Shown in pieces: positions 1 to 64,000 of a stretch of DNA of 64,000 bases. Position numbers and translations under genes: made by a program. How positions within the stretch are numbered: the stretch's first letter is position 1; each line of letters begins with the position of its first letter. The stretch spans positions 33,358-97,357 of the forward strand of contig JAHFFY010000001.1 of assembly GCA_023247705.1 (NCBI GenBank), given 5' to 3'. The DNA is from Candidatus Omnitrophota bacterium (GTDB lineage Bacteria > Omnitrophota > Gorgyraeia > Zapsychrales > JAHFFX01). A model generated the notes under the pieces. That model did no database searches. It was given only the letters and a program-made list of their open reading frames with translations, and was not told where the DNA came from.

Positions 1-1971
1 CTTCTTGTGAGCGGGAAAAAAGATGTTTTTATCGCGGGGGCGGATATTAAAGAAATTGAAAAGATCACGCAAACCAACGAAGGTGAAGACAAGGCGCAGG
101 CTGGTCAAAAAGTGTTTAACAAGCTCGAAGATTTAAAAGTCCCAACCATTGCGGTCATCAATGGGGTGGCGCTCGGTGGAGGATGCGAATTGGCCCTGGC
201 CTGCCGTTATCGCATCGGGACCTTCAATCCGAAGGTCAGGATTGGTTTGCCCGAAGTCAATTTAGGGATACTTCCCGGATTTGGAGGCACCTATCGTTTG
301 CCCAAAACGATTGGACTTTCTGAGGCTTTAAAAATTATTTTAGCCGGGAAGGTTATATCGGGAATGGAGGCTTACAAGATCGGCCTCCTTGATCGATTGT
401 TTCCGCAAGTTGGAATCCATGAGCAGCTTTTAAAATTTATCGACGAGATCCTTTCTTCAAAGAAAACAAAAAGAAATCAATCCCGGAAAGGATTCCTCAA
501 TGCATTTCTTGAGAAAAATCCTTTGGGCCGGGCGATTCTTTTCGACCAAACACGCCGCATGGTTTTGCAAACCACGAAAGGATTTTATCCGGCACCGCTG
601 AAAGCCTTGGAGGTGATTAAAAATAATTTTGGATTGAACCGCAACCAGGCCTTAAAAGCGGAAGCCAAAGGATTCAGCGAGCTGGTGATTGGATCGATCT
701 CCAAAAATTTGGTTAAGGTTTTTTATTTAACCGAAAAATTCAAGAAATATATGCCGCCGGGAACCGAAAATATTTTGCCTAAGCGCATTGATCAATGCGC
801 GGTGATCGGGGCCGGTGTCATGGGCGGTGGGATCGCGCAGCTTTTGACCCAGAAAGGTGTTTGGGTCCGCATGAAAGATATTGATTATAAATTAATCGGC
901 AATGGATTGAAGACCGCAGAAAAAATTTACAAAGAAGCGGTAAAAAAGCGAAAGCTCAAGCCCCACGAAGTGAAACGCAAAATGGCCCAAATCACAACCT
1001 CGATCGATTATTCCGGATTTAAGAGTGTCGACATGGTGATTGAGGCGGTCGTTGAAAATCTCGAGATAAAAAATAAAATTTTTAAGGAATTCAGCAATGA
1101 AGTCTCTGATAATGTGATTTTATGCACCAACACTTCGTCGTTACCGGTCAGTGCGATGGCGCAGGCGACCCGTCATCCAGCCAACGTCGTTGGCTTTCAT
1201 TTTTTCAATCCGGTTCATCGCATGCCTTTGATTGAGGTGATTAAAACTCCGTTTACTTCTGCTGAGACATTGGCGACCGCCTTTCAGTTTGCCCGACGGT
1301 TAGATAAAACCCCGATTTTGGTCAATGATTCTGCGGGTTTTTTGATCAACCGCATTTTACTTATTTATATCAACGAAGCCGGCCGGCTTTTAGAAGAAGG
1401 ATGGAAGATTCAAACGATCGATCAGATCATGACGGATTTCGGTATGCCGATGGGACCATTGACCTTGTCTGATGAGGTTGGACTTGATGTGGGGATCAAA
1501 GTGTTGCATATCCTGGAACAAAGTTTTGGAGCCCGTTTTAAAGCGGCCCAGATTTTTGAAAGGGTTTACAGCAATGGTCTTCTGGGCAAGAAGATGGGAA
1601 AAGGATTTTATATCCACCCCATGGAAAGTCGACGTAGCAAGATTTTAAAGAGAATAGCGAATAAAGAAATTGAGAAAATTTTAGGGACTCGTTCTGCGCA
1701 GGTTCTCGATCATGACGAGGCCCGCAAGCGCATGTTGTATTTGATGGTGAATGAAGCGGCGATGTGCTTGGAAGAAAAGATCGTAGAAGATGTCGATACG
1801 GTTGATCTGGGGATGATTATGGGCACTGGATTTCCTCCTTTCCAAGGCGGATTGATCCGGTACGCTCAAGAGATCGGGATCGACAAGATCATTGAGGATC
1901 TGAACACTTTTCAAGACAAATTTAAATCGGACCGCTTTAAACTCTGTGCGCATCTCGCAAATTTAGCATAA
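1..1971 (+). CDS. Fused enoyl-CoA hydratase / 3-hydroxyacyl-CoA dehydrogenase (FadB/FadJ-like), N-terminus cut by window edge
   Basis: The frame is open from nt 1, so the track start at 7 is an internal GTG. Crotonase-fold motifs FIAGADIKE and GGGCELALAC are followed by Rossmann GAGVMGGGIA and a 3-hydroxyacyl-CoA dehydrogenase-type FHFFNP. Stop is at 1969-1971. Confidence 0.85.
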   Translation, partial: LLVSGKKDVFIAGADIKEIEKITQTNEGEDKAQAGQKVFNKLEDLKVPTIAVINGVALGGGCELALACRYRIGTFNPKVRIGLPEVNLGILPGFGGTYRLPKTIGLSEALKIILAGKVISGMEAYKIGLLDRLFPQVGIHEQLLKFIDEILSSKKTKRNQSRKGFLNAFLEKNPLGRAILFDQTRRMVLQTTKGFYPAPLKALEVIKNNFGLNRNQALKAEAKGFSELVIGSISKNLVKVFYLTEKFKKYMPPGTENILPKRIDQCAVIGAGVMGGGIAQLLTQKGVWVRMKDIDYKLIGNGLKTAEKIYKEAVKKRKLKPHEVKRKMAQITTSIDYSGFKSVDMVIEAVVENLEIKNKIFKEFSNEVSDNVILCTNTSSLPVSAMAQATRHPANVVGFHFFNPVHRMPLIEVIKTPFTSAETLATAFQFARRLDKTPILVNDSAGFLINRILLIYINEAGRLLEEGWKIQTIDQIMTDFGMPMGPLTLSDEVGLDVGIKVLHILEQSFGARFKAAQIFERVYSNGLLGKKMGKGFYIHPMESRRSKILKRIANKEIEKILGTRSAQVLDHDEARKRMLYLMVNEAAMCLEEKIVEDVDTVDLGMIMGTGFPPFQGGLIRYAQEIGIDKIIEDLNTFQDKFKSDRFKLCAHLANLA

Positions 1972-1981
1972 AGGATCGAAT

Positions 1982-2533
1982 ATGTTGAAAAAAAAATTAT
2001 TGAAAAAGAAAAGTTGTATAAGACTCATTTTGTTACTCGTGATGCTGATTTCTGTATGCATCCGCTGCGGTTCTAACGGAAATTTTAAAGTTTATCAAAA
2101 TTCGAATTATCGTATAAAAATAAAATATCCTAAAAATTGGACATTACAAGAGAATCGGGATGGGGCGGTCGTTGTTTTTATGGCACCGCGGGAAGTGCCC
2201 GTTGATGTCTTTCAAGAAAACGTGAATATCGTGGTCCAGGATTTATCCGGTCAAGTCATCACCCTGCAGCAATACACCGCCACCGCGATCAATCAATTGA
2301 CCAGAGTTTTTAAAAGCGTCAAGATCCTTGATTCAGGCCCAACCTATTGGGGTGGAAAACCAGCGCATAAGGTGGAGTATATCATGCAAGCGAATGTCTC
2401 GTTGCGATTGATGCATATCTGGATGATCAAAGGGAAAAAAGCGTATCAATTTACCTTTGCCGCTGACGCCGACCGCTATGATGAATACATGGAAACCGTC
2501 CAGACCATGATCAATTCTTTTCAGGTGAATTGA
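1982..2533 (+). CDS. Exported or membrane-anchored protein of unknown function (PsbP/DcrB-like fold suspected)
   Basis: A K-rich N-terminus is followed by the hydrophobic segment LILLLVMLISVCI. The mature part resembles small bacterial PsbP/DcrB-type domains. Function was assigned by eye only. Confidence 0.4.
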   Translation: MLKKKLLKKKSCIRLILLLVMLISVCIRCGSNGNFKVYQNSNYRIKIKYPKNWTLQENRDGAVVVFMAPREVPVDVFQENVNIVVQDLSGQVITLQQYTATAINQLTRVFKSVKILDSGPTYWGGKPAHKVEYIMQANVSLRLMHIWMIKGKKAYQFTFAADADRYDEYMETVQTMINSFQVN

Positions 2534-2538
2534 TTCGC

Positions 2539-3597
2539 ATGAATCCACATTTCGCATTGCCTCAGAAAGTAAAACCATCCTGTTCGGTTTTTGGAGAGTG
2601 CGGCGGGTGTCTTTATCAGGACATTCCTTACACGGAAGAATTGAGATTAAAAGAAACGAACCTGCAAAATCTTTTTCGCTCTCAGCTCAAGCTGAATGAC
2701 GATTGCTTTGAACAAATTCTTCCTTCGCCGCAAGAATATGCGTATCGTAATCGTCTCGATTTGAAGTTGCTTAGAACCAAACAGGGAGAGATTGTGATGG
2801 GATTTTCTCCAACGGGACGCTATCGTGTGGTTCAAGTCGATTCCTGCCCGATTGCCCGGCAAGAGATCTCGGAGTTTCTGCCGGAATTAAAAAAACAGGC
2901 GATCACGAAGCTGACCGGGAAGTACCGCGTCGCAAATCTGGTGGTGCGTTCCGGAGACGAAAAAAATGTTTCCTGGGGAGGGATCGGCCGGAATTCTTTG
3001 CAATTACAATCGGGACGTTATTTCTGGACCGAGCTTGCAGGGAAAAAAATATTCTACTCATTGGATACATTTTTTCAGGCGAACCTTTCGATTCTTCCGC
3101 TGGTGATGGAAAGGATCAGAAAGCTCAGGATTTGGGACAAGAAGACTGTTTTGTTTGATCTATATGGCGGGGTCGGACTATTTTCCGTTGTTTTAGCCGA
3201 TCAGGTCAAAAAAGTAATTTTGATCGAAGAATCGATTGCCTCTTTGCAAGTCGCCCACTTTAATAAGCATTATCATAACTTGGATCAACTCGAAATTATC
3301 CCGGGGAAGGTTGAAGATCGACTGGAAGCTTTTTTGGAAAAAGAATTTCACAATATTATTTTTATCGATCCTCCGCGCTGCGGAGTAAGTCCTACGGTTC
3401 TGGAAATCTTAAAGAAGTTAAATCATCTGCACTGCTTGCTTTATTTATCCTGTGATCCGCAGTCGCTGGTTCGGGATCTGAAAGGTTTCTTAAAAGAGCG
3501 CTGGCAGATTATAAGAGTATTTCCTTTTGATTTTTTTCCTAAAACAAAGCATGTTGAAACCTTAGTCATTTTAAGTAAAACAAAGGTGGAGGTTTAG
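2539..3597 (+). CDS. Class I SAM-dependent RNA (uracil-5)-methyltransferase, RlmD/TrmA family, without TRAM domain
   Basis: N-terminal Cys cluster CSVFGECGGC plus a later DSCP resembles the RumA-type Fe-S ligand pattern. SAM-binding DLYGGVGLF, DPPRCG and LYLSCDP are present. ATG 2539 is preferred over TTG 2530. Confidence 0.75.
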   Translation: MNPHFALPQKVKPSCSVFGECGGCLYQDIPYTEELRLKETNLQNLFRSQLKLNDDCFEQILPSPQEYAYRNRLDLKLLRTKQGEIVMGFSPTGRYRVVQVDSCPIARQEISEFLPELKKQAITKLTGKYRVANLVVRSGDEKNVSWGGIGRNSLQLQSGRYFWTELAGKKIFYSLDTFFQANLSILPLVMERIRKLRIWDKKTVLFDLYGGVGLFSVVLADQVKKVILIEESIASLQVAHFNKHYHNLDQLEIIPGKVEDRLEAFLEKEFHNIIFIDPPRCGVSPTVLEILKKLNHLHCLLYLSCDPQSLVRDLKGFLKERWQIIRVFPFDFFPKTKHVETLVILSKTKVEV

Positions 3598-3598
3598 A

Positions 3599-3892
3599 AT
3601 GAAAGCGGATAAAATTCCCTACGAGAAACAGATTTTTGTTTGCACCAACGATAAGAAAGGTGAAAAACCCAGTTGTGGCGATCATAAGGGGGAGGAAATT
3701 TTTACCGAATTACGAAAAATCGCTAAAGACCGCGGCCTTCATCCCCGAATTCGTGTCGCTCAGGCCAAATGCCTCGGACAATGCAATATGGGCGTTAATA
3801 TGATGGTTTATCCGGACAATGTCTGGCACAACGGGATTCGTTTGGAAGACATTGGCACGATTGCAGAGAAATATTTGCCTCAAGGGAAATAG
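3599..3892 (+). CDS. Thioredoxin-like [2Fe-2S] ferredoxin domain protein
   Basis: Cys pattern VCTN..SCGD...KCLGQCNMG is typical of the small (2Fe-2S) ferredoxin family. GGAGG lies 7 nt upstream of the ATG. Confidence 0.7.
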   Translation: MKADKIPYEKQIFVCTNDKKGEKPSCGDHKGEEIFTELRKIAKDRGLHPRIRVAQAKCLGQCNMGVNMMVYPDNVWHNGIRLEDIGTIAEKYLPQGK

Positions 3893-3930
3893 AAGAGTTC
3901 AATCATAAAAAATAAAAATAGAACACAGCA

Positions 3931-3958
3931 TTGATTTTTACGATTAACACTTTATAAT
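3931..3958 (+). promoter_or_regulatory. Candidate sigma-70 promoter (TTGATT-N16-TATAAT) for the acyl-CoA dehydrogenase gene
   Basis: TTGATT is at 3931-3936 and TATAAT at 3953-3958, in the 177-nt intergenic gap. Confidence 0.4.
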
Positions 3959-4069
3959 CTTAATTGACAAACTTCCTTCTTTAAACAATTAAGAAAAACT
4001 CAATAGACTTCTCGCTATTCAACTTTGTCTTGGGCAAGGAAAAGACCACTAAAACGAAGAGGAGAACGC

Positions 4070-5929
4070 ATGAGTTTGTTTGATAAGAATATCAGTCAGG
4101 AAAAACGCGAATCGTTGGAGTTAGCGGAAGCTTCGCGCGAAAGCGAATGGCGATATCCCAGTTTTGCTTTAAAACTTTTTCACGGTGTTCTTGATTGGTC
4201 GTTGATCCATCCTTTTCCCATTCAGTCCGAACAAGACCGCAAAGAAGGCGACGAATACTTAGCGCAATTAAAGAAATTTTTAAAAGAAAATCTGGATCCC
4301 GATGAAGTCGATCGAACAGGAATAATCCCGCCCCAGGTGATCGATGGTCTCGCCAAGCTCAAGGCCTTTGCGATTAAAATTCCGAAAGAATACGGCGGTT
4401 TGGGTTTTAGTCAGACAAATTATTGCCGGGCGATCCATTTGGTTGCGAGTTTTTGCGGATCAACGGCTGTGTTGCTTTCGGCGCATCAAAGCATTGGCGT
4501 TCCGCAGCCTTTAAAACTTTTTGGAACCGAAGAACAAAAGAAAAAATATTTCCCGCGATTTGCCCAAGGGACGATCTCGGCATTCGCTTTGACCGAACCG
4601 GAGGCCGGTTCCGATCCCCGCCGGATGACGACCACTGCGACTCCGATCGAAGGCGGAAAACATTTTCTGCTCAATGGAGATAAATTATGGTGTACCAACG
4701 GATTGATTGCCGGTGTCATTGTGGTGATGGCTGTGACACCGCCCAAAATCATTAAAGGCAAAGAACAAAAGCAAATCACCGCTTTTATTGTTGAAACCAA
4801 TTCTCCGGGCTTTGAAATTGTTCATCGTTGTCAATTTCTGGGATTGCATGGCATCCAAAATGGACTGTTGCGTTTTAAAAATGTCAAAGTCCCTCGAGAG
4901 AATATTATTTTGGGTGAGGGAGAAGGATTGAAGTTGGCTTTAACCACGTTGAATACCGGCCGGTTGACTCTTCCGGCGGCCTCAACCGGAATCGCGAAAT
5001 GGTGCTTGCATGTAGCACGACAATGGTCCGTTAAACGAAAACAATGGGGCGCGGCCATCGGGGAACATGAGAGCATCGGATTGAAGCTCGGTTATATCGC
5101 CAGCCATACGTTTGCGATGGACGCGATGAGCTGGCTGACCTCCGCCATGGCGGATGATAAAAATAAAGATATTCGTCTGGAAGCCGCGATCGCTAAATAT
5201 TTTTGCACGCTGCATGCCTGGAAGATCGTGGATGAAACCATGCAGATCCGGGGAGGGCAGGGCTACGAACAATCGTCTTCACTGCGTTCCCGCGGGGCGG
5301 ATTATTATCCGGTTGAACGCGTTTTAAGAGACACCCGGATTAATCTTATCATTGAAGGGACATCGGAGATCATGCATCTTTTTATCGCTCGAGAAGCGCT
5401 GGATCCTCATTTGAGCCGATTTAAGAAACTCATTGATCCGCATGTACAACTCCCCGCGAGAATAAAAACATTTTTGTCCGTTGGCATGTATTATGTGCAA
5501 TGGTATTTGAAATTGCTTTTGCCTAATCACTTTTCTTCGAATCTCACCAGTTTGCCGGAGATTTTGGTGGAACACATGATCTATGTGCAGAATTCAAGTA
5601 AGCGTTTGGCCAGAACCACTTTTCATCAGATGATCAAATATCAGCAAAAACTCGAAGCGAAGCAAAGTGTCCTGAACCGCGTTGTTGAGATCGGAACGGA
5701 TTTGCTCGCAATGAGCGCAACCTGCTCCTATGCGAATCATCTCGTTAAAAATTCTAAACATACCCAAGGGACGATTGATTTGGCAGATTTATTCTGCCGG
5801 GAAGCAAGAAAACGGATTGAATTGAATTTTAAGGAAAATTGCCAGAATACCGACCGCAAAAATATTGCTGTTGCGCATCGGGTGATGGCCCAAGAAATCG
5901 AATGGCTCGAGAGCGATATTATAAAATAG
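4070..5929 (+). CDS. Acyl-CoA dehydrogenase, long form with C-terminal helical extension
   Basis: ACAD motifs FALTEPEAGSD, LWCTNG and IRGGQGY are present. GGAG at 4061-4064 lies 5 nt before ATG 4070. The TTG 4025 start in the track adds a basic leader with no SD. Confidence 0.8.
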   Translation: MSLFDKNISQEKRESLELAEASRESEWRYPSFALKLFHGVLDWSLIHPFPIQSEQDRKEGDEYLAQLKKFLKENLDPDEVDRTGIIPPQVIDGLAKLKAFAIKIPKEYGGLGFSQTNYCRAIHLVASFCGSTAVLLSAHQSIGVPQPLKLFGTEEQKKKYFPRFAQGTISAFALTEPEAGSDPRRMTTTATPIEGGKHFLLNGDKLWCTNGLIAGVIVVMAVTPPKIIKGKEQKQITAFIVETNSPGFEIVHRCQFLGLHGIQNGLLRFKNVKVPRENIILGEGEGLKLALTTLNTGRLTLPAASTGIAKWCLHVARQWSVKRKQWGAAIGEHESIGLKLGYIASHTFAMDAMSWLTSAMADDKNKDIRLEAAIAKYFCTLHAWKIVDETMQIRGGQGYEQSSSLRSRGADYYPVERVLRDTRINLIIEGTSEIMHLFIAREALDPHLSRFKKLIDPHVQLPARIKTFLSVGMYYVQWYLKLLLPNHFSSNLTSLPEILVEHMIYVQNSSKRLARTTFHQMIKYQQKLEAKQSVLNRVVEIGTDLLAMSATCSYANHLVKNSKHTQGTIDLADLFCREARKRIELNFKENCQNTDRKNIAVAHRVMAQEIEWLESDIIK

Positions 5930-5942
5930 AGCGGTATCTCCC

Positions 5943-8030
5943 ATGGAATCTCCGATAAACGGTCTCTCCAAGATCATCAATAAATTTTCGATCATCAAGC
6001 AAATTCCGATTTTTAATAATCTCAATTGGTTTCAATTGCACATGATCAGCCAAAAAAGTGTTCTTCAGGAATACCATAAGGGAGATTTTATTTATAAAGA
6101 GGAAAGTCCTGCGGATGGTTTTTATTGTTTGATCTCGGGAAGATTGCAGGCGTATAACATGAAATCATCCGGGCGCAAAGACAACCTGGAGCTTATTCTC
6201 CGCGGAACTCATTTCGGAATTACCTCGCTTTTTACCGGAGAGAATCATTCTTTAACCGTTGAAGCGGTGAACGATTCGATCATCCTGAAGATTACGCGGG
6301 ATGATTTTTTGTTGCTCTTGAAGATGATTCCCAAACTGGCCATCGAACTCAACCGGAGCTTATCCCAGCGTGTCAGAAATAAAAAACTCAACGCCCAATC
6401 CATTTTTAACAGTTCGATTATTTCCGTTTACAGTCCTGTCAAGGGGACCGGCAGTTCCACGTACGCGCTGAATCTCGCGATTAACCTTGAACGCGAAACC
6501 AAACGAAAGGTTATTTTAGTCAATATTAGTTCCAATCTTTCGGATGAACAGTCGTTGATTTTCAAGGTCCCGGACGCCTCGCCTCATTGGAAGATCCCGG
6601 GGATCAGGATTCAGGAGACGGTGGGCGATCATCAGAAAATTATCCAGAGCGTGATTAAAGGGCATCTTAATGTCGATCTGTTGCATGTTGTTTTTAACCC
6701 TACGAACAAAAATTTAGTCGACCTGATCAGCCAGTTTGTCAGTGCGTTGATCAACGATTATTATTATCTCGTTGTTGATCTTCCCAATAATATGGATGAT
6801 GTTGTCTTGCAGACATTGACTCAATCGGACTTGATCCACTTGATCACTCTAAACCGGATGGAAGATCTGAAGCTCACAAATCAGGTGATTCATGATCTGC
6901 AAACAAAGTTAAAAGACCGTTTTATTAAGGAAAACGTTCAAGTCATGATCAGCAGTTTAGATCGTTCGGAAAACCGTTTAGTCCATCACGAGATCGATAA
7001 CGTTTTAGATTTTAAGGTCTCAGACGTATTACCGTTTATTCCCCCTGAGGATTTGAGAAATCCAGTGATCACGGATGCGATCGCTGTCATCACTCCGGGA
7101 CTTGATAGTGAATATACCAAGACCTTGGCCAGAATTTCGCGGAAAATCGGAGGGATTTTAATCGGCTTAGTCTTGGGCGGTGGGGCGGCTTTAGGATTAG
7201 CTCACATCGGCGTTATCAAGGTCCTGGAGCGGGAAAATATCCCCATTGATATTGTGGTGGGAAGCAGCATGGGTGCATTAATTGCCGCTCTCTGGACGAT
7301 TGGCAATAATTCCGAACATCTAGAAATATTTGCGCGGGAATTTGAGAAAAAACAGAATGGATTGAAATTATTCGATCCTGTTTTTCCAAGGACTGGCTTT
7401 ATCGGTGGACGCCTGATCAAATTGTGGTTGAAAAAGCATCTCGGAGATAAGACGTTTTATGATACAAAAGTCTCTTTGAAAATCGTCAGCTATGATCTGA
7501 TCAGACGAGAGGAACAAATTTTGGACCAAGGCAGTTTAGTCGATGCGGTTAGGGAAAGCGTTGCGATCCCGGGTGTTATCGAACCTGTCTTTCGTGGTGG
7601 AAAGATGATTATTGATGGAGGAGTTTTGAATCCTTTGCCGACCAATGTATTGACCACCCTTGGAATTAAAAAAATCATTGCGATCAATGTCCTGCAATCA
7701 CCGGCGGATGTTTCGAAAGGCTATGATCTTCATCAGGAAAAAGCGCAGCTAGAACATCAAATTCCGTTCATGAAATCGCCGTTAGTCTTTTTGGGTGTTC
7801 GGATCTCTAAAGTTTTCAGCGCCAATATCCCGGATATTATTATCCGGACTCTTCAAGCCTCTGAATATGTCATCGCTGAGCAAAGCGCCAACCAGGCCGA
7901 TGTGCTTATTCATCCGAATCTGGTCGGCATTAACTGGTTTGAATTGTATCAGGTCGATCAGCTAATTCAAAGCGGAGAAGACGCGACGTTGCAAAAAATT
8001 GGAGAAATTAAGAGATTGATCCGGGAATAA
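5943..8030 (+). CDS. Three-module protein: cyclic-nucleotide-binding domain + degenerate ParA/MinD-like domain + patatin-like phospholipase
   Basis: The N-terminus has a CAP-effector-type cNMP domain (GDFIYKEESPADGFYCLISGRLQ..RGTHFG). The middle carries a ParA/MinD-like layout with a deviant P-loop (ISVYSPVKGTGSST) and a Walker-B-like YLVVDLP. The C-terminus is patatin-like (GGGAALG, GSSMG nucleophile elbow, DGG Asp). Confidence 0.75.
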   Translation: MESPINGLSKIINKFSIIKQIPIFNNLNWFQLHMISQKSVLQEYHKGDFIYKEESPADGFYCLISGRLQAYNMKSSGRKDNLELILRGTHFGITSLFTGENHSLTVEAVNDSIILKITRDDFLLLLKMIPKLAIELNRSLSQRVRNKKLNAQSIFNSSIISVYSPVKGTGSSTYALNLAINLERETKRKVILVNISSNLSDEQSLIFKVPDASPHWKIPGIRIQETVGDHQKIIQSVIKGHLNVDLLHVVFNPTNKNLVDLISQFVSALINDYYYLVVDLPNNMDDVVLQTLTQSDLIHLITLNRMEDLKLTNQVIHDLQTKLKDRFIKENVQVMISSLDRSENRLVHHEIDNVLDFKVSDVLPFIPPEDLRNPVITDAIAVITPGLDSEYTKTLARISRKIGGILIGLVLGGGAALGLAHIGVIKVLERENIPIDIVVGSSMGALIAALWTIGNNSEHLEIFAREFEKKQNGLKLFDPVFPRTGFIGGRLIKLWLKKHLGDKTFYDTKVSLKIVSYDLIRREEQILDQGSLVDAVRESVAIPGVIEPVFRGGKMIIDGGVLNPLPTNVLTTLGIKKIIAINVLQSPADVSKGYDLHQEKAQLEHQIPFMKSPLVFLGVRISKVFSANIPDIIIRTLQASEYVIAEQSANQADVLIHPNLVGINWFELYQVDQLIQSGEDATLQKIGEIKRLIRE

Positions 8031-8133
8031 CAAACCCGTTACTTACCCCAACCGTCCCATCACATTTTATTTTATAACATTCTGTTTTGTTCCCCTCCTG
8101 ACCATTAAATAATCATGTAAATTTATTTATAAA

Positions 8134-8143
8134 TTGATATAAT
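8134..8143 (+). promoter_or_regulatory. Candidate extended -10 promoter (TGaTATAAT) upstream of the tetrapyrrole cluster
   Basis: TGATATAAT is at 8134-8143 in the 250-nt intergenic region. The -35 is poor (ATGTAA). The implied leader is about 130 nt. Confidence 0.35.
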
Positions 8144-8283
8144 ATCACCTCCTCGAGTTTTGCCTCAAATTCCTGTTCAATCTGAAAGATTTTTTGGAAT
8201 GATTCTGAACATGTGTATTCGGCCCGGGGCAAACGGCTTTGTAGGAGATGTGGTTTTTAGCTTACTCCAAGAGATCATGTTTT

Positions 8284-10359
8284 ATGTCAGGAACACCGCA
8301 AAAAATTCGAATCGGATCACGTTCCAGCGCTTTGGCCATCAAACAGGTTGAAGAGGTTTTGTATCTTTTCAAAAAAAGTGGGATCTATTTTGAATATGAA
8401 CTCAAGATATTTCAAACCCGCGGGGATCACGACAAACAGACTCCTCTCACCGCTAGCTCAATTGATAATTTTTTTACCGATACTCTTGATGAAGCCCTCC
8501 GGACCGAACAAATCGATCTTGCGGTGCACAGTGCGAAAGATGTTCCTCAGCGATTGCCGCCAGGATTGGATTTATTTGCATTAACCCCGTGTTTGGACGA
8601 AACAGACAGTCTCGTGGCCTCCCGAAAATTATCTGAACTTAAATCCGGATCGAAAATCGGTGCAAGCAGTTTAACTCGTCAGGAAGCGATCAAAGCCATT
8701 AATCCTCATGTTAAAGTGTTTGATATCCGTGGGACGATCGAAGAGCGGATGGATTTGGTCAAAAAAGAAACATTAGATGGAGTGATTATCGCGACGTGTG
8801 CTTTAAAACGTTTAAATTTAGAGCAAGACATCACGGAAATCATGCCCTGGGAGACAACCGCATTACAGGGACAATTAGCGATCGTTGGCCGATCAAGGGA
8901 TTTAAAATTAAAATTCATGTGTCATCCGCTGGATGTCCGTTCAAAGTATGGACGGGTTGTTTTGGTTGGTGCTGGTCCGGGAGACCCGGAACTCATCACC
9001 TTGAAGGCGATCAAGGCGTTAGAACAAGCCCAGTGTGTTTTTTATGATTACCTTGCTCATCCTGATTTATTGAAATATGCGCCCAACGCCGAAAAGATTT
9101 ATGTCGGTAAAAGAAAAGCCGAGCATTCGCTTTCCCAGGCGCAACTGTCCAGAATGTTACGCGAAAAAGCCGCGCAAGGCCAACAGGTCGTTCGATTGAA
9201 GGGCGGAGATCCTTTGATTTTTGGGCGTGGGGCGGATGAGATTCAATATTTAAGATCTTATCATATCCAGGTGTCGGTTGTGCCCGGCATCAGTTCAGCT
9301 ACAGGCATTCCATCGCTGTTAGGCATTCCTCTGACGGCGCGCGGCATTTCATCTTCAGTTGCTTTTATCAGCGGACATGAAGAGGATGAAAAAATTCTAC
9401 CTAACAGAATATTACAGATTCCAAAAGTTCAAACGATCGTATTTTTTATGGGATTGACAAAGTTAAAGATCGTTGTCGAGTCTTTACAGCAATCCGGATG
9501 GTCCAATGAAACACCGGTAATTATTATTTCTAGAGGAACAAGGCAAGATCAACAGATTGTTACCGGAACGATCAGCAATATTGAAGCGCGGTTATTATCC
9601 CATAAAATTGAGCCTCCGGCCCTGATTATAGTCGGAGAAACGATTGAATTTTATAATCAAAATAATTCTGCAGCCCCCAATATTCTGTATTTGGGGACCA
9701 AGCCGGAGAAATACGCGTTTTTGGGTCAGATCATTCATTTCCCTATGATGGATATTATTCCCACTGAATTCTCTCAACCACAGCGCGATCAGATTTTTTC
9801 CGATTTTAGTCGAAGCGAAGTCATTATTTTTACCAGCAGGTTTGCTGTGCAATATTTCGTCGCGTTGCTACAAGACCAAAAGGATCTTTTATCGAAGCTC
9901 AAGACCAAGATCATCTGTGCCGTGATCGGCCGGGAGACCGAGAAGGTTTTAAATGAGTTCGGTATCAAAGCCCGCTGTGTTCCTTCGATCGAAACCAGCC
10001 AGGGATTGTTTGAAGCTTTAAACCAACAGTTTGAACTCAAAGGAAAGAAAATTATCCTGCCCCGTTCCTCATTGCCAAACCCGTATCTCAAACAAAAATT
10101 AACCGAAAACGGAGCACAGGTGATCGAGGTTACAATTTATAAAAACAAAAAGCGAACAACAATTTTCCCGAACCTCCAAGACCAATCCTTTGCCCAAGTG
10201 AGCCATATTCTTGTTTCGAGTCCGTCAACGGTTAATTATTTTCTCGAGATTTATCATCAGATCCCTCAAAATTGGCAAATCATCAGTAAAGGACCAGTGA
10301 CGACTCAGGCGTTATCAAACGTCGGTTATGCGACAACAAAAATCATTGAATTAATGTAG
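8284..10359 (+). CDS. Triple fusion: porphobilinogen-deaminase-like domains 1-2 + uroporphyrinogen-III C-methyltransferase (CobA/SUMT) + uroporphyrinogen-III synthase (HemD)
   Basis: The HemC-like part carries IRIGSRSS, TRGD, AVHSAKDVP, SSLTRQ and ALKRL. It runs directly into the SUMT motifs VVLVGAGPGDPELITLKA and GGDP.IFGRG. A HemD-like C-terminal region of about 230 aa follows. ATG 8284 (MSGTPQK) is preferred over ATG 8248. Confidence 0.8.
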   Translation: MSGTPQKIRIGSRSSALAIKQVEEVLYLFKKSGIYFEYELKIFQTRGDHDKQTPLTASSIDNFFTDTLDEALRTEQIDLAVHSAKDVPQRLPPGLDLFALTPCLDETDSLVASRKLSELKSGSKIGASSLTRQEAIKAINPHVKVFDIRGTIEERMDLVKKETLDGVIIATCALKRLNLEQDITEIMPWETTALQGQLAIVGRSRDLKLKFMCHPLDVRSKYGRVVLVGAGPGDPELITLKAIKALEQAQCVFYDYLAHPDLLKYAPNAEKIYVGKRKAEHSLSQAQLSRMLREKAAQGQQVVRLKGGDPLIFGRGADEIQYLRSYHIQVSVVPGISSATGIPSLLGIPLTARGISSSVAFISGHEEDEKILPNRILQIPKVQTIVFFMGLTKLKIVVESLQQSGWSNETPVIIISRGTRQDQQIVTGTISNIEARLLSHKIEPPALIIVGETIEFYNQNNSAAPNILYLGTKPEKYAFLGQIIHFPMMDIIPTEFSQPQRDQIFSDFSRSEVIIFTSRFAVQYFVALLQDQKDLLSKLKTKIICAVIGRETEKVLNEFGIKARCVPSIETSQGLFEALNQQFELKGKKIILPRSSLPNPYLKQKLTENGAQVIEVTIYKNKKRTTIFPNLQDQSFAQVSHILVSSPSTVNYFLEIYHQIPQNWQIISKGPVTTQALSNVGYATTKIIELM

Positions 10360-10402
10360 AATTGAAAAGCTCGTGTATAATACAGTATCAATATAAAAAA
10401 TT

Positions 10403-11359
10403 ATGAATCGTTCTCGACGGCTACGCAAAAATGAAATTATTCGCAATCTGGTCAGGGAAACACGATTAGCGAAAGATCAGCTCATTCAGCCTTTTTTTGT
10501 CTTGGAAGGAAGAAACAGGAAGATTGAGATATCTTCCATGCCCGGGATTTATCGCTATTCAGGAGATTTACTTCTGAAGGCAATTCAGGATTATCAAAAA
10601 TCAGGAGGGAAGGCGGGAATTTTGTTCGGAATTCCCGGGAAGAAAGATTTGCAAGGAAGTCAGGCCTATGCGGACAACGGGATCATTCAAAAAACTCTAA
10701 AACTGATCAAGAAAGAATTTCCAGATTTTTTTGTTATCACTGATGTTTGTTTGTGTGGATATACTACCCACGGACATTGTGGACTTGTGGAAGGCCGACA
10801 GATCCTCAACGATAAAACGCTGCTGCTTTTGACAAAAGTAGCGGTGTCCCATGCGCAAGCTGGAAGTGATATGGTTGCTCCATCGGATATGATGGATTTT
10901 CGGGTTCAGCATATTCGTGCGGGCTTGGATAAGAATGGATTTGAGGATACTCCAATCCTGTCTTATGCCGTCAAGTATTCGTCCGCTTTTTACGGCCCGT
11001 TTCGCGATGCGGTTGATTCAACCCCGCAGTTCGCAGACCGCAAAACTTATCAAATGGATTGTGCTAATCAGCGTGAAGCGATCAAAGAAGCCCGGCAGGA
11101 TGTCATGGAAGGTGCTGATCTGATCATGGTGAAGCCGGCGTTACCGTATTTAGATATCATAACCTTGCTTCGGCATCAGCTCACCGTGCCTATTGTCGGA
11201 TTTAGCGTTAGCGGAGAATACGCGATGATTAAAGCGGCGGCTCGAGCCAAGTGGATTGATGAAAAATCTTCAGTTCTGGAAAGTTTAATTGCGATTAAAC
11301 GCGCAGGTGCGGACATAATTATCTCCTATTACGCGCATGAAGTTTTAACATGGATATAA
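10403..11359 (+). CDS. hemB: Porphobilinogen synthase (delta-aminolevulinate dehydratase)
   Basis: Full-length ALAD-like sequence with the zinc-type Cys cluster DVCLCGYTTHGHCG and the Schiff-base lysine context DLIMVKPALPYLD. Confidence 0.9.
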   Translation: MNRSRRLRKNEIIRNLVRETRLAKDQLIQPFFVLEGRNRKIEISSMPGIYRYSGDLLLKAIQDYQKSGGKAGILFGIPGKKDLQGSQAYADNGIIQKTLKLIKKEFPDFFVITDVCLCGYTTHGHCGLVEGRQILNDKTLLLLTKVAVSHAQAGSDMVAPSDMMDFRVQHIRAGLDKNGFEDTPILSYAVKYSSAFYGPFRDAVDSTPQFADRKTYQMDCANQREAIKEARQDVMEGADLIMVKPALPYLDIITLLRHQLTVPIVGFSVSGEYAMIKAAARAKWIDEKSSVLESLIAIKRAGADIIISYYAHEVLTWI

Positions 11360-12633
11360 AAAGATCGAAGCAGATATTTAAGGAAGCCCAGACCGTCATG
11401 GTAGGGGGTGTTAATAGCCCGGTGCGATCTTTTCGGTTGGTGGGAGGACATCCGTTGGTGATGAAATCGGGTCAAGGAAGCCAGTTATTCGATGAAGACC
11501 AAAATGCTTATACGGACTATTGTTTATCCTGGGGCTCTTTGATTCTAGGGCACAGCCACAAAGATATTGTCCAAATCCTGAAAAAAGCGATTGTCCATGG
11601 GACAAGTTTTGGAACCACGACCTCGGCTGAACTTGAGATCGCTAAATTTATTACCAAAAATATTCCATCAATTGAACGCGTTCGGTTTGTTAATTCCGGA
11701 ACTGAAGCAACGATGAGTGCAATACGCGTGGCCAGGGGGTTCACAAAAAAAGAAAAGATCATCAAATTTGATGGCTGCTATCATGGCCATTTTGATGATT
11801 TGTTGACAAAAGCGGGATCCGGCGTTGCCAATTTATCGGAATCCTCGAGTCTTGGGATTACGAAGAACCATATCCAAAATACCTTCAGCCTGCCATTCAA
11901 TGATAGCCAAACGTTTGAAAAAATTGTGACCCAGCATAAAGCTGAAATTGCCTGCGTGATCATTGAACCTGTTGCTGGCAACATGGGGGTTATTCCAGCT
12001 AAAGAGGAGTTTTTGAAAACAATCCGGCAAATCACTCAAAAAAATAATATTGTTCTGATCTTCGATGAAATCATGACGGGTTTCCGCAGTCATATCGGTG
12101 GTGTTCAATCAGAGTTAGGTGTCATTCCTGATATGACCTGTTTGGGAAAAATCATCGGAGGCGGATTCCCCGTTGGCGCGTATGGTGGTAAAAGGGAAAT
12201 CATGTCCTACCTTGCGCCGTTAGGTGGCGTGTATCAGGCTGGAACGTTTGCCGGAAATCCTGTCGTAATGCAAGTTGGTCTGGCGACTTTAAAAAATTTA
12301 ACGCCATCTTTTTACAAAAAACTGAATGCCTTTGCGGATCAATTTGCCCAGAAGTTGAATGCTTTTTTTCAAAAGAATCAAATTGAAGCGTTTTTATCGC
12401 ACTATAAATCCATGATGAGTTTACGATTCAGAAAAAAGCCGGTTGCGAATTACGAAGACGCTGTCGCAGCCTCTTCACAAGCAAAGTATTCTAAAGTTTT
12501 CCACCAGTTATTACGCCATCAAATCTATTGGCCTCCAGCTGATTTGGAAGCATTTTTTTTGTCCGGATCTCATACGCAAGCAGATTTAAATGTGTTATAT
12601 CGATGGATATGTGATTATTTCAGTAAAAATTAA
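11350..12633 (+). CDS. hemL: Glutamate-1-semialdehyde 2,1-aminomutase
   Basis: Class-III aminotransferase layout with VNSGTEATM, FDEIMTGFR and the PLP-lysine context CLGKIIGGG. It overlaps the hemB stop by 10 nt. Confidence 0.9.
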   Translation: MDIKRSKQIFKEAQTVMVGGVNSPVRSFRLVGGHPLVMKSGQGSQLFDEDQNAYTDYCLSWGSLILGHSHKDIVQILKKAIVHGTSFGTTTSAELEIAKFITKNIPSIERVRFVNSGTEATMSAIRVARGFTKKEKIIKFDGCYHGHFDDLLTKAGSGVANLSESSSLGITKNHIQNTFSLPFNDSQTFEKIVTQHKAEIACVIIEPVAGNMGVIPAKEEFLKTIRQITQKNNIVLIFDEIMTGFRSHIGGVQSELGVIPDMTCLGKIIGGGFPVGAYGGKREIMSYLAPLGGVYQAGTFAGNPVVMQVGLATLKNLTPSFYKKLNAFADQFAQKLNAFFQKNQIEAFLSHYKSMMSLRFRKKPVANYEDAVAASSQAKYSKVFHQLLRHQIYWPPADLEAFFLSGSHTQADLNVLYRWICDYFSKN

Positions 12634-12683
12634 TTTAGAATGCTAAACATTTTAAGCGTTTGCAAAAGAAAGGAGATGCCGTA

Positions 12684-13079
12684 ATGTACAAGTTCTCTAG
12701 AAATTTATTTTTTGCGTTTTTAGTCGGGGTCATTTCTTTTTCTGCTTCAGGGTGCCTGCCTTTAGTCGTTGGCGCTGCAGCCGGAGCGGGAAGCGTTATT
12801 TGGGCCAAGGGGACCATTCAACAAGATTTCAATAGACCACTTAATAGCGTCTATAAAGCAACCAAGGTGGCCCTGAAGAAACTGGATGTGCCTATTATCG
12901 TTGATAAGAAAGATAACTTGACTGCTCATCTGGAATCGCAATTTGCAGATGGGAAGAAGATCAAAATCGATATCGAATATGTTTCAACCTACACGTCCAA
13001 GATCTCGATCCGGGTTGGCACCCTTGGCGATGAGAATAAATCCAGGGAAATTTTGGAAATGGTCATAAAATATCTCTAA
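12684..13079 (+). CDS. Small lipoprotein of unknown function (DUF3568-like)
   Basis: Signal peptide with lipobox SASGC. AAAGGAGA lies 8 nt upstream of ATG 12684; the TTG 12660 in the track is less likely. Confidence 0.5.
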   Translation: MYKFSRNLFFAFLVGVISFSASGCLPLVVGAAAGAGSVIWAKGTIQQDFNRPLNSVYKATKVALKKLDVPIIVDKKDNLTAHLESQFADGKKIKIDIEYVSTYTSKISIRVGTLGDENKSREILEMVIKYL

Positions 13080-13186
13080 TTAAGTTTTTATGCAAACGAT
13101 GAAATGTTTATTGAAAATTAAAATATAATTTGTTATTACTATGGCATGGATAAAATGAACCATTAGGATTGGAATGAAAGATCTCT

Positions 13187-13543
13187 ATGGAAAATACTGA
13201 TTCATTTTCAACCCGTCCCTGGGGTAATTATCATAAGCTTTTTCAAGAGCCCGGAGTCTGGGTTAAGCGGGTGGAAGTCAACCCCGGAGCCCGTTTGAGT
13301 TTGCAGAAACATATCAAGCGTTCGGAGAAATGGATTGTGGTGAATGGTTTTGGCTTAGCTGTAGTCAATAATCTGGAAATCAAGGTTAAACCAGGTTCAG
13401 TCATTGATGTTCCTTTGGGGGCCGTCCATCGCATCGGAAACACGGGGCAAGAGAAATTAATCTTCATCGAGGTCGCTTGCGGTAGTTATTTAGCAGAGGA
13501 TGATATCATCCGCCTACAAGACGATTACGATCGTAAATCCTAG
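13187..13543 (+). CDS. Cupin-domain protein resembling the C-terminal cupin of type II phosphomannose isomerase
   Basis: RPWGNY..., SLQKH..RSEKW.V..G and VHRIGN resemble a cupin metal-site pattern. The protein is 118 aa. Confidence 0.55.
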   Translation: MENTDSFSTRPWGNYHKLFQEPGVWVKRVEVNPGARLSLQKHIKRSEKWIVVNGFGLAVVNNLEIKVKPGSVIDVPLGAVHRIGNTGQEKLIFIEVACGSYLAEDDIIRLQDDYDRKS

Positions 13544-13650
13544 AAGCCATTTCATAACCCCTTTTCACCACGTCAACCTCGTCAATGAGAAGGATCGTTT
13601 TCGATGTTGTGAAATGATTTCTAAACAAAAGACGATCAAATTTTATTATA

Positions 13651-15024
13651 TTAGATATATCGGCGTAAATGAGAGGGAAGGATTTTTAACGAATGTCGGT
13701 ATTTGCTGACTGTTCTACGGGCAAGAACTAATCCTTTTTCCTGAAAGAGACGCTGAATATCTTGGTCTGAGAGGGGTGTATTTTTATCTTCGTTGTCCAC
13801 CATATCTTTAATTTCCTCGCGAATACTCCTGCTCGAAATATTATTCTGTTGTTCATCAACCAGGCCGTTTGAGAAAAAGAACTTGATTGGGACCACCCCT
13901 TGAGGAGTTTCAATATATTTATTTTGAATGGCTCGGCATATGGTCGATTCATTCCGGCCGATCGCCAGTGCGATCTCTTTCATGTTCATGGGCGGAATGG
14001 CACTGTTTGTTCCTTCGAAATACTCTTTTTGTTTGGTGAGGATAAACTGCGCGATTTCCCGAATAGTTGAACCGCGCTGTTCTATACTTTTGATGAAATG
14101 GAGGGCATCTCGCAGTTTTCCCTTAAGAAATTCCTTTTCTTCATTGGTTAAATTGTTTTTACTCATAATATTTTTATAGAATGAATTAATACGCAAATGG
14201 GGGATCTGCCGCATATTGATATTAATCTGATAGCCATGAACAGGATCATTTTTGATGATTACATCTGGAACAATCTCAATGTTGCTGGATAATGGACGAT
14301 AATTTCTGGCTGGTTTTGGTTCCAATAATGCGATAATTTTGATTGATTCTTTGAGTTTGTCAATGGATATCCCTAATGCGCGAGCGATTGGCGTGTATTT
14401 TTTTCGACCTAAATCTTCTAAATATAAGTCTACGATTTTATAGACAGCGGTTTCCTTTGCGTAATTTTTGTTTCGTAACTGACAAAGTAGGCATTCTTTG
14501 AGTGTAAAAGAGGCTATGCCGATCGGTTCAAAGTTTTGAATGATTCTCCTGACTTCTTCAACTGGTTCTGTGGAGGGCAGGGCAAGGACTTGTGCTATTT
14601 CATCACAAGATATTTTGAGATAGCCATCTTCATCAAGGTTTCCAATAATCAATTCGGCAATTTCGAGTTTGAGCGAATCAGATATTTCAATGCGAGCTTG
14701 TTGCAGGAGTATATCTTCCAGAGGAAGCTCTCTGGTGATTGGTTTTTCTTCAAATTCATCTTCATCCGTTGGATGGTTGTCGTATTTATTTATTTTGTTC
14801 AATTCCGTATGCTGAAGGATTTTTTGATTCATTTGGGATTCGAGGTGTGCAACAGAAGCCTCAAGGTTTTCTTCCGCCAGCTCAAGAAGCGGGTTATTTT
14901 CAAGTTCCTGCTCAATTGTTAGGCGTAGTTCAGTCAAGGGTAGCATAAGAATCGAGATAGATTGCTGCATGAGGGGAGACAGAACTGGTTTTAGGGTCTG
15001 TAAAGGTGTTAATTTGAATTTCAT
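13651..15024 (-). CDS. rpoN: RNA polymerase sigma-54 factor
   Basis: L/Q-rich region I (MKFKLTPLQTLKPVLSPLMQQSISIL), an acidic region II, and a C-terminal HTH plus RpoN box ARRTVSKYR. The start is ambiguous between ATG 15024 and ATG 15042. Confidence 0.9.
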   Translation of the reverse strand: MKFKLTPLQTLKPVLSPLMQQSISILMLPLTELRLTIEQELENNPLLELAEENLEASVAHLESQMNQKILQHTELNKINKYDNHPTDEDEFEEKPITRELPLEDILLQQARIEISDSLKLEIAELIIGNLDEDGYLKISCDEIAQVLALPSTEPVEEVRRIIQNFEPIGIASFTLKECLLCQLRNKNYAKETAVYKIVDLYLEDLGRKKYTPIARALGISIDKLKESIKIIALLEPKPARNYRPLSSNIEIVPDVIIKNDPVHGYQININMRQIPHLRINSFYKNIMSKNNLTNEEKEFLKGKLRDALHFIKSIEQRGSTIREIAQFILTKQKEYFEGTNSAIPPMNMKEIALAIGRNESTICRAIQNKYIETPQGVVPIKFFFSNGLVDEQQNNISSRSIREEIKDMVDNEDKNTPLSDQDIQRLFQEKGLVLARRTVSKYRHSLKILPSHLRRYI

Positions 15025-15323
15025 ATGCAGAAAGTATACCATATGATTTTAAAATAAGGCAAATTCTAATTTTTTTTATCATATTTCCATTTTATCAATT
15101 TTAGCGGTGATGATAATAATTTTAAACATTTGTTTAACTCTTTATTTTTCTTGGCTTTTCTGTGCTTGTCCTACCTTGTCTAGGACAAATACGTCCATTC
15201 TTCTAAACACATACCTAAAGTGTGTCTGTAAGTGTTTTTATCAAGCGCAAAAATTTATTTCATAACTTATTGAAGATAATTAGGTTATAGATTTAAAAAA
15301 TATTCTCAACATCGATACAAAGA

Positions 15324-15339
15324 TGGCACACTAGTTGCT
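15324..15339 (+). promoter_or_regulatory. Sigma-54 (-24/-12) promoter, TGGCAC-N5-TTGCT
   Basis: TGGCACactagTTGCT matches the consensus in both elements and in spacing. It lies 86 nt upstream of the first gene of the EPS array and is divergent from rpoN. Confidence 0.75.
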
Positions 15340-15424
15340 TAATGCCATTGTAAATCGATGCAATAATGATTTGCGATATTCAATATATATTATAAAATAC
15401 ACAAAGTAAAAAGGAGGAGTTGCA

Positions 15425-15610
15425 GTGAAGAAGAGAATGACTATTACGGAAGTCGCCGGCATGATTGGCATCAGTCCGAAAACAATAGCGCGATGGGAAA
15501 AAGTTGGAAAAATTAAAAAACCCAAACGAGATTGGCGTGGATGGCGAGTGTACGATGAAAATGATGTCACCCAGATTCGGGAATTTCATGAGACTGTGTT
15601 TGAGGTATAA
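15425..15610 (+). CDS. Small MerR/excisionase-type helix-turn-helix DNA-binding protein
   Basis: The HTH is MTITEVAGMIGISPKTIARWEKVG. GTG start has AGGAGG 7 nt upstream. The protein is 61 aa. Confidence 0.6.
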   Translation: MKKRMTITEVAGMIGISPKTIARWEKVGKIKKPKRDWRGWRVYDENDVTQIREFHETVFEV

Positions 15611-15648
15611 AAAGTCTTAAATTTAATCAATTTAAGGAGTCGCAATAT

Positions 15649-16488
15649 ATGAAACACAATATAAAAACATTTAATATTCTGATTTTAGCTTTAATGGCCA
15701 TTCTATTGGACTTTAACGTTGTTCACGCCGAAAATTATGCTGGCGGGAATCCAGAGATCAAAGCTAAAGAACAAACTCAAAAATTAACAGAAACCAAGAA
15801 TACTGATACTACTAAAGAAGCTCAAGAAGGGATGGTAGTCCAGGAACCTAGCGCAGAAGATATTCTTCAGCAATCACAATCTTTATCATCGGAATCTGAT
15901 CCGAGTCGATATACGTTAGGAGTCAATGACGTGATCGAAATATCTGTATTGCGCCATCCAGAAGTCACAGGGCAATATGTGATTAATAGTGAAGGCAAGA
16001 TCCAATACGAATTTGTCGGAGATATTAAAATTCAAGGAAAGACAAAGGATGAGGTCAAGGCGATCATAACCGAAAGTTTATCAAAATATATCGTATCTCC
16101 GGATGTAACAGTTAAAATCAGCGGATATAACAGTAAAGTCGTCTATGTCATTGGAGAAGTTGGAAATCCGGGAAAGATTTATATGCGAGGAGATACGATT
16201 ACCATTCATGAAGCTCTCCTGCAAGCGGGCTTACCGCTTTTAACCGCTTCTACGCGAAAAAGCAGGCTCATAACACCTTCAAAAGAAGGAAAGGCTTCTC
16301 AAAAATTCGTTAATGTGGAAGCTTTGCTGTATGAAGGTGACTTAAGAGAAAATTTAGTGATGAAACCTGGAGATACTCTTTATATCCCAGCAACTGTTAT
16401 GGCGAAGGCTATGAGAGTTATTTCTCCGGTCGCTCAACCAGTCGGAGCAGCCGCTACTACTGGAAGAACCGTTACGACAGGTTTTTAA
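15649..16488 (+). CDS. Polysaccharide export protein (Wza/EpsE-like; Poly_export + SLBB)
   Basis: Signal peptide, then YTLGVNDVIEISV...INSEGKIQYEFVGDIKIQGKT..E and a GEVGNPG soluble-ligand-binding beta-grasp region. Confidence 0.8.
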   Translation: MKHNIKTFNILILALMAILLDFNVVHAENYAGGNPEIKAKEQTQKLTETKNTDTTKEAQEGMVVQEPSAEDILQQSQSLSSESDPSRYTLGVNDVIEISVLRHPEVTGQYVINSEGKIQYEFVGDIKIQGKTKDEVKAIITESLSKYIVSPDVTVKISGYNSKVVYVIGEVGNPGKIYMRGDTITIHEALLQAGLPLLTASTRKSRLITPSKEGKASQKFVNVEALLYEGDLRENLVMKPGDTLYIPATVMAKAMRVISPVAQPVGAAATTGRTVTTGF

Positions 16489-16536
16489 TTTTATCATAAT
16501 AACCGTTATTCTCGGATAGGCAAGAAAGGAAATAGC

Positions 16537-17841
16537 ATGGATGATTTAAATACTAGTTCGCTGTCAGTCATGAGTTATCTAAAAATATTTTTTAGAAGAA
16601 AATGGCTGTTTATTATTCCCGTGTATGCCGGTTTGATTTTCGGTGTTTGTGCAGGGATAGTTCTTCCGAAAAAATATTTATCATCCACAATTATTTTGGT
16701 AGAGGAAGGGAAATCGGATAATCCTTTGTTTAATAATTTAGCTGTTTCAACGACCGTCACGCAACGTATGACAGCGATTCAAGAGTCCATGCTCGGATGG
16801 AATAGTCTGGTCAAACTCGTTAAACGGTTAAATATGGATTCCTTGGTGAAAACGCCGCAAGATTTGGAAAAGCTGATTTTAGGCATAAGAAAGGACATAA
16901 TTATCAAATTACGTGATAAGAATATTATTGATCTATCTTACATTGGTACGGAGCCGGAACAGACTCAAGCCGTCGTTAAGAATATCACAGAAATTTTTAT
17001 CGAAAGAAACGTTGAAGTCCAAAGCAAGGAAACCTCTGATGCCATCACTTTTATAGAAGGGCAGTTGCATCTTTATCAGGGGAAGATTAAATCAGCAGAA
17101 ATTGCGCAACTTCAAGATCAATTGAATACATTATTATTAGATTCAACCGAACAACACCCGCATGTCAAGCAACTCAGAGAACAGATTGAAAACAAAAAAC
17201 AAGAATTAGCCAAAGAGAACCTGGTATATACGGAAAATGTTTCTCTGGATACAAGCACTACAAATCCTATTATTGATGAAATCAAAAAAGCTTTAGGTAA
17301 TATCGAAACAGCGAGCAATGATGGTCCCGATGCCAACGGGATCAACGATCCAGGAACCAAGGATATTTATAAAGTTATGTTAATTGATAAACTTGACAAT
17401 GTGATCGCCCGTGATGTTAATGTTAACACGAACATTTATAATATGCTTTTACAGCGACTGGAAACTGCGAAAATTACCCAGCGCCTGCAGTCGTCAAAAG
17501 AAGGTACGAAATATACAATTTTAGATCCGCCGCGGGTTCCGCTAGATCCAGTACAACCTAATAAAGTTTTAGTGATCATGATGGGAACCTTGCTTGGCGC
17601 GATCATCGGAGGGGCATTGGTTTTTGCGATCGAGTTCCTTGATAAATCGTTTCTTGATGTTGAGGAAGCCAAAGAATATCTCGGAACACCTCTTTTAGGA
17701 GCGATTTCAAAGATTGTTACAGTGGAAAGTTTGCAGCAAGACAAAGTTAAACAAGGATGGATTGCCGGATTAACCGCAGTGGCCGGAGTCATCATCGTCA
17801 TTGTCACAGTGCTGGTATCGAAATTTATTTCAAACAGTTAA
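16537..17841 (+). CDS. Polysaccharide chain-length determinant (Wzz/GumC/EpsF-like)
   Basis: An N-terminal TM, a long coiled-coil periplasmic region, the P-rich PPRVPLDPVQPNK motif and a C-terminal TM. Confidence 0.8.
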   Translation: MDDLNTSSLSVMSYLKIFFRRKWLFIIPVYAGLIFGVCAGIVLPKKYLSSTIILVEEGKSDNPLFNNLAVSTTVTQRMTAIQESMLGWNSLVKLVKRLNMDSLVKTPQDLEKLILGIRKDIIIKLRDKNIIDLSYIGTEPEQTQAVVKNITEIFIERNVEVQSKETSDAITFIEGQLHLYQGKIKSAEIAQLQDQLNTLLLDSTEQHPHVKQLREQIENKKQELAKENLVYTENVSLDTSTTNPIIDEIKKALGNIETASNDGPDANGINDPGTKDIYKVMLIDKLDNVIARDVNVNTNIYNMLLQRLETAKITQRLQSSKEGTKYTILDPPRVPLDPVQPNKVLVIMMGTLLGAIIGGALVFAIEFLDKSFLDVEEAKEYLGTPLLGAISKIVTVESLQQDKVKQGWIAGLTAVAGVIIVIVTVLVSKFISNS

Positions 17842-17865
17842 CTATTCAAGAAAGAAGACGTCATT

Positions 17866-18750
17866 ATGTATCTTCAATTTTACGGATTTCAGGAACCACC
17901 ATTTAATATTACCCCAAATTCGCGTTTCTTTTTTTCCAGCACAAAGCACACGGAAGCCTTGAGTACTCTTGTTTATGCGATTTCGGAACGCAAAGGGTTC
18001 GTTGTGATAACCGGGGATATCGGTTCCGGCAAAACAACCGTATGCCGGGCGCTGGTCAACAAGCTGGATTCAAGAACCCAAATTGCCTTGATTACAAACA
18101 CGCTGATGAGCGGGAGAGATTTGATTACGACCATTCTAGAAGATTTAGAAGTCGATTTTACCTCCGGATCCAAGGCCAAACTTCTTTCTCAATTGAATTC
18201 ATATCTGATCGAACAATTGCGAAGCAACAATAACGTCGTTTTAATCATTGATGAAGCCCAGAATTTAACACCTTCCGTGCTAGAAGAGGTCCGCTTGTTA
18301 TCCAATTTAGAAACTGAAAATGAGAAATTGATACAAATTATTTTTCTTGGGCAACCTGAGCTTAAGAAAAAATTAGCGTTAAGTAAATTAGAGCAGCTCA
18401 GACAGCGTATTGCGGTCTTTTATCACCTTTATCCATTAACACAAAAAGAAACTCATGAATATGTGCTCCATCGGTTGAAAGTCGCCAGTGGAAGTGATCG
18501 GAATTATTTGACTCCGGAGGCCTTGGAACTGGTCTATCAGTTTTCCAAAGGGATTCCGCGATTAGTTAATCAAATTTGTGATAGCGCGTTTTTAACCGGG
18601 TATATCAACGAATCCAAAATAATCGATGCGACGATTTTGAAAGAAGTCATTGCTGAATCTCCGATGACGTTAATCGGAGATGGCACGAAGAAGGATATCA
18701 ATGTCTCGTCTTTAGATGACGATCTGCCCAAGGCATGGCTACGCGGATAA
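17866..18750 (+). CDS. ExeA/GspA-like AAA ATPase (PEP-CTERM-locus secretion ATPase type)
   Basis: The N-terminus YGF.E.PF is typical of ExeA-like proteins. Walker A is GDIGSGKTT and Walker B is VLIIDEAQNL. Confidence 0.75.
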   Translation: MYLQFYGFQEPPFNITPNSRFFFSSTKHTEALSTLVYAISERKGFVVITGDIGSGKTTVCRALVNKLDSRTQIALITNTLMSGRDLITTILEDLEVDFTSGSKAKLLSQLNSYLIEQLRSNNNVVLIIDEAQNLTPSVLEEVRLLSNLETENEKLIQIIFLGQPELKKKLALSKLEQLRQRIAVFYHLYPLTQKETHEYVLHRLKVASGSDRNYLTPEALELVYQFSKGIPRLVNQICDSAFLTGYINESKIIDATILKEVIAESPMTLIGDGTKKDINVSSLDDDLPKAWLRG

Positions 18751-18805
18751 TCAACGTTTCTAGAAATGGAAAAGTATCTCAGTGATCTAGGGAGGATTTT
18801 AAGTT

Positions 18806-19522
18806 ATGAGCAAAGTCTTGAAAGCACAAAAAGAATTAGGCGAGGGAAGAAAGATCAAATTCAGTCTGTTGTCGTTGCCCCACGCTCACGATGATTTAAA
18901 TCATGGCGCTTCTTCAATGGCCACAGAAAACGAAGGGCTAGAATCTCCCGAGTCGACCCAATCCCAGCCATCTGCTAAAAACCATTCCAAAGAACGCAAT
19001 CATCTGGAATTTTCTGGAGAAAAGAAAAGATCCAATTTTAAGCATATGATGCCGGTTATTTTTTTGGTTGCAGTTTTTGGATTCTCCTTGATGATTTTTA
19101 GTTTGAAGATCCTGGAGGAATTAAAATCGTTAGAAACGGCATCCGCAGATATTCATAAGAATTTTCTTTCGCAAAATGCCAAATTGATCGAGTTGGAGCA
19201 TTCTTGGGAGGAGTTCAGAATGAAATCACTGAATGATATCACTCAGATCATCAATGACCAAGAGGATTTTATGCAAACCGCAAAAACATCACAAACCGCT
19301 TTATTTAAAGTCTCCAACAATGTGGCAGGTTTGAACTCTACGATCATGAACATGGAGAATAATTTACAGAAGAATCAAGAACGGCTTAATGAACTTTATT
19401 CAAGTCATTTAACCTTACAGACGATGGTGAGTGACATGAATGAGAGTGTACAGCAGATCCAAATGAAATTGGATACTAATCCTACTGAGGGAGTAAGAGG
19501 AAAAGAAAGTTCTGTCCAATAG
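18806..19522 (+). CDS. Single-pass membrane coiled-coil protein, unknown function
   Basis: A polar N-terminus, one TM (MMPVIFLVAVFGFSLMIFSL) and a C-terminal heptad-rich region. No family was recognised. Confidence 0.45.
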   Translation: MSKVLKAQKELGEGRKIKFSLLSLPHAHDDLNHGASSMATENEGLESPESTQSQPSAKNHSKERNHLEFSGEKKRSNFKHMMPVIFLVAVFGFSLMIFSLKILEELKSLETASADIHKNFLSQNAKLIELEHSWEEFRMKSLNDITQIINDQEDFMQTAKTSQTALFKVSNNVAGLNSTIMNMENNLQKNQERLNELYSSHLTLQTMVSDMNESVQQIQMKLDTNPTEGVRGKESSVQ

Positions 19523-19553
19523 ACAGTCATCTTAAGAAAGGGCAAAGACGAAC

Positions 19554-20339
19554 ATGGGAAAAATCACGAGTGCATTGAAAAAAGCCGCGGATGAACGGTT
19601 CCAAAGAATAGATAAGATCAATCGGATCAAAGAGCAAGATCGTTTAATTATTAAAAAAATGGGGTCTTCCAGCATTGATCCGCGATTAATCACTTATTTC
19701 GATCCCAAGGCACTGATTACGGAACAATATAAAATCTTGAGGACCAATTTTCTTTCCATCAATAAAGGCCGCCCCCCGAAAATCGTCGTGGTGACAAGTG
19801 CCTTGCATTCAGAAGGGAAGACAATTACTGCACTCAATTTAGCCATTGCTTTGGCGCAAACGACCAATAAACCAAGAATTCTGTTGATTGACGCCGATTT
19901 GCGCCGTGGCCGTATCGCTAAGTATCTCGGAGTTGACCAGAATTCAGGCTTAAGCGATCTTTTGAGCGCTAGAGCCTCGTTGGATCAAGTTTTATTCAGT
20001 ATTGATCTTGAGAATTTAAGTTTTATTGCGCCGGGATCTCCTCCGGAAAATCCCTCAGAGCTTCTTTCATCTGAAAATATGAAAACTTTACTGAATGAAG
20101 TCAAACACCAATTTGATTTTGTTTTGATTGATACTCCCCCCATTATTGCGGTGACTGATTCGGGAGTTTTAGGTTCTATGGTTGACGGTGTCCTTATGGT
20201 TGTGCAAGCTGGCCGAACCCAGCGCGGGATCATCAATCGGGCCACTGAACTTCTCGAGCAAGCTCACGCGAAATTGATAGGCCATGTGCTAACAAATATC
20301 GAATATCATCTTCCAGAATATATCTATCGGTATTTGTAA
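19554..20339 (+). CDS. BY-type protein tyrosine kinase (CpsD/CapB/EpsG-like)
   Basis: Walker A is SALHSEGKT, Walker A' is LLIDADLRR and Walker B is FVLIDTPP. The C-terminal tail is Tyr-rich (YHLPEYIYRYL). Confidence 0.8.
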   Translation: MGKITSALKKAADERFQRIDKINRIKEQDRLIIKKMGSSSIDPRLITYFDPKALITEQYKILRTNFLSINKGRPPKIVVVTSALHSEGKTITALNLAIALAQTTNKPRILLIDADLRRGRIAKYLGVDQNSGLSDLLSARASLDQVLFSIDLENLSFIAPGSPPENPSELLSSENMKTLLNEVKHQFDFVLIDTPPIIAVTDSGVLGSMVDGVLMVVQAGRTQRGIINRATELLEQAHAKLIGHVLTNIEYHLPEYIYRYL

Positions 20340-20403
20340 CAAAATTATATTTAACATATCGGAATTTATTACGAATTCATTTTAACGATCATCAAGAGGA
20401 GAG

Positions 20404-21381
20404 ATGATGGAAAAATATTTAATTACTGGTGGAGCTGGTTTTGTAGGATCTAACATTGCAGAGCATCTTATCCGGCAAGGACATTTCGTCCGGGTGCTGG
20501 ATAACTTCTATACGGGTAAAGAAGAGAATTTAGTTTTTACACAGAGCTTGGGCAAAAAACAGTTCGAATTGATCCGAGGCGATATTAGAGATAAATCCAT
20601 GTGTGAACAAGCGACTCAGGGAATGGATTATGTTCTTCACCAGGCCGCGTTGCGTTCGGTCCCGAAATCGCTGCAAGACCCCCAAAGTTATAATGATGTC
20701 AATATTAATGGGATTTTAACGATGTTGCAGGCGTCCGCGAAGAATAAAGTAAAACGGTTTGTATTCGCGTCTTCAAGTTCGGTCTATGGTGACACAACCA
20801 TCTTCCCTCAAACGGAAGAGCATCTACCGTTACTGATTTCTCCCTATGCCTTAAGTAAATTAGCCGGAGAATATTATTGCCGTATATTTTCTGAATTTTT
20901 TAATTTAGAAACGGTTTGTTTGCGTTATTTCAATATTTTTGGACCCAAGCAGGCGCTTGATGATGAATATGCCGTCGTGATTCCAAAATTTATACATTGT
21001 ATTCTGCATGATCAACCGCCGCCCATCTTCGGGACAGGGAAACAATCCAGAAATTTTACGTATATCGATAACGTGATATTGGCCAATATTCTTGCCGCGA
21101 CAACTCTGGGGATCAAACATGAGGTTTTCAACGTGGCCAGCGGAAAAGATAATACGGTATTAGAACTCGTTAGAGTCATCAATCAAGTTCTCAAGAAAAA
21201 TGTAGAGCCTAAATTTTTGCCGGTCAGAGCCGGCGACATTTTCAGAACAAACGCGGATCTTTCGAAAATTGAGAAGATTTTAAAATATAAGTCATTGGTC
21301 GATTTCCAGGATGGGATTGAAAGAACAATCAATTATTTCAGAACAAAATGGGCAAAAAATTATTCTGCTGCACAAAATTGA
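20404..21381 (+). CDS. NAD-dependent sugar-nucleotide epimerase/dehydratase (extended SDR, WbpP/TviC-like)
   Basis: GGAGFVGSN Rossmann motif and catalytic YALSK. Confidence 0.8.
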   Translation: MMEKYLITGGAGFVGSNIAEHLIRQGHFVRVLDNFYTGKEENLVFTQSLGKKQFELIRGDIRDKSMCEQATQGMDYVLHQAALRSVPKSLQDPQSYNDVNINGILTMLQASAKNKVKRFVFASSSSVYGDTTIFPQTEEHLPLLISPYALSKLAGEYYCRIFSEFFNLETVCLRYFNIFGPKQALDDEYAVVIPKFIHCILHDQPPPIFGTGKQSRNFTYIDNVILANILAATTLGIKHEVFNVASGKDNTVLELVRVINQVLKKNVEPKFLPVRAGDIFRTNADLSKIEKILKYKSLVDFQDGIERTINYFRTKWAKNYSAAQN

Positions 21382-21493
21382 TGGGATTTTACAGTTTTGT
21401 GTAGCAATATTTTCTCCAGAGAATATTGCTGCGAAGCAAAAGAAACCAGTCCGATTGCTTTCGTGAAGGAGAATAATTTAATTCCTTGAAACC

Positions 21494-22528
21494 ATGATCA
21501 TTCAATACTTAAAATCAAAGCTAAAGTTGCTAGTCTGTCATTTTATTCTGTATTCCGGAATTCTGCATTGTTATATTGAATTCGTTTACAAAAGACGAAG
21601 ATCTTTTCCTCTTATTATCATCAACTACCACGGATTTTTTACGAATATTGATCAGCTAATCGATTCCGGACATTCGGTCTCACACCGGATTAGTGATTTC
21701 AGGAAAGAACTTAAATTTTTACGGCGATACTTTAAGCTGATCTCGCTCGATGAAGCTGTCCAGGCCCTGAAGAAGAACAAACAGTTCGACCAGCCAACCA
21801 TCACCCTGACCGTGGATGATGGATATAAGAATAATTTTGAAATCCTTTTTCCTGTTTTAAAAGAAACCAATACGCCGATCACCATATTTTTAACGGCCGG
21901 TTTAATCGGAACAAAAGACAGAACCTGGGTGAGCCAGATGGGAGATATGATTTTAAAAGCTTCTGGGGAATCGCTTAAACTTAACGGGCTTTTCTCCAAA
22001 CAATCCTTTTCCCTGAAATCATTGGCGGACAAACGTCGGACATACGCGAAGATTTTAGGGAAATTGAAAGATTTATCAAATTCCGACCGGAATCAATATC
22101 TGAAAGAAATTGAACATCTGCTCGGTGGTGTGACGTACGATACTCCGGATATGTTGAACTGGGATGATGCGCGTATGATGCAAAAGCATAATGTGTTTTT
22201 CGGCGCCCATACCTGTAACCATCCGATCCTTACCAATATTCCCTTGGAAGAAGCCAAAAAAGAAATCCTGGATTCTAAGAAAATGATTGAGAAAGAATTA
22301 GGCGTTCCGGTCAAGCATTTTGCCTATCCGAATGGCCGGCCGAGAGATTTTAATGAAGAGTTGCGTCAATACTGTAAAGAAATCGGTCTGGAAAGCATTG
22401 CCACGTGTGATTACGGTCATAATCATCGTCCGGATGATATCTGGGCGTTAAAACGCATCGGTCCGCCTTTGCCGGTCAGTATTTATGCGTTCAATATTTT
22501 TCGGGCGTTATTGAAGAGAGGTTCGTGA
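21494..22528 (+). CDS. Polysaccharide deacetylase (NodB-type) with N-terminal TM
   Basis: TVDDGY, HTCNHP and YPNGR motifs are present. Confidence 0.75.
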   Translation: MIIQYLKSKLKLLVCHFILYSGILHCYIEFVYKRRRSFPLIIINYHGFFTNIDQLIDSGHSVSHRISDFRKELKFLRRYFKLISLDEAVQALKKNKQFDQPTITLTVDDGYKNNFEILFPVLKETNTPITIFLTAGLIGTKDRTWVSQMGDMILKASGESLKLNGLFSKQSFSLKSLADKRRTYAKILGKLKDLSNSDRNQYLKEIEHLLGGVTYDTPDMLNWDDARMMQKHNVFFGAHTCNHPILTNIPLEEAKKEILDSKKMIEKELGVPVKHFAYPNGRPRDFNEELRQYCKEIGLESIATCDYGHNHRPDDIWALKRIGPPLPVSIYAFNIFRALLKRGS

Positions 22529-23730
22529 TGGCAAAAAGATATTCGATTCCAGCAATTGTTTTAGGGATGACCGCCAATGGGTTGGGGGTGGTTCGGTCTT
22601 TGGCCCGTAACGGCGTTAAGGTTTATGCCCTGGATTCCTATATTCATCGTCCGGCGATGAAGACACGATATGCGACCTGCTTAAGCTGTCCGGACGTTCA
22701 AAAGAATCCGAAAGCGTTTAGCAGTTTTCTATTAAAACTAACCGATGAGGTAGGGGGAAAGGCCGTTCTGTTTCCTACCAGCGACGCGCACAACGAATAT
22801 GTGAATGAATACCGCAACCTTCTCGACCCTTCGTTATTCTTCTCGATCTCTCCCAAACCCGTCATGGACCAATTGCTGAACAAAAAAGGTCAATATGAAA
22901 TAGCTGTTCGTTATGGAATTCCATCTCCAAAAACATTTTTTCCCGAGACCATTGAACAGATCGAAAAAATATCCCAAGAATTAAAATATCCCGTGATCCT
23001 TAAGGGGCTGAGCACAGGCAATTGGCGCGCCAGGTTCGGTGATCAGAAAGCTGTTGTGGTCAAGACGTCTCAAGAACTGATTGAATCGTATCGTTCGATC
23101 CATCAAATCGGCCAGATTGAAACGATTCTGCAAGAGATTATCCCGGGCGAGGACACAAGGCACTATAAAATTTGCGTCTACATGAATAAGGCCGGCGAAC
23201 CGCTTTTGACATTTACACTACAAAAAATCCGTCAGTATCCCTGTGATTTCGGCATTGGATCCAGTGTCATCAGCGTTTGGATCCCCGAAATTGCTGAGAT
23301 GGGAATTAAATTTATGAAAAAGATGGGGTATTGTGGCGTGGGTTCGATTGAGTTTAAAAAAGACACTCGCGATGAACAGTTTAAGATGATCGAGATCAAT
23401 CCCCGGCTCTGGGCGCAAAACAGCCTTCCGGAAGCCTGTGGACAGAATTTCGCGTTCACGGCCTATCTGGATCTTCTGGGAGAAAAGGTTGAGGCCAAAG
23501 CAAAATTCAAGGAAGGAATAAAATGGATTGCCCTCAACGTTGATCGTGCCTCATTTAAAGGTTATCTTGCCCAGGGCAGGATCACCTGGGGAAAATGGCT
23601 GAAAAGTATTTTAACGGGCCGCCGGACATGGGCGATTTGGGCGATGGATGATCCGATGCCGTTTTTGACGGCCATTAAGTTCGGATTTTTACCTTTTGAA
23701 AAAGTCATTTCCCGTTTACAACGAAAATAA
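22528..23730 (+). CDS. ATP-grasp enzyme (carboxylate-amine ligase type)
   Basis: YPVILKG, LQEIIPG and EINPRLW are ATP-grasp hallmarks. The start is ATG 22528 or GTG 22525, overlapping the upstream stop. Confidence 0.7.
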   Translation: MAKRYSIPAIVLGMTANGLGVVRSLARNGVKVYALDSYIHRPAMKTRYATCLSCPDVQKNPKAFSSFLLKLTDEVGGKAVLFPTSDAHNEYVNEYRNLLDPSLFFSISPKPVMDQLLNKKGQYEIAVRYGIPSPKTFFPETIEQIEKISQELKYPVILKGLSTGNWRARFGDQKAVVVKTSQELIESYRSIHQIGQIETILQEIIPGEDTRHYKICVYMNKAGEPLLTFTLQKIRQYPCDFGIGSSVISVWIPEIAEMGIKFMKKMGYCGVGSIEFKKDTRDEQFKMIEINPRLWAQNSLPEACGQNFAFTAYLDLLGEKVEAKAKFKEGIKWIALNVDRASFKGYLAQGRITWGKWLKSILTGRRTWAIWAMDDPMPFLTAIKFGFLPFEKVISRLQRK

Positions 23731-23750
23731 CCCGGCTGGGCAAAGAACCG

Positions 23751-24851
23751 ATGGACAATTCCGAAATTCAGACAACAACGATCAAAAACGTCGAATCATT
23801 CATAAAATTACGCACCGAATGGAACGACCTTCTTAAAGAAACCGGAAATCAGACCCCGTTTATCCGGCATGAATGGTTAAGCGCCTGGTGGACCGCTTAT
23901 GGGAAAGACAAAGAACTCTGTGTCGTCTGCTTTAAAAAAGGCGGACGATTGGTCGGATTTATTCCTTTAATGCGCTATCAAAGCAAATTCTTGGGAATGA
24001 ATCTCGCGGTCCTCGGCTTCATGGCGAATCATTGGGTGGAGCTCGACATCGTTGCTACTGCGGCCGAACGGGAAGATTGTCTTAAGAATTTCTTGAAGAT
24101 GGTGCAAAAAGAAAAACGGATGGTCATCCTTTCGCACTTTTGCGAGACATCGCCGGTATTTGAACGCTGGCTGGAGCTTCTTTCTCAAGCCTCATTAAAA
24201 TTCAAGCTTAAAAAGATGTCCGTGCCGTATATCAAACTTGAAGACTCCTGGGAAGGATATTTAAAGAAACGGACGTATCGGTTTCGCGCGGAATATAAGA
24301 AGAAGTTTAAGAGTCTGAAAGAAAAAGGCACATACCAGCTTGTACGCTACCAAAAGAATTCCGACTTTAACGACGCCTTAAAACAGGCCGAGGAGATTGT
24401 GGTCAACAGCTGGCAAGGTAAAAACGGGGTGGCGATCCTCTCCCAAGAGGAAGGAAAATTTTTTTATCAAGAATTGATCAAGACTTGGGGACCGCTGGAG
24501 CAGATCGATATATCGATTTTGAAACTAGACGACAAACCGCTCGCGTATCTCATCGGATTCATCGCGGAGGGATGTTTTCATGTATTCGATACCGGGTACG
24601 ACGATAATTACAAAAATGATTCACCGGGCATGGTCATCCATAATCTTTTGCTGGAGATCCTGCATTCAAGCGGCCTGAAAGAATTTAATTTCGGTTATAT
24701 GGCCGATTATAAAAAGCGTTGGACCGAAGACGCACGCGTCATCTCCGACTGCTTGATCTTCGCCAAAGGCCCGATGGGAGAAGTGCTTTGGCAGGCCAAC
24801 CGTTTAAAGGAACGAATCAAAAACAAGAAAGTGGAAGTTGCCAAAGATTAA
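23751..24851 (+). CDS. FemAB-related / CelD-like GNAT acyltransferase (PEP-CTERM-locus type)
   Basis: About 366 aa with a C-terminal GNAT-like fold region (ISILKLDDKPLAYLIGF.....FDTGYD) and a typical neighbourhood (deacetylase plus ATP-grasp). Confidence 0.6.
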   Translation: MDNSEIQTTTIKNVESFIKLRTEWNDLLKETGNQTPFIRHEWLSAWWTAYGKDKELCVVCFKKGGRLVGFIPLMRYQSKFLGMNLAVLGFMANHWVELDIVATAAEREDCLKNFLKMVQKEKRMVILSHFCETSPVFERWLELLSQASLKFKLKKMSVPYIKLEDSWEGYLKKRTYRFRAEYKKKFKSLKEKGTYQLVRYQKNSDFNDALKQAEEIVVNSWQGKNGVAILSQEEGKFFYQELIKTWGPLEQIDISILKLDDKPLAYLIGFIAEGCFHVFDTGYDDNYKNDSPGMVIHNLLLEILHSSGLKEFNFGYMADYKKRWTEDARVISDCLIFAKGPMGEVLWQANRLKERIKNKKVEVAKD

Positions 24852-24890
24852 TCGCTCTGATTAAACAGCTTTAGAATAGGAAGGGAGAAT

Positions 24891-25676
24891 ATGAAGCAGA
24901 TATTGGAACAAATCTTAAAATACCGCGACCTCTTGTTCATGCTGACCTTAAGAGACATCAAGATCCGCTACAAGCAGGCGGTCATGGGATTCTTGTGGGC
25001 CATTTTCATGCCGATGGTGGCGGTGGCATCAGGACTTTTGATCAAAAAGGCCATGTCCGTCGTTTCGGGAAAACCAATGGATTTAGCGAGTGTTGTTTCG
25101 ATATCGGTCAAAGTCCTTCCCTGGACGTTTTTTGTGAGCGCGATCAAATTTTCGGTTCAAACACTGGTTGGAAACAGCAATTTAGTGACCAAGATTTATT
25201 TCCCGCGGGTTGTGCTGCCGTTGTCTTCGATTTTGGCCTGTCTTTTTGATTTTGGTATCGCGATTCTTGTTTTGAGCGTCCTTTTGATCATTGCCAAGAT
25301 TGGTATCAGTGTTTACATCCTATGGTTGCCGATTGTTCTTTTCTTGCTGGTTTTGTTTACCGCAGGAACAGGGATCCTCTTAGCTTCGATCAATCTGTTT
25401 TTGCGAGATGTTAAATATATTGTAGAAGTCATCTTGATGTTCGGGATATTTTTTACACCAGTTTTCTATGACGCCAGCAGCGTTGGCGAATGGAAAATAT
25501 TTTTATTGTTAAATCCGATCGGAAGTTTATTGGAGTCGATCAATCGGGTTGTGGTACTTCATCAGATGCCTGATTTATTCTGGCTGACGTACGCAGGGTT
25601 TTGTTCCGTCGTGATATTTTTTTTAGGGATTATTATTTTTCATAGACAGGAACCTTATTTTGCCGAGAATATATAA
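24891..25676 (+). CDS. wzm: ABC-2 type polysaccharide exporter permease
   Basis: Six predicted TM helices, with the characteristic N-terminus RDIKIRYKQAVMGFLWAI. Confidence 0.8.
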   Translation: MKQILEQILKYRDLLFMLTLRDIKIRYKQAVMGFLWAIFMPMVAVASGLLIKKAMSVVSGKPMDLASVVSISVKVLPWTFFVSAIKFSVQTLVGNSNLVTKIYFPRVVLPLSSILACLFDFGIAILVLSVLLIIAKIGISVYILWLPIVLFLLVLFTAGTGILLASINLFLRDVKYIVEVILMFGIFFTPVFYDASSVGEWKIFLLLNPIGSLLESINRVVVLHQMPDLFWLTYAGFCSVVIFFLGIIIFHRQEPYFAENI

Positions 25677-25690
25677 AATTGGAGAAATAA

Positions 25691-26926
25691 ATGGGCATAG
25701 CGATAGAGTTTAATGACGTTTGGAAAAAATTTAGGAGGGGAGAGAAACGGAATTCGCTACGCGATGCGGTGCCTTACTTGTTCAAGAAAATCTCCCAAAA
25801 AAACGATAGTTTAGAGAGTAAAGAGTTCTGGGCCGTCCAAGGAGTCAGTTTTGATATTGCCAAAGGGGACGTTGTTGGCATTATGGGACCCAATGGCGCT
25901 GGAAAAAGCACTATTCTCAAATTACTTTCCCAAATAATCATTCCTAACAAAGGGGAAATGAAAATTAACGGAAAACTTTCCGCCCTTATTGAAGTCACGG
26001 CGGGATTTCATTCTGACTTAACCGGAAGAGAAAATGTTTACTTAAACGGCACCATATTAGGAATGAAGAAACGGGAAATTGATAAAAAATTTGATGCGAT
26101 TGCTGAGTTTTCCGGAGTCAGTGAATTCATTGATACTCCGGTCAAGCGGTATTCCTCCGGAATGTGCTCCCGGCTTGGATTCTCGGTGGCGGCGCATATG
26201 GATCCAGATATTCTTTTAGTGGATGAAGTATTGTCGGTTGGGGATATTTCATTCCAGGCTAAATGCGCTCAGAAGATGAGAGAGCTTTTGAAATCCGGTT
26301 CGACGATTGTTTTGGTTTCCCATCATCTTTCACTCATTCAAAGTCTGTGCAAACGGGTCATACTGCTGAACCGCGGCGAAGTCTTGAAGGATGGACTGAC
26401 CGATGAAGTAATCCCTTATTATGAAAATTTGGTTTTTAAGAGTCAGGAAGAAGATTTAAAGAAGAAAATAACGTCCTCCTCAAATTATAAGGTTCGAGTT
26501 AAGGCGGACATTGCTGTTGAAATCAGCGGCTGTCAGATAACCGACGGGCAGAAGAAACAGAAAAATACTTATCACAGTTTGGATGAGATTAATCTCAAGC
26601 TTGAGTATACCGCGCAAAAAAAGATTGATCAGCCGGTTTTTTGTATTGAAATTATTCGGGCGGATGGTGTCCTTTGCTGTACGTCAAGGACGAAGGATAC
26701 GGGTTTTGTCATTCCTTATATTGAAGGTAAAGGCAGGATTGATGTGAATTTAAGAGCGATGAATTTAGGACCAGGTATTTATATGTTAAAGATTTCCGTG
26801 TGGGATAAAGATCTCATTCATCCGTTTGCGGTCCGGCATTCCGATGTCTTGCGCATTGAAGCCGAACGAGGCTATATAGACTCGGGGGCTGTGTTTATAC
26901 CCCAATCTCAATGGAATCAGGAATAA
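25691..26926 (+). CDS. wzt: ABC polysaccharide exporter ATPase with C-terminal substrate-binding extension
   Basis: Walker A GPNGAGKST, signature YSSGM and Walker B ILLVDE. About 160 further residues follow the NBD, as in Wzt proteins carrying a glycan-terminus-binding domain. Confidence 0.8.
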   Translation: MGIAIEFNDVWKKFRRGEKRNSLRDAVPYLFKKISQKNDSLESKEFWAVQGVSFDIAKGDVVGIMGPNGAGKSTILKLLSQIIIPNKGEMKINGKLSALIEVTAGFHSDLTGRENVYLNGTILGMKKREIDKKFDAIAEFSGVSEFIDTPVKRYSSGMCSRLGFSVAAHMDPDILLVDEVLSVGDISFQAKCAQKMRELLKSGSTIVLVSHHLSLIQSLCKRVILLNRGEVLKDGLTDEVIPYYENLVFKSQEEDLKKKITSSSNYKVRVKADIAVEISGCQITDGQKKQKNTYHSLDEINLKLEYTAQKKIDQPVFCIEIIRADGVLCCTSRTKDTGFVIPYIEGKGRIDVNLRAMNLGPGIYMLKISVWDKDLIHPFAVRHSDVLRIEAERGYIDSGAVFIPQSQWNQE

Positions 26927-26929
26927 GGT

Positions 26930-27619
26930 ATGCCGAAAATGCTGTTAGAAAATTTCCAGAAAATCCAAAATAGAATCATCGACTTTAAAAACAATAAAAA
27001 ATATCGTGCAATCTACGAAGAATTTAAAGACTACACGATAATTCCCAAAGAAACTTACATCGATAATTTAATCCTAGCCGATATTTACCGTAAAGTTGAT
27101 GGTGCAATCGTTGAATGTGGCGTTTGGCGAGGCGGAATGATTGCCGGGATTGCAAAATTGTTCTCGGATCAACGTGATTATTACTTGTTTGACAGTTTTG
27201 AAGGATTACCTCAAGCCAGGGACGTCGATGGGGAAGATACCATTCAGTGGCAGAAAGATCAAGACAATACGATGAAAGCAGAGATTGATTTTGCGCAAAA
27301 GGCTATGCGCTTATCCGGGACAAGAAATTATCATTTCATCAAAGGTTGGTTTAAAGACACTCTTCCAAAATTTAAGATGGATACTAAGATCGCCATCCTG
27401 AGATTAGATGGTGATTTATACGATTCAACCATGGACTGCCTCACGTATCTTTATCCTTTCTTGTCTGATGATGGGATCATCATTGTGGATGATTATTATT
27501 TCTGGGAAGGTTGTACAAAAGCAGTGCATGATTATTTATCAAAGCATCAACTGTGTTCCAGACTTAGACAGTTCGGTTGTTCTGTTTGCTATCTGATCAA
27601 AAAAGATAAGAAAATTTAA
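26930..27619 (+). CDS. TylF/MycF-family SAM-dependent O-methyltransferase
   Basis: CGVWRGG, DSFEGLP and LRLDGDLYDST motifs are present. Confidence 0.75.
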   Translation: MPKMLLENFQKIQNRIIDFKNNKKYRAIYEEFKDYTIIPKETYIDNLILADIYRKVDGAIVECGVWRGGMIAGIAKLFSDQRDYYLFDSFEGLPQARDVDGEDTIQWQKDQDNTMKAEIDFAQKAMRLSGTRNYHFIKGWFKDTLPKFKMDTKIAILRLDGDLYDSTMDCLTYLYPFLSDDGIIIVDDYYFWEGCTKAVHDYLSKHQLCSRLRQFGCSVCYLIKKDKKI

Positions 27620-27625
27620 TGTGAT

Positions 27626-28564
27626 ATGCCCAAAGTCAGCGTCATTGTTCCAACATTTAACCGTGCCAATCTCCTATCCGAGGCGATCCAGAGCGTATTG
27701 GATCAAACGTTTAAGGATTATGAGATCATTGTGGTTGACGTGGGATCAACGGATAACACACGGGAGATGATCGGACGATTTGGAGATCAAGTAAAATATT
27801 TCTATAAGGATCAATGTCCCGTATCAACTGCAAGAAATTTCGGGATGAAGAATTCGTGTGGGGAATATATTGCTTTTCTTGATGATGACGACTTATGGTA
27901 CAAGAACAAGCTTGCAGTTCAGGTGAAAGAACTGGATCAGAACCAGGAATTGGGTTTTTTATGTGCTGAAGCTGATGTCATGACCATGGATGGAAGAACA
28001 CTGTATACTTTGAGAAAAGGTTGGGGAAACAAGGAAAATTTTGAAAGTTTGTTTAATGAAAACTTTATTCCGATGTTAACGGTCTTGATGCGTCGAACAT
28101 GTTATGAGCAAATCGGCGGATTCGATGAAAATTTTATTAATTCCGAAGATTATGATTACTGGCTGAGATTAGCTCAAGTATATCAATTCAAGTATCTTGA
28201 CACCCCGTTGGCAAAATGGCGCGTGACCCCTAATAGTAAGAGTAAAAATATTGAGCGGATGTTTAAAGCGTATTGGAAAATTTTTACAAAAAAGAAGATT
28301 ATCAAGAATGTCCCATTTCGAAAGATCATTATTCGCCGTTCAAAATTCTGTTTGGAGTATGCTGACCTATATAAACAAAAAGGACAATTTTTGCAATCTG
28401 CCCAAGCGTATTTAAAGGCTGTTCTTGTCTTCCCGCTTATTGGGTTTTACATATGGCCGAAAGAAATACGACGGATACATTTTACGCTTTTTTATCGAAT
28501 TTTTAGGATTTATGGGCTGATGTTGTATAGTTTTCTTATGGCCATCAGGAATCCCAAGAATTGA
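27626..28564 (+). CDS. Family 2 glycosyltransferase (paralog A of tandem pair)
   Basis: VSVIVPTFNR, the VVDVGSTD variant of the DxGSTD-type motif, and an LDDDD DxD motif. Confidence 0.85.
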   Translation: MPKVSVIVPTFNRANLLSEAIQSVLDQTFKDYEIIVVDVGSTDNTREMIGRFGDQVKYFYKDQCPVSTARNFGMKNSCGEYIAFLDDDDLWYKNKLAVQVKELDQNQELGFLCAEADVMTMDGRTLYTLRKGWGNKENFESLFNENFIPMLTVLMRRTCYEQIGGFDENFINSEDYDYWLRLAQVYQFKYLDTPLAKWRVTPNSKSKNIERMFKAYWKIFTKKKIIKNVPFRKIIIRRSKFCLEYADLYKQKGQFLQSAQAYLKAVLVFPLIGFYIWPKEIRRIHFTLFYRIFRIYGLMLYSFLMAIRNPKN

Positions 28565-28582
28565 AATCCTAAGGGAAAGATT

Positions 28583-28729
28583 AGAACTTATCCCAAAATT
28601 TCTCATCAGGATTTTCGTGCGGGTGGCCCGGAGGCGGGTTCCCTGCCGCCCGCAGGTGATGAGGACGGCAGGGTGCCGCAGGGACAGAACCCGCAACAAA
28701 TTCACAGAAGCAATTTTGGGACAAGTTCT
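28583..28729. other. GC-rich structured element bounded by an 18-nt inverted repeat (MITE-like or structured RNA)
   Basis: AGAACTTATCCCAAAATT (28583-28600) pairs with AATTTTGGGACAAGTTCT (28712-28729) at 17 of 18 positions. The core 28616-28697 is about 70% GC and has nested stems GCGGGTTC/GAACCCGC and CCTGCCG/CGGCAGG. Confidence 0.5.
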
Positions 28730-28780
28730 AGACAGTTTGATCGCTCTGGTTGTTATTTGGTAGAAAGAATTAAATTTAAC

Positions 28781-29725
28781 GTGAAGATACCCAAAGTCAG
28801 CGTTATTATCCCGACTTATAATCGAGCCAATCTCCTATCCGAGGCGATCCAGAGCGTATTGGATCAAACGTTTAAGGATTATGAGATCATTGTGGTTGAC
28901 GTGGGATCAACTGATAACACGCGGGAGATGATCGGACGATTTGGAGATAAGATAAACTACATTTATCAAAAGCAATGTCCAGTCGCAACGACAAGAAATT
29001 TAGGAATGAAGAATTCATCTGGGGAATATATTGCCTTTCTTGATGATGATGACTTTTGGCACAAGAACAAACTTGAAATCCAGGTGAAAGAACTGGATCA
29101 GAACCAGGAATTGGGTTTTATCTGCTCTGAAGCTGATGTTGTGACCTTGGATGGAAAATTAATGTACACTTTAAAACGAGGGTGGGGAAACAAGGAAAAT
29201 TTTGAAAGCTTGTTTAACGAAAATTTTATTCCGGTGTTAACGGTCTTGATGCGCAGAAAATGCTATGAGCAAATCGGCGGATTTGATGAGAATCTTATTG
29301 CTGCCGAAGATTATGATTACTGGCTGAGATTAGCCCAGGTGTATCAATTCAAGTTTCTTGATGCCCCATTGGCGAAATGGCGCATGACTCCCAATAGTAC
29401 AAGCAAAAATATTCAGCAAATGTTCGAAGGACATTTGCAACTTTCTAGAAAAAAGAAAATTATTGCGAATGTCCCATATTTAAAAGTCATTATTCGACGT
29501 TCAAAGTTTTGTTTGGAATATGCTGAGCAATATAAACAAAAAAAGCAATTTTTGCAATCCGCCCAAGCTTACTTAAAAGCAGTTCTTGTTTTTCCAATGA
29601 TTGGTTTTTATATATGGCCCAAAGAAGTTAGAAAAATGCGTTTCACCTTGTTTCACCGAATTTTTAGAGTTTATGGCCTCATGTTGCAAAGTTTTTTTAT
29701 GGCCGTCAGGAATCCCCGCAAATGA
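28781..29725 (+). CDS. Family 2 glycosyltransferase (paralog B of tandem pair)
   Basis: It aligns with paralog A from VKIPKVSVIIPTYNR onward. The GTG 28781 start was chosen because homology to paralog A begins there. The track start at 28673 reads through the GC-rich spacer. Confidence 0.8.
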   Translation: MKIPKVSVIIPTYNRANLLSEAIQSVLDQTFKDYEIIVVDVGSTDNTREMIGRFGDKINYIYQKQCPVATTRNLGMKNSSGEYIAFLDDDDFWHKNKLEIQVKELDQNQELGFICSEADVVTLDGKLMYTLKRGWGNKENFESLFNENFIPVLTVLMRRKCYEQIGGFDENLIAAEDYDYWLRLAQVYQFKFLDAPLAKWRMTPNSTSKNIQQMFEGHLQLSRKKKIIANVPYLKVIIRRSKFCLEYAEQYKQKKQFLQSAQAYLKAVLVFPMIGFYIWPKEVRKMRFTLFHRIFRVYGLMLQSFFMAVRNPRK

Positions 29726-31011
29726 AAATTATAAAAAGATTTATACAAAATTTGATCAGAATATTTTTTATGCTATTGACATTGATCCGACAATGTTTGA
29801 GAAATAAGTCCGATATAAAGTTGGGTTTTCTTGTGGAAGAGTTCTTTCATGAAGATCTGAGAGGCTTTGGTGGTTTTGGAATGCTGGTTAAGTACATCAC
29901 GGATCATTTCAATCCCAAAAGAGGAATGTTTGGAGCAGATGTTTTATTAACTTTTCCGGTAGATTGCGATCAGCCACAAAAAAAAAGATATCATCACGCC
30001 AATGTGATTTTAAAACCTAAAGTTAATAAAAATTATGTTGCCAATTATTTGCGATATAGCAATCTGATCTTCCAAACACGCATCAATGCGTTTATCTCTA
30101 TTGATTATTATGGTTCATATGATTATCCATTATCAGTGTTTCCTCACATGCCTTTAATGATTTGGCATCAGGATCCGCGGGATGAACAAGAATGGGTGCA
30201 AATCATAACGGTTTCTTTAGAAGTGAAATTTTTAAGTAAATTTAAAACATTTGATTATAACCGTTTTATGAATAATCAGCGTACCTCAGTTGAAAAAATG
30301 CTTGATGACAGTAAAAGATTGAATCGAAAAATTTATTTTGTTAGTCAAGCAAATCAATTAAACGCAATGGCGGAACGATTATACGGCATTTCCAATACCA
30401 ACCCAACATTTTTGCCGAATCCGATTCAAAGCATTGGGGTTCAGCATCAGCATTTTTCTCAAAAGCCCTCTTTTCTTCTTTTGGGACGGTTAGATCCAAT
30501 CAAACGACCATGGATCTATTTTGAGTTGGCCAAACGGTTTAAGGAATATGATTTCTACGTGGCGGGTTCAACTCATTATCAGGAAGAGATGGATCGGGTT
30601 ATTGCCAACTATCAAAATATCCCTAATCTAAAATTTCTAGGAAGAATTATGAGCGAACAGAAGGATCAAATTTTGAATTCTATATGGGCGGTTATTAATA
30701 CCAGTATTCACGAGGCATTGCCCGTCTCTTTTTTAGAAGCTTTTGCCTATGGCAAACTGGTTATCAGCTGCCGTAATCCGGATAATTTAGTGAATCGGTT
30801 TGGTTTTTATACTGGAGAAATCTTAGGAGAGGGAACAGATCAGGTATCAATGGGAAAGTTTGAAACGGCTGTAAAAAAATTGGTATCAAAAGATTTTGAT
30901 AAAGAAACGAGGGGACTGGCTGCTCGTCAATATGTCCTGGAGACGCATACGTTTGAAAATTACGAGAAGATCGTTCGGGAAGTCCTAACGAATAAAAAAT
31001 CTTATCTCTAG
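29722..31011 (+). CDS. Family 1 (GT4-like) glycosyltransferase
   Basis: C-terminal GT-B half with LLGRLDP.KR and an E-x7-E motif (HEALPVSFLEAFAYG). ATGA overlaps the upstream stop. Confidence 0.65.
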   Translation: MKIIKRFIQNLIRIFFMLLTLIRQCLRNKSDIKLGFLVEEFFHEDLRGFGGFGMLVKYITDHFNPKRGMFGADVLLTFPVDCDQPQKKRYHHANVILKPKVNKNYVANYLRYSNLIFQTRINAFISIDYYGSYDYPLSVFPHMPLMIWHQDPRDEQEWVQIITVSLEVKFLSKFKTFDYNRFMNNQRTSVEKMLDDSKRLNRKIYFVSQANQLNAMAERLYGISNTNPTFLPNPIQSIGVQHQHFSQKPSFLLLGRLDPIKRPWIYFELAKRFKEYDFYVAGSTHYQEEMDRVIANYQNIPNLKFLGRIMSEQKDQILNSIWAVINTSIHEALPVSFLEAFAYGKLVISCRNPDNLVNRFGFYTGEILGEGTDQVSMGKFETAVKKLVSKDFDKETRGLAARQYVLETHTFENYEKIVREVLTNKKSYL

Positions 31012-31019
31012 GAGTTGAC

Positions 31020-32231
31020 ATGGGAGATCGTAAGAAAAAAATTGTTTTTTTAACTGATCCGCGAGAGTGGGGCGGGTGCGAGATATTGCTTTTAGATTAT
31101 CTGACGGCAATTGATTATTCTAAAGTAGAAGTTGTCCTCATGACAACCAACGATTTCTTCTCCAAACGAATCGCTGAACGGGGGTTACCGGTTAAGGTCG
31201 AACTATTCCCTTTCAAATTAGCAGGACATCCGTTAAGCAGATTTATAAAATTCTACCGAATGTTAAGCAAGTTCAAACCGATGGACAAGATTATTTATTT
31301 TACTGGTGGTTTTTATATTTTTAAATGGTCGGAATATTTAGCGGGATATATGCTCTCGAAAAAAGAAGTTTACTCAGTAGAAAATTTAGGACCATTCAAG
31401 CTGCCGGAAACGGGAGACAAAAAATATTTTGGTGTTATTCCACCGCTTAATCTATGGCGACATAAGAAAATATTTTTCGCCAAATTACGCCTTAGTCTCT
31501 GTAAACGGATTCTGACAGTTGGGCTTGATATCAAAACTCGCTTGGTGGATTGGTATGGATGCTCACCCAATAAAATTTTTGTAGCGTATAACGGTGTGAG
31601 TTCAAAAAAATTTAGCCCGGATAGATCCAAAAAAGAAAATTTTCTCAAACGCTATCACAGAACAACAGGTGATATCGTTATTACGAGTACGTCCCGATTA
31701 TCTCAAGAAAAATGCGTCTATCGGTTACTTGAGGCAATCGCGCAAATTAAAGATAAGTATCATAATATTTTTGTGGTGATCGTTGGGGACGGTCCGTTAA
31801 GATCCGAACTAGAGAAGTTAGCGGTCGAGAAAGGTTTGATGCCGATCATCAAATTTGTCGGTTATCAAGAGAACGTGGTCGATTTCCTCCATCTGGGCGA
31901 TATATTTGTTCTGCCGTCTGATTATGAGGGGTTTTCGATCGCGATGCTGGAAGCGATGGCGGTTGGTCTGATCCCGGTACGAACGGATACCTGCGGCGCA
32001 GGGGAAGTGATTATCCATGGCGAGAACGGATTTATTGTTGAATGCTCAACCGAGGGTGTTCGCAAGGGATTAGAAATGACCCTGAAACTTACGGCCGCAC
32101 AGAGACGTATCATGAGCGAAAAGGCCAGGAAAACAATTGAGGAAAATTTTGATTTTACCAAAAATATCAAAAGAGCTGTTTCATTTCTAGAATTAAGTCC
32201 TGTATCTGATTTTGATTCTTCAAAAGGTTAA
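31020..32231 (+). CDS. Family 1 (GT4) glycosyltransferase
   Basis: SRLSQEK, GDGP and YEGFSIAMLEAMAVG (E-x7-E) motifs are present. Confidence 0.8.
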   Translation: MGDRKKKIVFLTDPREWGGCEILLLDYLTAIDYSKVEVVLMTTNDFFSKRIAERGLPVKVELFPFKLAGHPLSRFIKFYRMLSKFKPMDKIIYFTGGFYIFKWSEYLAGYMLSKKEVYSVENLGPFKLPETGDKKYFGVIPPLNLWRHKKIFFAKLRLSLCKRILTVGLDIKTRLVDWYGCSPNKIFVAYNGVSSKKFSPDRSKKENFLKRYHRTTGDIVITSTSRLSQEKCVYRLLEAIAQIKDKYHNIFVVIVGDGPLRSELEKLAVEKGLMPIIKFVGYQENVVDFLHLGDIFVLPSDYEGFSIAMLEAMAVGLIPVRTDTCGAGEVIIHGENGFIVECSTEGVRKGLEMTLKLTAAQRRIMSEKARKTIEENFDFTKNIKRAVSFLELSPVSDFDSSKG

Positions 32232-32284
32232 ATCGCATCGGATTGCAGGAAAATTTGTAGAGTTTTACAAAAGGCGTAATCGTT

Positions 32285-33532
32285 ATGGAGAACCAGAAAA
32301 GAAAATTACGGATTGCCATGGTGGTATACGCATTCCCAGCGTTATCTCAGACATTTATTGTTAATCAAATCACCGGACTGATTGATCTGGGCCATGAAAT
32401 CGATATATTTTCGTTTATTAAATTGAAGGAGAATCAAATTGCCAACGATATTCATAAATACAATCTGTTAAGTAAGGTCACTTATCTTAAAGGCATTTCG
32501 AAAGATTTTAGTAAAACAATCCTAAGATTTCTTAAGTTATTTTTTCGTTTCATATTTATTTATCCCAAAGAGATTCTAAAAGTACTTAATATTTTTCAAT
32601 ATAAAAGCATGCGGATCGTATTAAACAATTTTTTTATACTTAGCTATTTTCTAGGGAAGAATTATGATGTGTTCCATTGCCATTTTGGTCTTGTTGGAAA
32701 AGAGCTTGTTTTCGTAAAAGAGATCATGCCTCAGGTAAAAATTATTACTCAGTTTCACGGTTATGATATCAGTAAATATATTAAAGAAAATGGCGAACAG
32801 ACATATGATGAACTTTTTAGAAAAGGAGATCATTTTTTGCCGGTCAGTGAACATTTCAAGAACCGGTTGCTCCAGTTGGGATGCCCTCAAGAGAAGATTA
32901 CGATTCATTATTGTGGTGTCTATCTTGACCGCTTTCCATGGTGTGAACATAAATTCGATTTTGGCCAGCGAATACAAATACTTTCGCTGGGGCGTTTGGC
33001 TGAAAAAAAAGGGGTAGAGTATATGATCAAAGCGGTCGCGCATTTAAGATTTAAATTTCCGCAGCTGCAATGTGAAATTGTGGGAGATGGAGAAGAGAGA
33101 ACTAAACTCGAAGAACTCGTTGAGCAAAATGATTTAGAACGGATGATTCAATTTAAAGGCAGTGTGACAACCGGAGAAGTTCAGCAATATTTCCAGAGAG
33201 CCGATATTTTCATTGCCCCCAGCGTGACTTCTTCCAGTGGGGATGAAGAGGGTTTAGTTGTTACGATCAAAGAGGCCATGGCCACCGGGACCCCCGTTAT
33301 CACAACAAACCATGCAGAAATTCCGGAGATGGTTAGAGATGGAATATCAGGTTTTTTGGTCAGCGAGCGTAATGCTCAGGAAATTGCGGACCGGATCACA
33401 TCTTTAGTCCTTAATCCTGACCTTTGTCGTACGTTTGCTTCCGGGGCCCGGAAAGTTGTTGAACAAAAATTCGATCAACTAAAATTAAATGAACAATTAG
33501 AAGAAATATATTTTAATGTCTCCAGCAGATAA
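32285..33532 (+). CDS. Family 1 (GT4) glycosyltransferase, WcaL-like
   Basis: N-terminus FPALSQTFIVNQI, plus GRLAEKKG, GDGEE and EEGLVVTIKEAMATG. Confidence 0.75.
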   Translation: MENQKRKLRIAMVVYAFPALSQTFIVNQITGLIDLGHEIDIFSFIKLKENQIANDIHKYNLLSKVTYLKGISKDFSKTILRFLKLFFRFIFIYPKEILKVLNIFQYKSMRIVLNNFFILSYFLGKNYDVFHCHFGLVGKELVFVKEIMPQVKIITQFHGYDISKYIKENGEQTYDELFRKGDHFLPVSEHFKNRLLQLGCPQEKITIHYCGVYLDRFPWCEHKFDFGQRIQILSLGRLAEKKGVEYMIKAVAHLRFKFPQLQCEIVGDGEERTKLEELVEQNDLERMIQFKGSVTTGEVQQYFQRADIFIAPSVTSSSGDEEGLVVTIKEAMATGTPVITTNHAEIPEMVRDGISGFLVSERNAQEIADRITSLVLNPDLCRTFASGARKVVEQKFDQLKLNEQLEEIYFNVSSR

Positions 33533-34454
33533 GAAAATAATAAGTATCATTATTGCGACTTTTCAACGTCCTGATCTTTTGAAAGATGCATTGAACAGTA
33601 TCTTGGGCTGTGAGTTGAATGACTCTTTTGATTATGAAGTCATTGTTGCTGATAATGACTCGCGTGATCACACTCAACAAGTGGTTGAGAACCTGATGCC
33701 TGATTTTCAGGGACGGTTAAAATATGTTTTGGAAGCAAAAAAAGGAAAAAGTTTTGCTATCAATACGGGTATTCTGGAATCTAAAGGCTCTTATATTGCG
33801 ATTACAGACGATGATTGCTTGATTGATAAGAATTGGATCTCTACGATTCATAGTACATTCGCTGTGTGCGATTTGGATATTTTATCCGGAAAAGTTATTC
33901 CATTGTTTGACCAAGAAAAACCTGATTGGATTGACTTTAATGTAAATTTTTTCCAAGGGCCCATGGTGTATTTTAACATGGGCGACAGTTATCTTGACAA
34001 TGCGAAACGGCCAATGTTTGCGGCGGGGGCCAACCTGATCTTGAAACGGTCGTCCATCGAGAGATTTGGACTGTTCCAAAAAGAAGCGCGCTCGCAGGAT
34101 ACCGAGATTTGTCATCGTTGGCAAAATCAAGGGGCTAAAATGGGCTATGATCCCAATCTGGTTGTCTATCATAAAACCCCTTTGTCCCGTTTGAATAAAA
34201 ATTATTTCCGTCAATGGCAGTTTACTCTTGGGAAGAATGCCGTTGAGATTTTTTTTTATGAGCGGTATTATTTCCAGGAGTCCAAACGAAATTGTTTCAA
34301 AATCCCGTTGTGGTTATATCGGAGGATTCTTTCCAGCATTGGTCGATATCTAAAGCAGATGTTCATTGGTAAAGCCACTTTTGCTGATGAATTATCGGTA
34401 TGGTTTCATTCGGGAGAGCTTTGCGGATTATGGAGTCAATATCATGCAGTATAG
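33516..34454 (+). CDS. Family 2 glycosyltransferase
   Basis: ISIIIATFQR, the VADNDSRD variant of the DxGSTD-type motif, and ITDDDC. Confidence 0.8.
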   Translation: MSPADKKIISIIIATFQRPDLLKDALNSILGCELNDSFDYEVIVADNDSRDHTQQVVENLMPDFQGRLKYVLEAKKGKSFAINTGILESKGSYIAITDDDCLIDKNWISTIHSTFAVCDLDILSGKVIPLFDQEKPDWIDFNVNFFQGPMVYFNMGDSYLDNAKRPMFAAGANLILKRSSIERFGLFQKEARSQDTEICHRWQNQGAKMGYDPNLVVYHKTPLSRLNKNYFRQWQFTLGKNAVEIFFYERYYFQESKRNCFKIPLWLYRRILSSIGRYLKQMFIGKATFADELSVWFHSGELCGLWSQYHAV

Positions 34455-35322
34455 CGTCATCATTTGTACTTACAATCGCGCTAACGACTTGGCGAAAGTA
34501 TTAGATCAGTTATGCAAACAATCGAAGGAAGTTGATGTTAAGCTAGAGTTTTTAGTGATTGATAACAATTCAACGGATCAGACACAAGAAATTGTGATTG
34601 AATTTGCAGAACAATATCATCACGTTCGATATTTGTTTGAAGACCGGCAGGGGAAGCCTTTTGCCTTAAATACGGCAATTCAGCAGGCAAAAGGGGATTG
34701 GTTATTCTTTACCGATGACGATGTCGTGTTTGATGATCATTGGCTCAAAGCAATGATTAACGCGGTGAACATATATTCGTTTAAATGTTTTTTTGGAAAG
34801 ATTATTCCTTTATGGCCCATGGAAAAACCGGATTGGTATGACCCCCGGATGGGCAGTGTGATTGTCAACGCTGATCACGGGAATAGCTTCAAAGATAAAA
34901 TGAATTATATGGTTGGTGCCAATATGGGCATCCATAAAGATATTTTTAAACAATACGGTGGTTTTAACGAAAAGATTAAGCGTTTTGAGGATTCCGAGTT
35001 GAGTCTCAGACTCCGGGAGAAAGTCAATATCGCATATGTTCCTGATGCGGTTGTTTACCATCCGGTTACTCCCTCACGAGTCAACAAACTATATTTTAAA
35101 AAATGGTATTTTGAAATGGGAAGGATTATTGATTTACGCCTCTTTGCTCAACAGCATAAGAAAATCTTGGGCATTCCCAGGTGGGTTTACCGCGCATTCT
35201 TGAAGCAATTGTTTTTATCTCTAAAATCAATCGATCCCAAGATCAGGTTTTATCATCAATTGCAAGTGTGGAGATACTTAGGATCATTCCAAGAGAAATG
35301 GTTTAATGCAAACGTAAAATGA
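34444..35322 (+). CDS. Family 2 glycosyltransferase
   Basis: YSVIICTYNR, DNNSTDQT and FTDDD motifs. ATG 34444 has GGAG 8 nt upstream; the track start at 34366 overlaps the preceding gene by about 90 nt. Confidence 0.8.
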   Translation: MQYSVIICTYNRANDLAKVLDQLCKQSKEVDVKLEFLVIDNNSTDQTQEIVIEFAEQYHHVRYLFEDRQGKPFALNTAIQQAKGDWLFFTDDDVVFDDHWLKAMINAVNIYSFKCFFGKIIPLWPMEKPDWYDPRMGSVIVNADHGNSFKDKMNYMVGANMGIHKDIFKQYGGFNEKIKRFEDSELSLRLREKVNIAYVPDAVVYHPVTPSRVNKLYFKKWYFEMGRIIDLRLFAQQHKKILGIPRWVYRAFLKQLFLSLKSIDPKIRFYHQLQVWRYLGSFQEKWFNANVK

Positions 35323-36515
35323 AAATCGCATTTGTCAATACAGAATATTTGCCGGTTCCGCCTACACGCGGTGGAGCGGTTGAAGAGTGGATCGAAAAGA
35401 TTGCGCAAAGTCTTAAAGAGCACGATATTTTTGTCTTGAGTTATGACGAAAAGCGTAAAAAATCATCAGATAAAAAATGGCATGTTCGATACTTTTGGTT
35501 CAAGCCGAATATTCTCGATAAACTCCTATTGTCAAATTATCGCCTACCGTTTAGACGTGATGATTCCAAGTGGCTATTTTATCCGTATTCTCTTTGGTGT
35601 GCGCAAGAATTAAAAGAAATAAAACCGGATGTGATTCATATTCATAATCGTCCGCATTTTGTGTGGATAATCAAGAAGCTGAACCCCGAAGCCAAAATTA
35701 TTCTGCATCTGCATCAGGTAAGCGCGATGGAAGAGAAAAATTTATGGACGAAAGAATTGATTGCCAGCATTGATTTATTTGTCGGTTGCAGCCAGTTTAT
35801 CGTTGATGAGATGATTCAACGCTATGGCGTTGATAAATCGAAAACAGCGGTTTTTTACAATGGGCTTGATTTGAATGATTTTCCGTCTATTTCGCGAAAG
35901 CAAGAAAAACGTTTAGCGCTTCGCCTAGAAAATAACCTGGCTGATAAAACAACGATTTTGTATGTGGGGCGTTTGGTGGAAAATAAAGGTGTGCATCATC
36001 TGGTTCAAGCGGTACGAGATCTGATCCAGCGTAAATTTTCGAATATAAAGCTTGTTGTCTGCGGGGCATGCGGTTATGCTAGCCGGCACATGACTCCCTA
36101 TGTCCAAAGAATTTATAATATAGCGTATGAAGTTAATGAAAACGTCTTTTTTACCGGTTTTATCTCTCATGAAAAGATTTTAGATTATTATTTAATGGCG
36201 GATCTCGTTGTTATACCATCAGAAGTCCAGGAAGGTTTTTGTTTAGTGACTATCGAGAGTATGGCGGCCGGTGTTCCGGTGATGGCAACGAAGAGGGGAG
36301 GAATGCCCGAAATTATAGAACACCGAAAAACAGGCATCATTGTCGGTGAACCATCCGCGGCCAATATCGAACAGCATATTGAAGAGTTTCTTAAAAATCC
36401 TGAAGGCTTCAGGCAATATATTGCGATAGGTCGAAAAACGGTTGAAGAAAAATTTACCTGGGACATTGTAAGCCGTAACGTGGCCAAAGTATACATGGAG
36501 TTGCAAAATGCCTAG
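35319..36515 (+). CDS. Family 1 (GT4) glycosyltransferase
   Basis: GRLVENKG and QEGFCLVTIESMAAG (E-x7-E) motifs. ATGA overlaps the upstream stop. Confidence 0.8.
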   Translation: MKIAFVNTEYLPVPPTRGGAVEEWIEKIAQSLKEHDIFVLSYDEKRKKSSDKKWHVRYFWFKPNILDKLLLSNYRLPFRRDDSKWLFYPYSLWCAQELKEIKPDVIHIHNRPHFVWIIKKLNPEAKIILHLHQVSAMEEKNLWTKELIASIDLFVGCSQFIVDEMIQRYGVDKSKTAVFYNGLDLNDFPSISRKQEKRLALRLENNLADKTTILYVGRLVENKGVHHLVQAVRDLIQRKFSNIKLVVCGACGYASRHMTPYVQRIYNIAYEVNENVFFTGFISHEKILDYYLMADLVVIPSEVQEGFCLVTIESMAAGVPVMATKRGGMPEIIEHRKTGIIVGEPSAANIEQHIEEFLKNPEGFRQYIAIGRKTVEEKFTWDIVSRNVAKVYMELQNA

Positions 36516-37392
36516 AGTTAGTATCCTTACCCCGGCTTACAATTGTGAGAAATATATCGTTGAAACGATTGAATCTGCTTTAAAACAGACTTTTCAGGAT
36601 TTTGAAATGATTATCGTTGATGATGGCTCGATCGATCGTACACAGGAAATCGTGGAGCGATATGTTTTCAATTTTCCAGAAAAAATCCGTTATATTTATC
36701 AAGCCAATGGAGGTCCGGCCAAGGCCAGAAATAGAGGGATCAGAGAATCGAAAGGAGAGTATCTTGCTCTTTTAGATGCGGATGATTTGTGGTTACCCAA
36801 TCGGCTAGAAGAGACGGTGGCCGTTTTGAATCGAAAAGCTGAAGTTGGACTCGTCCACGCAAAAACAAAAAGAATTTTAGAAGATGGGCGTTTCACCGAA
36901 ACACCTCGAAAGAATATTCGGTATTTATCCGGACACATCTTTCCTTATATCCTATTGAGAAAAGCAAATATTTCCTGTTTAACCGTTCTTTTTCGGAAAG
37001 AGTGTGTAGAGAAAGTTGGTTATTTTGATGAGACGAAAGAATGTTTCGGTGTTGAAGACCGCGATCTATGGTTAAGGATTGCTTCAAATTATCGAATCGA
37101 ATTTATTGATAAAGTCCTCGGATATTACCGGCTTCGCTCCAGCGGGATTAGTCAGGGAGAGAAAATCCAGGCTAACAAGATTTACGTGATCAATAAGCAT
37201 TGTTCCAGTGAACAACATAAAACTCTAAAGAAACTTGCGCTGGCCCAGATTTACCGGGAATTAGGCGATAGTCTGCTTGCTCAGAAAGAAATTGTCCAAG
37301 CCAAATACTATTACTGGCAGTCTATTTCTTTTTATCCATTCAAATTTTGGCCTTGGATCAATTTATTGAGATTATCATTAAGGAGATATTAA
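36508..37392 (+). CDS. Family 2 glycosyltransferase
   Basis: VSILTPAYN, VDDGSIDRT and LDADD motifs are present. Confidence 0.8.
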   Translation: MPRVSILTPAYNCEKYIVETIESALKQTFQDFEMIIVDDGSIDRTQEIVERYVFNFPEKIRYIYQANGGPAKARNRGIRESKGEYLALLDADDLWLPNRLEETVAVLNRKAEVGLVHAKTKRILEDGRFTETPRKNIRYLSGHIFPYILLRKANISCLTVLFRKECVEKVGYFDETKECFGVEDRDLWLRIASNYRIEFIDKVLGYYRLRSSGISQGEKIQANKIYVINKHCSSEQHKTLKKLALAQIYRELGDSLLAQKEIVQAKYYYWQSISFYPFKFWPWINLLRLSLRRY

Positions 37393-37393
37393 C

Positions 37394-38566
37394 ATGAAAA
37401 AAATTCTGCTTCTATCAACGAATGCCGATGACGCACGTATTCTTCTTTGGTGTATGAGAGAAGCAAATTATGACTGTGTTGTGGCTGGTAATTTATCTCA
37501 GAATCGCGAATTGGAACATTTTCCTTTATGTCATAAACTTTATGCGATCCCAGAACAGTGGAGTATTGAGAAGAGGTCTCCGGAAATAATCCCCATTCTA
37601 GGGTCGATTATGGCGCATGAAAAAACCAGTATTTTATTGCCTACGGGATTTGAAAGTATAAAATTTTTAAGTCAGCATTACGAGAATGTCAAAAAATTTG
37701 GTCCGGTTATTCCTCTCCCAACGCTTGCGATGATCGATACCTTAAGCAATAAATTCAGTTTTGCGAAATTTTGTAAAGAGAATGATATCCCTCATCCGGA
37801 TATTTATCTTTTGGAAGATCTCGCGGTGGTTAGAGATAAAAAATTGCCTATTCGGTTTCCGTTATTAACCAAACCCTTGTCGATGTCAGCAGGGAAAGGG
37901 ATTTATGTGTTTCATAATGGAGATGAACTTTATAAATATCTGCAAGAAGGTCGCAGTGACCTATCCAATGCGCTGCCGTTGTTATTGCAAGAGTTCATTC
38001 CTGGACAAGATATTGATTTTAATGGTTTCGCACAAGATGGCCGTTTATGCGCCTGGACGATCCAAAAGGCGATTGAAATTCCTAGGGGCGACAAAGAACC
38101 TCTGCGCTGGATCCAATTTTTGCCTAATGACGAGGTCAAGAACATCGGAGAAAGGATCATCGAAAAGAGTGGATACTCCGGCCCAATCCATATTGATATG
38201 CGGGTGGATGAACGCAACGGCCAGGTAAAGTCGATCGAGATTAATCCGCGTTTTTGGGCGAGCACGTTTTATTCGATTTGCGACGGCGTCAATTTCCCGG
38301 CGATCGCAGTCCAATGCACCTGGGATCGTCAATACACCGCGACACCGAACAATTCCCATCGCATCTGGGGAACGCCGCATCGTATTCCACTTTTATTCTT
38401 ACAATATAAAGATTTAATCTTTCTTAAGTACGGTCTGCAGCATACTTGGTTGCAGGTGAAATTTGAGATTTTGAATCGTTATTTTAATTTTATCCAAAAT
38501 TATAATCAAAAGAATAAGAACGGTCATAAGAGTAATATTGCGGCTTTAGCCAATACAATTAAATGA
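37394..38566 (+). CDS. ATP-grasp enzyme (second copy in locus)
   Basis: FPLLTKP.SMSAGKGI, LLQEFIPG and EINPRFW motifs are present. Confidence 0.7.
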   Translation: MKKILLLSTNADDARILLWCMREANYDCVVAGNLSQNRELEHFPLCHKLYAIPEQWSIEKRSPEIIPILGSIMAHEKTSILLPTGFESIKFLSQHYENVKKFGPVIPLPTLAMIDTLSNKFSFAKFCKENDIPHPDIYLLEDLAVVRDKKLPIRFPLLTKPLSMSAGKGIYVFHNGDELYKYLQEGRSDLSNALPLLLQEFIPGQDIDFNGFAQDGRLCAWTIQKAIEIPRGDKEPLRWIQFLPNDEVKNIGERIIEKSGYSGPIHIDMRVDERNGQVKSIEINPRFWASTFYSICDGVNFPAIAVQCTWDRQYTATPNNSHRIWGTPHRIPLLFLQYKDLIFLKYGLQHTWLQVKFEILNRYFNFIQNYNQKNKNGHKSNIAALANTIK

Positions 38567-38703
38567 TTCTGCGCTAGATCATGACAGCTTATCTGTGTTA
38601 TTCATTAATCCGCAGAAAAGATGGGAAGCGGGTTTGAAAGTATTAATTTTTTATTGAAAATAGGCTAGCGAAAACGGTTTAATTTTAGAGAGAGACAGAA
38701 AAT

Positions 38704-40044
38704 ATGATCGGAACACTAAAAATTATAACGCCAATAATATTTTATTTCATTGGCATCATGTTCATTTTTGTCTCTTTTTCCGGAAAAGTGCGGTGGACGA
38801 TCTTGTTTATTACCTTTTTGTTGCCTTTACAAAATATTATCGATAAGTTGCAGCAATTTCCTTTTGGTAAAGATTATATTGATATCTTGCTCATTGCGAT
38901 GACATTTGGATGGGTCGTTGACGCTGCTCAATACAAGCGGAAAACGTTTGAGAAATCACCGATCAATACTATTGCGATTGTACTCATGTGCTATATCTAT
39001 TTGTCATTATGGAATGGGTATCTTTATTTGCACTATTTTGCCCCATTTGATCTATCGGATCCTCGGTTGAAATCCTGCAAAAATTTTCTTATTTTACCGT
39101 TTTTATATTTTTTGACATTTAATAATATCCATGACAAAAAATGGGTTTGGCGAACGTTTGCCATGATGTGTTTATCGATGGTATTTATGAATTACTATCT
39201 TCTGCGTCAGATTGAGATGTTTTCCACCATCACCTCCCGGGATAAAATACATGGCACATTCGTTGATCTTGGCCCCAATGAAATCGCGGCATTTTACAAT
39301 CAATACTCTATGATCTTGTTGAGCATCATCTTTTTTATGAAGAACAATTTAAAAAAAATTTTATTGTTTATACTTTTTTGTGTAAATATTTTTTGCGTCG
39401 CCTTTCTTTTTTCTCGCGGGGCTTATTTAGGACTTGTGGCAGGATTGTTTTTCCTCTTTGCCATCAAACGAAAAGTTCTTCTTATCCCGCTTATTTTAGC
39501 GCTCTTGGCCTGGCAAACTGTTTTGCCGGCTAACGTAAAAGCCCGAATTGAAATGACCACCAATGCGCAAGGGGAATTGGACCCTTCGGCGCAAGGTCGT
39601 ATCATCATCTGGGAGCAAAGTATCTCGTTATTCAAAAGTCAGCCTATTTTTGGTGTCGGGTATGCCGTATTCCGCGAGTTAGGATACGGGTTGGGAGATA
39701 CACACAATATTTATCTGAAAATACTGACGGAACAGGGAGTCATTGGATTTATTATATTTCTGGTTCTTATCGGGACATTGTTTCGGGAGGGCTGGAAACT
39801 ATTCAAACGGGGGGACGATGATATGTCGAAGGCTTTGGGATTAGGTTTTGCCGCGTGTATCATTGTTCTGCTGGTTAATAATCTTTTTGGAAACCGCTGG
39901 ACTCATCCTGTGTTAAGTTCTTATTTTTGGATCATTGCTGGCTTAGTGGCTCGTTGCAATGTGTTAGCGGATCAATCGAATAAAGAACAACATCCTAATC
40001 GGAAAAAAAGAGAAAGAAGCCCGAGACTTTATGGAAGAATCTAG
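38704..40044 (+). CDS. O-antigen ligase/polymerase-like integral membrane protein (Wzy_C type)
   Basis: At least 10 hydrophobic helices. A loop with FSRGAYLG and a periplasmic segment precede GVGYAVF...H, typical of the O-antigen-ligase-like family found in exosortase loci. Confidence 0.7.
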   Translation: MIGTLKIITPIIFYFIGIMFIFVSFSGKVRWTILFITFLLPLQNIIDKLQQFPFGKDYIDILLIAMTFGWVVDAAQYKRKTFEKSPINTIAIVLMCYIYLSLWNGYLYLHYFAPFDLSDPRLKSCKNFLILPFLYFLTFNNIHDKKWVWRTFAMMCLSMVFMNYYLLRQIEMFSTITSRDKIHGTFVDLGPNEIAAFYNQYSMILLSIIFFMKNNLKKILLFILFCVNIFCVAFLFSRGAYLGLVAGLFFLFAIKRKVLLIPLILALLAWQTVLPANVKARIEMTTNAQGELDPSAQGRIIIWEQSISLFKSQPIFGVGYAVFRELGYGLGDTHNIYLKILTEQGVIGFIIFLVLIGTLFREGWKLFKRGDDDMSKALGLGFAACIIVLLVNNLFGNRWTHPVLSSYFWIIAGLVARCNVLADQSNKEQHPNRKKRERSPRLYGRI

Positions 40045-41176
40045 TCCAATTCCAAAATATCATGTTCTTTTTCTGACGGATTGCTGTCCGGATCTTGCGG
40101 GAGGAGCGGAAAAACAAATTTATGAACTCAGTAAAAGAATCAACCCGAAATTATTCCGGGTTACGGTGATCAGCCTGGATCCTCAAGGCGTTATTCCACA
40201 GCATTTATTTAATGCCGTTGGATGCCAGATCAAAAATTTTCCAGTTAAAAAAATGTACGGACTATCGGGTATTTTACAAGGGATTCATTTTATTAAATTC
40301 TTAAAAAAAGAAAAAGTGGATATTGTTCTGACTTATCATTTTTGCTCTGATATCTGGGGATGCATTTTTGCGCATTTGGCCGGAGTGAAGCTGGTCGTTT
40401 CGAATCGAAGAGATATGGGGTTTTGGCGCAAAAGTTGGCATACCCTTGCTTATCGGATGATTCAACATTGGATAAATAAAATTATCGTGGTCTCTCATTC
40501 GGTCAAAGAAATTGTCAAGAAAACAGAAAATGTTCCTGATGATAAAATACAGGTCATTTATAACGGAATCGATCTTTCTGAAAATGGTCCCCCAAGCACA
40601 CCCGTCGTGTCTTTAAAGAAACAACTTGGAATCAATATGGATGAACCTGTTGTGATGCATGTCGCAAATTTTAAAACTGTTAAAGGACATGATTATTTAT
40701 TAGAGGCTATGGTTTCGGTGGTGAAGTCTGTTCCGAAAGTCAAGTTAGTTCTCATTGGTGAAGATGAAATGAACGGACGACTTCAGAATCTGGCTGTGCA
40801 ATTAGGGATCGATAAGAATTTGCTTTTTCTCGGCAAACGGGATGATGTCCAGAATTTATTACCCATGGCAGACATTTGTGTTTTGCCGTCCTTAAGCGAA
40901 GGGATGTCGAACGCTATTCTTGAATACATGAAATGGGGGAAGCCGGTGATTGCAACGCAAGTTGGAGGAAACCCAGAACTCATTGAAGAAGGACGAAGCG
41001 GACTGCTCGTTCCACCGAGAAATTCTCAAAGTTTAGGAATGGCCATGATCCATCTGCTTCGAGATCCCTTTTTATGCCGACAAATGGGAAAAAACGCAAG
41101 AAAAAGAGTAGAAGAGATATTTACGATCGAAAAAATGGTTCAAAACTACGAACAGCTTTTTGAATCTCTCATCTAA
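40031..41176 (+). CDS. Family 1 (GT4) glycosyltransferase
   Basis: ANFKTVKGH and SEGMSNAILEYMKWG (E-x7-E) motifs are present. Confidence 0.8.
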   Translation: MEESSPIPKYHVLFLTDCCPDLAGGAEKQIYELSKRINPKLFRVTVISLDPQGVIPQHLFNAVGCQIKNFPVKKMYGLSGILQGIHFIKFLKKEKVDIVLTYHFCSDIWGCIFAHLAGVKLVVSNRRDMGFWRKSWHTLAYRMIQHWINKIIVVSHSVKEIVKKTENVPDDKIQVIYNGIDLSENGPPSTPVVSLKKQLGINMDEPVVMHVANFKTVKGHDYLLEAMVSVVKSVPKVKLVLIGEDEMNGRLQNLAVQLGIDKNLLFLGKRDDVQNLLPMADICVLPSLSEGMSNAILEYMKWGKPVIATQVGGNPELIEEGRSGLLVPPRNSQSLGMAMIHLLRDPFLCRQMGKNARKRVEEIFTIEKMVQNYEQLFESLI

Positions 41177-41187
41177 TATGATTTCGC

Positions 41188-43089
41188 ATGGATACGATGC
41201 CAAAACGATTAACTGCAATTATTTCAATTTTCCTAATTTTATTAGCAGAAATATGTGCTGCGTCCTATATTGATACATTTCTATATTCATTTCATCGCAG
41301 GTTGTTAGTTTCGCGTTTTGTTTTTTTCTTAGTCGTGATGCTGAGTTTGTCTGTAGCGGTGCGATTAAAATCGAAGATAGCCGTTTTCGTGAGAGAATTC
41401 TTTTCAACGCCTGAACATCCTTTGAACTTGGCCGTTTTTCGGGTCGTTTTATTCGGGACGCTCTACCAAAGTTCGGATCTCGTCCAGTTGATTCAATTCA
41501 GCCAAATCCCTTCGGTCTTGATTTTCCCTCCGTTCGGTACAGAATGGATTCTTCGGTTTCTTCCGATCAATACCCATTTGGCGATTATCAGCTGGGTTAT
41601 TTTTCGTATTTTTTGCTTAAGCGCTATGATCGGTTATTGCACGCGCATTAGTATTTTAGGGACAATTCTTTCAGCGCTATATGTCTTGGGGATTCCCCAA
41701 TTTTTTGGCAAAGTTGATCATCCCTATCTTCACCTCATTTGGTTCGCCATGATTTTAAGCGTCAGTCCGTGTGCAGATCTTGGGTCAGTCGATGCATTAT
41801 TAACGTTAAAGAAGACGAAAGCTGTCAGCTTAAGAAAAATAACCCCATCTCTTGAATATGCATTACCATTACGCTTTGTCTGGTTACTCATAGGGATAAT
41901 TTATTTTTTTCCTGGCGTTTGGAAGTTATGGAAGGGTGGTTTTGATTGGGCACTGAGCGAGAATATACAATTCACGCTTTACCTTAAATGGTATGAATTT
42001 TCTGATTGGGTTTCTTCATTTCGGTTGGATCACCATCCCATTCTTTATCGCCTTTTTGGACTTGGAGCGATTGTTTTTGAACTCTCATTCATTTTCTTGA
42101 TTTTTCTACCGCGTATGCGTCTTTGGATTGCCGGTATAGGACTTTTATTCCATAATTTGACCAATCTTGTCTTTCGTATTTCCTTCTGGAATTTACAAAC
42201 CTGTTACGTTGCCTTTGTCAATTGGCATCAGGTTTTTCAAAAGATAGGGAAGAGGTTCTCTAGAGAAAAATTATATGTCATCTATGATGGACACTGTTCT
42301 TTTTGCATACAAACCGTCAACTGCTTGCAGATGTTTGATGTATTTGATCAATTGATATGTGTCAATGCGAATGATAGAAATCAATTAAATGTGCATCCCT
42401 TGTCTGGGCTTGATCGAGAGGCTATTTTAAAGGACATGCATGTTGTCGATGGAAAAAATGTTTATTTGGGTTTTTCCGCTTACCGTGCTTTAGCCAGACG
42501 GATTCCCATATGCTGGATATTCCTGCCGTTTTGCTATCTTGGTTTTGTGAATCGGATCGGCAATCAAGTTTACCGAACGATTGCGGATCATCGTCAATGT
42601 GCGATCAATGTGAACAAAACCTTTGAGGCCCAATCCCATCCCTTGCCTGGGTCTTCTTTAAATGGCATCGTTGTGGTCGGGATATTATCAGTATTGATGA
42701 ATATTTATGTTGGGACCAAACAGATCACCCAGGGCTGGCCGTTTGCCTGTTATCCTACCTTTTCTGATCTCGCCCATGGCACAACAACGACGATCGAGAT
42801 AGAAGCGGATAGTTTTAACGGCAAGAAAGTTGTCTTAACTCAACATCAAATGAGTAATAATTTTGAAGAACATCGTTTTCGCGGATTGTTAAGTAAAATC
42901 CTGGCAACCAAGGATAAAAAGCTACAAGAAATGCAACTAAACGCTTTATGGACACTTTACACGCGATATAATTCTCATTTAGGGAATATCAAGACTGTTT
43001 ACTTCTATCGTGTTGAACGGCTAACTTCTCCCGAAATGAAAAAACATAATTTGCTGAAACGAGAATTAATTCTGGTGAACGAATTTTAA
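41188..43089 (+). CDS. HTTM (vitamin-K-dependent gamma-carboxylase-like) membrane domain fused to a DCC-family thiol-disulfide oxidoreductase domain, plus an unknown C-terminal region
   Basis: The N-terminal polytopic region starts with the HTTM-style LNLAVFRVVLFG. It is followed by LYVIYDGHCSFCIQTVNCL (DCC/DUF393 DG-x-C-x-x-C motif). The last ~150 aa are unassigned. Confidence 0.6.
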   Translation: MDTMPKRLTAIISIFLILLAEICAASYIDTFLYSFHRRLLVSRFVFFLVVMLSLSVAVRLKSKIAVFVREFFSTPEHPLNLAVFRVVLFGTLYQSSDLVQLIQFSQIPSVLIFPPFGTEWILRFLPINTHLAIISWVIFRIFCLSAMIGYCTRISILGTILSALYVLGIPQFFGKVDHPYLHLIWFAMILSVSPCADLGSVDALLTLKKTKAVSLRKITPSLEYALPLRFVWLLIGIIYFFPGVWKLWKGGFDWALSENIQFTLYLKWYEFSDWVSSFRLDHHPILYRLFGLGAIVFELSFIFLIFLPRMRLWIAGIGLLFHNLTNLVFRISFWNLQTCYVAFVNWHQVFQKIGKRFSREKLYVIYDGHCSFCIQTVNCLQMFDVFDQLICVNANDRNQLNVHPLSGLDREAILKDMHVVDGKNVYLGFSAYRALARRIPICWIFLPFCYLGFVNRIGNQVYRTIADHRQCAINVNKTFEAQSHPLPGSSLNGIVVVGILSVLMNIYVGTKQITQGWPFACYPTFSDLAHGTTTTIEIEADSFNGKKVVLTQHQMSNNFEEHRFRGLLSKILATKDKKLQEMQLNALWTLYTRYNSHLGNIKTVYFYRVERLTSPEMKKHNLLKRELILVNEF

Positions 43090-43091
43090 AT

Positions 43092-44234
43092 ATGTATATA
43101 AGCGCATTCCCTACGTTAACCATAAAAACATTGTTTAATCCATTCCCGCAGCGGTCCTGGGATAGACATTTCCCTTTTCAAAAACCTATTTTTTTCTATC
43201 GGGGAGCGAATGCGGTTTGGAGTGCGGTTAAAATTTTAAAGTTGCCGCCCCAATCCCATGTCTTGGTCCCAGCCTATCATTGCGGGGTCGAAATAAGCGC
43301 AGTCCTGAAAGCAGGCGGATTCATTCAGTTTTATAATATTAAAAACGATTTGCTGGTTGATTTGGAGGATATCCAGCGAAAAATAAATCATGAAACAAAG
43401 GCGATTCTTGTGATTCACTATTTCGGATTTCCGCAACCCATCCGGGAAATTAAACGACTCTGCGATTCAAAAAAAATATTTTTAATCGAAGATTGCGCCC
43501 ACGCTTTGTTCGGCCGCATTCCAGAAGGAATGTTAGGCAGTTTTGGAGATGCCAGTATTTTCAGTTTTCAGAAAAGTCTTCCGGTCGCGGATGGAGGGGC
43601 GATGATCCTCAAGAAGGAAAAACTTGAAGAATCCCGGATGTTAAGACAACCGCCGGGATTAACCGTCCTGAGAGGTCTGAGCGTTTTATGGATGGAACAT
43701 CTAAAAATGTTCCATCAAACTGTTTATCAATTTTTAGAAGGATTCATTTTTAACCCTCTTCGGTATTTATTGAAACAATTAAAGAAAATTCCGACCGAAT
43801 CATTTCAAATTAAGACAGCAAGCACGCATGAATTTGACGAAGGACTGACCGTTCTTGGCATGTCGAATGTTTCCTTGAAGATCAGTCAAAACATTGATCC
43901 TGATCTTGTGATTCAAAAGCGCAGAAAAAATTTTCAATTTCTAAAAGAAGGATTAAAGAATGTTAAAGGAATTGCATTCCTTTATCACGATTTAGCAGAA
44001 GGGATTTGTCCTTTGTTTTTTCCGATCTTAGCGGATGATCGGAATTTTTTGCAGGAGAGACTAAATCAGAAATCAATCGGAACATTTATCTTCGGCAAGA
44101 TACTTCATCCCCATCTGCCGCGGGAAAAATTTCCGTCGGCTGAATTTGTTTCGAACAAAAACCTTTGTTTCCCCATTCATCAGGATTTAGACGAAATTCA
44201 TCTAAAATATATGATCGAAGCGATCACAGAATGA
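43092..44234 (+). CDS. DegT/DnrJ/EryC1/StrS-family PLP-dependent aminotransferase-like protein
   Basis: Family-typical blocks are VLVPAYHCGVEISA, LIEDCAHALFG and IFSFQKSLPVADGG (PLP-Lys context). Confidence 0.65.
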   Translation: MYISAFPTLTIKTLFNPFPQRSWDRHFPFQKPIFFYRGANAVWSAVKILKLPPQSHVLVPAYHCGVEISAVLKAGGFIQFYNIKNDLLVDLEDIQRKINHETKAILVIHYFGFPQPIREIKRLCDSKKIFLIEDCAHALFGRIPEGMLGSFGDASIFSFQKSLPVADGGAMILKKEKLEESRMLRQPPGLTVLRGLSVLWMEHLKMFHQTVYQFLEGFIFNPLRYLLKQLKKIPTESFQIKTASTHEFDEGLTVLGMSNVSLKISQNIDPDLVIQKRRKNFQFLKEGLKNVKGIAFLYHDLAEGICPLFFPILADDRNFLQERLNQKSIGTFIFGKILHPHLPREKFPSAEFVSNKNLCFPIHQDLDEIHLKYMIEAITE

Positions 44235-44235
44235 T

Positions 44236-45390
44236 ATGCGTATTGCTCATCTGATCAGCAGTAGCGGTTTTTTTGGAGCGGAGAAGGTTGTCTTAACCTT
44301 AGCCGAGGCCTTTTCCACGAAAGGAACGATGACATCCTTGGGAACAAGGCTGGATTTTGTTTCGATTGGGACACTGTTAGATCAACGACAACCGAATCTT
44401 ACCTTGCTGGAAAAGGCAAGAGAGAGAAAAATCTCAACTTTTACTCTCGAAAGTAGAGGCCGGTTTGATTTTCGTCCTGTATCGCAGTTGAAAGCTTATC
44501 TCAAGGTGAATAAAATCGACGTTCTTCACACGCATAATTATAAATCAGACTTGATTGGTTTTTGGGCAGCCCAATCCGCTGGGATCCCGGTTGTCGCCAC
44601 CGCGCACGGCTTTACTGATATGACGCAGACCGTGAGCATTTACGAAGGGTTGGACCGCTGGATGTTGAAACATTTTTTTGGAAAAGTGGTTGTGGTGACG
44701 AACCAGTTGTTGAAGGATTTTCCCGTTAAAAAGCGAGTGGTTATTCCTAATGGTGTTTTGCTGAATGATCAGAACTCAAATCGCATAAGACAAGATCTCC
44801 GACGAACTTTGGGCGTCAAAGATCAGGATTATCTTGTTGCGACCATAGGCCGGCTGAGCAAAGAAAAAAATCAGATCTTGTTTCTGGAAGCGGCACAGCA
44901 GTTGATTACGCGGCATCGTCATGTCAAATTTCTTATTGTTGGATCAGGACCAGAAGAACATAAATTAAAGCAAAAAGCGGAACAAATGAGATTATCAGCG
45001 AATGTGATATTCACCGGATTAATCAGTGATATATCCCCGATTTATCAAGCGATTGATTTGTTTGTTTTGTCATCACTGACGGAAGGAATTCCCATGACGA
45101 TCTTGGAGGCGATGGCCTCGCGCGTTCCTGTCGTTGCCACTCGGGTTGGAGGGGTTCCAGAATTGATTGATGATCGTAAAACTGGCTTGCTGGTTCCGTC
45201 AAATAATGCATTAAAACTTGCCGATCGGATCGAAGCCTTGATGTTGAATCAAGGTCTACAAAAAGAACTGACCATAAACGCATTTGAATTGGTCAAATCC
45301 AAATTTTCTTTAGACTCTATGGTGGAATCGTATCGAAAAGTATACCAAGACATTCTGCAGTCCCAAAAACTCATGGCGAAAGGCATTTAA
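44236..45390 (+). CDS. Family 1 (GT4) glycosyltransferase
   Basis: GRLSKEKN, GSGPE and TEGIPMTILEAMAS (E-x7-E) motifs are present. Confidence 0.8.
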   Translation: MRIAHLISSSGFFGAEKVVLTLAEAFSTKGTMTSLGTRLDFVSIGTLLDQRQPNLTLLEKARERKISTFTLESRGRFDFRPVSQLKAYLKVNKIDVLHTHNYKSDLIGFWAAQSAGIPVVATAHGFTDMTQTVSIYEGLDRWMLKHFFGKVVVVTNQLLKDFPVKKRVVIPNGVLLNDQNSNRIRQDLRRTLGVKDQDYLVATIGRLSKEKNQILFLEAAQQLITRHRHVKFLIVGSGPEEHKLKQKAEQMRLSANVIFTGLISDISPIYQAIDLFVLSSLTEGIPMTILEAMASRVPVVATRVGGVPELIDDRKTGLLVPSNNALKLADRIEALMLNQGLQKELTINAFELVKSKFSLDSMVESYRKVYQDILQSQKLMAKGI

Positions 45391-45453
45391 ACATTTCATT
45401 GATCAATTTGAGAAAGGTCAAATTTAAGTTGGGATAGGAGGTTATCAAATATC

Positions 45454-46650
45454 ATGAAGATTTTATTTGTTGCACCCCGTTTACCCGTCCCGGCTGATAC
45501 GGGAGGAAAAATTCGGACATTCAATCTTTTAAAACAAATCGCGAAAAAAGCCGAGACCAGATTGGTTTGTTTTTCCTTTGAGAAGGAAGATAAGGGACTG
45601 GCCAATGAGCTCGATAAAAATTTAGGTATTTTAACCTCCCTGATTCCGATGCTGCCGCTGGGGTTGATCAATAATATCAAAAATGTCTTAGCCGATCCTT
45701 TGCCGTATTCCATCATCAAATATTATTCACCGGCCATGGAGGAGACTTTAACCTCTTTCAAAGCAATCGGAACATTTGACGCGGTTCATATCGATCATTT
45801 GCATATGGGACATTACATCAAGTGTTTGAGTCCATTACCATGTATTCTGGATGAACATAATGTCGAATATAGAATTCTGGAACGTTGCGCCAAATTTGAA
45901 CGCTCATTTTTCAAACGGTGTTTTTTTTCACAACAAGTTCTCAAAATGAAAACCTTTGAAGCGAGTAAAATTCAGGAATGTTCTCAATTCTGCGCTGTCT
46001 CTGATGATGATCGTAAGGATCTTTTGACATTAGGCCAGGGAAAAGCCAAAGGACACACCATTGCTAATGGAGTGGATACGGAATATTTTCATCCTCAGGC
46101 GTTTACTTCTATGGAGGAAGAATCGTCCTTGGTTTTTACCGGATCGATGGACTGGTTGCCGAACGAAGATGCGGTCTTGTTTTTTTGCAAGGACATTCTG
46201 CCTCTGATCTGGAAAGATAAACCCGAGGTCAAATTTTATGTGGTGGGTAAGGCGCCTTCATCTGCGATCCAAGAACTTGCGCGCAAAGACCCCCGGATCA
46301 TCGTCACCGGTCGGGTCGATGATGTTCGTCCCATTATGGCGAAAGCAAAGGTTTTTGTTGTTCCGATGAGAGTTGGCGGGGGGACGCGATTGAAGATTCT
46401 GGAAGCCATGGCGATGCAAAAGGCCGTAGTCTCCACAAAAGTCGGAGCGGAAGGGATCCAATACACAGAAGGTAAAAATATCCTCATTGGAGATTCTCCT
46501 GAGGCATTTGCAAAGCAGGTGATTGCGGCTCTCAATGATTCGGCTAAAACCACTGAAATCGGAATTCTAGCAAGAGACCTGGTTTGTCGACAATATGATT
46601 GGAACAGTATTGGTGAACGATTATGGAGCATTTATGCAAAATTCGCCTAA
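45454..46650 (+). CDS. Family 1 glycosyltransferase of the PEP-CTERM/exosortase-associated sugar transferase type
   Basis: N-terminus MKILFVAPRLPVPADTGGKIRTFNLLK and a C-terminal GGGTRLKILEAMAM block. TAGGAGG lies upstream of the start. Confidence 0.7.
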   Translation: MKILFVAPRLPVPADTGGKIRTFNLLKQIAKKAETRLVCFSFEKEDKGLANELDKNLGILTSLIPMLPLGLINNIKNVLADPLPYSIIKYYSPAMEETLTSFKAIGTFDAVHIDHLHMGHYIKCLSPLPCILDEHNVEYRILERCAKFERSFFKRCFFSQQVLKMKTFEASKIQECSQFCAVSDDDRKDLLTLGQGKAKGHTIANGVDTEYFHPQAFTSMEEESSLVFTGSMDWLPNEDAVLFFCKDILPLIWKDKPEVKFYVVGKAPSSAIQELARKDPRIIVTGRVDDVRPIMAKAKVFVVPMRVGGGTRLKILEAMAMQKAVVSTKVGAEGIQYTEGKNILIGDSPEAFAKQVIAALNDSAKTTEIGILARDLVCRQYDWNSIGERLWSIYAKFA

Positions 46651-47419
46651 GCAAAATCCGATCGTGTTAATGTACCATGGCATCATCAGCCATCCGGATT
46701 CCATCCCAAATAATAGAGAACCGGGAGCGGACTTATATGATGTTTCGCTGGATCAATTTAATGCACAGATGGAATTTATAAAAACGTATGGGTATCCTGT
46801 GGTTAGGTTTGGTCATGAGGACGATCTCGGAAAGAAGAGAAATGTCGTAATGACATTCGACGATGGCGAGAGCAATAATTTTGATGGCGCGTTTGCTGTT
46901 CTCAGGAAGTTCGGCTTTCCGGCTTATTTCTTTGTAATCGTGCATCGGATTGGACGTCCCGGTTATATGAGCTGGGAAATGCTTCACGAATTAATTGCTA
47001 ATGGGATGATCATTGGATCACACGGTCTAAGTCACGCAATTTTAACTCAATGCACAAATCGGCAAATCGAAGAAGAGTTTACAGAATCCAAATCTATTTT
47101 AGAAAAAAATTTGAATTCCCAGGTGAATGATTTTTCTGTTCCCCGGGGTTTTTATAACGCAAGGGTTATCGAGGCCGCACGGAGGGCTGGTTATAAAAAT
47201 ATTTTTATCTCCACTAAACTTACGAACGAAGCCGATCATGGTATTGAACGAATCGCCATCAAGAGAAACTGGACGATGGAACGTTTTCAACAGAGTTTAG
47301 AAGGCCGAGTCTCTCTTGGCGAAATTATCTTGGATTTGATCAAAACTACTTGCAAAAAATTTTTCGGCGGGGCGATTTACAATCGTATCAGAAATAAATT
47401 ACTCGGTTCAAAATTATGA
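46634..47419 (+). CDS. Polysaccharide deacetylase (NodB-type), second copy
   Basis: MTFDDGESN and GSHGLSH motifs. ATG 46634 has GGAG upstream and overlaps the previous gene by 17 nt. Confidence 0.75.
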   Translation: MQNSPKQNPIVLMYHGIISHPDSIPNNREPGADLYDVSLDQFNAQMEFIKTYGYPVVRFGHEDDLGKKRNVVMTFDDGESNNFDGAFAVLRKFGFPAYFFVIVHRIGRPGYMSWEMLHELIANGMIIGSHGLSHAILTQCTNRQIEEEFTESKSILEKNLNSQVNDFSVPRGFYNARVIEAARRAGYKNIFISTKLTNEADHGIERIAIKRNWTMERFQQSLEGRVSLGEIILDLIKTTCKKFFGGAIYNRIRNKLLGSKL

Positions 47420-48564
47420 AAACCATATTCTGGATTTTATTCATATTAATCGTGTACTGTTATTTTGGATATCCGATCCTGCTTAGCGTTTTCGCCAGCT
47501 GCCGTACGCGAAAAGTTATAAAACAAGAAATTTTTCCAACCATTTCCGTTGTGATCTCGGTTGCGAATGAGGAATCGGTCATTGAGAAGAAGATGAGTAA
47601 CCTTTTATCCATGGATTATCCTTCCGACAAACTGGAAATTTTAATCGGATCGGATGGTTCAACGGATAAAACGAATGATATCGTCCGAAATTTTAACGAC
47701 AAACGCATTCAGCTAATTGTTAGTTCACAGCGAAAAGGGAAGATGGCGACCGTTAATCAACTGGTTCAACTGGCCCAAAACGAAATGATCGTTTTTACGG
47801 ATGCCCGTCAGATGTTTGACCGAGTTGCTTTTAAGGAATTGGTTTTTAACTTTGCCGATCCACACGTAGGATGTGTCAGCGGAGAGTTGATTTTTACGAA
47901 AAAGGAAGGCTCGACCGCTCAGGGAATTAATCTATACTGGGAATATGAAAAATTTATGCGTCAAAAAGAAAGCCAACTTCATTCCATGATCGGGGCAACA
48001 GGAGCGATCTATGCGATCCGTCGAAAATTGTTTGTTCCTGCGCCGACCAATATGATTTTGGATGATGTTTTTACGCCGCTTAAAATTGTTCAACAAGGGT
48101 ACCGTGCGATCTTTGAGGGACAGGCGATCGCTTACGATGAAGCGGCAAACAACCCAAAAGAAGAATATGCGCGGAAAGCCAGAACCTTAGCCGGCAATTA
48201 TCAGATATTTTTTGTTTTGCCGGACATCTTTAACCCCTTGAAAAGTCCTTTGGCGATTCAGATGTTCTCGCATAAACTGCTAAGGGTTTTGATCCCATTT
48301 TTTTTGATTTTTTTGCTCATTATCAATTTTAAATTAAGAAACAATCAATTTTTTATTTTTATTTTATGGGGCCAGATCCTTTTCTACGGGATGGCGATAT
48401 TGGGAAGCTTGGCAAAAAAACCAAAATATGCTATTCTTAAGCCTATTTCTAAAATGTGTTATATTCCCTATGTCTTTTGTCTCCTTAATTTCTCTGCTTT
48501 AGCTGGATTTTGGCGCTTTGTTCGGTCTTCGCAGACGGTCACTTGGGAGAAGGCAAGGACTTAG
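47416..48564 (+). CDS. Membrane-embedded family 2 glycosyltransferase (synthase-like architecture)
   Basis: An N-terminal TM, ISVVISVANEE, GSDGSTD and FTDARQ, then three or more C-terminal TM helices. Confidence 0.7.
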   Translation: MKTIFWILFILIVYCYFGYPILLSVFASCRTRKVIKQEIFPTISVVISVANEESVIEKKMSNLLSMDYPSDKLEILIGSDGSTDKTNDIVRNFNDKRIQLIVSSQRKGKMATVNQLVQLAQNEMIVFTDARQMFDRVAFKELVFNFADPHVGCVSGELIFTKKEGSTAQGINLYWEYEKFMRQKESQLHSMIGATGAIYAIRRKLFVPAPTNMILDDVFTPLKIVQQGYRAIFEGQAIAYDEAANNPKEEYARKARTLAGNYQIFFVLPDIFNPLKSPLAIQMFSHKLLRVLIPFFLIFLLIINFKLRNNQFFIFILWGQILFYGMAILGSLAKKPKYAILKPISKMCYIPYVFCLLNFSALAGFWRFVRSSQTVTWEKART

Positions 48565-48586
48565 CGAAACGATTCAAAATAACGAT

Positions 48587-49405
48587 ATGCGTGAGTTAAT
48601 TACAAAATATAAAAACCAATTTTTAATTGCTTTAATCTTATTATTTACCTATACGCCCACATTAATTTGGATGTGGGATCGATGGTTTACTCGGGATTCT
48701 TATTATTCGCATGGGATTCTTATTCCATTCATTACAGCTTATTTAATCTGGCAGAATAGATCACAGTTAATGCAGATGAAACCAGAAAAATCCGAGATAG
48801 GGATGAAATTGATCATTCTCGGACTGTTTGTTCATTTAATTAGTTCTCTTTTCCGGGTTTATTTTTCCTCTGGTTTTTCTCTGGTGATTGTTATTATCGG
48901 ACTCATTCTTTATTTTTATGGAGAAAAAATTTTAAAAGATATCTCGTTCCCGATCGTTTTTTTATTTTTTATGGTTCCCTTACCGCTGGTTGTTATTATC
49001 AATATTAGTTTTAAGATGAAATTATTCGCGGCTCAAATTGCGGCTGTTGTGTTAAATAGCATGAATATTCTGGCGGTCAGGGAGGGGAGCCTGATTCGCA
49101 TGGCTAATGCCCAAGTTGTCGTCGATGATGTCTGCAGCGGGTTGCGATCTTTGATGTCGTTGACGGCCTTAGGAAGCATTTTTGCGTATTGGATGAAAGG
49201 GCCGATGTGGAAGCGGCTTTTACTGTTTTTGTCTACAGTCCCCATCGCGGTGATCACAAATGTGTGCCGAATTATATTGCTTGCTTCGGTCAGCGAGATT
49301 TGGGGGTCGAAATACGCGACGGGGTTTATTCATGATCTTTCTGGCTTTATTGTTTTTGCGTTAGCTTTTATTTTATTGTATTCAGTTTCTAGGTTAATGG
49401 AATAA
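48587..49405 (+). CDS. Exosortase (EpsH/Xrt family transpeptidase)
   Basis: Polytopic membrane protein with catalytic-residue contexts DDVCSGLRS (Cys), NVCRI (Arg) and HDLSG (His). ATG 48587 was chosen; the track start at 48518 overlaps the upstream gene. Confidence 0.85.
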   Translation: MRELITKYKNQFLIALILLFTYTPTLIWMWDRWFTRDSYYSHGILIPFITAYLIWQNRSQLMQMKPEKSEIGMKLIILGLFVHLISSLFRVYFSSGFSLVIVIIGLILYFYGEKILKDISFPIVFLFFMVPLPLVVIINISFKMKLFAAQIAAVVLNSMNILAVREGSLIRMANAQVVVDDVCSGLRSLMSLTALGSIFAYWMKGPMWKRLLLFLSTVPIAVITNVCRIILLASVSEIWGSKYATGFIHDLSGFIVFALAFILLYSVSRLME

Positions 49406-49407
49406 AT

Positions 49408-50043
49408 ATGATACGTGATAAAAATTTTGGCATCATTGTTTGTCTTCTATTAATTTCCGGAATAATTTCCTGGGTTTTATATTTCAAGGAATATACTCAA
49501 GTGGATACAGTGGATATTACCAAATTTCCGAAATCGATATCGGGCTGGACAGCTGAAGATCTTCCAATCAGCAAGGAAGAGTATGATATTTTAGAGACTC
49601 ACAATGTCGTAGCAAGGCGTTATAAAAATATTCAGAATGAACCGATATATCTCTTAATTGTTTATTCTCAGCATAATCGCAAAATTTCTCATCCTCCAGA
49701 AGTTTGCTATACAGGGGGAGGCGTTACTATTTTAGAAAATGTTAAAGATAAGATCCCTGTTTCTGCAGGAAAGAATATAATCAGTGCGAACCGATTACTT
49801 TTAGAGCTAAGGGGGACCAAGCAGTTTTCGTATTATTGGTTTAAAGTAGGCGATTCGTTTACCGCGAACTATTGGAATCAACAAGCCCTCATTGCCGTAA
49901 AAACATTGTTTGGGCAGCCTCATAGTAGCGCATTAATTCGAATTTCATCCGACATCAGCAAGAATGATGAAAAAGGGGCTATTGATCGAATTAAGTACTT
50001 TACAAATTTGATCCTAAATGATTTAAATCGATATCTGCCGTAA
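49408..50043 (+). CDS. EpsI-family exosortase-associated protein
   Basis: One N-terminal TM plus a ~180-aa periplasmic domain. It starts 2 nt after the exosortase stop, which is the usual Xrt-EpsI pairing. Confidence 0.7.
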   Translation: MIRDKNFGIIVCLLLISGIISWVLYFKEYTQVDTVDITKFPKSISGWTAEDLPISKEEYDILETHNVVARRYKNIQNEPIYLLIVYSQHNRKISHPPEVCYTGGGVTILENVKDKIPVSAGKNIISANRLLLELRGTKQFSYYWFKVGDSFTANYWNQQALIAVKTLFGQPHSSALIRISSDISKNDEKGAIDRIKYFTNLILNDLNRYLP

Positions 50044-50080
50044 AAAATATCAAATCGTTGGGACCTCAAATCATGAATAA

Positions 50081-50110
50081 TTCTGTTTGTTAAACAGAAA
50101 ATTTTTTTTC
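50081..50110 (+). terminator. Candidate rho-independent terminator after epsI
   Basis: TTCTGTTT-gtt-AAACAGAA hairpin followed by an A-TTTTTTTT run. The stem is AT-rich and therefore weak. Confidence 0.45.
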
Positions 50111-50297
50111 GATCCGAAAAAGGGATGAAAATTAAAAACAACATGCGTTTAATAAATTCAACATCTTTTGATTCTAATTTTATAATTTCCCAATAAATTG
50201 TTGGAAATTGTTAAGTTTTTATAGTTTCTCTTATTGTAAGGTTATATTTAGCAATAATTTATAATAGAGGTGTTTCTTAAATGATTTTTAAAAAACT

Positions 50298-50313
50298 TGG
50301 CACATTATTTGCT
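50298..50313 (+). promoter_or_regulatory. Sigma-54 (-24/-12) promoter, TGGCAC-N5-TTGCT
   Basis: TGGCACattatTTGCT is the second exact consensus match in the window. It lies 45 nt upstream of the sugar transferase start. Confidence 0.75.
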
Positions 50314-50357
50314 ATAAAGATTGTGTACCAAAGTTTAACAAAGCTAAATTTACATCT

Positions 50358-51224
50358 ATGGAAACTCAGAAAAAAATCAATCACAACTCTAAAGGAAAAA
50401 TGACAGTTGTTTTAGCGGTCATTTTCCTCATGCTATTTGTTCAAGCAGCTTGGGCGACCCTTTCCTTTCTCAAACCGTATGACAGTGACATCCAATCAAC
50501 GAATATAAAGGAAGGCAATGCATCAGAAATTCCTGAGCAATTACCCGAAAATTCGAAATCGCATGCTCCTGAGCCGACAACTCTAGCGTTATTTGGGAGT
50601 GGTGTTCTTGGGATGGTTGTGAGTGCCATTCGAAAGGCTTATAACCATGCAAAAAGAATTTTTGATATATTTGTATCAATTGTCGCTTTTATCATCCTTT
50701 CTCCATTGTTTTTATTTGCTGCCGTTCTCATCAAGTTGAGCTCCCGCGGACCGGTTTTGTTCACCCAAGAGCGAGTAGGAAAAGATGGAAAACATTTCAA
50801 AATTTATAAATTCCGTACCATGCGCGTGGATGCTGAGAAAGAAACAGGGCCGGTTTGGGCAAAGGCAAATGACACTAGACTTATCCCTTCCGGACGTTTT
50901 TTAAGAAAGACTCATATTGATGAAATCCCTCAGTTTTTTAATGTCCTTATAGGTGACATGAGTATTATTGGGCCAAGACCTGAACGGCCAGTTTTCGTAA
51001 CTAAATTTAAAGAAATTATTCCTGATTATGAACAAAGACTATCAGTCAAACCGGGCATTACTGGTTTAGCGCAAGTTTGGCATAAATATGATGAGACGAT
51101 CGAAGATGTCCGTAAAAAAATCCGTTATGATTTGTTATATATTAAAAAGTTATGTCTTTGGACTGATTTAAAGATATTTTTAAGGACTTTTCGGGTTGTT
51201 CTAACTGGAGAGGGAGCTCGATAG
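50358..51224 (+). CDS. Priming phosphoglycosyl transferase (bacterial sugar transferase, PglC/WbaP-C type) with an N-terminal signal peptide + PEP-CTERM-like module
   Basis: The catalytic part carries KRIFDIF, a re-entrant helix, FTQERVGKDGKHFKIYKFRTM and IGPRPE. Residues 1-99 form a signal peptide (..VQAAWA), a polar linker, and HAPEPTTLALFGSGVLGMVVSAIRK. Confidence 0.8.
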   Translation: METQKKINHNSKGKMTVVLAVIFLMLFVQAAWATLSFLKPYDSDIQSTNIKEGNASEIPEQLPENSKSHAPEPTTLALFGSGVLGMVVSAIRKAYNHAKRIFDIFVSIVAFIILSPLFLFAAVLIKLSSRGPVLFTQERVGKDGKHFKIYKFRTMRVDAEKETGPVWAKANDTRLIPSGRFLRKTHIDEIPQFFNVLIGDMSIIGPRPERPVFVTKFKEIIPDYEQRLSVKPGITGLAQVWHKYDETIEDVRKKIRYDLLYIKKLCLWTDLKIFLRTFRVVLTGEGAR

Positions 51225-51292
51225 TTAAGTAATAAATTTTTGAGTAAAAAAAGTATTGTTTAATTTGATCAGTACAGTTACAATCTAATATC

Positions 51293-51321
51293 TTGACATC
51301 TAGGTGGTGTCTTTATATAGA
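51293..51321 (+). promoter_or_regulatory. Candidate sigma-70 promoter (TTGACA-N17-TATAGA)
   Basis: TTGACA is at 51293-51298 and TATAGA at 51316-51321, upstream of the PEP-CTERM protein gene. Confidence 0.4.
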
Positions 51322-51377
51322 GAATAGTTTCAAACCGTAATAAAAAGATAAATGTAACAAATAAAGGGGGAGTTTAA

Positions 51378-52289
51378 ATGAAGAAGTTATTTGTAGTTTT
51401 AGCCCTAGTTGTTGGAGTGTTCTCAATTAACTCCCAAGTTTGGGCACAACCGTTTACACCATCGATGGCGGGAGATACTTATGATACTACGCCAGATGCG
51501 ATCCCGACTCCTAAGGATAATAATGATAACTTAGGACCTTATTCGGGTACGCCTTATACGTTAAGTTCAACAGAACCTGGTTCACATGGACCTAACCCGG
51601 CGGACATCAACGATGCCATCAATTTGCTTTTGAGCACTGCTTACGTAAGAAATCAAGATGTTGATTTCCTTCGTTTTCTTGGCCCAGATGCAACCTGGAA
51701 AGACTTGAGCACAATAGATAACGATGGAACATATGTGCTCGTTTCTCTTACCGCAGCTAACGAAAATACCTTAAGAGTGTATGATGTGGCTTCACCTGGG
51801 ATTAAATTGAATGTTCTTGGCCCAGATCGGGGTTTTGGATATACTGGGGATGGAAGCCTGGCTAAACCTTTTGAGGCTGGTTTTTCTCCATTAACTCCAG
51901 GAACGAACTTTGGTTGGTCACTAAAAAGTGAAAGAAAGGCACCCCAGACTCCTCCATTTTTTGTAAGAGAATGGGATTCCAATGTCGCTTTTAACGTTGA
52001 TGGTTTGGATCATATGTTGACATACCATTTAGCCGATTTAAAAGGTAAGAAAGTTTACATCAAAGTTGGCACGGTTGTTCAGCAGTATACGTTTAACGAT
52101 CCATATCTTTTAGCCTGGGAAGACAAAGGATTAGGCACAGATGGTAAACTAGGCGATGAAGATTATGATGATCTTATTTATCTAGTTGATCGCGTTCAAC
52201 CTTTCAACCCGGTTCCAGAACCGATGAGCATGATGTTGCTCGGTAGTGGGTTGGTTGGTTTAGTTGGTTTAAGAAAGAAGATTAGTTAA
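51378..52289 (+). CDS. Secreted PEP-CTERM sorting-domain protein with DUF4114-like acidic motif
   Basis: Signal peptide (..SQVWAQ). GDEDYDDLIYLVDRV resembles DUF4114. The C-terminus VPEPMSMMLLGSGLVGLVGLRKKIS carries the PEP motif, a TM helix and a basic tail. Confidence 0.85.
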   Translation: MKKLFVVLALVVGVFSINSQVWAQPFTPSMAGDTYDTTPDAIPTPKDNNDNLGPYSGTPYTLSSTEPGSHGPNPADINDAINLLLSTAYVRNQDVDFLRFLGPDATWKDLSTIDNDGTYVLVSLTAANENTLRVYDVASPGIKLNVLGPDRGFGYTGDGSLAKPFEAGFSPLTPGTNFGWSLKSERKAPQTPPFFVREWDSNVAFNVDGLDHMLTYHLADLKGKKVYIKVGTVVQQYTFNDPYLLAWEDKGLGTDGKLGDEDYDDLIYLVDRVQPFNPVPEPMSMMLLGSGLVGLVGLRKKIS

Positions 52290-52381
52290 TAATCTTTTAC
52301 GGAATTATCAGAAGTAAAAGAAAATATATTCCCTAGAGCATTTGATAACCTGTAGCAAAAAGGAGAGGAGGTTCATATGAG

Positions 52382-52660
52382 ATGTCAAAAGACACGAAAA
52401 AACTTTTATCTTTTGCCCTTATCTCGTTATTTCTCCCGTTCTTTGTCGGGTGTCAAGGTGCTGCCAATCAACTAAGTGAATTCACCTTGGGTGGGGGTGG
52501 TACAAACAATGCTGTTAGTTCTGGTTTTTTCCCCCTTAGTGTTGTAGATGGAGGTACTGCGATAGCAGCCATCCACAATCCAGAACCTACAACAGTGTTA
52601 TTGTTAGGGAGTGGCTTCATAACAATGGGTTTATATAGGAATCGAAGAAAGAATAGATAA
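52382..52660 (+). CDS. Miniature PEP-CTERM protein with lipoprotein-type signal peptide
   Basis: 92 aa. The N-terminus LFLPFFVGC is lipobox-like, followed by a Gly-rich ~40-aa core and the C-terminus NPEPTTVLLLGSGFITMGLYRNRRKNR. GGAGAGGAGG lies upstream. Confidence 0.75.
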   Translation: MSKDTKKLLSFALISLFLPFFVGCQGAANQLSEFTLGGGGTNNAVSSGFFPLSVVDGGTAIAAIHNPEPTTVLLLGSGFITMGLYRNRRKNR

Positions 52661-52692
52661 TCGATCCCTTATATATGAAATAAGATAAAAAA

Positions 52693-52731
52693 ATACGGTA
52701 GGATGAGTGATCTTCCTACCGTATTTTTTTT
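52693..52731 (+). terminator. Rho-independent terminator (potentially bidirectional)
   Basis: Perfect 11-bp stem ATACGGTAGGA / TCCTACCGTAT (52693-52703 and 52714-52724). A T7 run follows and an A-run precedes it. Confidence 0.8.
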
Positions 52732-52770
52732 ATTCGTGACCGTACTTAAGGCAAAAATTTGGCTTTATGT

Positions 52771-52798
52771 TTGACACGAATCGTATCTATGTTAAAAT
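52771..52798 (+). promoter_or_regulatory. Candidate sigma-70 promoter (TTGACA-N16-TAAAAT)
   Basis: TTGACA is at 52771-52776 and TAAAAT at 52793-52798, about 40 nt upstream of the next gene. Confidence 0.45.
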
Positions 52799-52836
52799 AA
52801 CTCACTTGTTTAGAGATAATAATAATTGAATTTATA

Positions 52837-53706
52837 ATGAATAAGCATAAAAACAATAAAAGTTTGATTTCTTTGCTGCGGTCATCAATTGAGATTCTAT
52901 TTCATAAACCATTGATTTTCTATCCCTATGTGATTTCAATTTTTATTCAACTTTTTGTGCTTGAAATTTTATACTTTGCACCGCGGTATCCTTTATCGCT
53001 ATTTTTTGCTCCCCTGATCAGACAATTTTGGGGGGAAATGTTTTTACATTTTCCGTTTAATCTCCTTTTATTGCCTGTTTTATTCCAATACGTAAAAACC
53101 CCGATTTATATTATCTCGAGCAGTTATCTCATTGGGATAGCAATCATTATCATCGCTGCCATTAACGAAGATCAAACGATTAGCTTTAAATCGGCCGCCA
53201 AAAAGGTATTGCCTCGCTATATCCATTTGATCTTCATCACTAGCATTTCTTATTCACTTTTTTATGGATTTTCGCAACTTTATGGATTGGTGATCAAAAG
53301 GGCCTTTATTATTCACTCTGAGACAGGAATATTTTATTTAATTAAGCGGATTGTGCTTGATGGGACTCCCTTTTTCTCCCTTTTAATAAGCGTTTTTGTT
53401 TCGACCCTCTTAGTTTTTATGATGCCGCTCCTCCTGCTCGAAAAAAAGAATTTATTCGCAGCGTTTTGGACTAATTTGAAGAAAGTTATTAAATCCTTCT
53501 GGTTTGTCTTGGGGATTGTTTTATTGCCGACCTTGTTATATCTGCCAGTCTTGTTATTGAGTAGTAATCTATCGAGTTTTGGAAATGGGGTTGCTCCTGA
53601 AATCCGAATGTCCCTCACAATAGCCAATATCCTTATTATAGTGATCATTGATGCCATCGTTTATACAGCGATAACATTATATTATTTATTTGATCAAGAA
53701 AATTAA
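52837..53706 (+). CDS. Polytopic membrane protein, unknown function
   Basis: Six or seven hydrophobic helices. No family was recognised. Confidence 0.4.
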   Translation: MNKHKNNKSLISLLRSSIEILFHKPLIFYPYVISIFIQLFVLEILYFAPRYPLSLFFAPLIRQFWGEMFLHFPFNLLLLPVLFQYVKTPIYIISSSYLIGIAIIIIAAINEDQTISFKSAAKKVLPRYIHLIFITSISYSLFYGFSQLYGLVIKRAFIIHSETGIFYLIKRIVLDGTPFFSLLISVFVSTLLVFMMPLLLLEKKNLFAAFWTNLKKVIKSFWFVLGIVLLPTLLYLPVLLLSSNLSSFGNGVAPEIRMSLTIANILIIVIIDAIVYTAITLYYLFDQEN

Positions 53707-54614
53707 TGATTAAACGATCAATATTAATCTTTACCAGCATTCTCACCGTAGTCTATGGAATTCTTACTTTCCTTGACAGGGGGGGAGAGTATCAAGTCGA
53801 GCAGATGATTTGGAAGGCGAATGAAAAATTTCATGAGATCGCCAGAGATCCTGCCGCAGTTCCCGATCAATCTTTTGACCAACTTAGTCGACAGTATCAA
53901 AAAATTATTGAAAAATTCCCTAAATCGCCGTTAGCCAAAAAAGCGTATTTGGCGATTGGAAGGTTATATTTGGTGCAAAAAGATTTTCCGAAAACACGAC
54001 TAGTCATGGAGAAAGTCCTGCAAAGATATCCGGATGATCAGGATTTCTCAGCGGAATGTCTTACGGTCATAGGAAAATCATATGAGTTGGCAGGAGATCC
54101 GGTCAACGCGGTTAAGGTTTACACAGGCATAATGACCCAATATCCTGTAACGGATATCGGACTAAGTACGCCGTTATATATCGCAAATTATTACAAGAGC
54201 ATAAATCAAAACAATAAATTTATGTCAGCCTATAATAGTGCGATTTCACATTATAAAACTCTATCAGCGAAATATCCTAATTCCTCAACAGATCTGAAAA
54301 GTCTTCGTTTATTGGCGAATTGTTATATTGAAATGAAAATGTGGAATGAGGCCGTAGAGACTTTCGGACAGATATTAATATCATACCCTTCTAAGGCTGA
54401 TCTCACCCCGCAACGGGCAAATTTGATCCTCAAATCGATTAATACTATTTCAACCATCCAGCTTAAGAATTATGATATTCCGATACGCATATACCAAAAC
54501 TTCATTGATCAACATCCCCAACATGGTTTAAACAAGGTTCTCCATGAGATGATAAAATCCTTTAATCTCTTGCGAATTAAAGGCGTGGAGGTCGACACTA
54601 AGAATGCGGGATAA
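53706..54614 (+). CDS. Tetratricopeptide-repeat protein with N-terminal anchor (short PrsT-like?)
   Basis: N-terminal TM/signal, then repeated A..Y..G/A..Y TPR-like 34-mers (e.g. AKKAYLAIGRLYLVQKDF). Confidence 0.55.
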   Translation: MIKRSILIFTSILTVVYGILTFLDRGGEYQVEQMIWKANEKFHEIARDPAAVPDQSFDQLSRQYQKIIEKFPKSPLAKKAYLAIGRLYLVQKDFPKTRLVMEKVLQRYPDDQDFSAECLTVIGKSYELAGDPVNAVKVYTGIMTQYPVTDIGLSTPLYIANYYKSINQNNKFMSAYNSAISHYKTLSAKYPNSSTDLKSLRLLANCYIEMKMWNEAVETFGQILISYPSKADLTPQRANLILKSINTISTIQLKNYDIPIRIYQNFIDQHPQHGLNKVLHEMIKSFNLLRIKGVEVDTKNAG

Positions 54615-54632
54615 ATCCTACGCTTGATTATC

Positions 54633-55934
54633 ATGACTAGAACACTAGAAGATTTTTCTCACAGCATTCTTTTTCAAAAAATTAGCGATATTTGTGCCAG
54701 CGTTAATATCGTTAAGAATGCGCGCGAACTTTTAGAATTGTCCTTGAAGCAAACGATGGATCTTTTTGGCGCAAAAAGAGGCTCGATTTTTATTTTTAAT
54801 GAGAATAAGAAAGAATTGATCCTGAAGATCGCGCATGGTATGGAAATAAATGAACAAAAGCAAATGGTCAAACGTTTGGGAGAAGGAGTGGTCGGTAAGG
54901 TTGCTCAAATCAAAAAGCCTATTGTTGTCTATGATATCGCGGATGACAGCCGATTTAACAATTTTAAACCTAGGCGAAGCTATCATACACCATCGTTCAT
55001 TTGTGGTCCGCTGTTAATTAAAGATAAACTCATAGGGGTCATTAACATTGCGGATAAAAATTCTGGACATCGTTTTAATAATGAAGAGCTTCAGCTCCTT
55101 GATTTTTTGTCAAGTCAGATTGCCCTGAACTATCGGCGCATACAACTGTATCAGAAATTTAAGAATTTAGTCAAAGAGTCCAAATACCTTAAAACTAAAT
55201 TAGGCAAAAGCAGCGCTGAAGCAGATGATCTAAAGAAGAAAATTGTAGTGCAAGAAAAATTTGCCTCAATCGGGAAACTTGCTGGAGGCATTGCGCATGA
55301 ATTTAATAACCCTTTAGATGGCGTTATCCGCTACACAAATCTTTCGTTAGAGCATATTAAAGACGATGATGTCGTTCGTGGATATTTATTAGAAATTAAG
55401 TATGGCCTTAATCGTATGGCAAATATCGTGAGAAGTCTTCTTGCCTGTTCACGAAATTCACGTCTTGCTATAGAGGAAATCGAAATTAATCGTTCGATTG
55501 AACAAGTGATTCTTAATCTTAAATCAGAAATTGCATATAAGAAGTTAATCATCGAGAAAGATTTTGATCATACGATCCCACCGATTATGGATTTAGGGAT
55601 GGAGTTAATCGTTTCCAACTTGTTTCGTAATGCCATTGACGCAGTTGATAAGGGGGGGAAAGTCACGGTTGTTACGCGAAATTTACACAATTATGTTTCG
55701 CTTAAAATCATTGATTCAGGATGCGGATTTTCAAGAGAATTAGCTCAAAAAATATTAGAGCCATTTTATACAACCAAAGACATTGATAAAGGATGTGGCT
55801 TAGGGTTAACGATTGTTAACGAAATCGTCAAGAGTTATGACGGAAAGATGACGATTGAAAGCGTCCCGAAAAAAGGTTCAACATTCACGATTTTTATTCC
55901 ATTAAAGATAAAAGATGAAAAAAGAATTATATAG
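54633..55934 (+). CDS. Cytoplasmic GAF-domain sensor histidine kinase
   Basis: A GAF region (GSIFIF...GVVGKVAQ...), the H-box HEFNNPL, a FRNAIDA N-box, DSGCGF and GLGLTIV. No TM segments are present. Confidence 0.8.
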   Translation: MTRTLEDFSHSILFQKISDICASVNIVKNARELLELSLKQTMDLFGAKRGSIFIFNENKKELILKIAHGMEINEQKQMVKRLGEGVVGKVAQIKKPIVVYDIADDSRFNNFKPRRSYHTPSFICGPLLIKDKLIGVINIADKNSGHRFNNEELQLLDFLSSQIALNYRRIQLYQKFKNLVKESKYLKTKLGKSSAEADDLKKKIVVQEKFASIGKLAGGIAHEFNNPLDGVIRYTNLSLEHIKDDDVVRGYLLEIKYGLNRMANIVRSLLACSRNSRLAIEEIEINRSIEQVILNLKSEIAYKKLIIEKDFDHTIPPIMDLGMELIVSNLFRNAIDAVDKGGKVTVVTRNLHNYVSLKIIDSGCGFSRELAQKILEPFYTTKDIDKGCGLGLTIVNEIVKSYDGKMTIESVPKKGSTFTIFIPLKIKDEKRII

Positions 55935-57330
55935 CGCCTATCACATCCTCATTGTAGATGATGAGCCGCTGATTCGACAGTCATTGTATGAAATCTTGAG
56001 AATTGAGGGCTACAAAGTACATATGGCTCAAAATGGAGAAGAAGCGATAGAATTACTCAAAAAATTTCATATTGATATTATTTTAACGGATATGAAGCTT
56101 CCTAAAATGAGCGGGCTTGATATTCTGACTTTTGTGAAAGAAAACAAGCCTGACATCGAAGTTATATTAATAACGGGTTTTGGAACAATCGAATCTGCTG
56201 TCGATGCCATGCGAAAAGGGGCTGCAGACTATATCACAAAACCAATCAATGATAGTGAAATTAAAATTATTCTTAACCAAATTGTAGAACGCAAACAAAT
56301 TCTTAAAGAAAATTTAAATTTAAAAAAGATTATCGCACAAACTTCCCGAAAATCTTTTTGCAGTATCATTGGATCCAGCCCGAAAATGCAGAAGGTCTAC
56401 CACGTGATTGACTGTGTTGCAAGCACGAATGCGACAGTCCTAATTACAGGGGAAAGTGGAACAGGAAAGGGTTTGGTGGCGAGAGCAATTCATGAAAGTG
56501 ATCAGAATCGATCCGAGAAACCTTTTGTAGAGGTCAGCTGTGGGGCTCTTTCGGAAACATTGCTTGAAAGTGAGTTGTTTGGACATGCCAAAGGATCATT
56601 TACTGGAGCAATTCGAGATAAAGAGGGAAGATTTGAAATCGCGCAGGGTGGAACGATTTTTCTCGATGAGATTGATGCATTTTCGCCTAATTTACAAGCG
56701 AAACTTTTACGCGTATTGCAAGATGGAGTATTTGAACGTGTTGGCGATAACCAAACGCGAAGAACTAATGCTCGAATTATCGTTGCCACCAATCAGGTTT
56801 TAACCGATTTAGTGGAGAAAGAACTTTTTAGAGAAGATCTTTATTACCGAATCAATGTGATTTCGATTCAATTGCCTCCGTTACGAGAACGAAGGGATGA
56901 TATTGATTCTTTAATAACGCATTTCATTCAGATGTATGCCCAAAAAAATAATAAAAAGATTACTAAATTATCAGAAGATGCCCATAAAGTTTTTATAACA
57001 TATGAATGGCCAGGAAATATTCGTGAACTGGAAAATGCCATCGAAGGCGCTGTCATTATGACGAAAGACCATGTCATTAATATTTCAGATGTCCCCAATC
57101 ATACCAAATTTTCAGCTTCAACGTCGTTAAGCACTAATAAATCATCAAGCTCTAAATCTCTTAAGAAAGTGTTAGAACAGCCAGAAAGAGAACTTATTCT
57201 TTCTGTTCTCGATGAATGCAATTGGAATCGCAACAAAGCCGCGGCGAATTTAGGAATAAACAGGACAACCTTATATAACAAAATGAAAAAATTTAAAATT
57301 ATCTTTGACCGGGTCAAAACGCATGAATAA
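55915..57330 (+). CDS. Sigma-54-dependent response regulator (NtrC/AtoC/PrsR-like enhancer-binding protein)
   Basis: Receiver domain (DIILTDMKLP), an AAA+ domain with GESGTGKG and a GSFTGA loop, and a C-terminal Fis-type HTH (AAANLGINRTTLYNKMKKF). Confidence 0.9.
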   Translation: MKKELYSAYHILIVDDEPLIRQSLYEILRIEGYKVHMAQNGEEAIELLKKFHIDIILTDMKLPKMSGLDILTFVKENKPDIEVILITGFGTIESAVDAMRKGAADYITKPINDSEIKIILNQIVERKQILKENLNLKKIIAQTSRKSFCSIIGSSPKMQKVYHVIDCVASTNATVLITGESGTGKGLVARAIHESDQNRSEKPFVEVSCGALSETLLESELFGHAKGSFTGAIRDKEGRFEIAQGGTIFLDEIDAFSPNLQAKLLRVLQDGVFERVGDNQTRRTNARIIVATNQVLTDLVEKELFREDLYYRINVISIQLPPLRERRDDIDSLITHFIQMYAQKNNKKITKLSEDAHKVFITYEWPGNIRELENAIEGAVIMTKDHVINISDVPNHTKFSASTSLSTNKSSSSKSLKKVLEQPERELILSVLDECNWNRNKAAANLGINRTTLYNKMKKFKIIFDRVKTHE

Positions 57331-58402
57331 TCCGGAATATTTAAGACATGAATTTATGGAGCAATTGATCAATAGAGAAAAATGGGTCGATATTCTGAAG
57401 CATTTTATTGATGTGTTGCAAATCGATATTTTCTTAGTTAGTCTTGATGGAGAAGTGATTATCCCTCCGTGTAAAGATAAATACGGGGGAGAATTATGGA
57501 CAGCGAATTCCGACTTCACATCCACGGGAAAAGAAAAAAATATGAATTTTTTGACAAAATTTGAGAAACACGGAATGTACCTCGAATATAATCATCATTC
57601 CGACCTGCAAAGTTTTGCAATCCCCCTACAGCTCGAAGAAGGAAAAACGCTCGCGTATATGATTGTTGGTCCTGTTGCTTTAAACAAGCGACTTGATTCT
57701 CAAGATTTGAAGAAAATCAAATCAATTACTGAAAAATTATCCGTCAATGCCGAACGTGTTGTCAGTATCTTGCATGAAATTAGAGTTGTGTCGTTTCTTA
57801 CGATGAAATCAATCCTTGATTTATTATTTGAGGTATCAAAATATGTTCTGCAGCTTAGTTCTCAGGGGCAAAAATTTCAGAAATTGACAACGAATAAAGA
57901 AAGCATCGCTCAGCAAGTCAGCGATGCAGCTCAAGATATTTATTCTTCAATATGTCTTGATGAATTACTGGTCACGCTTTTGGATGTTGCGCTCAGTATG
58001 ACAAAGACAGAATGTGGCTCGATTATGGTTTTTGATCAAAATAATCAAGTTTTAACGATTAAAGTATCCCGGGGGTTAAATACGGAAATCGCGAGTTCGA
58101 CTCAGATTAAAATTGGGCAAGGAGTTGCGGGGTATTCAGCCCAGAAGAAATTACCGCTGATTATACGTGGGACCCATGGGGATAATCGGATTAAGAGTTA
58201 TTTAAAAAGACCAGAAATTCAACATGCCCTAGTTGTCCCAATCTTGACCGAAAACAATGTGTTCGGAGTTTTAAATTTACATACAAAACGCAAGAGAAGC
58301 AATATCAATGATGAGAGCCTGGGATTAATTCAAAACCTATCCAAATTAACTTCCGCCGCTATAAGCAGTATTCAGCAAAAGCAAAACTCAGATTTTAATT
58401 AA
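57323..58402 (+). CDS. Two-domain sensory protein with C-terminal GAF domain
   Basis: The C-terminus is GAF-like (GSIMVFDQNN...GQGVAGY...VPIL). The N-terminal ~170 aa may be PocR-like but this is unassigned. ATG 57323 overlaps the regulator stop. Confidence 0.55.
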   Translation: MNNPEYLRHEFMEQLINREKWVDILKHFIDVLQIDIFLVSLDGEVIIPPCKDKYGGELWTANSDFTSTGKEKNMNFLTKFEKHGMYLEYNHHSDLQSFAIPLQLEEGKTLAYMIVGPVALNKRLDSQDLKKIKSITEKLSVNAERVVSILHEIRVVSFLTMKSILDLLFEVSKYVLQLSSQGQKFQKLTTNKESIAQQVSDAAQDIYSSICLDELLVTLLDVALSMTKTECGSIMVFDQNNQVLTIKVSRGLNTEIASSTQIKIGQGVAGYSAQKKLPLIIRGTHGDNRIKSYLKRPEIQHALVVPILTENNVFGVLNLHTKRKRSNINDESLGLIQNLSKLTSAAISSIQQKQNSDFN

Positions 58403-58553
58403 CCTATAGACGCATTAAAATTGGTATTTGAGGGAATAAATTTTTGTCTATATATATTCTTATAATATATGTTATGTTAACTTTTATGCTTAAAATTAGA
58501 GATTAATGGAGAGATATTCCCATGTTTCGTTCTTGGGATTTTATTTAGGTGGA

Positions 58554-58997
58554 TTAGGATTCAACAACCAGCTTAAATTGAACTTTATCAGGCGCTTTTT
58601 GGACTGGGGTCATTGTCTCGATTGTTTCGGAATCAATTTCGAGTAAAACATAACGATCATCTTCCGGGCTGGAGAAATATTGTCTGAGCATCGGGATGTT
58701 ATTCCAGACGAGTTCTTTCTTTTCAAGATTTTGGCTGATTTTGGCTTTCGCAGTAATCCGACAAAAGCACATTTTTCTGTCAATGTAGCAGAGTTCGATA
58801 TTGGGATTCTTTGTGATATGCTCAATTGTTCGGGAATGCGAAAGAACAGCCAGTAGTAATTGACCGTCATCTGCCAAGTGTGGCATCATGGGTCTTACTT
58901 TCGGCTTATTGTCTTCAACTGTGGCTAAGCACCCATACCCCGCATCCTTAATTAAATCAATAATCCAGTTCTTTTTTAATTCCTGTTTCTCATCCAT
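58554..58997 (-). CDS. Pyridoxamine 5'-phosphate oxidase-family (FMN-binding split barrel) protein
   Basis: CLATVEDNKPKVRPM... resembles the general-stress-protein-26-like pattern. GGAGGGA lies 8 nt upstream of ATG 58997. Confidence 0.5.
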   Translation of the reverse strand: MDEKQELKKNWIIDLIKDAGYGCLATVEDNKPKVRPMMPHLADDGQLLLAVLSHSRTIEHITKNPNIELCYIDRKMCFCRITAKAKISQNLEKKELVWNNIPMLRQYFSSPEDDRYVLLEIDSETIETMTPVQKAPDKVQFKLVVES

Positions 58998-59028
58998 TAC
59001 AATTCCCTCCATTCTTAATGTCGATCTC

Positions 59029-59829
59029 TTAGTATTGATAATTAAACTTTAATGATCCTTCTAAAGCGTTATTATTTAAGGCAACAATTTCTGCCATAAT
59101 CGCAATGGAAATTTCTTCGGGAGTTTGCGCTCCAATTTTTAGTCCCATCGGCGCGTTAATCTTTTTGATTAATTTTTCAGGGAAATTTTTTTCTCGTAAT
59201 CGTCTTATAAATTTAATTTTTTTTACTTTGCTTGAGATAAAACCAATATAACTTGCTTTTGATCGCAACGCAGCTTGTAGGCAGTTGAAGTCATTTTCGT
59301 ACCCTTGTGTCACGATAATAATATAAAATTCTTTTGTCGGTTTTATTCGTTTTAAAATTTCTACATGTTCTCCAACGTAGATCTCATCAACGTGCGGGAA
59401 ACGCTTTTTGTTGGCAAATTCGGGACGATTATCAATAATAGAGACTTTGTAGTTTAACATTTTTGCAAAAGCAGATAACGGCAAGGCAATGTGCCCAGCC
59501 CCGCAGATAACAAAATGGCGTTTTCCGGCAAACGGTTCAATGAATACTCTGATTTTCCCTCCGCAAATCGAATTGCCGGGTCTTTCATCGAATTTATATG
59601 TCACCGTCGTTGGTTTTTGGGTTTTGATCGCTTTGATGCATTCCAGATGGGCATTGCGCTCATTTCTTCCTCCTCCAATTGATCCACTCATGCTCCCATC
59701 TTCGAACACGATCATTTTAGCTCCGGTTTTCCGCGGGGTTCCTTTGAGGGTAGATTCAATAATGGTTGCAAAAGCGTAGCTTTTACCTTTTTGGGCGGCT
59801 TCAAAAGCTTTTAAAAACAAGTCATCCAT
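59029..59829 (-). CDS. xdhC: XdhC/CoxI-family molybdoenzyme maturation protein
   Basis: N-terminal ATIIES..GTPRKTGAKM...GSIGGG and the C-terminal Rossmann motif ICGAGHIA. Confidence 0.8.
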   Translation of the reverse strand: MDDLFLKAFEAAQKGKSYAFATIIESTLKGTPRKTGAKMIVFEDGSMSGSIGGGRNERNAHLECIKAIKTQKPTTVTYKFDERPGNSICGGKIRVFIEPFAGKRHFVICGAGHIALPLSAFAKMLNYKVSIIDNRPEFANKKRFPHVDEIYVGEHVEILKRIKPTKEFYIIIVTQGYENDFNCLQAALRSKASYIGFISSKVKKIKFIRRLREKNFPEKLIKKINAPMGLKIGAQTPEEISIAIMAEIVALNNNALEGSLKFNYQY

Positions 59830-59833
59830 TCAA

Positions 59834-60412
59834 TTATCTTTCTAGGACGTAGGCTTTTATGATTTTTTGCTCTTGCTGGGGACGATTGGATGGGCCAACA
59901 GGAGAATTCGAAATCTTCTCAACCACATCAAAACCGTTGGTGATTTCACCAAAAATCGTGTGAATGCCATTCAGCCAAGGGGTTGGAGCAACGGTAATAA
60001 AAAATTGACTCCCGTTAGTGTTCGGACCGGAATTGGCCATGGCCAGAAGTCCTTTGCGATCGAATTTAATCATTGGATTAATTTCATCTTCAAATTTCCC
60101 GCCCCATATACTTTTCCCATAGCGTCCGATTCCAGTGGGATCTCCACCTTGAATCATAAAATTTTTTTTCACACGATAGAATATGGTTCCATCATAATAA
60201 TTTTTATCGACCAGGCCAATCATGTTTTCGCAGGCCTTCGGTGCGATATCAGGAAATAATTTTACTTCAAAAGGACCTTGGTTGGTCTCAAAGATGATGA
60301 GTGGATTTTTCTTCAGCGATGGCTGCAGATTGTTTTCTTGCGCTCGTAACGAATTTCCGATAACACAAACGGAAAAACATATCGCAAGAATCATTAAAGA
60401 TTTCTTTATCAT
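59834..60412 (-). CDS. Secreted cyclophilin-type peptidyl-prolyl isomerase
   Basis: Signal peptide, then cyclophilin blocks FYRV...FMIQGGDP, LAMANSGPNTNGSQFFIT and HTIFG. ATG 60412 avoids a 40-nt overlap with the upstream paralog. Confidence 0.85.
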   Translation of the reverse strand: MIKKSLMILAICFSVCVIGNSLRAQENNLQPSLKKNPLIIFETNQGPFEVKLFPDIAPKACENMIGLVDKNYYDGTIFYRVKKNFMIQGGDPTGIGRYGKSIWGGKFEDEINPMIKFDRKGLLAMANSGPNTNGSQFFITVAPTPWLNGIHTIFGEITNGFDVVEKISNSPVGPSNRPQQEQKIIKAYVLER

Positions 60413-60425
60413 ATCAGATCTCGAC

Positions 60426-60983
60426 TCATTCTTGCTTGATATATGCTCTGATGATCTTTTGATCATCTACTGGACGTTCTTGAGCATCTGTCGGGACTTT
60501 ATTGATTTTGTCAACGACATCATATCCTTTGATCACTTCTCCGAACAAGGTGTATTGCATGTCATTTCGGGGGGCCGGAACGGTTGTAATAAAAAATTGA
60601 CTTGTATTTGTATCAGGTCCTGCATTTGCCATGCCAACAAGCCCTTTTCGATCAAATTTCACGAAAGGATTAACCTCATTTTCGAACGGTTTTCCCCAAA
60701 TGCTCTTGCCTCCTGCTCCCGTTGCCGTTGGATCTCCTGTTTGAATGACCCAGTCTTTGACAACACGATGGAAAATAAGACCATCATAAAATTTTTTTTT
60801 TATTAAGCCGATCAAATTTTCGCAGGCTTTGGGAGCAATGTCCGGAAAAAGTTTAATTTCAATATTCCCTTGGGTTGTTTCAAAAACAACTACGGGGCCT
60901 GAAGCATTTTGCGCCTTCGGTGCGCTACAGGAAGTGAAAGGTAAGACAGCAAAGAAAATGAGTATTAAAAACCGGTTTAACAT
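60426..60983 (-). CDS. Secreted (possibly lipoprotein) cyclophilin-type peptidyl-prolyl isomerase
   Basis: Signal peptide ending FTSC, then FHRVVKDWVIQTGDP, GMANAGPDTNTSQFFIT and YTLFG. It is a tandem paralog of the downstream gene. Confidence 0.85.
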   Translation of the reverse strand: MLNRFLILIFFAVLPFTSCSAPKAQNASGPVVVFETTQGNIEIKLFPDIAPKACENLIGLIKKKFYDGLIFHRVVKDWVIQTGDPTATGAGGKSIWGKPFENEVNPFVKFDRKGLVGMANAGPDTNTSQFFITTVPAPRNDMQYTLFGEVIKGYDVVDKINKVPTDAQERPVDDQKIIRAYIKQE

Positions 60984-61010
60984 ATCTGGGGAAAACAAAA
61001 TATTCTAAAA

Positions 61011-61541
61011 TTATGTGGCTGAAATCGCGACATTTCGATCGTTGGTCAAATTTTCTTTAAGCTCTTGATCGGTTTTTGCCTCTCTTAACTTGTCTGTCGA
61101 AGAATTGAGCTCTAATTGAAGTTTATGATTTAAATTCCGTGTTTCCAACAATTGTTTTTCTAAAATAGAATTAACGATTTGTGCCCCTTTGACAACTTCC
61201 ATTTGATGAAATAAGGCCTTCTGGAGTTTTTCAATTTCTAGACTCTTTTCTGATATCAATACTTCGAAACGCTCACATTGATTTTTCAACGTTAAAATAG
61301 TCTGATCTTTCTCATCGCTTGACGGCTTTGAGGATTTGTTTTCCTGAGAGTTTCTATATGTCATCATCCGGAGATCTTCTCTATCTTTAATTTTTAAATT
61401 AATACTTCCCTCTCTTCTGTTATATAAAATTTTGGTGATTTCGATTGGGGCAGGAGTGTTAGCGATCGTTTCCTGGGTTGTTTCTGTATCTTGGAGCGAA
61501 GAAATTTTTTCCACTTTATTGTTTTGTATTTTCTCTTTCAT
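61011..61541 (-). CDS. Coiled-coil protein, unknown function (true start may lie upstream at 61613)
   Basis: Heptad-rich and Q/E/K-rich sequence. The frame stays open for 24 more codons upstream, encoding a TM helix preceded by GGAGG. Confidence 0.45.
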   Translation of the reverse strand: MKEKIQNNKVEKISSLQDTETTQETIANTPAPIEITKILYNRREGSINLKIKDREDLRMMTYRNSQENKSSKPSSDEKDQTILTLKNQCERFEVLISEKSLEIEKLQKALFHQMEVVKGAQIVNSILEKQLLETRNLNHKLQLELNSSTDKLREAKTDQELKENLTNDRNVAISAT

Positions 61542-61642
61542 CAGAAGAGAACAAATGACATAACCTCCGACAAGGAGGATCGCTAAATAAATAAATAGAA
61601 GTAGGTTGAAAATATCTCACCTCCTTGGAAAAAACTTATTTT

Positions 61643-61670
61643 TTGACGATATCACTCAATGCGCTATAAT
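61643..61670 (+). promoter_or_regulatory. Sigma-70 promoter TTGACG-N16-TATAAT, implying a leaderless transcript
   Basis: TTGACG is at 61643-61648 and TATAAT at 61665-61670. ATG 61677 begins 7 nt after the -10 box. Confidence 0.55.
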
Positions 61671-61676
61671 ATCAGC

Positions 61677-62291
61677 ATGATTTCCTGCATTTTACTCACG
61701 GCCGGCAATAGTTCCCGTTTTGGTTCTCCCAAGGCTTTAGCGCTTTTAAATAATACGACCAATGTTATTACTCGCCTGCAGAATACGCTGCTGGCGACTC
61801 AGGTTCATGAAGTTATTGTTGTTCTTGGCGCTCATTCGGAAAAAATCAAGCCTTCGATTATTCGACATAAAAAGATCAAATCTACCGTTAATCAGGAACA
61901 CCAGTTAGGACAAACATCTTCATTTAAGACTGGCCTTCAAATGGTTTCTAATCGTTCGTTGGGGGTCATGTTGCTTCCCGTTGATTGTCCGTTTATCCAG
62001 GCGCAAACGATTGATCGACTAATACGTGAGTTCATTCAAACCAATCCTCATATCCTCATCCCGACCTATCACAAGAAAAATGGGCATCCACCGATTTTTA
62101 ACGTAAGTTTAGTCCCTGCGCTTCTTCAGATGGACAATTCCATGGGTCTTAATTCCTATCAAAAACAATCCAACATTAATACTTTCTATTTCGAAATCGA
62201 TGATGAATGGATTTTGAAAAGTTTCAATACGTCAATTGATTTCGAAAGACTAAAAAAAGAGTATTCATTGGAACATGCGGCGGAAATTTAG
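61677..62291 (+). CDS. MobA/MocA-like molybdenum cofactor nucleotidyltransferase
   Basis: The N-terminal ILLTAGNSSRFGSPKAL NTP-transferase motif and LLPVDCPF. ATG 61659 in the track lies inside the predicted promoter. Confidence 0.7.
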   Translation: MISCILLTAGNSSRFGSPKALALLNNTTNVITRLQNTLLATQVHEVIVVLGAHSEKIKPSIIRHKKIKSTVNQEHQLGQTSSFKTGLQMVSNRSLGVMLLPVDCPFIQAQTIDRLIREFIQTNPHILIPTYHKKNGHPPIFNVSLVPALLQMDNSMGLNSYQKQSNINTFYFEIDDEWILKSFNTSIDFERLKKEYSLEHAAEI

Positions 62292-62333
62292 CCTGCCATA
62301 AACTAAGCGGTTGAAGCAAACAAAAGTAATCAA

Positions 62334-62768
62334 CTATTCGGTCCAATTGTTCTGATCATTTGATTCGTTGCTTAAGAAAACAATCACTTCGGCCGTATAA
62401 TCTTCGCGGATATTCGCATTGGCAAATATTTTAGTTAATTTGTTGTCTGTCCATTTTTTAGTCTCCGAACTGATCGTGATGTTTGTGATCGCATCACCTC
62501 CGATTGAAGCCGCTTCGGTTTTTAGTCTATCAAGGATTTCTTCTTTTTTCTGATTGCGTTCCGCGTTAATCGTCACATATCCAATGGTTTTATGCGGTTG
62601 GTTGACATCTGCGAGATATTGAATTGAATTTTGGGCAGGATAGTAGTCAAACGTTGTTTCTTCGGAAGAGATTTTATAAAAACTGCATCCCAACAAGAAT
62701 GAAAACGAAAAACATAGTATGCCAAATAAAGATTTTTTAGCGTAAACGTTATGCGTTGCTTTTTTCAT
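62334..62768 (-). CDS. Lipoprotein, unknown function
   Basis: Signal peptide with lipobox LLGC. It overlaps the end of the upstream Mo-subunit gene by 20 nt. Confidence 0.5.
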   Translation of the reverse strand: MKKATHNVYAKKSLFGILCFSFSFLLGCSFYKISSEETTFDYYPAQNSIQYLADVNQPHKTIGYVTINAERNQKKEEILDRLKTEAASIGGDAITNITISSETKKWTDNKLTKIFANANIREDYTAEVIVFLSNESNDQNNWTE

Positions 62769-64000
62769 AGCCCTGCTTGCTCAGTTCCTCTTTTTCTTTG
62801 ATGGCCTTTAATATTTTATCCGGGGTGATGGGTAATTCTTTCATCCGAACCCCTATAGCGTCCTCAATCGCATTGGCAATCGCCGCAGAGGTGGGAAGTA
62901 ATGAGGCCTCCCCCATCCCCTTGGCTCCAAAAGGGCCCTCCGGGTCATTCGTTTCAATCATAATAGTTTCAATGGGAATTGCGCCAATTGACTTAGGTAA
63001 TCGATAGTTGGCGAAATTGGGATTAACCACCCTTCCATTGCGGAATTTGAGATCTTCATAAAATGTATAGCCGATTCCCATGGCAATCGAACCTTCAATC
63101 TGCCCCTCGACCGATTGAGGATTTATGGCTTTACCGATATCGTGAGCATCCCACATTTTTAGGACTTTTACCTGCCCCGTTTCTTTATTGACCTCTACTT
63201 CGGCAATCTGTGCTTCAAATCCGTAGCTTCCGGAAACATTGCCTTCCGCAGTTCTAAAATCAACTGGTGTTGTTTTGGGATTATAACTTCCTCTTCCGAT
63301 GATTTGACGTCCATAATTAAAGGAATAACAAAGGTCTAAGGCTTTGTCGAACGTCATGATGATCGAGTTGTTGGTTTTGTTTACCACTTGCTCCGCGATA
63401 ATATCTAAATCATCGATATTTAATTTATGCTCTTCAGCGACAACACTGAGGATTTGTTTTTTTGCATCCGTCGCCGCTCGTTTGGTTGCATTTCCAGAGA
63501 TAAACGTCACGCGGCTGGCAAAACTTCCGGTATCAAAAGGTGTGATTTCGGTGTCCCCGGATTTACATCGGATTCGACTATAACTTACTCCTAATTCATG
63601 AGCGGCGATTTGGGAAAGAGCTGTGTTAGATCCTTGTCCGGTATCGGCAGCACCGGTAAAAAGATAAACAGACCCGTCTTCTTCCACCTTTACGATGGAG
63701 CCAGCTGATTCATGCGATTTATACATTTTTGATCCCATGACATCGGCGGCAACGCCAATGCCAATGCCTCGGCATAAATGCTTTTGCTTCCCTCTCTTCT
63801 CTTTCCAGTTGGAAGCGGTGGCGGCTTTTTCGATGCATTCTTTCAGGCCATTGGAAGAAAGATACATTTTGTTGATTGTAACCATATTGGGTTCCGTGAT
63901 ATTTTTTAGCCGAAATTCGATCGGATCCATTCCGATCCCCTGTGCTAATAAATCGATATGGGATTCAACAGAAAATCCGGATTGCACTCCGCCAAAACCG
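62749..64000 (-). CDS. Xanthine dehydrogenase/aldehyde oxidase-family molybdopterin-binding subunit, C-terminal part (N-terminus beyond window)
   Basis: The frame is open to the window edge (..GFGGVQSGF..). The C-terminal GAKGMGE... active-site-loop region is typical of the CoxL/XdhB family. Confidence 0.8.
   Translation of the reverse strand, partial: GFGGVQSGFSVESHIDLLAQGIGMDPIEFRLKNITEPNMVTINKMYLSSNGLKECIEKAATASNWKEKRGKQKHLCRGIGIGVAADVMGSKMYKSHESAGSIVKVEEDGSVYLFTGAADTGQGSNTALSQIAAHELGVSYSRIRCKSGDTEITPFDTGSFASRVTFISGNATKRAATDAKKQILSVVAEEHKLNIDDLDIIAEQVVNKTNNSIIMTFDKALDLCYSFNYGRQIIGRGSYNPKTTPVDFRTAEGNVSGSYGFEAQIAEVEVNKETGQVKVLKMWDAHDIGKAINPQSVEGQIEGSIAMGIGYTFYEDLKFRNGRVVNPNFANYRLPKSIGAIPIETIMIETNDPEGPFGAKGMGEASLLPTSAAIANAIEDAIGVRMKELPITPDKILKAIKEKEELSKQGYEKSNA

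Follow-up and report, generated by a model that had tools for sequence, protein, structure and literature searches.

A conserved HemC-CobA-HemD fusion gene from an Omnitrophota bacterium and its short HemC clade, which lacks the dipyrromethane-bearing domain

The window analysed here, a 64-kb stretch of Omnitrophota DNA taken as a whole, contains a real and conserved gene for a three-part tetrapyrrole enzyme, in which the modules of a short HemC, a CobA and a HemD follow one another in a single frame (Table 1). An ATG at 8248 offers an alternative upstream start; homologues begin at the 8284 Met. The protein is covered by three Pfam domains, PF01379 Porphobil_deam (aa 8-209, E 1.7e-49, 168.6 bits), PF00590 TP_methylase (aa 224-433, E 6.8e-50) and PF02602 HEM4 (aa 481-681, E 1.6e-36), and the identical trio is found in more than 120 Omnitrophota homologues of 48-58% identity, none of which carries PF03900. 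An AF2 model of the fusion reached a mean pLDDT of 87.9. The CobA module scores above the cut-offs of TIGR01469 (262.4 bits, cut-off 185) and NF004790 (271 bits, cut-off 198), its motifs GAGPGD and RLKGGDP are invariant across the family, and Foldseek matched it to SUMT 1s4d and NirE 2ybq (target TM 0.76-0.79). HemD families are highly divergent, and the HemD module matches the NCBIfam HemD equivalogs below cut-off (best 106 bits vs 275). Downstream, the hemL-like gene overlaps hemB by 10 nt, and the order fusion-hemB-hemL is kept in relatives. No hemA lies near the fusion. At one related locus (L082) a SirC-like gene is located just 5' of the fusion. In other phyla the gene immediately 5' of cobA-hemD is a full-length hemC, in the same operon position as the short module.

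Table 1. Features of the fusion gene and its operon (window coordinates).
Feature	Position	Strand	Remarks
Three-module fusion ORF	8284..10359	+	Open frame, 691 aa: short HemC, then CobA (SUMT), then HemD (UroS)
Short HemC module	8284..8949	+	aa 1-222; HMBS domains 1 + 2, without domain 3 or cofactor Cys
Clade lid signature DNFFTD, (D/N)FFT	8464..8481	+	In place of canonical GKGLF(T/V)KE
Codon of catalytic Asp D86 (E. coli D84, in HSAKD)	8539..8541	+	AVHSAKDVP = aa 80-88
Codon of T131 (E. coli R131 = human R149)	8674..8676	+	SSLTRQ
HemC'/CobA junction (DVRSKYGRVVLVG)	8932..8970	+	Conserved; pLDDT 93 at residues 221-230
CobA/SUMT module (uroporphyrinogen-III C-methyltransferase)	8950..9663	+	aa 223-460
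HemD module (uroporphyrinogen-III synthase)	9679..10347	+	aa 466-688; PF02602 126 bits, cut-off 27.5
hemB (porphobilinogen synthase)	10403..11359	+	PF00490 ALAD 472 bits; in the operon of the fusion; supplies the HemC module with its substrate
hemL-like class-III aminotransferase	11350..12633	+	PF00202 235 bits; position of glutamate-1-semialdehyde aminomutase

The original prediction read the N-terminal ~215 residues as HemC domains 1-2, found domain 3 and its Cys to be absent, and saw neither hemA nor a stand-alone hemC in the window, all of which was confirmed. Domains 1-2 occupy aa 8-215, and of the two profiles proposed as a check Porphobil_deam (PF01379) is matched while Porphobil_deamC (PF03900) gives no match in the fusion protein, even at E<=1. 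The match to TIGR00212 hemC (174.9 bits) is confined to profile positions 1-216 of 293, phmmer alignments to HMBS chains of the PDB end at about chain residue 218, and Foldseek aligned 220-230 columns with the HMBS structures 4htg, 1pda and 4mlq (rmsd 1.9-2.5 A). The SUMT motif VVLVGAGPGDPELIT begins at aa 225, only ~10 residues past the end of HemC domain 1, and there is therefore no room for a domain 3. A domain-3 HMM, built from 26 canonical HemCs of the fetched loci together with an E. coli sequence, was run with filters off against all six reading frames of the complete window and gave no match at E<=10, nor did it match at E<=10 in ~0.43 Mb around 27 other short-module loci (20 GTDB triple-fusion loci, 5 further Omnitrophota and 2 Chlamydiae, with up to +/-10 kb). 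The annotated neighbourhoods of short-module loci hold no PF03900 gene, and the window holds no second HemC module, no GluTR and no SirC.

A substitute for the cofactor Cys was also sought within the protein. No Cys is invariant anywhere along it in 45 homologues. The best candidate, C172 (E. coli A172 position, beside the cleft residue A170), was found in 33 of 45 proteins of the family and in 48% of clade modules; this incomplete conservation and the existence of Cys-free members ruled it out as a clade-wide solution. These comprise 6 of 215 short-clade modules, and four whole proteins (P0151, P0226, P0254 and P0176) have no Cys while retaining all catalytic residues. A replacement Cys in cis is thus excluded. 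Donors in the fused CobA (C251, 40/45) or HemD were ruled out as well, being neither invariant nor part of a constant set of partners across the clade. HemCs of Opitutia, Puniceicoccaceae and Oscillospiraceae, whose weak HMM matches hinted at a reduced domain 3, proved to be canonical on alignment, with the Cys loop retained.

The original prediction allowed for a frameshift or assembly join at ~8920-8950. This was not borne out. A frameshift, mis-assembly or recent deletion that joined a truncated hemC to cobA-hemD on this contig only is conceivable in that a deletion could make such a fusion from the full-length hemC that other phyla have directly 5' of cobA-hemD. However, the architecture recurs in NCBI, JGI, ENA and Logan assemblies, where more than 120 protein clusters have it, and the junction residues D217, G223, L227 and G229 do not vary across 45 aligned homologues that come from independent assemblies. 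Because the junction is kept in independent assemblies a frameshift or join is excluded, and no domain-3 remnant is present in any frame. The module also clusters with an ancient short clade and away from canonical HemC of Omnitrophota; by tree and identity comparison it does not group with the Omnitrophota canonical HemC of locus L071, which rules out that an Omnitrophota hemC 5' of cobA-hemD recently lost its domain 3. Overall, we consider an artefact extremely improbable.

Nor is the loss a truncation confined to this fusion; the fusion is one architecture of a monophyletic short clade. Domain 3 is absent in 148 of the 150 top-ranking cluster representatives (50% identity), and an NJ tree of 127 modules separates short from canonical sequences in a perfect bipartition (26/30 bootstraps), with a canonical sample of only 34 HemC sequences. 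Clade modules end at about E. coli residue 220 without PF03900 (the window module at aa 222) and are marked by the (D/N)FFT lid, A82, T151, E154 and A173; the window module shows the clade signatures DNFFTD, HSAKD, RGTIEER and ATCALKRL. By tree and alignment, the HemC part is placed in a large, monophyletic bacterial clade without domain 3 and cofactor Cys, ranging over Chlamydiae, Planctomycetota, Elusimicrobiota, Omnitrophota and one Spirochaetota-labelled MAG. The module occurs alone or fused to HemD, CobA, CobA-HemD, HemA or SirC-HemA, always beside or joined to tetrapyrrole enzymes. Stand-alone members are named hydroxymethylbilane synthase by NCBI and JGI, and the chlamydial ones (~220 aa) overlap hemD by 4 nt and are translationally coupled to it. 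A literature search on domain-3-less HemC, Chlamydia hemC and HemC-CobA-HemD fusions found nothing relevant, and the clade is apparently unstudied.

The closest named relatives are the short 'Chlamydia-type' HemCs (NF002202/PRK01066; 216-249 aa, Parachlamydiaceae/Chlamydiales), which belong to the same clade, share its end point and (D/N)FFT lid, consist of PF01379 alone and are tightly coupled to hemD. NF002202 is an HMBS equivalog model of 241 positions with a cut-off of 251 bits, presumably built from Chlamydiaceae. The window module scores 180.7 bits, under this cut-off, and was not assigned to the equivalog; canonical HemCs score 120-146 bits. The window module is ~37% identical to chlamydial short HemC and differs from it in being fused to CobA-HemD and in having no R131, a residue present in the chlamydial proteins (SSERRE).

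Compared with canonical HMBS/HemC (E. coli 1PDA, human HMBS, B. megaterium 4MLQ), the short module has the same fold of domains 1-2, shares the catalytic Asp and the substrate-site and pyrrole-site-1 residues, and takes the same position in hem operons, whereas PF03900 and an equivalent of Cys242 are absent and R131 is replaced. The earlier reading that the catalytic Asp survives along with most of the binding Args extends to the whole family, with D86 invariant in 45/45 members (99% of 215 short-clade modules) and R132, R149, R155 and R176 kept. In E. coli numbering, R11, S13, Q19, S81, K83, D84, R132, R149, R155, A170, R176 and G199 are invariant or nearly so in the 45 family and 215 clade modules. 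Of these, the window protein carries R11, S13, Q19, D84, R149 and R155, each of them invariant or at least 97% conserved in family and clade, and Q19 and D84 are ~99% conserved over the clade. The substrate-site and pyrrole-site-1 lists follow Sato (2021; PMC7959689), where Q19 and D84 are assigned to deamination and catalysis. N151 (human N169), mostly T in the short clade, is the exception among the cleft residues. The HemC module is more constrained than the HemD module (34/208 vs 24/205 invariant columns). D84 and the arginines would equally be kept in a module that only binds pyrroles.

The original prediction was correct that an Arg is replaced in SSLTRQ (R131 to T131) but not that it belongs to the substrate site, as E. 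coli R131, equivalent to human R149, is a contact of the cofactor's c1 ring/pyrrole site 2 (Sato 2021, PMC7959689). Position 131 is never R in the 45 family members (most commonly L, 31; I, 3; V, 3; M, 2; T in the window), whereas R stands there in all 34 canonical sequences (100%) and in 44% of the short clade. The loss of R131 is peculiar to the Omnitrophota subclade. R132 is invariant, so the cofactor-binding pair R131/R132 is only half kept. Across the short clade, N151 is changed to T, T154 to E and G173 to A, R101 is lost, and the lid is rewritten, with G60 replaced by D (81%) or N (17%), L61 by F (92%) and T at position 63 (97%); the canonical set has G60 in 94% and K59 in 79%. The lid lysines are altered with charge reversal (K59 to D/T, K64 to R/D/K). 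Judged from these alignments, the lost or altered features (domain 3, Cys loop, R131, lid lysines, R101) are the ones associated with domain 3 or with the tethered cofactor.

E. coli variants of C242 and R131 are inactive or unable to assemble the cofactor, and activity without both residues therefore needs a different mechanism. Reviews to 2026 describe HMBS as a three-domain enzyme that grows its chain on dipyrromethane tethered to a conserved domain-3 Cys, and every characterised HMBS uses this Cys-linked dipyrromethane (PMC13564367; PMC7959689). We nevertheless lean towards the short HemC module being an active hydroxymethylbilane synthase that would work without Cys-linked dipyrromethane and feed the fused HemD and CobA. 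Of the three alternatives offered by the original prediction, a non-canonical deaminase is the best supported; a domain 3 supplied in trans found no signal in ~0.5 Mb, and a binding module is less likely. We infer a module that would be catalytically active, tether-free and the organism's only HMBS. In the proposed route PBG from the co-transcribed HemB would bind at the substrate site (R13, S15, Q21, S83, D86, R149 and R155), be deaminated with the assistance of D86 and Q21, and be condensed onto a non-covalent pyrrole held in sites 1 and 2 (K85, R132, S128/S129, A170, R176 and G196), so that the bilane would grow with no covalent link to the enzyme. The linear tetrapyrrole would then pass to the fused HemD for cyclisation to uroporphyrinogen III, and on to the fused CobA for two methylations to precorrin-2, a precursor for sirohaem, B12 or Ahb-type haem. 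The path from PBG to precorrin-2 would thus lie within a single polypeptide.

Two other readings have to be weighed against this one. The deaminase may still depend on a tethered dipyrromethane, either through a domain-3-like or Cys-bearing partner in trans, or because a separate canonical hemC does most of the work, with the short module in an auxiliary role. Much of pyrrole sites 1 and 2, where canonical enzymes hold the cofactor, is still in place, the search extended over the window itself and at most +/-10 kb around other loci, and canonical HemC (PF01379 + PF03900) is common among other Omnitrophota MAGs. However, named fusions come from 'Omnitrophica WOR_2' and named canonical HemCs from different Omnitrophica bins, a pattern that points to a lineage split more than to co-occurrence, and a weak comparison of the two match sets found no contig with both. 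The domain-3 and PF03900 searches described above were empty, the fused partners vary (HemA, SirC, CobA, HemD or none) and provide no common Cys donor in cis, and R131, R101 and the lid lysines are lost even though they serve the cofactor or the domain-3 interface. Taken together, we regard a surviving tether or a second hemC as unlikely.

It is also possible that the module is inert as a polymerase and instead binds PBG or bilane in a channelling or regulatory role, for example in holding HMB for HemD or sensing PBG for CobA/HemA. The HMBS fold is a two-lobe cleft of the type-II periplasmic-binding-protein kind, in keeping with the Foldseek fold match, the module is always joined or adjacent to other tetrapyrrole enzymes, and the known mechanism would be abolished without the cofactor domain. 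Against this, operons with flanking hemB and hemD would be left without an enzyme for PBG to HMB, Q19 and D84 are conserved throughout the clade, stand-alone members exist, and the clade sits in the operon position of canonical hemC. The invariant catalytic residues and the hem operon position make a pure binding module the less likely option, and we hold its probability to be low.

The tether-free deaminase may, more tentatively, be extended to the clade as a whole, and short-clade enzymes probably work by a route not yet described. Here a large and ancient group of HMBS enzymes would make the linear tetrapyrrole without the covalent dipyrromethane held to be universal in HMBS, starting from a non-covalent primer and handing the product to an adjacent or fused HemD; this generalisation we put forward as a possibility and with reserve. 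The first product of such enzymes might be an aminomethyl- rather than a hydroxymethylbilane, or an azafulvene passed on unreleased. If the clade is active, the chemistry does not require the tether, and other means, perhaps coupling to HemD, must secure processivity and control of chain length. The completeness of haem, sirohaem and B12 pathways would have to be re-judged in Chlamydiae, other PVC bacteria and candidate phyla, and compact enzymes leading from PBG to precorrin-2 in one polypeptide would become available for pathway engineering. If it is not active, many genomes scored as hemC-positive miss that step.

Fusion among the enzymes of this branch has precedents. Bifunctional CobA/HemD has been characterised in Desulfovibrio vulgaris, and such fusions in Clostridia, Veillonella and Desulfovibrio have the same module order, CobA then HemD. 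In these relatives of 28-36% identity a separate hemC lies upstream, whereas the window protein has a third module, a short-type HemC, at its N-terminus. CysG sirohaem synthase (S. enterica 1PJQ), among the top Foldseek matches, is likewise multifunctional, acts in the same branch and has a homologous SUMT module; NF007922 matches at positions 214-449 of 450 (280 bits, under its cut-off of 400). In CysG the SUMT is fused to a dehydrogenase/chelatase for later steps, whereas in the window protein it is fused to HemC and HemD, which act earlier.

The open reading frame encodes a 691-residue protein in which Pfam recognizes HemC', CobA and HemD in succession, with no match to Porphobil_deamC (PF03900) even at E ≤ 1. 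NCBIfam is consistent with this, TIGR00212 (hemC) aligning over only positions 1-216 of its 293, and the cofactor-bearing third domain is therefore missing, as the original prediction had held. The motifs that it named also lie where it placed them (AVHSAKDVP at residues 80-88, SSLTRQ at 128-133 and VVLVGAGPGDPELIT from 225). The CobA domain exceeds the TIGR01469 cut-off (262 vs. 185 bits), while the top HemC-type model, the 241-position "hydroxymethylbilane synthase" equivalog NF002202, presumably of Chlamydiaceae origin, falls short of its 251-bit cut-off at 177-181 bits. Alignments with solved hydroxymethylbilane synthase (HMBS) structures end at chain residue ~218. With only ~10 residues between the end of HemC domain 1 and the SUMT motif, and ~25 between CobA and HemD, there is no place for a hidden domain 3 of ~90 residues. 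An AlphaFold2 model built from a 45-sequence alignment (mean pLDDT 87.9, pTM 0.64) has one low-confidence stretch in the N-terminal module, the lid loop (residues 51-60), and Foldseek matches that module to HMBS structures in the PDB over 220-230 columns (rmsd 1.9-2.5 Å), that is, domains 1-2 only, and the middle module to SUMT, NirE and CysG.

Coordinates of the features discussed (nucleotides of the window unless another locus is named; aa, residues of the 691-residue protein)
Feature	Position	Strand	Remark
PsbP-family protein (PF01789, E 4.7e-12)	1982-2533	+	183 aa
Long acyl-CoA dehydrogenase	4025-5929	+	precedes patatin-like protein
Patatin-like protein	5943-8030	+	695 aa; N-terminal cyclic-nucleotide-binding domain, C-terminal patatin-like phospholipase
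HemC'-CobA-HemD fusion	8284-10359	+	691 aa
Porphobil_deam (PF01379)	aa 8-209		Pfam, E 1.7e-49
TP_methylase	aa 224-433		Pfam
HEM4	aa 481-681		Pfam
hemB	10403-11359		directly 3' of fusion
hemL-type aminotransferase	11350-12633		overlaps hemB
DUF3568 lipoprotein-like gene	12660-13079	+	after hemL in most relatives
Small cupin (mannose-6-phosphate isomerase C-terminal type)	13187-13543	+	after hemL in most relatives
rpoN	13651-15042	-	
Polysaccharide export and biosynthesis cluster	15649-25676	+	extent of annotation
L082, NAD_binding_7 gene	9537-10004	+	155 aa
L017, triple fusion	9986-11935	+	36% identity
L023, divergent triple fusion	7904-10102	+	29% identity
L076, long open frame	3809-5869		687 aa stop to stop
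L051, long open frame	1127-3175		683 aa stop to stop

The fusion recurs widely. Among 5.8 billion proteins searched, >120 clusters are 48-58% identical to it; drawn from NCBI, JGI, ENA and Logan assemblies, all of them carry these three Pfam domains and lack PF03900, and those that are named are Candidatus Omnitrophota or "Omnitrophica WOR_2" MAGs. The HemC'/CobA junction is kept across 45 aligned homologues (the Omnitrophota family), with D217, G223, L227 and G229 invariant. Independent assemblies and invariant junction residues together rule out an assembly artefact, and the frameshift or join at ~8920-8950 that had been raised as a possible objection was not borne out.

We also looked for domain 3 elsewhere, using an HMM built from 26 canonical HemCs from fetched loci and an E. 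coli HemC sequence (its numbering fits the published R11, D84, R131, R132, R149, R155 and C242, and it scores 374 bits on TIGR00212). With filters off and E ≤ 10, no match was found in the six-frame translation of the 64-kb window, nor in 20 GTDB loci of the triple-fusion family and seven further loci (±10 kb neighborhoods, ~0.5 Mb in total). No second HemC module, GluTR or SirC was detected within the window, in agreement with the earlier remark that it holds no hemA or stand-alone hemC, and hemA was not near the fusion in the neighborhoods examined. The fusion-hemB-hemL order is kept in most relatives (hemB is missing at this position in locus L084), usually followed by the DUF3568, cupin and rpoN genes, and the first two of these may share a transcript with the hem genes. 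In Veillonella, Bryobacterales, Verrucomicrobiota, Chloroflexota and others, the gene directly upstream of a cobA-hemD fusion is a distinct, full-length hemC that has both domain 3 and the Cys loop; thus, the short module holds the operon position of hemC. In locus L082 the triple fusion is overlapped at its start by a gene of the SirC/Met8 type (precorrin-2 dehydrogenase), an indication that the pathway leads on to sirohaem or sirohydrochlorin; at this position the window has only a 250-bp AT-rich gap. The acyl-CoA dehydrogenase and patatin-like genes are syntenic with the hem fusion in several Omnitrophota (L081, L082, and L085), and the middle of the patatin-like protein has a ParA/AAA_31-like region, a weak signal seen in a relative.

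The short module is part of a larger clade. An exhaustive HMMER search with residues 1-222 against 1.84 billion 50%-identity cluster representatives gave 171 matches at E ≤ 1e-30, and among the 150 best only P0232 and P0260 carry domain 3 by our HMM, the other 148 stopping at the same point as the window module. Members, among them Elusimicrobiota and Phycisphaerae, occur as stand-alone proteins (212-246 aa), HemC'-HemD (~400-465 aa), HemC'-CobA, HemC'-CobA-HemD (~640-690 aa), GluTR(HemA)-HemC' and SirC-HemA-HemC'. Relatives of the stand-alone P0244 (Parachlamydiaceae/Chlamydiales) are 216-249 aa with PF01379 only, annotated as HMBS, and also include HemC'-HemD fusions of 420-429 aa; on two long chlamydial-type contigs carrying P0244 relatives, a short hemC (220-225 aa) and hemD share 4 nt within a radA-hemC'-hemD-sodA gene order. 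A neighbor-joining tree of 127 modules, with 34 canonical sequences mainly from loci adjoining cobA-hemD and including the Omnitrophota canonical HemC of locus L071, separates short from canonical forms perfectly (split in 26 of 30 bootstrap replicates). Sequence identity of the window module falls from 53% with its Omnitrophota relatives to 37-39% with chlamydial and HemA-fused short forms and 33% with canonical HemCs. Recent deletion within an Omnitrophota hemC was rejected on the strength of this tree and these identities. Canonical HemC is frequent in other Omnitrophota bins, and the phylum is therefore split between both types. The L017 fusion, in a MAG labeled Spirochaetota and outside Omnitrophota, lacks domain 3, has I at the R131 position and reads ATCALIRLG; it could be a horizontal transfer or a mis-binned contig. 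The L023 fusion ("bacterium nzgw509") keeps a DDFFTDTLD motif but has a degenerate SAM-binding loop in CobA (GAGTGR vs. GAGPGD), and the methyltransferase may be inactive in this protein.

In human HMBS the substrate site comprises R26, S28, Q34, S96, D99, R167, N169, and R173, pyrrole site 1 (cofactor ring c2) K98, R150, A189, S96, R195, and G218, and site 2 (ring c1) K98, S147, R149, R150, R173, T145, and S146, while the translocated cofactor meets the Cys261 loop, S262, domain-3 arginines and lid lysines (Sato et al., 2021, PMC7959689). When mapped through E. coli numbering, the substrate-site and site-1 residues are invariant or ≥97% conserved in both the 45 Omnitrophota proteins and 215 short-clade modules, the single exception being human N169 (E. 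coli N151), mostly T in the short clade. Scored against the 34 canonical sequences, the short clade replaces the lid motif GKGLF(T/V)KE by (D/N)FFT, with acidic or neutral residues in place of lysines, substitutes T154 by E/Q and G173 by A, and has lost R101, the equivalent of human R116, which bridges to domain 3. Arg occupies position 131 (human R149, ring c1) in only 44% of the short clade and in none of the Omnitrophota family. The catalytic and condensing portion of the cleft is thus retained, and the features serving a tethered, translocating cofactor have gone. By its invariant columns the HemC' module is also more constrained than HemD (34 of 208 vs. 24 of 205).

A cysteine that could take over the tether was sought across the whole 691-residue family, and no invariant Cys column was found in the 45-protein alignment. 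The commonest, C172 (the E. coli A172 position), is present in 33 of the 45 and in 48% of the short clade. Six of 215 short modules are Cys-free, including the triple fusions P0097 (on an 820-kb contig) and P0012, and four proteins contain no Cys at all (stand-alone P0151, P0226, and P0254, and HemC'-HemD P0176); all Cys-free members retain every catalytic and binding residue. These members rule out a thioether-linked cofactor in cis as a general property of the clade. Within the family, C164 occurs in 12 of 45, at least nine of which are without C172; nine of the 12 members without C172 carry it and two have neither, which looks like compensatory Cys placement in domain 2.

The reading that fits the evidence best makes the short module the HMBS of these organisms. 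Porphobilinogen (PBG) from the HemB encoded in the same operon would be converted by HemC' to hydroxymethylbilane or a comparable linear tetrapyrrole, which the same protein would carry on to uroporphyrinogen III and then precorrin-2. Architecture, conservation pattern, clade membership, the lack of domain 3 and of its Cys, and operon context are direct results of the analysis, from which catalytic activity and a tether-less mechanism are deduced. More speculatively, the first PBG or growing chain might be held non-covalently in sites 1 and 2, and a tightly coupled HemD might capture the product, replacing the chain-length control of the domain-3 cavity. Alternatively, the genome could encode a tether or a canonical HemC at another locus, and canonical genes do occur in the phylum; with no domain 3 in the neighborhoods searched, we consider this unlikely and infer that the genome has no other HemC. 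The module might also be a non-catalytic binding or channeling one. We regard this as improbable too, given its conserved catalytic residues and its place in hem operons, and that the fusion is an artefact is barely conceivable.

Compared with canonical HMBS, the module is homologous and predicted to work like it, but fails three defining features, namely domain 3, the cofactor Cys and R131, and is best classed within a distinct short-HemC clade rather than as a canonical HemC. CobA-HemD fusions are well-known; the short HemC in front is the added part, making this a new architecture of known parts. The clade is already in databases, with a short NCBIfam equivalog model and stand-alone members named HMBS, and our literature search found no paper noting or explaining the missing domain 3. 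A 2026 review describes the Cys-linked mechanism only (PMC13564367). In a study of coral chlamydiae the Simkaniaceae haem pathway was scored complete by KEGG annotation with hemC unmentioned (PMC11070183), which suggests, provided that this family has the short form, that short HemCs pass as functional in such scoring.

Several other observations were made. P0148 (841 aa) joins a short HemC, followed by ~17 residues from the start of a CobA-like motif, to a NIR_SIR (nitrite/sulfite-reductase, sirohaem-binding) domain and a C-terminal TusA, and represents either a genuine fusion with a sirohaem-dependent enzyme or an assembly chimera. In the L076 and L051 frames a canonical HemC with domain 3 is preceded by additional N-terminal sequence, so N-terminal fusions may not be limited to the short clade. 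The PsbP-family protein is encoded in a presumably non-photosynthetic host. Downstream of rpoN, the same-strand polysaccharide cluster (Poly_export/SLBB, Wzz/GNVR, AAA_22 ATPase, ParA-like tyrosine-kinase-type ATPase, epimerase, polysaccharide deacetylase, GNAT and ABC-2 permease) is syntenic with loci L083 and L085 and probably continues to ~58 kb.

What the first reader, a model, noticed from the sequence alone, without database searches (positions are those of the whole stretch)
28583..28729. GC-rich, inverted-repeat-bounded structured element exactly at the duplication junction
The ~200-nt spacer between the two GT2 copies is unrelated to either copy. It contains an ~80-nt core (28616-28697) of about 70% GC in a genome of about 40% GC. 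The core sits between 18-nt inverted repeats (28583-28600 and 28712-28729, 17/18 complementary). It can form nested helices: GCGGGTTC 28634-28641 with GAACCCGC 28687-28694, and CCTGCCG 28642-28648 with CGGCAGG 28666-28672. The direct repeat CCGCAGG in a loop and a bulge allows alternative or pseudoknotted pairings. There is no credible ORF and no T-tract. Candidates are a MITE-like insertion that mediated or marks the duplication, a cis-regulatory RNA (riboswitch-like) controlling the downstream GT2, or a small ncRNA. I could not match it to a known class by eye.
Basis: seen in the sequence. Interest (0 to 1): 0.55.

Follow-up and report, generated by a model that had tools for sequence, protein, structure and literature searches.

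The report
Mobile GC-rich hairpin repeat of Omnitrophota
The GC-rich spacer between two glycosyltransferase paralogues is one copy of an undescribed small non-coding hairpin element that has inserted between unrelated genes in Omnitrophota genomes; it arrived after the gene duplication and is not a riboswitch.

Summary
A 149-nt unit (28582-28730) has 17-nt terminal inverted repeats (16/17), a TA on each side and a 76-nt core of 76% GC. It folds end to end (-69.7 kcal/mol, z -6.3).

It is a repeat, not unique spacer. Copies 98-99% identical lie at two unrelated loci of an Omnitrophota MAG, and homology stops at the inverted repeats. About 20 further copies in Omnitrophota MAGs and metagenomes share only the core. 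The core is an asymmetric rod hairpin supported by covariation: 12 of 24 pairs have compensatory changes, plus a G.A/A.G swap and strand-specific G-U pairs.

Neighbouring genes are unrelated housekeeping genes, in either orientation. Orthologous sucC-sucD and leuB-asd junctions in relatives lack the element, so it is an insertion.

Rfam, plasmid, phage and literature searches found nothing.

The element copies are 99% alike and the GT2 paralogues 85%, so the insertion probably postdates the duplication. It occupies the only non-coding gap in a tightly packed operon, at a TA inside the junction.

I read it as a new MITE/REPIN-like family with a selected structured core. The riboswitch and duplication-mediator readings are rejected. 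An RNA-level role for the core remains open.

The parts
28582..28583 (.). Left TA flank (putative target-site duplication)
   Evidence: TA|GAACTT...AAGTTC|TA in the window and in L008, and on the left side of L006.
28584..28600 (+). Left terminal inverted repeat, GAACTTATCCCAAAATT
   Evidence: It is identical in L006 and L008. Homology between copies stops 2-3 nt outside it.
28601..28618 (+). Left AT-rich arm (lower stem of the long hairpin)
   Evidence: It pairs with 28695-28711 in the MFE folds. It is 65-74% identical to the arms of L007 and L012.
28619..28694 (+). Conserved GC-rich core. P1 is 28619-23 with 28690-94. UG 28624-25 pairs with CA 28685-86. The 3' bulge GAA is 28687-89. The purine-purine pair is G28626.A28684. 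P2 is 28627-29 with 28681-83. The 3x3 loop is GGA 28630-32 / GCA 28678-80. P2b is 28633-36 with 28674-77. The 5' bulge GGTT is 28637-40. P3 is 28641-48 with 28666-73, extended by 28650-51 with 28663-64 and 28653 with 28661. The variable apical loop is 28654-60.
   Evidence: Covariance model hit 28615-28699 (+), 101.5 bits, against 29.5 bits on the reverse strand. Alignments A4 and A5, RNAalifold and pair counts. Coordinates checked.
28695..28711 (+). Right AT-rich arm
28712..28728 (+). Right terminal inverted repeat, AATTTTGGGACAAGTTC
28729..28730 (.). Right TA flank. It is native sequence: TAGACAGTT is also present upstream of copy 1 at about 27565.
   Evidence: Alignment A1.
27565..28581 (+). 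Duplicated unit, copy 1. It holds the last ~60 nt of the TylF-type methyltransferase gene, the GT2 CDS 27626-28564, and a ~17-nt decayed remnant of the start of the next gene.
28729..29743 (+). Duplicated unit, copy 2. It holds a non-coding remnant of the methyltransferase 3' end (28729-28780) and a GT2 CDS, most likely 28781 (GTG) to 29725.
   Evidence: The ancestral ATG position is ATA at 28787.
28673..28780 (+). Spurious 5' extension of the GT2 copy-2 ORF. It starts at a GTG inside the element and corresponds to the 350-aa database protein P0002.
   Evidence: Its first 36-38 residues have no counterpart in P0001, P0003, P0004 or P0012.

Best explanation
The feature is one copy of an undescribed family of small, non-coding, hairpin-forming insertion elements found in Candidatus Omnitrophota. 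I class it as MITE/REPIN-like.

Anatomy of the family: a conserved, asymmetric, GC-rich rod hairpin of about 76-85 nt (the core), usually extended by lineage-specific AT-rich arms.

Anatomy in this genome: the unit is 145 nt with 17-nt terminal inverted repeats and is flanked by a duplicated TA.

Shown:
- The same unit occurs 98-99% identical at unrelated loci.
- Family members lie between unrelated genes in either orientation.
- Orthologous junctions in relatives are empty.

History at this locus: the element inserted at the TA of a TTAG inside the duplication junction. That junction was a 67-nt stretch, and it is the only non-coding gap in a tightly packed one-strand polysaccharide operon. 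The insertion probably came long after the tandem GT2 duplication, so it marks the junction and did not create it.

Inferred:
- It is moved in trans by a transposase encoded elsewhere. The TA flanks and TIRs of the window subfamily point to an IS630/Tc1-mariner-like or Correia-like mechanism.
- The conserved asymmetric core is kept because its folded single strand (DNA or RNA) is what the mobilising or a host protein recognises, as with REP/REPIN hairpins.
- At this locus it is co-transcribed with the operon as a -70 kcal/mol hairpin without a terminator T-tract. At most it acts as a generic processing or stability hairpin between the two GT2 cistrons.
For: Repeat nature:
- L008 623-773 is 99.3% identical over 151 nt. 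L006 is 98.4% identical up to its contig end. Homology ends at the TIRs.
- TA flanks are present on the two complete copies. The reconstructed empty site GGGAAAGAT-TA-GACAGTT continues the homology with the region upstream of copy 1.

Family:
- 8 genome hits, all in Omnitrophota MAGs, and about 12 metagenome hits.
- Members score 75-103 bits on one strand and 14-29 bits on the other.
- A diverged copy, L009 6108-6192(-), scores 42 bits (67 bits with model R2) and carries many compensatory changes.

Structure:
- 98.7% of cells are paired.
- 12 of 24 pairs have changes on both sides.
- Covariation score is 0.202, against 0.067 when shuffled (0 of 500 shuffles reach it) and at most 0.059 when slid. 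The independent MAFFT alignment agrees.
- Columns 13/81 are G.A in 8 sequences and A.G in 9.
- L037 has matching 1-nt deletions on both strands of P2.

Insertion:
- sucC and sucD are 1 nt apart in relatives with 88-95% SucD identity. They are about 100 nt apart, with the element between them, in L010.
- The leuB-asd spacer holds the element only in L026.
- The model finds 0 copies in 193 kb of related Omnitrophota loci and 0 in 500 kb of viral loci.

Not gene-specific: the neighbours are unrelated.

Age: element copies are about 99% identical, against 84-87% for the GT2 units.
Against: - No transposase with matching ends was found.
- A TA duplication is clear only for the window subfamily, with 2 complete copies and 1 partial. 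L010 is flanked by AGAAA...AGAAA, and most core-only copies show no consistent duplication.
- In ordinary MITEs the TIRs are the conserved part. Here the interior is conserved (88-89%) and the arms drift (54-74%). That fits an RNA-level or single-strand-level function better than a classical cut-and-paste MITE.
- Part of the core conservation is ascertainment, because members were found with exact 20-23-nt core patterns.
- Copy number appears low, unlike REP/REPIN populations.
- No independent assembly spans the element at this locus. ENA and Logan contigs stop at 27805/28771 and 27750/29304.
Confidence: 0.6

Rival explanations
1. The conserved core is a functional structured RNA. It could be a protein-binding or processing/stability module, or a small RNA. 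The host would maintain it, and the inverted-repeat arms would be only the vehicle that spreads it. At this locus it would act in the operon mRNA between the two GT2 cistrons.
For: - There is strong covariation, a G.A/A.G isosteric swap, strand-specific G-U pairs and conserved asymmetric bulges.
- The core is more conserved than the arms.
- The core is also more conserved than expected from host divergence. Cores are about 88% identical between hosts whose SucD proteins are 78% identical.
- In about two thirds of cases the element lies 14-73 nt after the stop of a same-strand gene.
- L009 carries two very different copies that keep the same fold.
Against: - Five or six of 21 copies are antisense or divergent to their neighbours. 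L009b and L014 start 12-14 nt from a divergent gene's start codon.
- No promoter-like site is present, and the flanks are not conserved.
- Orthologous sites in close relatives are empty, so the element is dispensable there.
- There is no Rfam match even at E<=10.
- Ascertainment inflates the apparent conservation.
Confidence: 0.27
2. The element, or recombination between copies of it, generated the tandem GT2 duplication.
For: The element lies within about 3 nt of the reconstructed junction.
Against: - There is only one copy in 64 kb, and none at the outer ends of the units (27565, about 29743).
- Element copies are about 99% identical, while the units are 84-87% identical.
- The junction shows its own short microhomology: AGATT(T)A in the start of the next gene and AGACTTA in the methyltransferase 3' end.
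- Without the element the spacer is 67 nt and contains a single TTAG, so landing at the junction needs little luck.
Confidence: 0.05
3. It is a riboswitch or leader RNA controlling the downstream GT2 gene.
For: It is a structured GC-rich RNA 82 nt upstream of the likely GTG start, on the sense strand.
Against: - Downstream and upstream genes across the family are unrelated, and orientation varies.
- There is no terminator or anti-terminator arrangement and no T-tract.
- The structure does not occlude the start region, because the hairpin ends 50 nt before the start.
- There is no Rfam match.
Confidence: 0.02
4. It is an assembly artefact: a chimeric join of two contigs, or of two related genomes, through a shared repeat. 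That would create a false tandem duplication.
For: - Independent ENA and Logan assemblies of the same organism break inside this region, and none spans the element.
- The element is a multi-copy repeat longer than k=141.
Against: - The breaks (27805, 28771, 27750, 29304) are not at the element boundaries.
- The sequence after the copy-1 stop is a decayed remnant of the next gene's start: TTG AAA TCC TAA against ATG AAA ATT ATA.
- The sequence before copy 2 is a decayed remnant of the methyltransferase 3' end. This is what an old real duplication leaves.
- A chimera would need the element to have interrupted two different genes in two genomes.
Confidence: 0.04

Closest known systems
Correia elements (CREE/NEMIS) of Neisseria and similar bacterial MITEs (from my own knowledge)
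   Same: - About 100-155 nt, non-coding, with terminal inverted repeats.
- Insertion at TA with TA duplication.
- Intergenic, often inside operons, and co-transcribed as a long hairpin.
- Present or absent at orthologous sites.
   Different: - Correia elements occur in hundreds of copies and have conserved 26-bp TIRs. No covarying structured interior has been reported for them.
- Here copy density is low.
- The interior is the conserved, covarying part.
- Some copies (L010, L026) consist of the core only.
REP / REPIN elements mobilised by RAYT transposases (from my own knowledge)
   Same: - Two conserved, inversely oriented halves form an imperfect hairpin with a variable loop.
- They lie in intergenic 3' regions.
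- Structure is kept by compensatory change.
- They are long-lived within a lineage and are probably recognised as folded single strands.
   Different: - No GTAG/CTAC motif.
- No RAYT gene was seen in about 0.5 Mb of Omnitrophota loci, although those loci were not scanned systematically for one.
- Copy number looks far lower.
- The window subfamily has true TIRs and TA flanks, which REPINs lack.
IS630/Tc1-mariner-derived MITEs (from my own knowledge)
   Same: - TA target duplication within an NTAN-like site (TTAG here).
- Short TIRs and small size.
   Different: - No cognate IS630-type transposase or matching TIR was found.
- The TIRs are not conserved across the family.
Rfam structured RNA families, including the weak C/D-box sRNA hits
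   Same: It is a GC-rich rod-like hairpin with internal loops. GUGAUGA in the window copy resembles a C box.
   Different: - The best hits score 12 bits against gathering scores of 45-50.
- The 'C box' lies in the apical loop, which varies in relatives, and there is no D box.
- No family reaches threshold in the window or in L009.

Membership tests
Bacterial MITE (TA-duplicating, IS630/Correia-like) | Terminal inverted repeats at both ends | tested here: met
   17-nt TIRs, 16/17 complementary, 28584-28600 and 28712-28728. The same TIRs occur in L008 and L006. Other subfamilies have different or no clear TIRs.
Bacterial MITE (TA-duplicating, IS630/Correia-like) | Target-site duplication (TA) | tested here: inconclusive
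   TA is present on both sides in the window and L008, on the left in L006, and possibly in L026. It is absent or inconsistent in L010 and other core-only copies.
Bacterial MITE (TA-duplicating, IS630/Correia-like) | Small, with no coding capacity | tested here: met
   The unit is 145-149 nt. Loop length varies by non-multiples of 3, and there are indels across the family. The only ORFs are chance ones.
Bacterial MITE (TA-duplicating, IS630/Correia-like) | Several near-identical copies at unrelated loci, and empty orthologous sites | tested here: met
   L006 and L008 are 98-99% identical. The sucC-sucD and leuB-asd sites are empty in relatives. No relative was available to test the window's own site.
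Bacterial MITE (TA-duplicating, IS630/Correia-like) | Autonomous partner element with the same TIRs | not testable with these tools
   The genome and metagenome scans were exhausted. No further TIR match occurs in about 1 Mb of fetched loci, apart from a chance match inside a T2SSE gene.
REP/REPIN-RAYT | Conserved GTAG/CTAC next to the REP hairpin | tested here: not met
   No conserved GTAG or CTAC in alignments A4 and A5.
REP/REPIN-RAYT | Tens to hundreds of copies per genome | tested here: inconclusive
   There is 1 copy in the 64-kb window, 0 in 193 kb of related loci, and 2-3 exact-pattern hits per MAG. Whole genomes could not be scanned.
REP/REPIN-RAYT | Associated Y1 (RAYT) transposase gene | not tested
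   Only the immediate neighbours were annotated. None is a Y1 transposase. L008 has an IS982-type DDE fragment.
Riboswitch / cis-regulatory leader | Consistent position in the 5' UTR of one functional gene class, in sense orientation | tested here: not met
   The neighbours are unrelated and the orientations mixed.
Any Rfam 15 family | Score at or above the family gathering threshold | tested here: not met
   There are 0 hits at gathering threshold in the window. At E<=10 there are only 12-bit snoRNA noise hits. Nothing matches at either L009 copy.
Intrinsic terminator | GC-rich stem followed directly by a T-tract | tested here: not met
   No terminator-like site in 28300-29000. The 3' flanks across the family lack a common T-run.
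Integron attC site | R''/R' core sites (RYYYAAC ... GTTRRRY) and an array of cassettes | tested here: not met
   The ends read TTAGAAC...GTTCTAG, which do not fit the core-site consensus as I recall it. There is a single copy in the window and no cassette array.

The most novel reading that the evidence does not exclude
The 76-85-nt GC-rich core is a new, Omnitrophota-wide class of structured nucleic acid with its own function. It could be a protein-recruiting RNA or a single-strand DNA recognition module of an uncharacterised mobilisation system. Its conserved asymmetric bulges and G.A/A.G pair would be the functional surface, and the inverted-repeat arms would be dispensable packaging.
Probability: 0.25. 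Interest if true: 0.65.

Novelty: new member of a known kind. Interest (0 to 1): 0.4.

Why it matters
- It explains an odd GC island and corrects an annotation. The 350-aa GT2 call starts inside the element.
- It shows that the 'element at a duplication junction' is a later tenant of the only free spacer, not the cause of the duplication.
- It gives a calibrated covariance model for a repeat family in a poorly known, uncultivated phylum. The model can be used to mask repeats, to explain contig breaks, and to look for the enzyme that moves the element.
- If the conserved core proves to have its own RNA-level or single-strand-level function, it would be a new structured motif restricted to Omnitrophota.

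Tried and rejected
- Rfam, at gathering threshold over the whole window and at E<=10 on 28500-28850 and on L009 4300-6300: nothing beyond noise.
- tRNA/tmRNA scan: none.
- Promoter and terminator scan: none.
- Other copies in the window: none, by pattern search, BLAST-short and both covariance models.
- Viral contigs: three pattern scans plus the covariance model found no member.
- Plasmid and phage BLAST: no match.
- Literature: no Omnitrophota RNA motif or repeat is described, and the core sequence gives no text hit.
- Recovering an independent contig across the junction: exact look-ups of the GT2 copy-1 product and of two guessed partial products failed.
- Empty site for the window's own locus: the nearest GT2 homologues are only 55-56% identical.
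- Pseudoknot GCGGG (28635-39) with CCCGC (28650-54): rejected. L034 changes both sides without compensation, and L009b does not keep it.
- C/D-box sRNA: rejected (and the family alignment).
- TIR-like match at L008:2805: it lies inside a T2SSE ATPase gene and is a chance match.
- Tandem 45-nt hairpin array in L027/L030 sharing GGGTTCCCTGCCG...CGGTAGGGTG: only 30 bits, a different architecture, and not a member.

Full report
**What is at the coordinates**

- TAGAACTTATCCCAAAAT lies at 28582-28599 and its reverse complement, with one mismatch, at 28713-28730. BLAST extends this to 19 nt, 18/19.
- The 80-nt window 28616-28695 is 75% GC. It is the highest in a 64-kb window that averages 40% (sd 7%). 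The core 28619-28694 is 76% GC.
- The 149-nt unit 28582-28730 folds end to end into one imperfect hairpin. As RNA it gives -69.7 kcal/mol, z = -6.3. As DNA it gives -40.6 kcal/mol, z = -6.9. No shuffle does as well.
- There is no sigma-70-like promoter, no stem-plus-T-tract terminator and no tRNA.
- Rfam 15 finds nothing at gathering scores in the whole window. At E<=10 it gives only two 12-bit snoRNA hits.

**The duplication**

- Two GT2 genes (Pfam PF00535) are tandem paralogues. The stretch 27565-28564 matches 28729-29725 at 84-87% nucleotide identity and 79-80% amino-acid identity.
- The unit starts about 60 nt inside the 3' end of the upstream TylF-type methyltransferase gene. So 28731-28780, just right of the element, is a decayed copy of that gene's end and not foreign DNA.
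- The 17 nt after the copy-1 stop codon (TTGAAATCCTAAGGGAAAGAT) resemble the start of the gene that follows copy 2 (ATGAAAATTATAAAAAGATT).
- Removing the element and one TA gives ...GGGAAAGAT-TA-GACAGTT.... Here the left-hand homology (start of the next gene) meets the right-hand homology (methyltransferase 3' end) at a short shared AGAYTTA-like string.
- The element is therefore within about 3 nt of the junction.

**It is a repeat**

- One genome-collection scan with a 20-nt core string returned 20 loci.
- Twelve were high-GC genomes matching only the 20-mer. Eight were Candidatus Omnitrophota MAGs with extended homology.
- In MAG nzgw313, L008 623-773 is 99.3% identical over 151 nt. L006 is 98.4% identical up to its contig end.
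- Similarity stops exactly outside the inverted repeats, and the flanks are unrelated. L008 lies after an IS982-type transposase fragment and L006 after gyrB-gyrA-tRNA.
- Both complete copies read TA|GAACTT...AAGTTC|TA.
- In the window, the right-hand TA belongs to sequence also present upstream of copy 1. That is what a TA target duplication would leave.

**The wider family shares only the core**

- Other Omnitrophota copies (L007, L009, L010, L012, L014, L023) share a stretch of about 76-85 nt.
- So do twelve loci from one metagenome scan (L026, L028, L029, L031, L032/L042, L033, L034, L036-L039, L041).
- That stretch reads YGGGUGRCCCGGAGGCGGGUUCCCUGCCGCCCGCA-loop-GAGGACGGYAGGGUGCCGCAGGGRCAGGACCCR.
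- Their flanks differ.
  - Some have arms homologous to the window's but decayed. For L007 and L012 the arms are 54-74% identical and the core 88-89%.
  - Some have different long inverted repeats (L031, L039, L038).
  - Some have only the core (L010, L026).

**Structure**

RNAalifold and my own pair list give a rod with these parts:
- P1.
- A 3-nt 3' bulge.
- UG/CA.
- A purine-purine pair.
- P2 (CCC/GGG).
- A 3x3 loop (GGA/GCA).
- GGCG/UGCC.
- A 4-nt 5' bulge (GGUU).
- P3 (8 bp plus an extension).
- A variable loop.

Evidence from the independent MAFFT alignment:
- 93% of cells pair.
- The covariation score is 0.146, against 0.061 for shuffles (0 of 500 reach it) and at most 0.062 for slid registers.

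Evidence from the model-fitted alignment that includes a diverged copy:
- 98.7% of cells pair.
- 12 of 24 pairs show changes on both sides.

Further points:
- P2 column 15/79 shows C-G, A-U and U-A.
- L037 has matching 1-nt deletions on both strands.
- Columns 13/81 are G.A in 8 sequences and A.G in 9.
- G-U pairs (23/70 in all sequences, 32/65 in 7 of 17), together with model scores of 75-103 bits on one strand against 14-29 bits on the other, show that one strand is the selected one.
- L009 holds a second copy (6108-6192, minus strand) that keeps the fold with many compensatory substitutions.

Two cautions apply.
- P3 and the GGUU bulge were part of my search strings, so their invariance is partly ascertainment. 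P1, P2, the 3' bulge and the purine pair were not part of those strings.
- Compensatory change in a palindrome can also arise at DNA level. The conserved asymmetry argues against simple arm-to-arm copying.

**Context**

- The neighbours are unrelated housekeeping genes: GT2, sucC/sucD, leuB/asd, folE, ilvN, a PP-loop ATPase, and by eye proB, uvrD, rmuC, apt, a LacI-type regulator, SOD and gyrA.
- About two thirds of copies lie 14-73 nt after the stop of a same-strand gene.
- Five or six copies are antisense or divergent to their neighbours. Two of these start 12-14 nt from a divergent gene's start codon.
- This rules out a gene-specific leader or riboswitch. It fits an element tolerated wherever there is non-coding room.

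**Empty sites**

- In relatives whose SucD is 88-95% identical to L010's, sucC and sucD are 1 nt apart. In L010 about 100 nt (core plus P1) sits between them, and SucC now ends at the UGA inside the conserved GGGUGAC.
- The leuB-asd spacer holds the element only in L026. A relative with 92% LeuB identity has a different 70-nt palindrome there, and another relative has a long AT-rich inverted repeat.
- The second model finds no copy in 193 kb of these related loci and none in 500 kb of viral loci.
- Plasmid and phage collections have no match.

**Order of events at this locus**

- Element copies are about 99% alike, whereas the GT2 units are about 85% alike.
- There is one copy in the window and none at the outer ends of the units.
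- Genes in this cluster overlap or are a few nt apart. The 67-nt junction spacer is the only place an insertion would not break a gene, and it has a single TTAG.
- The simplest reading is an old duplication with its own microhomology junction, later colonised by the element.
- A chimeric assembly is unlikely because the remnants on both sides are decayed pseudo-ends.
- However, no independent contig spans the element. ENA and Logan contigs stop at 27805/28771 and 27750/29304, and look-ups for a bridging contig failed.

**Mechanism**

Shown: it is a dispersed, strand-asymmetric, structurally constrained insertion.

Inferred:
- It is mobilised in trans. For the window subfamily, TA plus TIRs suggest an IS630/Correia-like route.
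- The core is kept because its folded single strand is the recognised object, as in REP/REPIN systems.
- At this locus the effect is that of a stable, non-terminating hairpin in the operon transcript.

The main rival is that the core is a host-maintained RNA module, and I cannot exclude it. In favour of the rival, the interior is more conserved than the ends. The antisense copies, the empty orthologous sites and the lack of promoters count against it.

**Comparison and novelty**

- The closest known kinds are Correia-type MITEs and REP/REPIN hairpins.
- It fails the REP GTAG test and shows no RAYT gene.
- It meets the MITE tests for this subfamily, except for the unknown autonomous partner.
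- I found no description in Rfam or in the searchable literature.
- I rate it a new member of a known kind, of moderate interest.

**By-product**

The database protein P0002 (350 aa) starts at GTG 28673 inside the element. Its first 36-38 residues match no homologue, and the likely start is GTG 28781.

Noticed in passing
window 28673-29725: The public protein call for GT2 copy 2 (P0002, 350 aa) starts at a GTG inside the element. Its 36-38-residue N-terminal extension has no counterpart in homologues. The ancestral ATG is ATA at 28787, and the likely start is GTG 28781.
   Followed up: yes
L010 2893-2998 (minus strand): The element sits between sucC and sucD, which are 1 nt apart in relatives. 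SucC now terminates at the UGA inside the element's conserved GGGUGAC, so the insertion replaced the gene's stop codon.
   Followed up: yes
L112 3719-3804 and L113 4378-4533: The orthologous leuB-asd spacer carries a different palindromic element in each relative. One is a 70-nt GGTGAAAGGTGAATGG... inverted repeat, and the other a long AT-rich inverted repeat. Omnitrophota spacers seem to host several unrelated hairpin families.
   Followed up: partly
L009 4399-4485 (+) and 6108-6192 (-): Two very different family members lie 1.6 kb apart in inverted orientation. They flank a tRNA gene and a PP-loop ATPase gene. The first follows a canonical terminator after a Cu/Zn SOD gene.
   Followed up: partly
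L027 821-961 and L030 (same sequence): A tandem array of three 45-nt hairpin units (AGAGCCGGGTTCCCTGCCGTGCTCGCTCTTAGCGCGGTAGGGTGG) lies in a 59% GC soil contig. The units share the GGGTTCCCTGCCG...CGGTAGGGTG hairpin with P3 of the element. There are no spacers, so it is not CRISPR-like, and there is no clear ORF or Rfam hit nearby.
   Followed up: partly
L012 1320-1345: One family member carries an extra hairpin (CCCGCGATTTTGCGGG) inserted at the position of the 3' bulge of the core. The rest of the structure is intact.
   Followed up: no
L008 179-595: An IS982-type DDE transposase fragment (PF13612) ends 29 nt before the left TA of the element copy (62 nt before its core). Its ends show no similarity to the element's TIRs.
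   Followed up: partly
window 27750-29304; L001-L004: Independent ENA (k141) and Logan assemblies of the same organism break at 27805/28771 and 27750/29304. These breaks fall inside the paralogous GT2 region and not at the element boundaries. The cause is unknown; low coverage or population variation are possible.
   Followed up: partly
window 15649-58402: About 40 consecutive genes lie on the + strand. They include Wzz, an ABC transporter with Wzt_C, many GT1/GT2/GT4 genes and Wzy_C, which makes this a very long one-strand polysaccharide gene cluster with almost no intergenic space.
   Followed up: no
window 59979-60094 and 60571-60686: A second direct repeat pair in the window: 116 nt, 71% identical, 592 nt apart, with identical ATCATAAAATTTTTTTT strings at 60153 and 60783. 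It lies in the minus-strand gene block.
   Followed up: no

What the first reader, a model, noticed from the sequence alone, without database searches (positions are those of the whole stretch)
41188..43089. HTTM (gamma-carboxylase-like) membrane domain fused to a DCC thiol-disulfide oxidoreductase inside the EPS locus
The N-terminal ~340 residues are polytopic and begin with the HTTM-type LNLAVFRVVLFG signature. A DG-x-C-x-x-C DCC/DUF393 motif (VIYDGHCSFCIQ) follows, then ~230 further residues containing two predicted TM helices and an unassigned C-terminal ~150 aa. In animals the HTTM domain is the vitamin-K-dependent carboxylase/epoxidase, and its bacterial homologs have no established function. 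A fusion to a CxxC redox domain would supply a built-in reductant partner, analogous in logic to VKOR-thioredoxin fusions. Its position among glycosyltransferases and next to a DegT-type enzyme suggests a quinone- or redox-dependent modification of the polymer, or of PEP-CTERM proteins.
Basis: partly seen in the sequence, partly recalled or inferred. Interest (0 to 1): 0.5.

Follow-up and report, generated by a model that had tools for sequence, protein, structure and literature searches.

The report
Bacterial carboxylase-like membrane enzyme with redox insert
This gene encodes a real, widespread but uncharacterised bacterial relative of the human vitamin-K-dependent carboxylase that keeps the quinol-activating catalytic residues, carries an optional thioredoxin-like domain on the cytoplasmic side and a new outward-facing tail domain, and tends to sit among sugar-polymer genes.

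Summary
Window 41188-43089 (+) is one uninterrupted 633-aa ORF inside an exosortase/PEP-CTERM exopolysaccharide locus. Residues 364-470 are a DCC1-like domain (Pfam E 5e-14) with an intact DG-C-x-x-C motif. The N-terminal domain misses Pfam HTTM on its own. It is still a GGCX/HTTM domain: 15 of 53 homologs hit HTTM, hhalign to human GGCX gives E 2.8e-6, and all top 16 PDB fold matches are GGCX. The catalytic Lys (K246 = K218) and its acid partner (E298 = D263) are invariant. The fusion is not a mis-join, because the same architecture occurs in about 50 genomes from many phyla.

The DCC domain sits in the loop that is cytoplasmic in GGCX, while the active site faces outward. It is absent from 25 of 72 family members, and its cysteines are lost in 9 of 49 members that have it. 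It is therefore an accessory, not an obligatory built-in reductant. The conserved core is HTTM + one TM helix + an invariant WPxxxYPxF linker + a ~100-aa domain with no known fold relative. Glycosyltransferases are enriched next to the gene (odds ratio 5.3, p 2e-6). The DegT neighbour and the exosortase are not recurrent. The function remains inferred.

The parts
41188..43089 (+). Whole gene: 633-aa HTTM - DCC1-like - TM9 - C-terminal domain protein. The stop is at 43087-43089. An alternative start lies at 41197.
41203..41364 (+). Residues 6-59: two hydrophobic helices forming an N-terminal extension ahead of the HTTM core. It is poorly conserved (most homologs align from residue 38 onward) and has lower pLDDT.
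41392..42258 (+). Residues 69-357: HTTM / GGCX-like transmembrane catalytic domain. Residues 69-335 align to GGCX 52-300. It includes the P-x-N-L-A-V-F-R motif (R85 = GGCX R68).
41710..41733 (+). Residues 175-182: K175-x-x-H178...H182 on the outer-face loop between TM helices 3 and 4. H182 aligns to GGCX H160 (quinone/substrate pocket). K175 and H178 are invariant in the family.
41923..41925 (+). K246, aligned to GGCX K218, the base that deprotonates vitamin K hydroquinone. It is invariant in all 66 aligned family members.
42079..42081 (+). E298, aligned to GGCX D263, the partner of K218. It is an invariant Glu, as in the giant-virus 'epoxidase-only' homologs. GGCX D263E retains 25% activity.
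42277..42597 (+). Residues 364-470: DCC1-like (DUF393) thioredoxin-fold domain, inserted in the loop that is cytoplasmic in GGCX.
42295..42306 (+). C370-S-F-C373, the CxxC redox motif of the DCC domain (D367-G368-x-C-x-x-C).
42601..42654 (+). Residues 472-489: low-confidence, K/R-rich linker on the cytoplasmic side. The conserved C471 lies just before it.
42655..42717 (+). Residues 490-510: last transmembrane helix, positionally equivalent to GGCX TM9. It carries the tail to the outer side.
42736..42762 (+). Residues 517-525: W-P-F-A-C-Y-P-T-F linker motif (W517, P518, Y522, P523, F525), invariant or nearly so in members with and without DCC. It occupies the position of the GGCX linker between the TM domain and the luminal domain.
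42778..43086 (+). Residues 531-633: C-terminal alpha/beta domain (bb-aaa-bb), predicted to lie outside the cytoplasm. It has no Pfam family and no significant relative among solved structures.
40031..41176 (+). Upstream neighbour: GT4 glycosyltransferase (TIGR03088-like, below cut-off). Its stop lies 11 nt before the gene.
43092..44234 (+). Downstream neighbour: DegT/DnrJ/EryC1-like protein, starting 2 nt after the stop codon. It is not a recurrent neighbour (1 of 53 loci).
15649..57330 (+). Surrounding co-directional exosortase/PEP-CTERM EPS locus. It holds Poly_export, Wzz/GNVR, AAA_22 ATPase, kinase-like ATPase, NAD-epimerase, two deacetylases, two ATP-grasp proteins, a FemAB-like protein, ABC-2/Wzt, about 15 GT2/GT4 genes, Wzy_C-like, exosortase + EpsI, a priming transferase, a PEP-CTERM protein, TPR, histidine kinase and sigma-54 activator.

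Best explanation
The gene encodes a member of a widespread, uncharacterised bacterial branch of the vitamin-K-dependent carboxylase (GGCX/HTTM) superfamily. Shown: it has a GGCX-like transmembrane catalytic domain with the quinol-deprotonating Lys (K246) and its acidic partner (E298) invariant, and with several quinone-pocket positions conserved (H182, W254, F321). It also has one further TM helix, an invariant WPxxxYPxF linker and a family-specific ~100-aa domain. A DCC1-like CxxC domain is inserted in the loop before that last helix. Inferred from GGCX topology and the positive-inside rule: the N-terminus, the DCC domain and its linkers are cytoplasmic, while the catalytic Lys, an aromatic-rich cap loop and the C-terminal domain face the periplasm. 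Inferred mechanism: like GGCX and the viral 'epoxidase-only' homologs, the enzyme binds a membrane quinol (probably menaquinol). It oxygenates the quinol with O2 to make a strong base at the outer membrane face. That base is used to deprotonate, and possibly carboxylate, a substrate held by the linker and C-terminal domain. Because the Glu-pocket residues of GGCX are not kept and the gene family is enriched next to glycosyltransferases, the substrate is more likely a glycan, a lipid-linked glycan intermediate or another envelope component than a Gla-type protein. The DCC domain is an accessory cytoplasmic redox or regulatory module. It may pass cytoplasmic reducing power to the quinone or quinone epoxide at the inner leaflet, but it is not part of the essential catalytic core.
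For: Fold and homology. Catalytic residues: hhalign pairs K246 with K218, E298 with D263, H182 with H160, W254 with W223, F321 with F286 and H322 with H287. These positions are invariant or nearly so in 49 DCC-containing and 17 DCC-less members. Their roles in GGCX come from PMC12589487, PMC12647623 and PMC13486548. Topology: K/R density is 0.15-0.25 in the loops predicted to be cytoplasmic and 0.05-0.07 in those predicted to be outside. A GT2 domain is fused at the N-terminus in P0092, and a glycoside-hydrolase-like domain follows the C-terminal module in P0217. Core versus accessory: 47 HTTM+DCC+C-term against 25 HTTM+C-term architectures, and 9 of 49 DCC domains lack an intact CxxC. The C-terminal module defines more than 1,000 cluster representatives and sits almost always at the C-terminus of 450-700-aa proteins. 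Glycan link: the GT gradient has odds ratio 5.3, p 1.9e-6, 28 of 53 dereplicated loci have at least one GT nearby, and the association is equal with and without DCC. In the window itself the gene is tightly packed between a GT4 and a DegT-like gene in a 40-kb EPS operon array.
Against: No biochemical data exist for any member. The window protein is below Pfam's HTTM threshold, and the family profile does not reach GGCX by plain hmmsearch. The carboxylase-specific positions N158/N159 are not conserved (Y180/L181). The F299 position (CO2 stacking) is W in the window protein and is not conserved in the family. The region equivalent to GGCX 374-418 cannot be aligned. Carboxylation is therefore unsupported, and the chemistry may stop at epoxidation or differ altogether. 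The source organism is probably an Omnitrophota-like bacterium, and relatives occur in Thermodesulfobacteriota and other lineages often found in anoxic habitats, which sits uneasily with an O2-dependent reaction. Nearly half of the loci (25 of 53) have no glycosyltransferase in the held flank, and no neighbour is universally conserved. No UDP-sugar dehydrogenase or other obvious carbon-acid sugar pathway is present in the window. Topology is inferred, not measured, and I could not inspect model coordinates.
Confidence: 0.5

Rival explanations
1. One reading: the DCC CxxC domain is the dedicated, built-in reductant of the HTTM enzyme. It would regenerate quinol from quinone or quinone epoxide in cis, as VKOR does for GGCX and as thioredoxin-like domains do in VKOR fusions. 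The two domains would then form an obligatory self-contained redox cycle.
For: The two domains are fused in about 50 genomes across many phyla. The CxxC is kept in 40 of 49 DCC-bearing members, and in 96-98% of the closest 53. The whole-chain model has pTM 0.90, which suggests a fixed domain arrangement. The DCC domain has a hydrophobic helix (439-457) that could touch the membrane. A DCC-family protein is listed among plastoglobule proteins, a prenylquinone-rich compartment.
Against: By GGCX homology and the positive-inside rule, the DCC domain is on the cytoplasmic side and the quinone pocket and catalytic Lys are on the outer side. 25 of 72 members lack the domain, and no standalone DCC gene is nearby. 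Five members keep the fold but have SxxC, CxxS, GxxC or no Cys, and four keep only a remnant. The extra conserved cysteines C195 and C339 are equally conserved with and without DCC, so no thiol relay tracks the domain. No quinone reductase activity is known for DCC1-like proteins, and no structure is available.
Confidence: 0.2
2. The protein is a true protein carboxylase that converts Glu (or Asp) residues of secreted PEP-CTERM proteins into Gla-like residues before exosortase processing.
For: The gene lies in a PEP-CTERM/exosortase locus that encodes PEP-CTERM proteins. The active site faces the compartment where such proteins emerge. H182 = H160 and W254 = W223 are conserved. A bacterial HTTM enzyme, MloH, does carboxylate an aspartyl residue.
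Against: An exosortase is present in only 1 of 53 dereplicated family loci. The Glu-binding residues N158/N159 are not conserved, and F299 is not conserved in the family. The C-terminal domain shows no similarity to the GGCX propeptide-binding domain. The family has E at the D263 position, like the viral homologs that were argued to be epoxidase-only.
Confidence: 0.07
3. The HTTM domain has been recruited for chemistry that does not use a quinol and O2. It could be a membrane-embedded general-base enzyme or a transporter-like scaffold acting on lipid-linked glycans. The conserved Lys/Glu pair would then serve another role, which would fit an anaerobic lifestyle.
For: Family members occur in lineages that are typically anaerobic (Omnitrophota, Thermodesulfobacteriota, Dadabacteria). 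The N290 position is T/I/V and F299 is not conserved. Nothing in the neighbourhoods points to quinone metabolism.
Against: The full set of quinol-activating and head-group pocket positions (K218, D263 as E, H160, W223, F286) is kept invariant or nearly so over very large phylogenetic distances. That is hard to explain if the quinol site were abandoned. Cyanobacteria, Acidobacteriota and other aerobes are among the main hosts.
Confidence: 0.15
4. The fusion is an assembly or annotation artefact: two ORFs joined by a frameshift near 42240.
For: None found.
Against: The reading frame is open throughout. An identical protein was called independently from two assemblies. Homologs align colinearly across the junction with conserved residues on both sides (W346, G354, Y366, D367, G368). 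The confident AF2 model spans the junction.
Confidence: 0.01

Closest known systems
[quoted passage not shown]
   Same: The fold of the transmembrane catalytic domain is the same: GGCX chains are the only significant PDB matches, with E down to 7.7e-8. Sequence-profile homology covers GGCX 52-300. The conserved positions are the catalytic Lys, its acidic partner and the quinone-pocket residues H160, W223 and F286. The overall plan is also shared: a TM core, a cytoplasmic loop, a last TM helix and an extracytoplasmic C-terminal domain.
   Different: Sequence identity is about 15%. Glu replaces Asp at position 263. The Glu-pocket residues N158/N159 are not kept. There is no detectable counterpart of the ~370-aa luminal propeptide-binding/Arch domain; a ~100-aa domain of unknown fold takes its place. 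A DCC1-like domain is inserted in the cytoplasmic loop. The protein is bacterial and sits in a polysaccharide locus.
HTTM + DCC1-like fusion protein of Melghirimyces thermohalophilus (A0A1G6IBF2) with its adjacent TM + DUF5819 partner (bioRxiv 10.64898/2026.08.19.745780)
   Same: The domain order is the same, HTTM then DCC1-like. In both cases a single TM helix followed by an extracytoplasmic domain completes a GGCX-like whole.
   Different: In Melghirimyces the TM + cap element is a separate protein (DUF5819) and the fusion protein has 447 aa. Here the TM helix and cap domain are fused in cis, and no family member hits the DUF5819 Pfam model at E<=0.01. Homology between the two caps could not be tested.
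Giant-virus gamma-carboxylase-like epoxidases (VKED; PMC13486548)
   Same: They retain K218, have Glu at the D263 position and lack the carboxylase-specific region. They were proposed to keep epoxidase activity only and to serve non-protein (lipid) substrates as part of a modular redox system.
   Different: The viral proteins are fused or adjacent to a sterol/fatty-acid desaturase and to VKOR. This family is instead fused to a DCC1-like domain and a novel C-terminal domain and is associated with glycosyltransferases.
MloH of malonomycin biosynthesis (Streptomyces)
   Same: It is the only bacterial HTTM enzyme with an assigned reaction (carboxylation of an aspartyl residue), which shows that the chemistry works in bacteria on non-Gla substrates.
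   Different: MloH belongs to a natural-product gene cluster and acts on a PKS-NRPS intermediate. According to the preprint it has a fused DUF5819-like region and no DCC domain.
VKOR-thioredoxin-like fusions (cyanobacteria, plants LTO1)
   Same: A quinone-utilising membrane domain is fused to a thioredoxin-fold CxxC domain.
   Different: In VKOR fusions both redox centres face the extracytoplasmic side and the pairing is the functional unit. Here the CxxC domain is predicted to be cytoplasmic, on the opposite side from the active site, and it is dispensable in a third of the family.
Standalone DCC1-like / DUF393 proteins (B. subtilis YuxK, Arabidopsis DCC1)
   Same: The Pfam family is the same, with a D-x-x-C-x-x-C motif near the start of the domain.
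   Different: Those are small soluble or peripheral proteins. Here the domain is an insertion between two TM helices of an HTTM enzyme.

Membership tests
HTTM / GGCX superfamily (Pfam PF05090) | The protein itself scores above threshold against the Pfam HTTM model | tested here: not met
   No PF05090 hit at E<=1 for the window protein. However, 15 of 53 full-length homologs at 35-45% identity do hit it, best E 3.5e-10.
HTTM / GGCX superfamily (Pfam PF05090) | Profile-level sequence homology to the GGCX transmembrane domain | tested here: met
   hhalign of family alignment A1 against human GGCX gives probability 88.3%, E 2.8e-6, 239 columns, window 69-335 to GGCX 52-300. Plain hmmsearch of the profile against PDB sequences found nothing.
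HTTM / GGCX superfamily (Pfam PF05090) | GGCX-like three-dimensional fold | tested here: met
   The AF2 model (pLDDT 90.2) gives Foldseek top 16 hits that are all GGCX, E 7.7e-8 to 8e-3, probability 1.00, TM about 0.4. The next hit has E>0.6.
HTTM / GGCX superfamily (Pfam PF05090) | Catalytic Lys (K218) with acidic partner (D263) | tested here: met
   K246 and E298 align to K218 and D263 and are invariant in 66 of 66 aligned members. D263E retains activity in GGCX.
HTTM / GGCX superfamily (Pfam PF05090) | Quinone head-group pocket residues (H160, W223, F286, F294, F299, N290) | tested here: inconclusive
   H182 = H160 (at least 90% conserved), W254 = W223 (invariant) and F321 = F286 (58 of 66) are kept. 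The N290 position is T/I/V, and the F294 and F299 positions are M/F and variable.
Gamma-glutamyl carboxylase proper (Glu to Gla) | Glu-binding pocket N158, N159, Y395, R436 and the region 374-418 required for carboxylation | tested here: not met
   N158/N159 align to Y180/L181 (family consensus y/H). Nothing aligns beyond GGCX residue 300. The isolated C-terminal module does not match GGCX.
Gamma-glutamyl carboxylase proper (Glu to Gla) | Vitamin-K-hydroquinone- and O2-dependent epoxidase/carboxylase activity | not testable with these tools
   Needs biochemistry.
DCC1-like thiol-disulfide oxidoreductase (PF04134 / DUF393) | Pfam model above the gathering threshold | tested here: met
   53.9 bits against 27.8, residues 364-470, covering profile positions 1-108 of 113. 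All 53 aligned homologs hit the model.
DCC1-like thiol-disulfide oxidoreductase (PF04134 / DUF393) | D-x-x-C-x-x-C motif at the start of the domain | tested here: met
   D367-G-H-C370-S-F-C373. The motif is intact in 40 of 49 DCC-bearing genome-survey members and degenerate in 9.
DCC1-like thiol-disulfide oxidoreductase (PF04134 / DUF393) | Thioredoxin-like fold and thiol-disulfide oxidoreductase activity | tested here: inconclusive
   The full model gives only weak glutaredoxin matches (E 1.4-4). No solved DCC structure is detectable by sequence. Activity is not testable here.
VKOR-thioredoxin-type fused redox pair | Both redox centres on the same side of the membrane, and obligatory co-occurrence of the two modules | tested here: not met
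   The DCC flanks are K/R-rich and sit at the position of the cytoplasmic GGCX loop, while the catalytic Lys is on the outer side. The DCC domain is absent from 25 of 72 members. Sidedness is inferred, not measured.
HTTM-DCC + DUF5819 two-protein system | A DUF5819 domain following a TM helix, as partner or fused | tested here: not met
   No DUF5819 hit at E<=0.01 in 53 full-length members or in 10 further representatives. Structural equivalence could not be tested, because AFDB was unavailable.
Exosortase / PEP-CTERM exopolysaccharide locus (context) | Exosortase EpsH + EpsI, PEP-CTERM proteins, Wza/Wzz-type export, a priming transferase and many GTs | tested here: met
   EpsH (222.8 bits), EpsI, the PEP-CTERM motif, Poly_export, Wzz/GNVR, Bac_transf and about 15 GT2/GT4 genes are present. 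The specific XrtA model is below its cut-off (184.9 against 208).

The most novel reading that the evidence does not exclude
This family is a quinol- and O2-driven 'strong-base' enzyme that acts on a glycan rather than a protein. It would use the vitamin-K-type alkoxide at the outer face of the membrane to abstract a weakly acidic C-H from a sugar residue of the nascent exopolysaccharide or its lipid-linked repeat unit. The outcome would be epimerisation, carboxylation or elimination. That would be the first vitamin-K-dependent modification of a polysaccharide, with the optional cytoplasmic DCC domain coupling the reaction to the cell's thiol redox state.
Probability: 0.1. Interest if true: 0.85.

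Novelty: new variant of a known kind. Interest (0 to 1): 0.45.

Why it matters
Apart from MloH, bacterial homologs of the vitamin-K-dependent carboxylase have no assigned function, and why bacteria keep this chemistry is unknown. This analysis defines a large, phylum-spanning subfamily with more than 1,000 cluster representatives. Its quinol-activating residues are invariant, its active site is predicted to face the periplasm, and it has its own C-terminal substrate-side domain. It is statistically linked to glycosyltransferase genes and is occasionally fused to GT2 or glycoside-hydrolase-like domains. That gives a concrete, testable place to look for a non-protein substrate of vitamin-K-type chemistry. 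The analysis also corrects an attractive but unsupported idea, namely that the CxxC domain is the enzyme's built-in VKOR-like partner. The practical consequence for annotation is that these proteins are currently named only 'DCC1-like thiol-disulfide oxidoreductase'. That name describes the dispensable insert and not the conserved catalytic core.

Tried and rejected
(1) A single-sequence Pfam/NCBIfam search for HTTM gave no hit. A plain hmmsearch of the family profile against PDB sequences also gave no hit. HTTM membership had to be established through homologs, hhalign and fold search.

(3) Idea: the conserved cysteines C195, C339 and C471 form a thiol relay from the DCC CxxC into the HTTM domain. 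C195 and C339 are just as conserved in DCC-less members, so this is rejected.

(4) Looked for standalone DCC genes next to DCC-less family members; found none.

(5) Looked for a universally conserved neighbour gene by all-against-all clustering and a bulk Pfam census; found none. The DegT-like gene, exosortase and ATP-grasp are specific to the window.

(6) Looked for standalone forms of the C-terminal module among short hits of the exhaustive search. They appear to be gene fragments, several starting inside the DCC domain.

(7) Tried to name the source organism by exact-sequence cluster look-ups; no names are attached. HemL homologs give only an approximate Omnitrophota placement.

(8) Looked for a UDP-sugar dehydrogenase, which would indicate uronic acids as a carbon-acid substrate, in the window; found none.

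(9) A literature search for functional work on bacterial HTTM or HTTM-DCC proteins found only one preprint that notes the fusion in passing, plus MloH.
Full report
OBSERVATION. Window 41188-43089 (+) is a single uninterrupted ORF of 633 aa. An identical protein that starts three residues later is on record from a 164-kb contig and from an independent short-read assembly with the same neighbours. Pfam finds a DCC1-like domain at residues 364-470 (53.9 bits, cut-off 27.8, E 5e-14). This domain contains VIYDGHCSFCIQ (D367-G-x-C370-x-x-C373). The window protein does not hit Pfam HTTM (PF05090) even at E<=1, and it hits no NCBIfam model.

IS THE N-TERMINAL DOMAIN HTTM? Yes.
- A homology search returned 267 relatives, most covering about 90% of the query at 35-45% identity. 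Of 53 that I aligned (A1), all hit DCC1-like and 15 hit PF05090 on their own, with best E 3.5e-10.
- I recovered the true human GGCX sequence from the PDB sequence file. hhalign of the family profile against it gives probability 88%, E 2.8e-6 and 239 aligned columns, mapping window 69-335 to GGCX 52-300.
- An AlphaFold2 model built on A1 is confident (pLDDT 90.2, pTM 0.90). A Foldseek search of the PDB returns GGCX chains as all of the top 16 matches (E 7.7e-8 to 8e-3, probability 1.00). Nothing else scores below E 0.6.
- A plain hmmsearch of the profile against PDB sequences found nothing, which shows how distant the relationship is.

CATALYTIC RESIDUES. The GGCX structure papers identify the following:
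- K218 is the base that deprotonates vitamin K hydroquinone, and it pairs with D263. D263E keeps 25% of activity.
- H160, W223, F286, F294 and F299 line the quinone/CO2 pocket.
- N158, N159, Y395 and R436 form the Glu pocket.
- Residues 374-418 are needed for carboxylation.

In the hhalign alignment K246 = K218, E298 = D263, H182 = H160, W254 = W223, F321 = F286 and H322 = H287. I aligned 49 DCC-containing and 17 DCC-less family members from a genome survey. K246, E298, W254, H178 and R311 are invariant, and H322, R85 and H182 are nearly so. The Glu-pocket positions N158/N159 are Y180/L181 and are not conserved, and the F299 and N290 positions vary. The family therefore keeps the quinol-activating machinery but not the Glu-specific part. 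The same pattern (K218 kept, Glu at position 263, carboxylase region missing) was described for giant-virus 'epoxidase-only' homologs.

ARCHITECTURE AND TOPOLOGY. The model shows these elements in order:
- an N-terminal pair of hydrophobic helices (6-59), poorly conserved;
- the HTTM helices up to about residue 357;
- an alpha/beta DCC domain (362-468);
- a low-confidence linker (470-489);
- one clear TM helix (490-510);
- an alpha/beta domain (531-633).

The DCC domain sits exactly where GGCX has the loop between its last two TM helices, and the final helix is positionally equivalent to GGCX TM9, which leads to the luminal domain. That this GGCX loop is cytoplasmic rests on my own knowledge of GGCX topology, not on a passage I retrieved here (a text search for 'cytosolic' and 'TM9' in PMC12647623 found nothing). 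The positive-inside rule, applied to 53 sequences, gives an independent check. K/R density is 0.20 before TM1, 0.25 in the TM6-TM7 loop, 0.15 after TM8 and 0.18 in the linker before TM9. It is 0.05, 0.07 and 0.06 in the TM1-TM2 loop, the TM3-TM4 loop and the segment after TM9. The CxxC domain is therefore predicted to be cytoplasmic. The catalytic Lys, the aromatic-rich cap loop (W254...W268...W274...D281, all invariant) and the C-terminal domain are predicted to face the periplasm. Two natural fusions fit this topology: a GT2 domain (a cytoplasmic enzyme type) at the N-terminus of P0092, and a DUF6298/apiosidase-like glycoside-hydrolase-type domain after the C-terminal module of P0217. Residues 439-457 lie within the DCC fold and are only weakly hydrophobic.

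CORE VERSUS ACCESSORY. A scan of one genome per species returned 80 loci from Cyanobacteria, Acidobacteriota, Chloroflexota, Planctomycetota, Omnitrophota, Bacteroidota, Thermodesulfobacteriota, Dadabacteria and others. Domain HMMs built from A1 classify 47 proteins as HTTM+DCC+C-term and 25 as HTTM+C-term with no DCC at all, and no standalone DCC gene lies in any flank. Among the 49 DCC domains:
- 40 have an intact CxxC;
- 5 keep the full fold with SxxC, CxxS, GxxC, SxxW or RxxW;
- 4 are remnants.

By contrast, the post-TM9 motif W517-P518-x-x-x-Y522-P523-x-F525 is invariant or nearly so in both classes. An exhaustive profile search with the C-terminal module finds 1,013 cluster representatives (578 at E<=1e-10). 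The module sits almost always at the extreme C-terminus of 450-700-aa proteins, and the short hits look like gene fragments. The conserved unit is thus HTTM + TM9 + WPxxxYPxF linker + C-terminal domain, and the DCC domain is an optional, decaying insert.

GENOMIC CONTEXT. In the window, the gene is packed between a GT4 gene (11-nt gap) and a DegT-like gene (2-nt gap). The surrounding co-directional locus of about 40 kb holds:
- Poly_export, Wzz/GNVR, AAA_22 and kinase-like ATPases, and an NAD-epimerase;
- two deacetylases, two ATP-grasp proteins and a FemAB-like protein;
- ABC-2/Wzt, a TylF-like methyltransferase and about 15 GT2/GT4 genes;
- a Wzy_C-like protein, exosortase + EpsI, a priming transferase and a PEP-CTERM protein;
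- a TPR protein, a histidine kinase and a sigma-54 activator, which together resemble the PrsT/PrsK/PrsR regulators of PEP-CTERM systems (that naming is from my own knowledge).

Across 53 dereplicated loci no neighbour is universal. The DegT-like gene and the exosortase each recur in 1 of 53 loci. Glycosyltransferases, however, make up 14% and 17% of genes at offsets 1 and 2, 7-10% at offsets 3-4, and 2-5% at offsets 5-8. Comparing offsets 1-2 with 5 or more gives odds ratio 5.3 and Fisher p 1.9e-6. 28 of 53 loci have at least one GT in the held flank. The association is the same with the DCC domain (16 of 30 loci) and without it (10 of 23), and 25 of the 36 GT neighbours within three genes are co-directional with the family gene. 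The link to glycan biosynthesis is therefore real but partial.

SOURCE ORGANISM. No names are attached to the window's proteins. All taxon-named relatives of its HemL (63-66% identity) are Candidatus Omnitrophica. This is a weak placement in or near Omnitrophota. Many such organisms live in oxygen-poor settings, which is a caveat for an O2-dependent mechanism.

MECHANISM. Shown: the fold, the conserved quinol-activating dyad and most pocket residues, the domain order, the dispensability of DCC, and the GT association. Inferred: the topology, and that the enzyme binds a membrane quinol, oxygenates it and uses the resulting strong base on a substrate presented at the periplasmic face by the linker and C-terminal domain. 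Given the lost Glu pocket and the glycan context, I favour a non-protein substrate related to glycans or the envelope. I see the DCC domain as an accessory cytoplasmic redox or regulatory module.

COMPARISON AND NOVELTY. The HTTM-DCC fusion is already catalogued, annotated as 'DCC1-like thiol-disulfide oxidoreductase family protein', and one preprint notes it in passing. No function has been published for this family. Four points are new here: the definition of the conserved core with its own C-terminal module, the evidence that DCC is optional and cytoplasmic, the invariance of the GGCX catalytic dyad, and the statistical link to glycosyltransferases. I rate it a new variant of a known kind. 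It is of moderate interest now and would be of high interest if a glycan substrate were demonstrated.

Noticed in passing
window 8248-10359 (+), with 10403-11359 and 11350-12633: A 703-aa triple fusion of porphobilinogen deaminase (HemC), a uroporphyrinogen-III C-methyltransferase-type TP_methylase domain and uroporphyrinogen-III synthase (HemD). HemB and HemL follow directly. The arrangement hints at a siroheme-type branch of tetrapyrrole synthesis.
   Followed up: no
window 50358-51224 (+): The priming sugar transferase (Bac_transf, 233 bits) also gives a PEP-CTERM motif hit above threshold (23 bits against 20.7) at its own residues 70-93, that is, inside the N-terminal part of an enzyme rather than at the C-terminus of a secreted protein.
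   Followed up: no
window 24891-26926 (+): An ABC-2 permease and a Wzt-type ATPase with a Wzt_C glycan-binding domain sit inside a locus that also has Wzy_C-like, Wzz/GNVR and Poly_export genes. Components of two different polysaccharide export routes are therefore interleaved.
   Followed up: no
window 22525-23730, 23751-24851, 37394-38566 (+): Two ATP-grasp proteins and a FemAB-like (Acetyltransf_6) protein lie among the glycosyltransferases, which suggests that the polymer is decorated with amino acids or peptides.
   Followed up: no
window 43092-44234 (+): In the DegT-like neighbour, the best matched stretch to the DegT/DnrJ/EryC1 model covers only residues 38-183 of 380 (two stretches were reported). 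All NCBIfam transaminase matches are far below their cut-offs. A candidate PLP-lysine context (FSFQKSLPVADGG) is present, but the C-terminal half is divergent. It is not a recurrent neighbour of the family (1 of 53 loci).
   Followed up: partly
proteins P0092 (906 aa) and P0217 (1,046 aa), from metagenomes: Two natural fusions of the whole HTTM-DCC-C-term protein exist: one to an N-terminal GT2 glycosyltransferase, and one to a C-terminal DUF6298/apiosidase-like glycoside-hydrolase-type domain. Both fusion partners are carbohydrate-active.
   Followed up: partly
loci L015, L025, L017, L037, L045 (full DCC fold) and L044, L060, L066, L068 (remnants): The DCC insert shows a decay series: CxxC goes to SxxC, CxxS or GxxC, then to no Cys, then to a half-domain remnant, and finally the domain is absent in 25 members. 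The HTTM catalytic residues stay invariant throughout.
   Followed up: yes
locus L023 4280-5689 and 5726-6106: In one Pyrinomonadaceae MAG the family gene is split into an HTTM+DCC ORF and a separate C-terminal-domain ORF 37 nt downstream. This is either a frameshift in the assembly or a natural split like the Melghirimyces two-protein system.
   Followed up: no
window 33516-34454 and 34366-35322 (+): Two adjacent GT2 ORFs overlap by 89 nt as listed. The second one's TTG start is probably called too far upstream.
   Followed up: no
window 53706-57330 (+) and 13651-15042 (-): A TPR protein, a GAF-histidine kinase and a sigma-54-dependent response regulator lie downstream of the EPS genes, resembling the PrsT/PrsK/PrsR regulators of PEP-CTERM systems. 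The sigma-54 gene rpoN lies just upstream of the locus on the opposite strand.
   Followed up: no
window 18806-19522 and 52837-53706 (+): Two ORFs inside the EPS locus (238 aa and 289 aa) have no meaningful Pfam match.
   Followed up: no
window 11350-12633 (+): All taxon-named homologs of this HemL (63-66% identity) come from Candidatus Omnitrophica MAGs. The window probably derives from an uncultured Omnitrophota-like bacterium with about 40% GC.
   Followed up: partly
window residues C195, C339, C471 of the 41188-43089 product: Three cysteines outside the CxxC are conserved in the 53 closest homologs (91%, 74% and 91%). C195 and C339 are also kept in DCC-less members, so they belong to the HTTM core. 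Their role is unexplained.
   Followed up: partly
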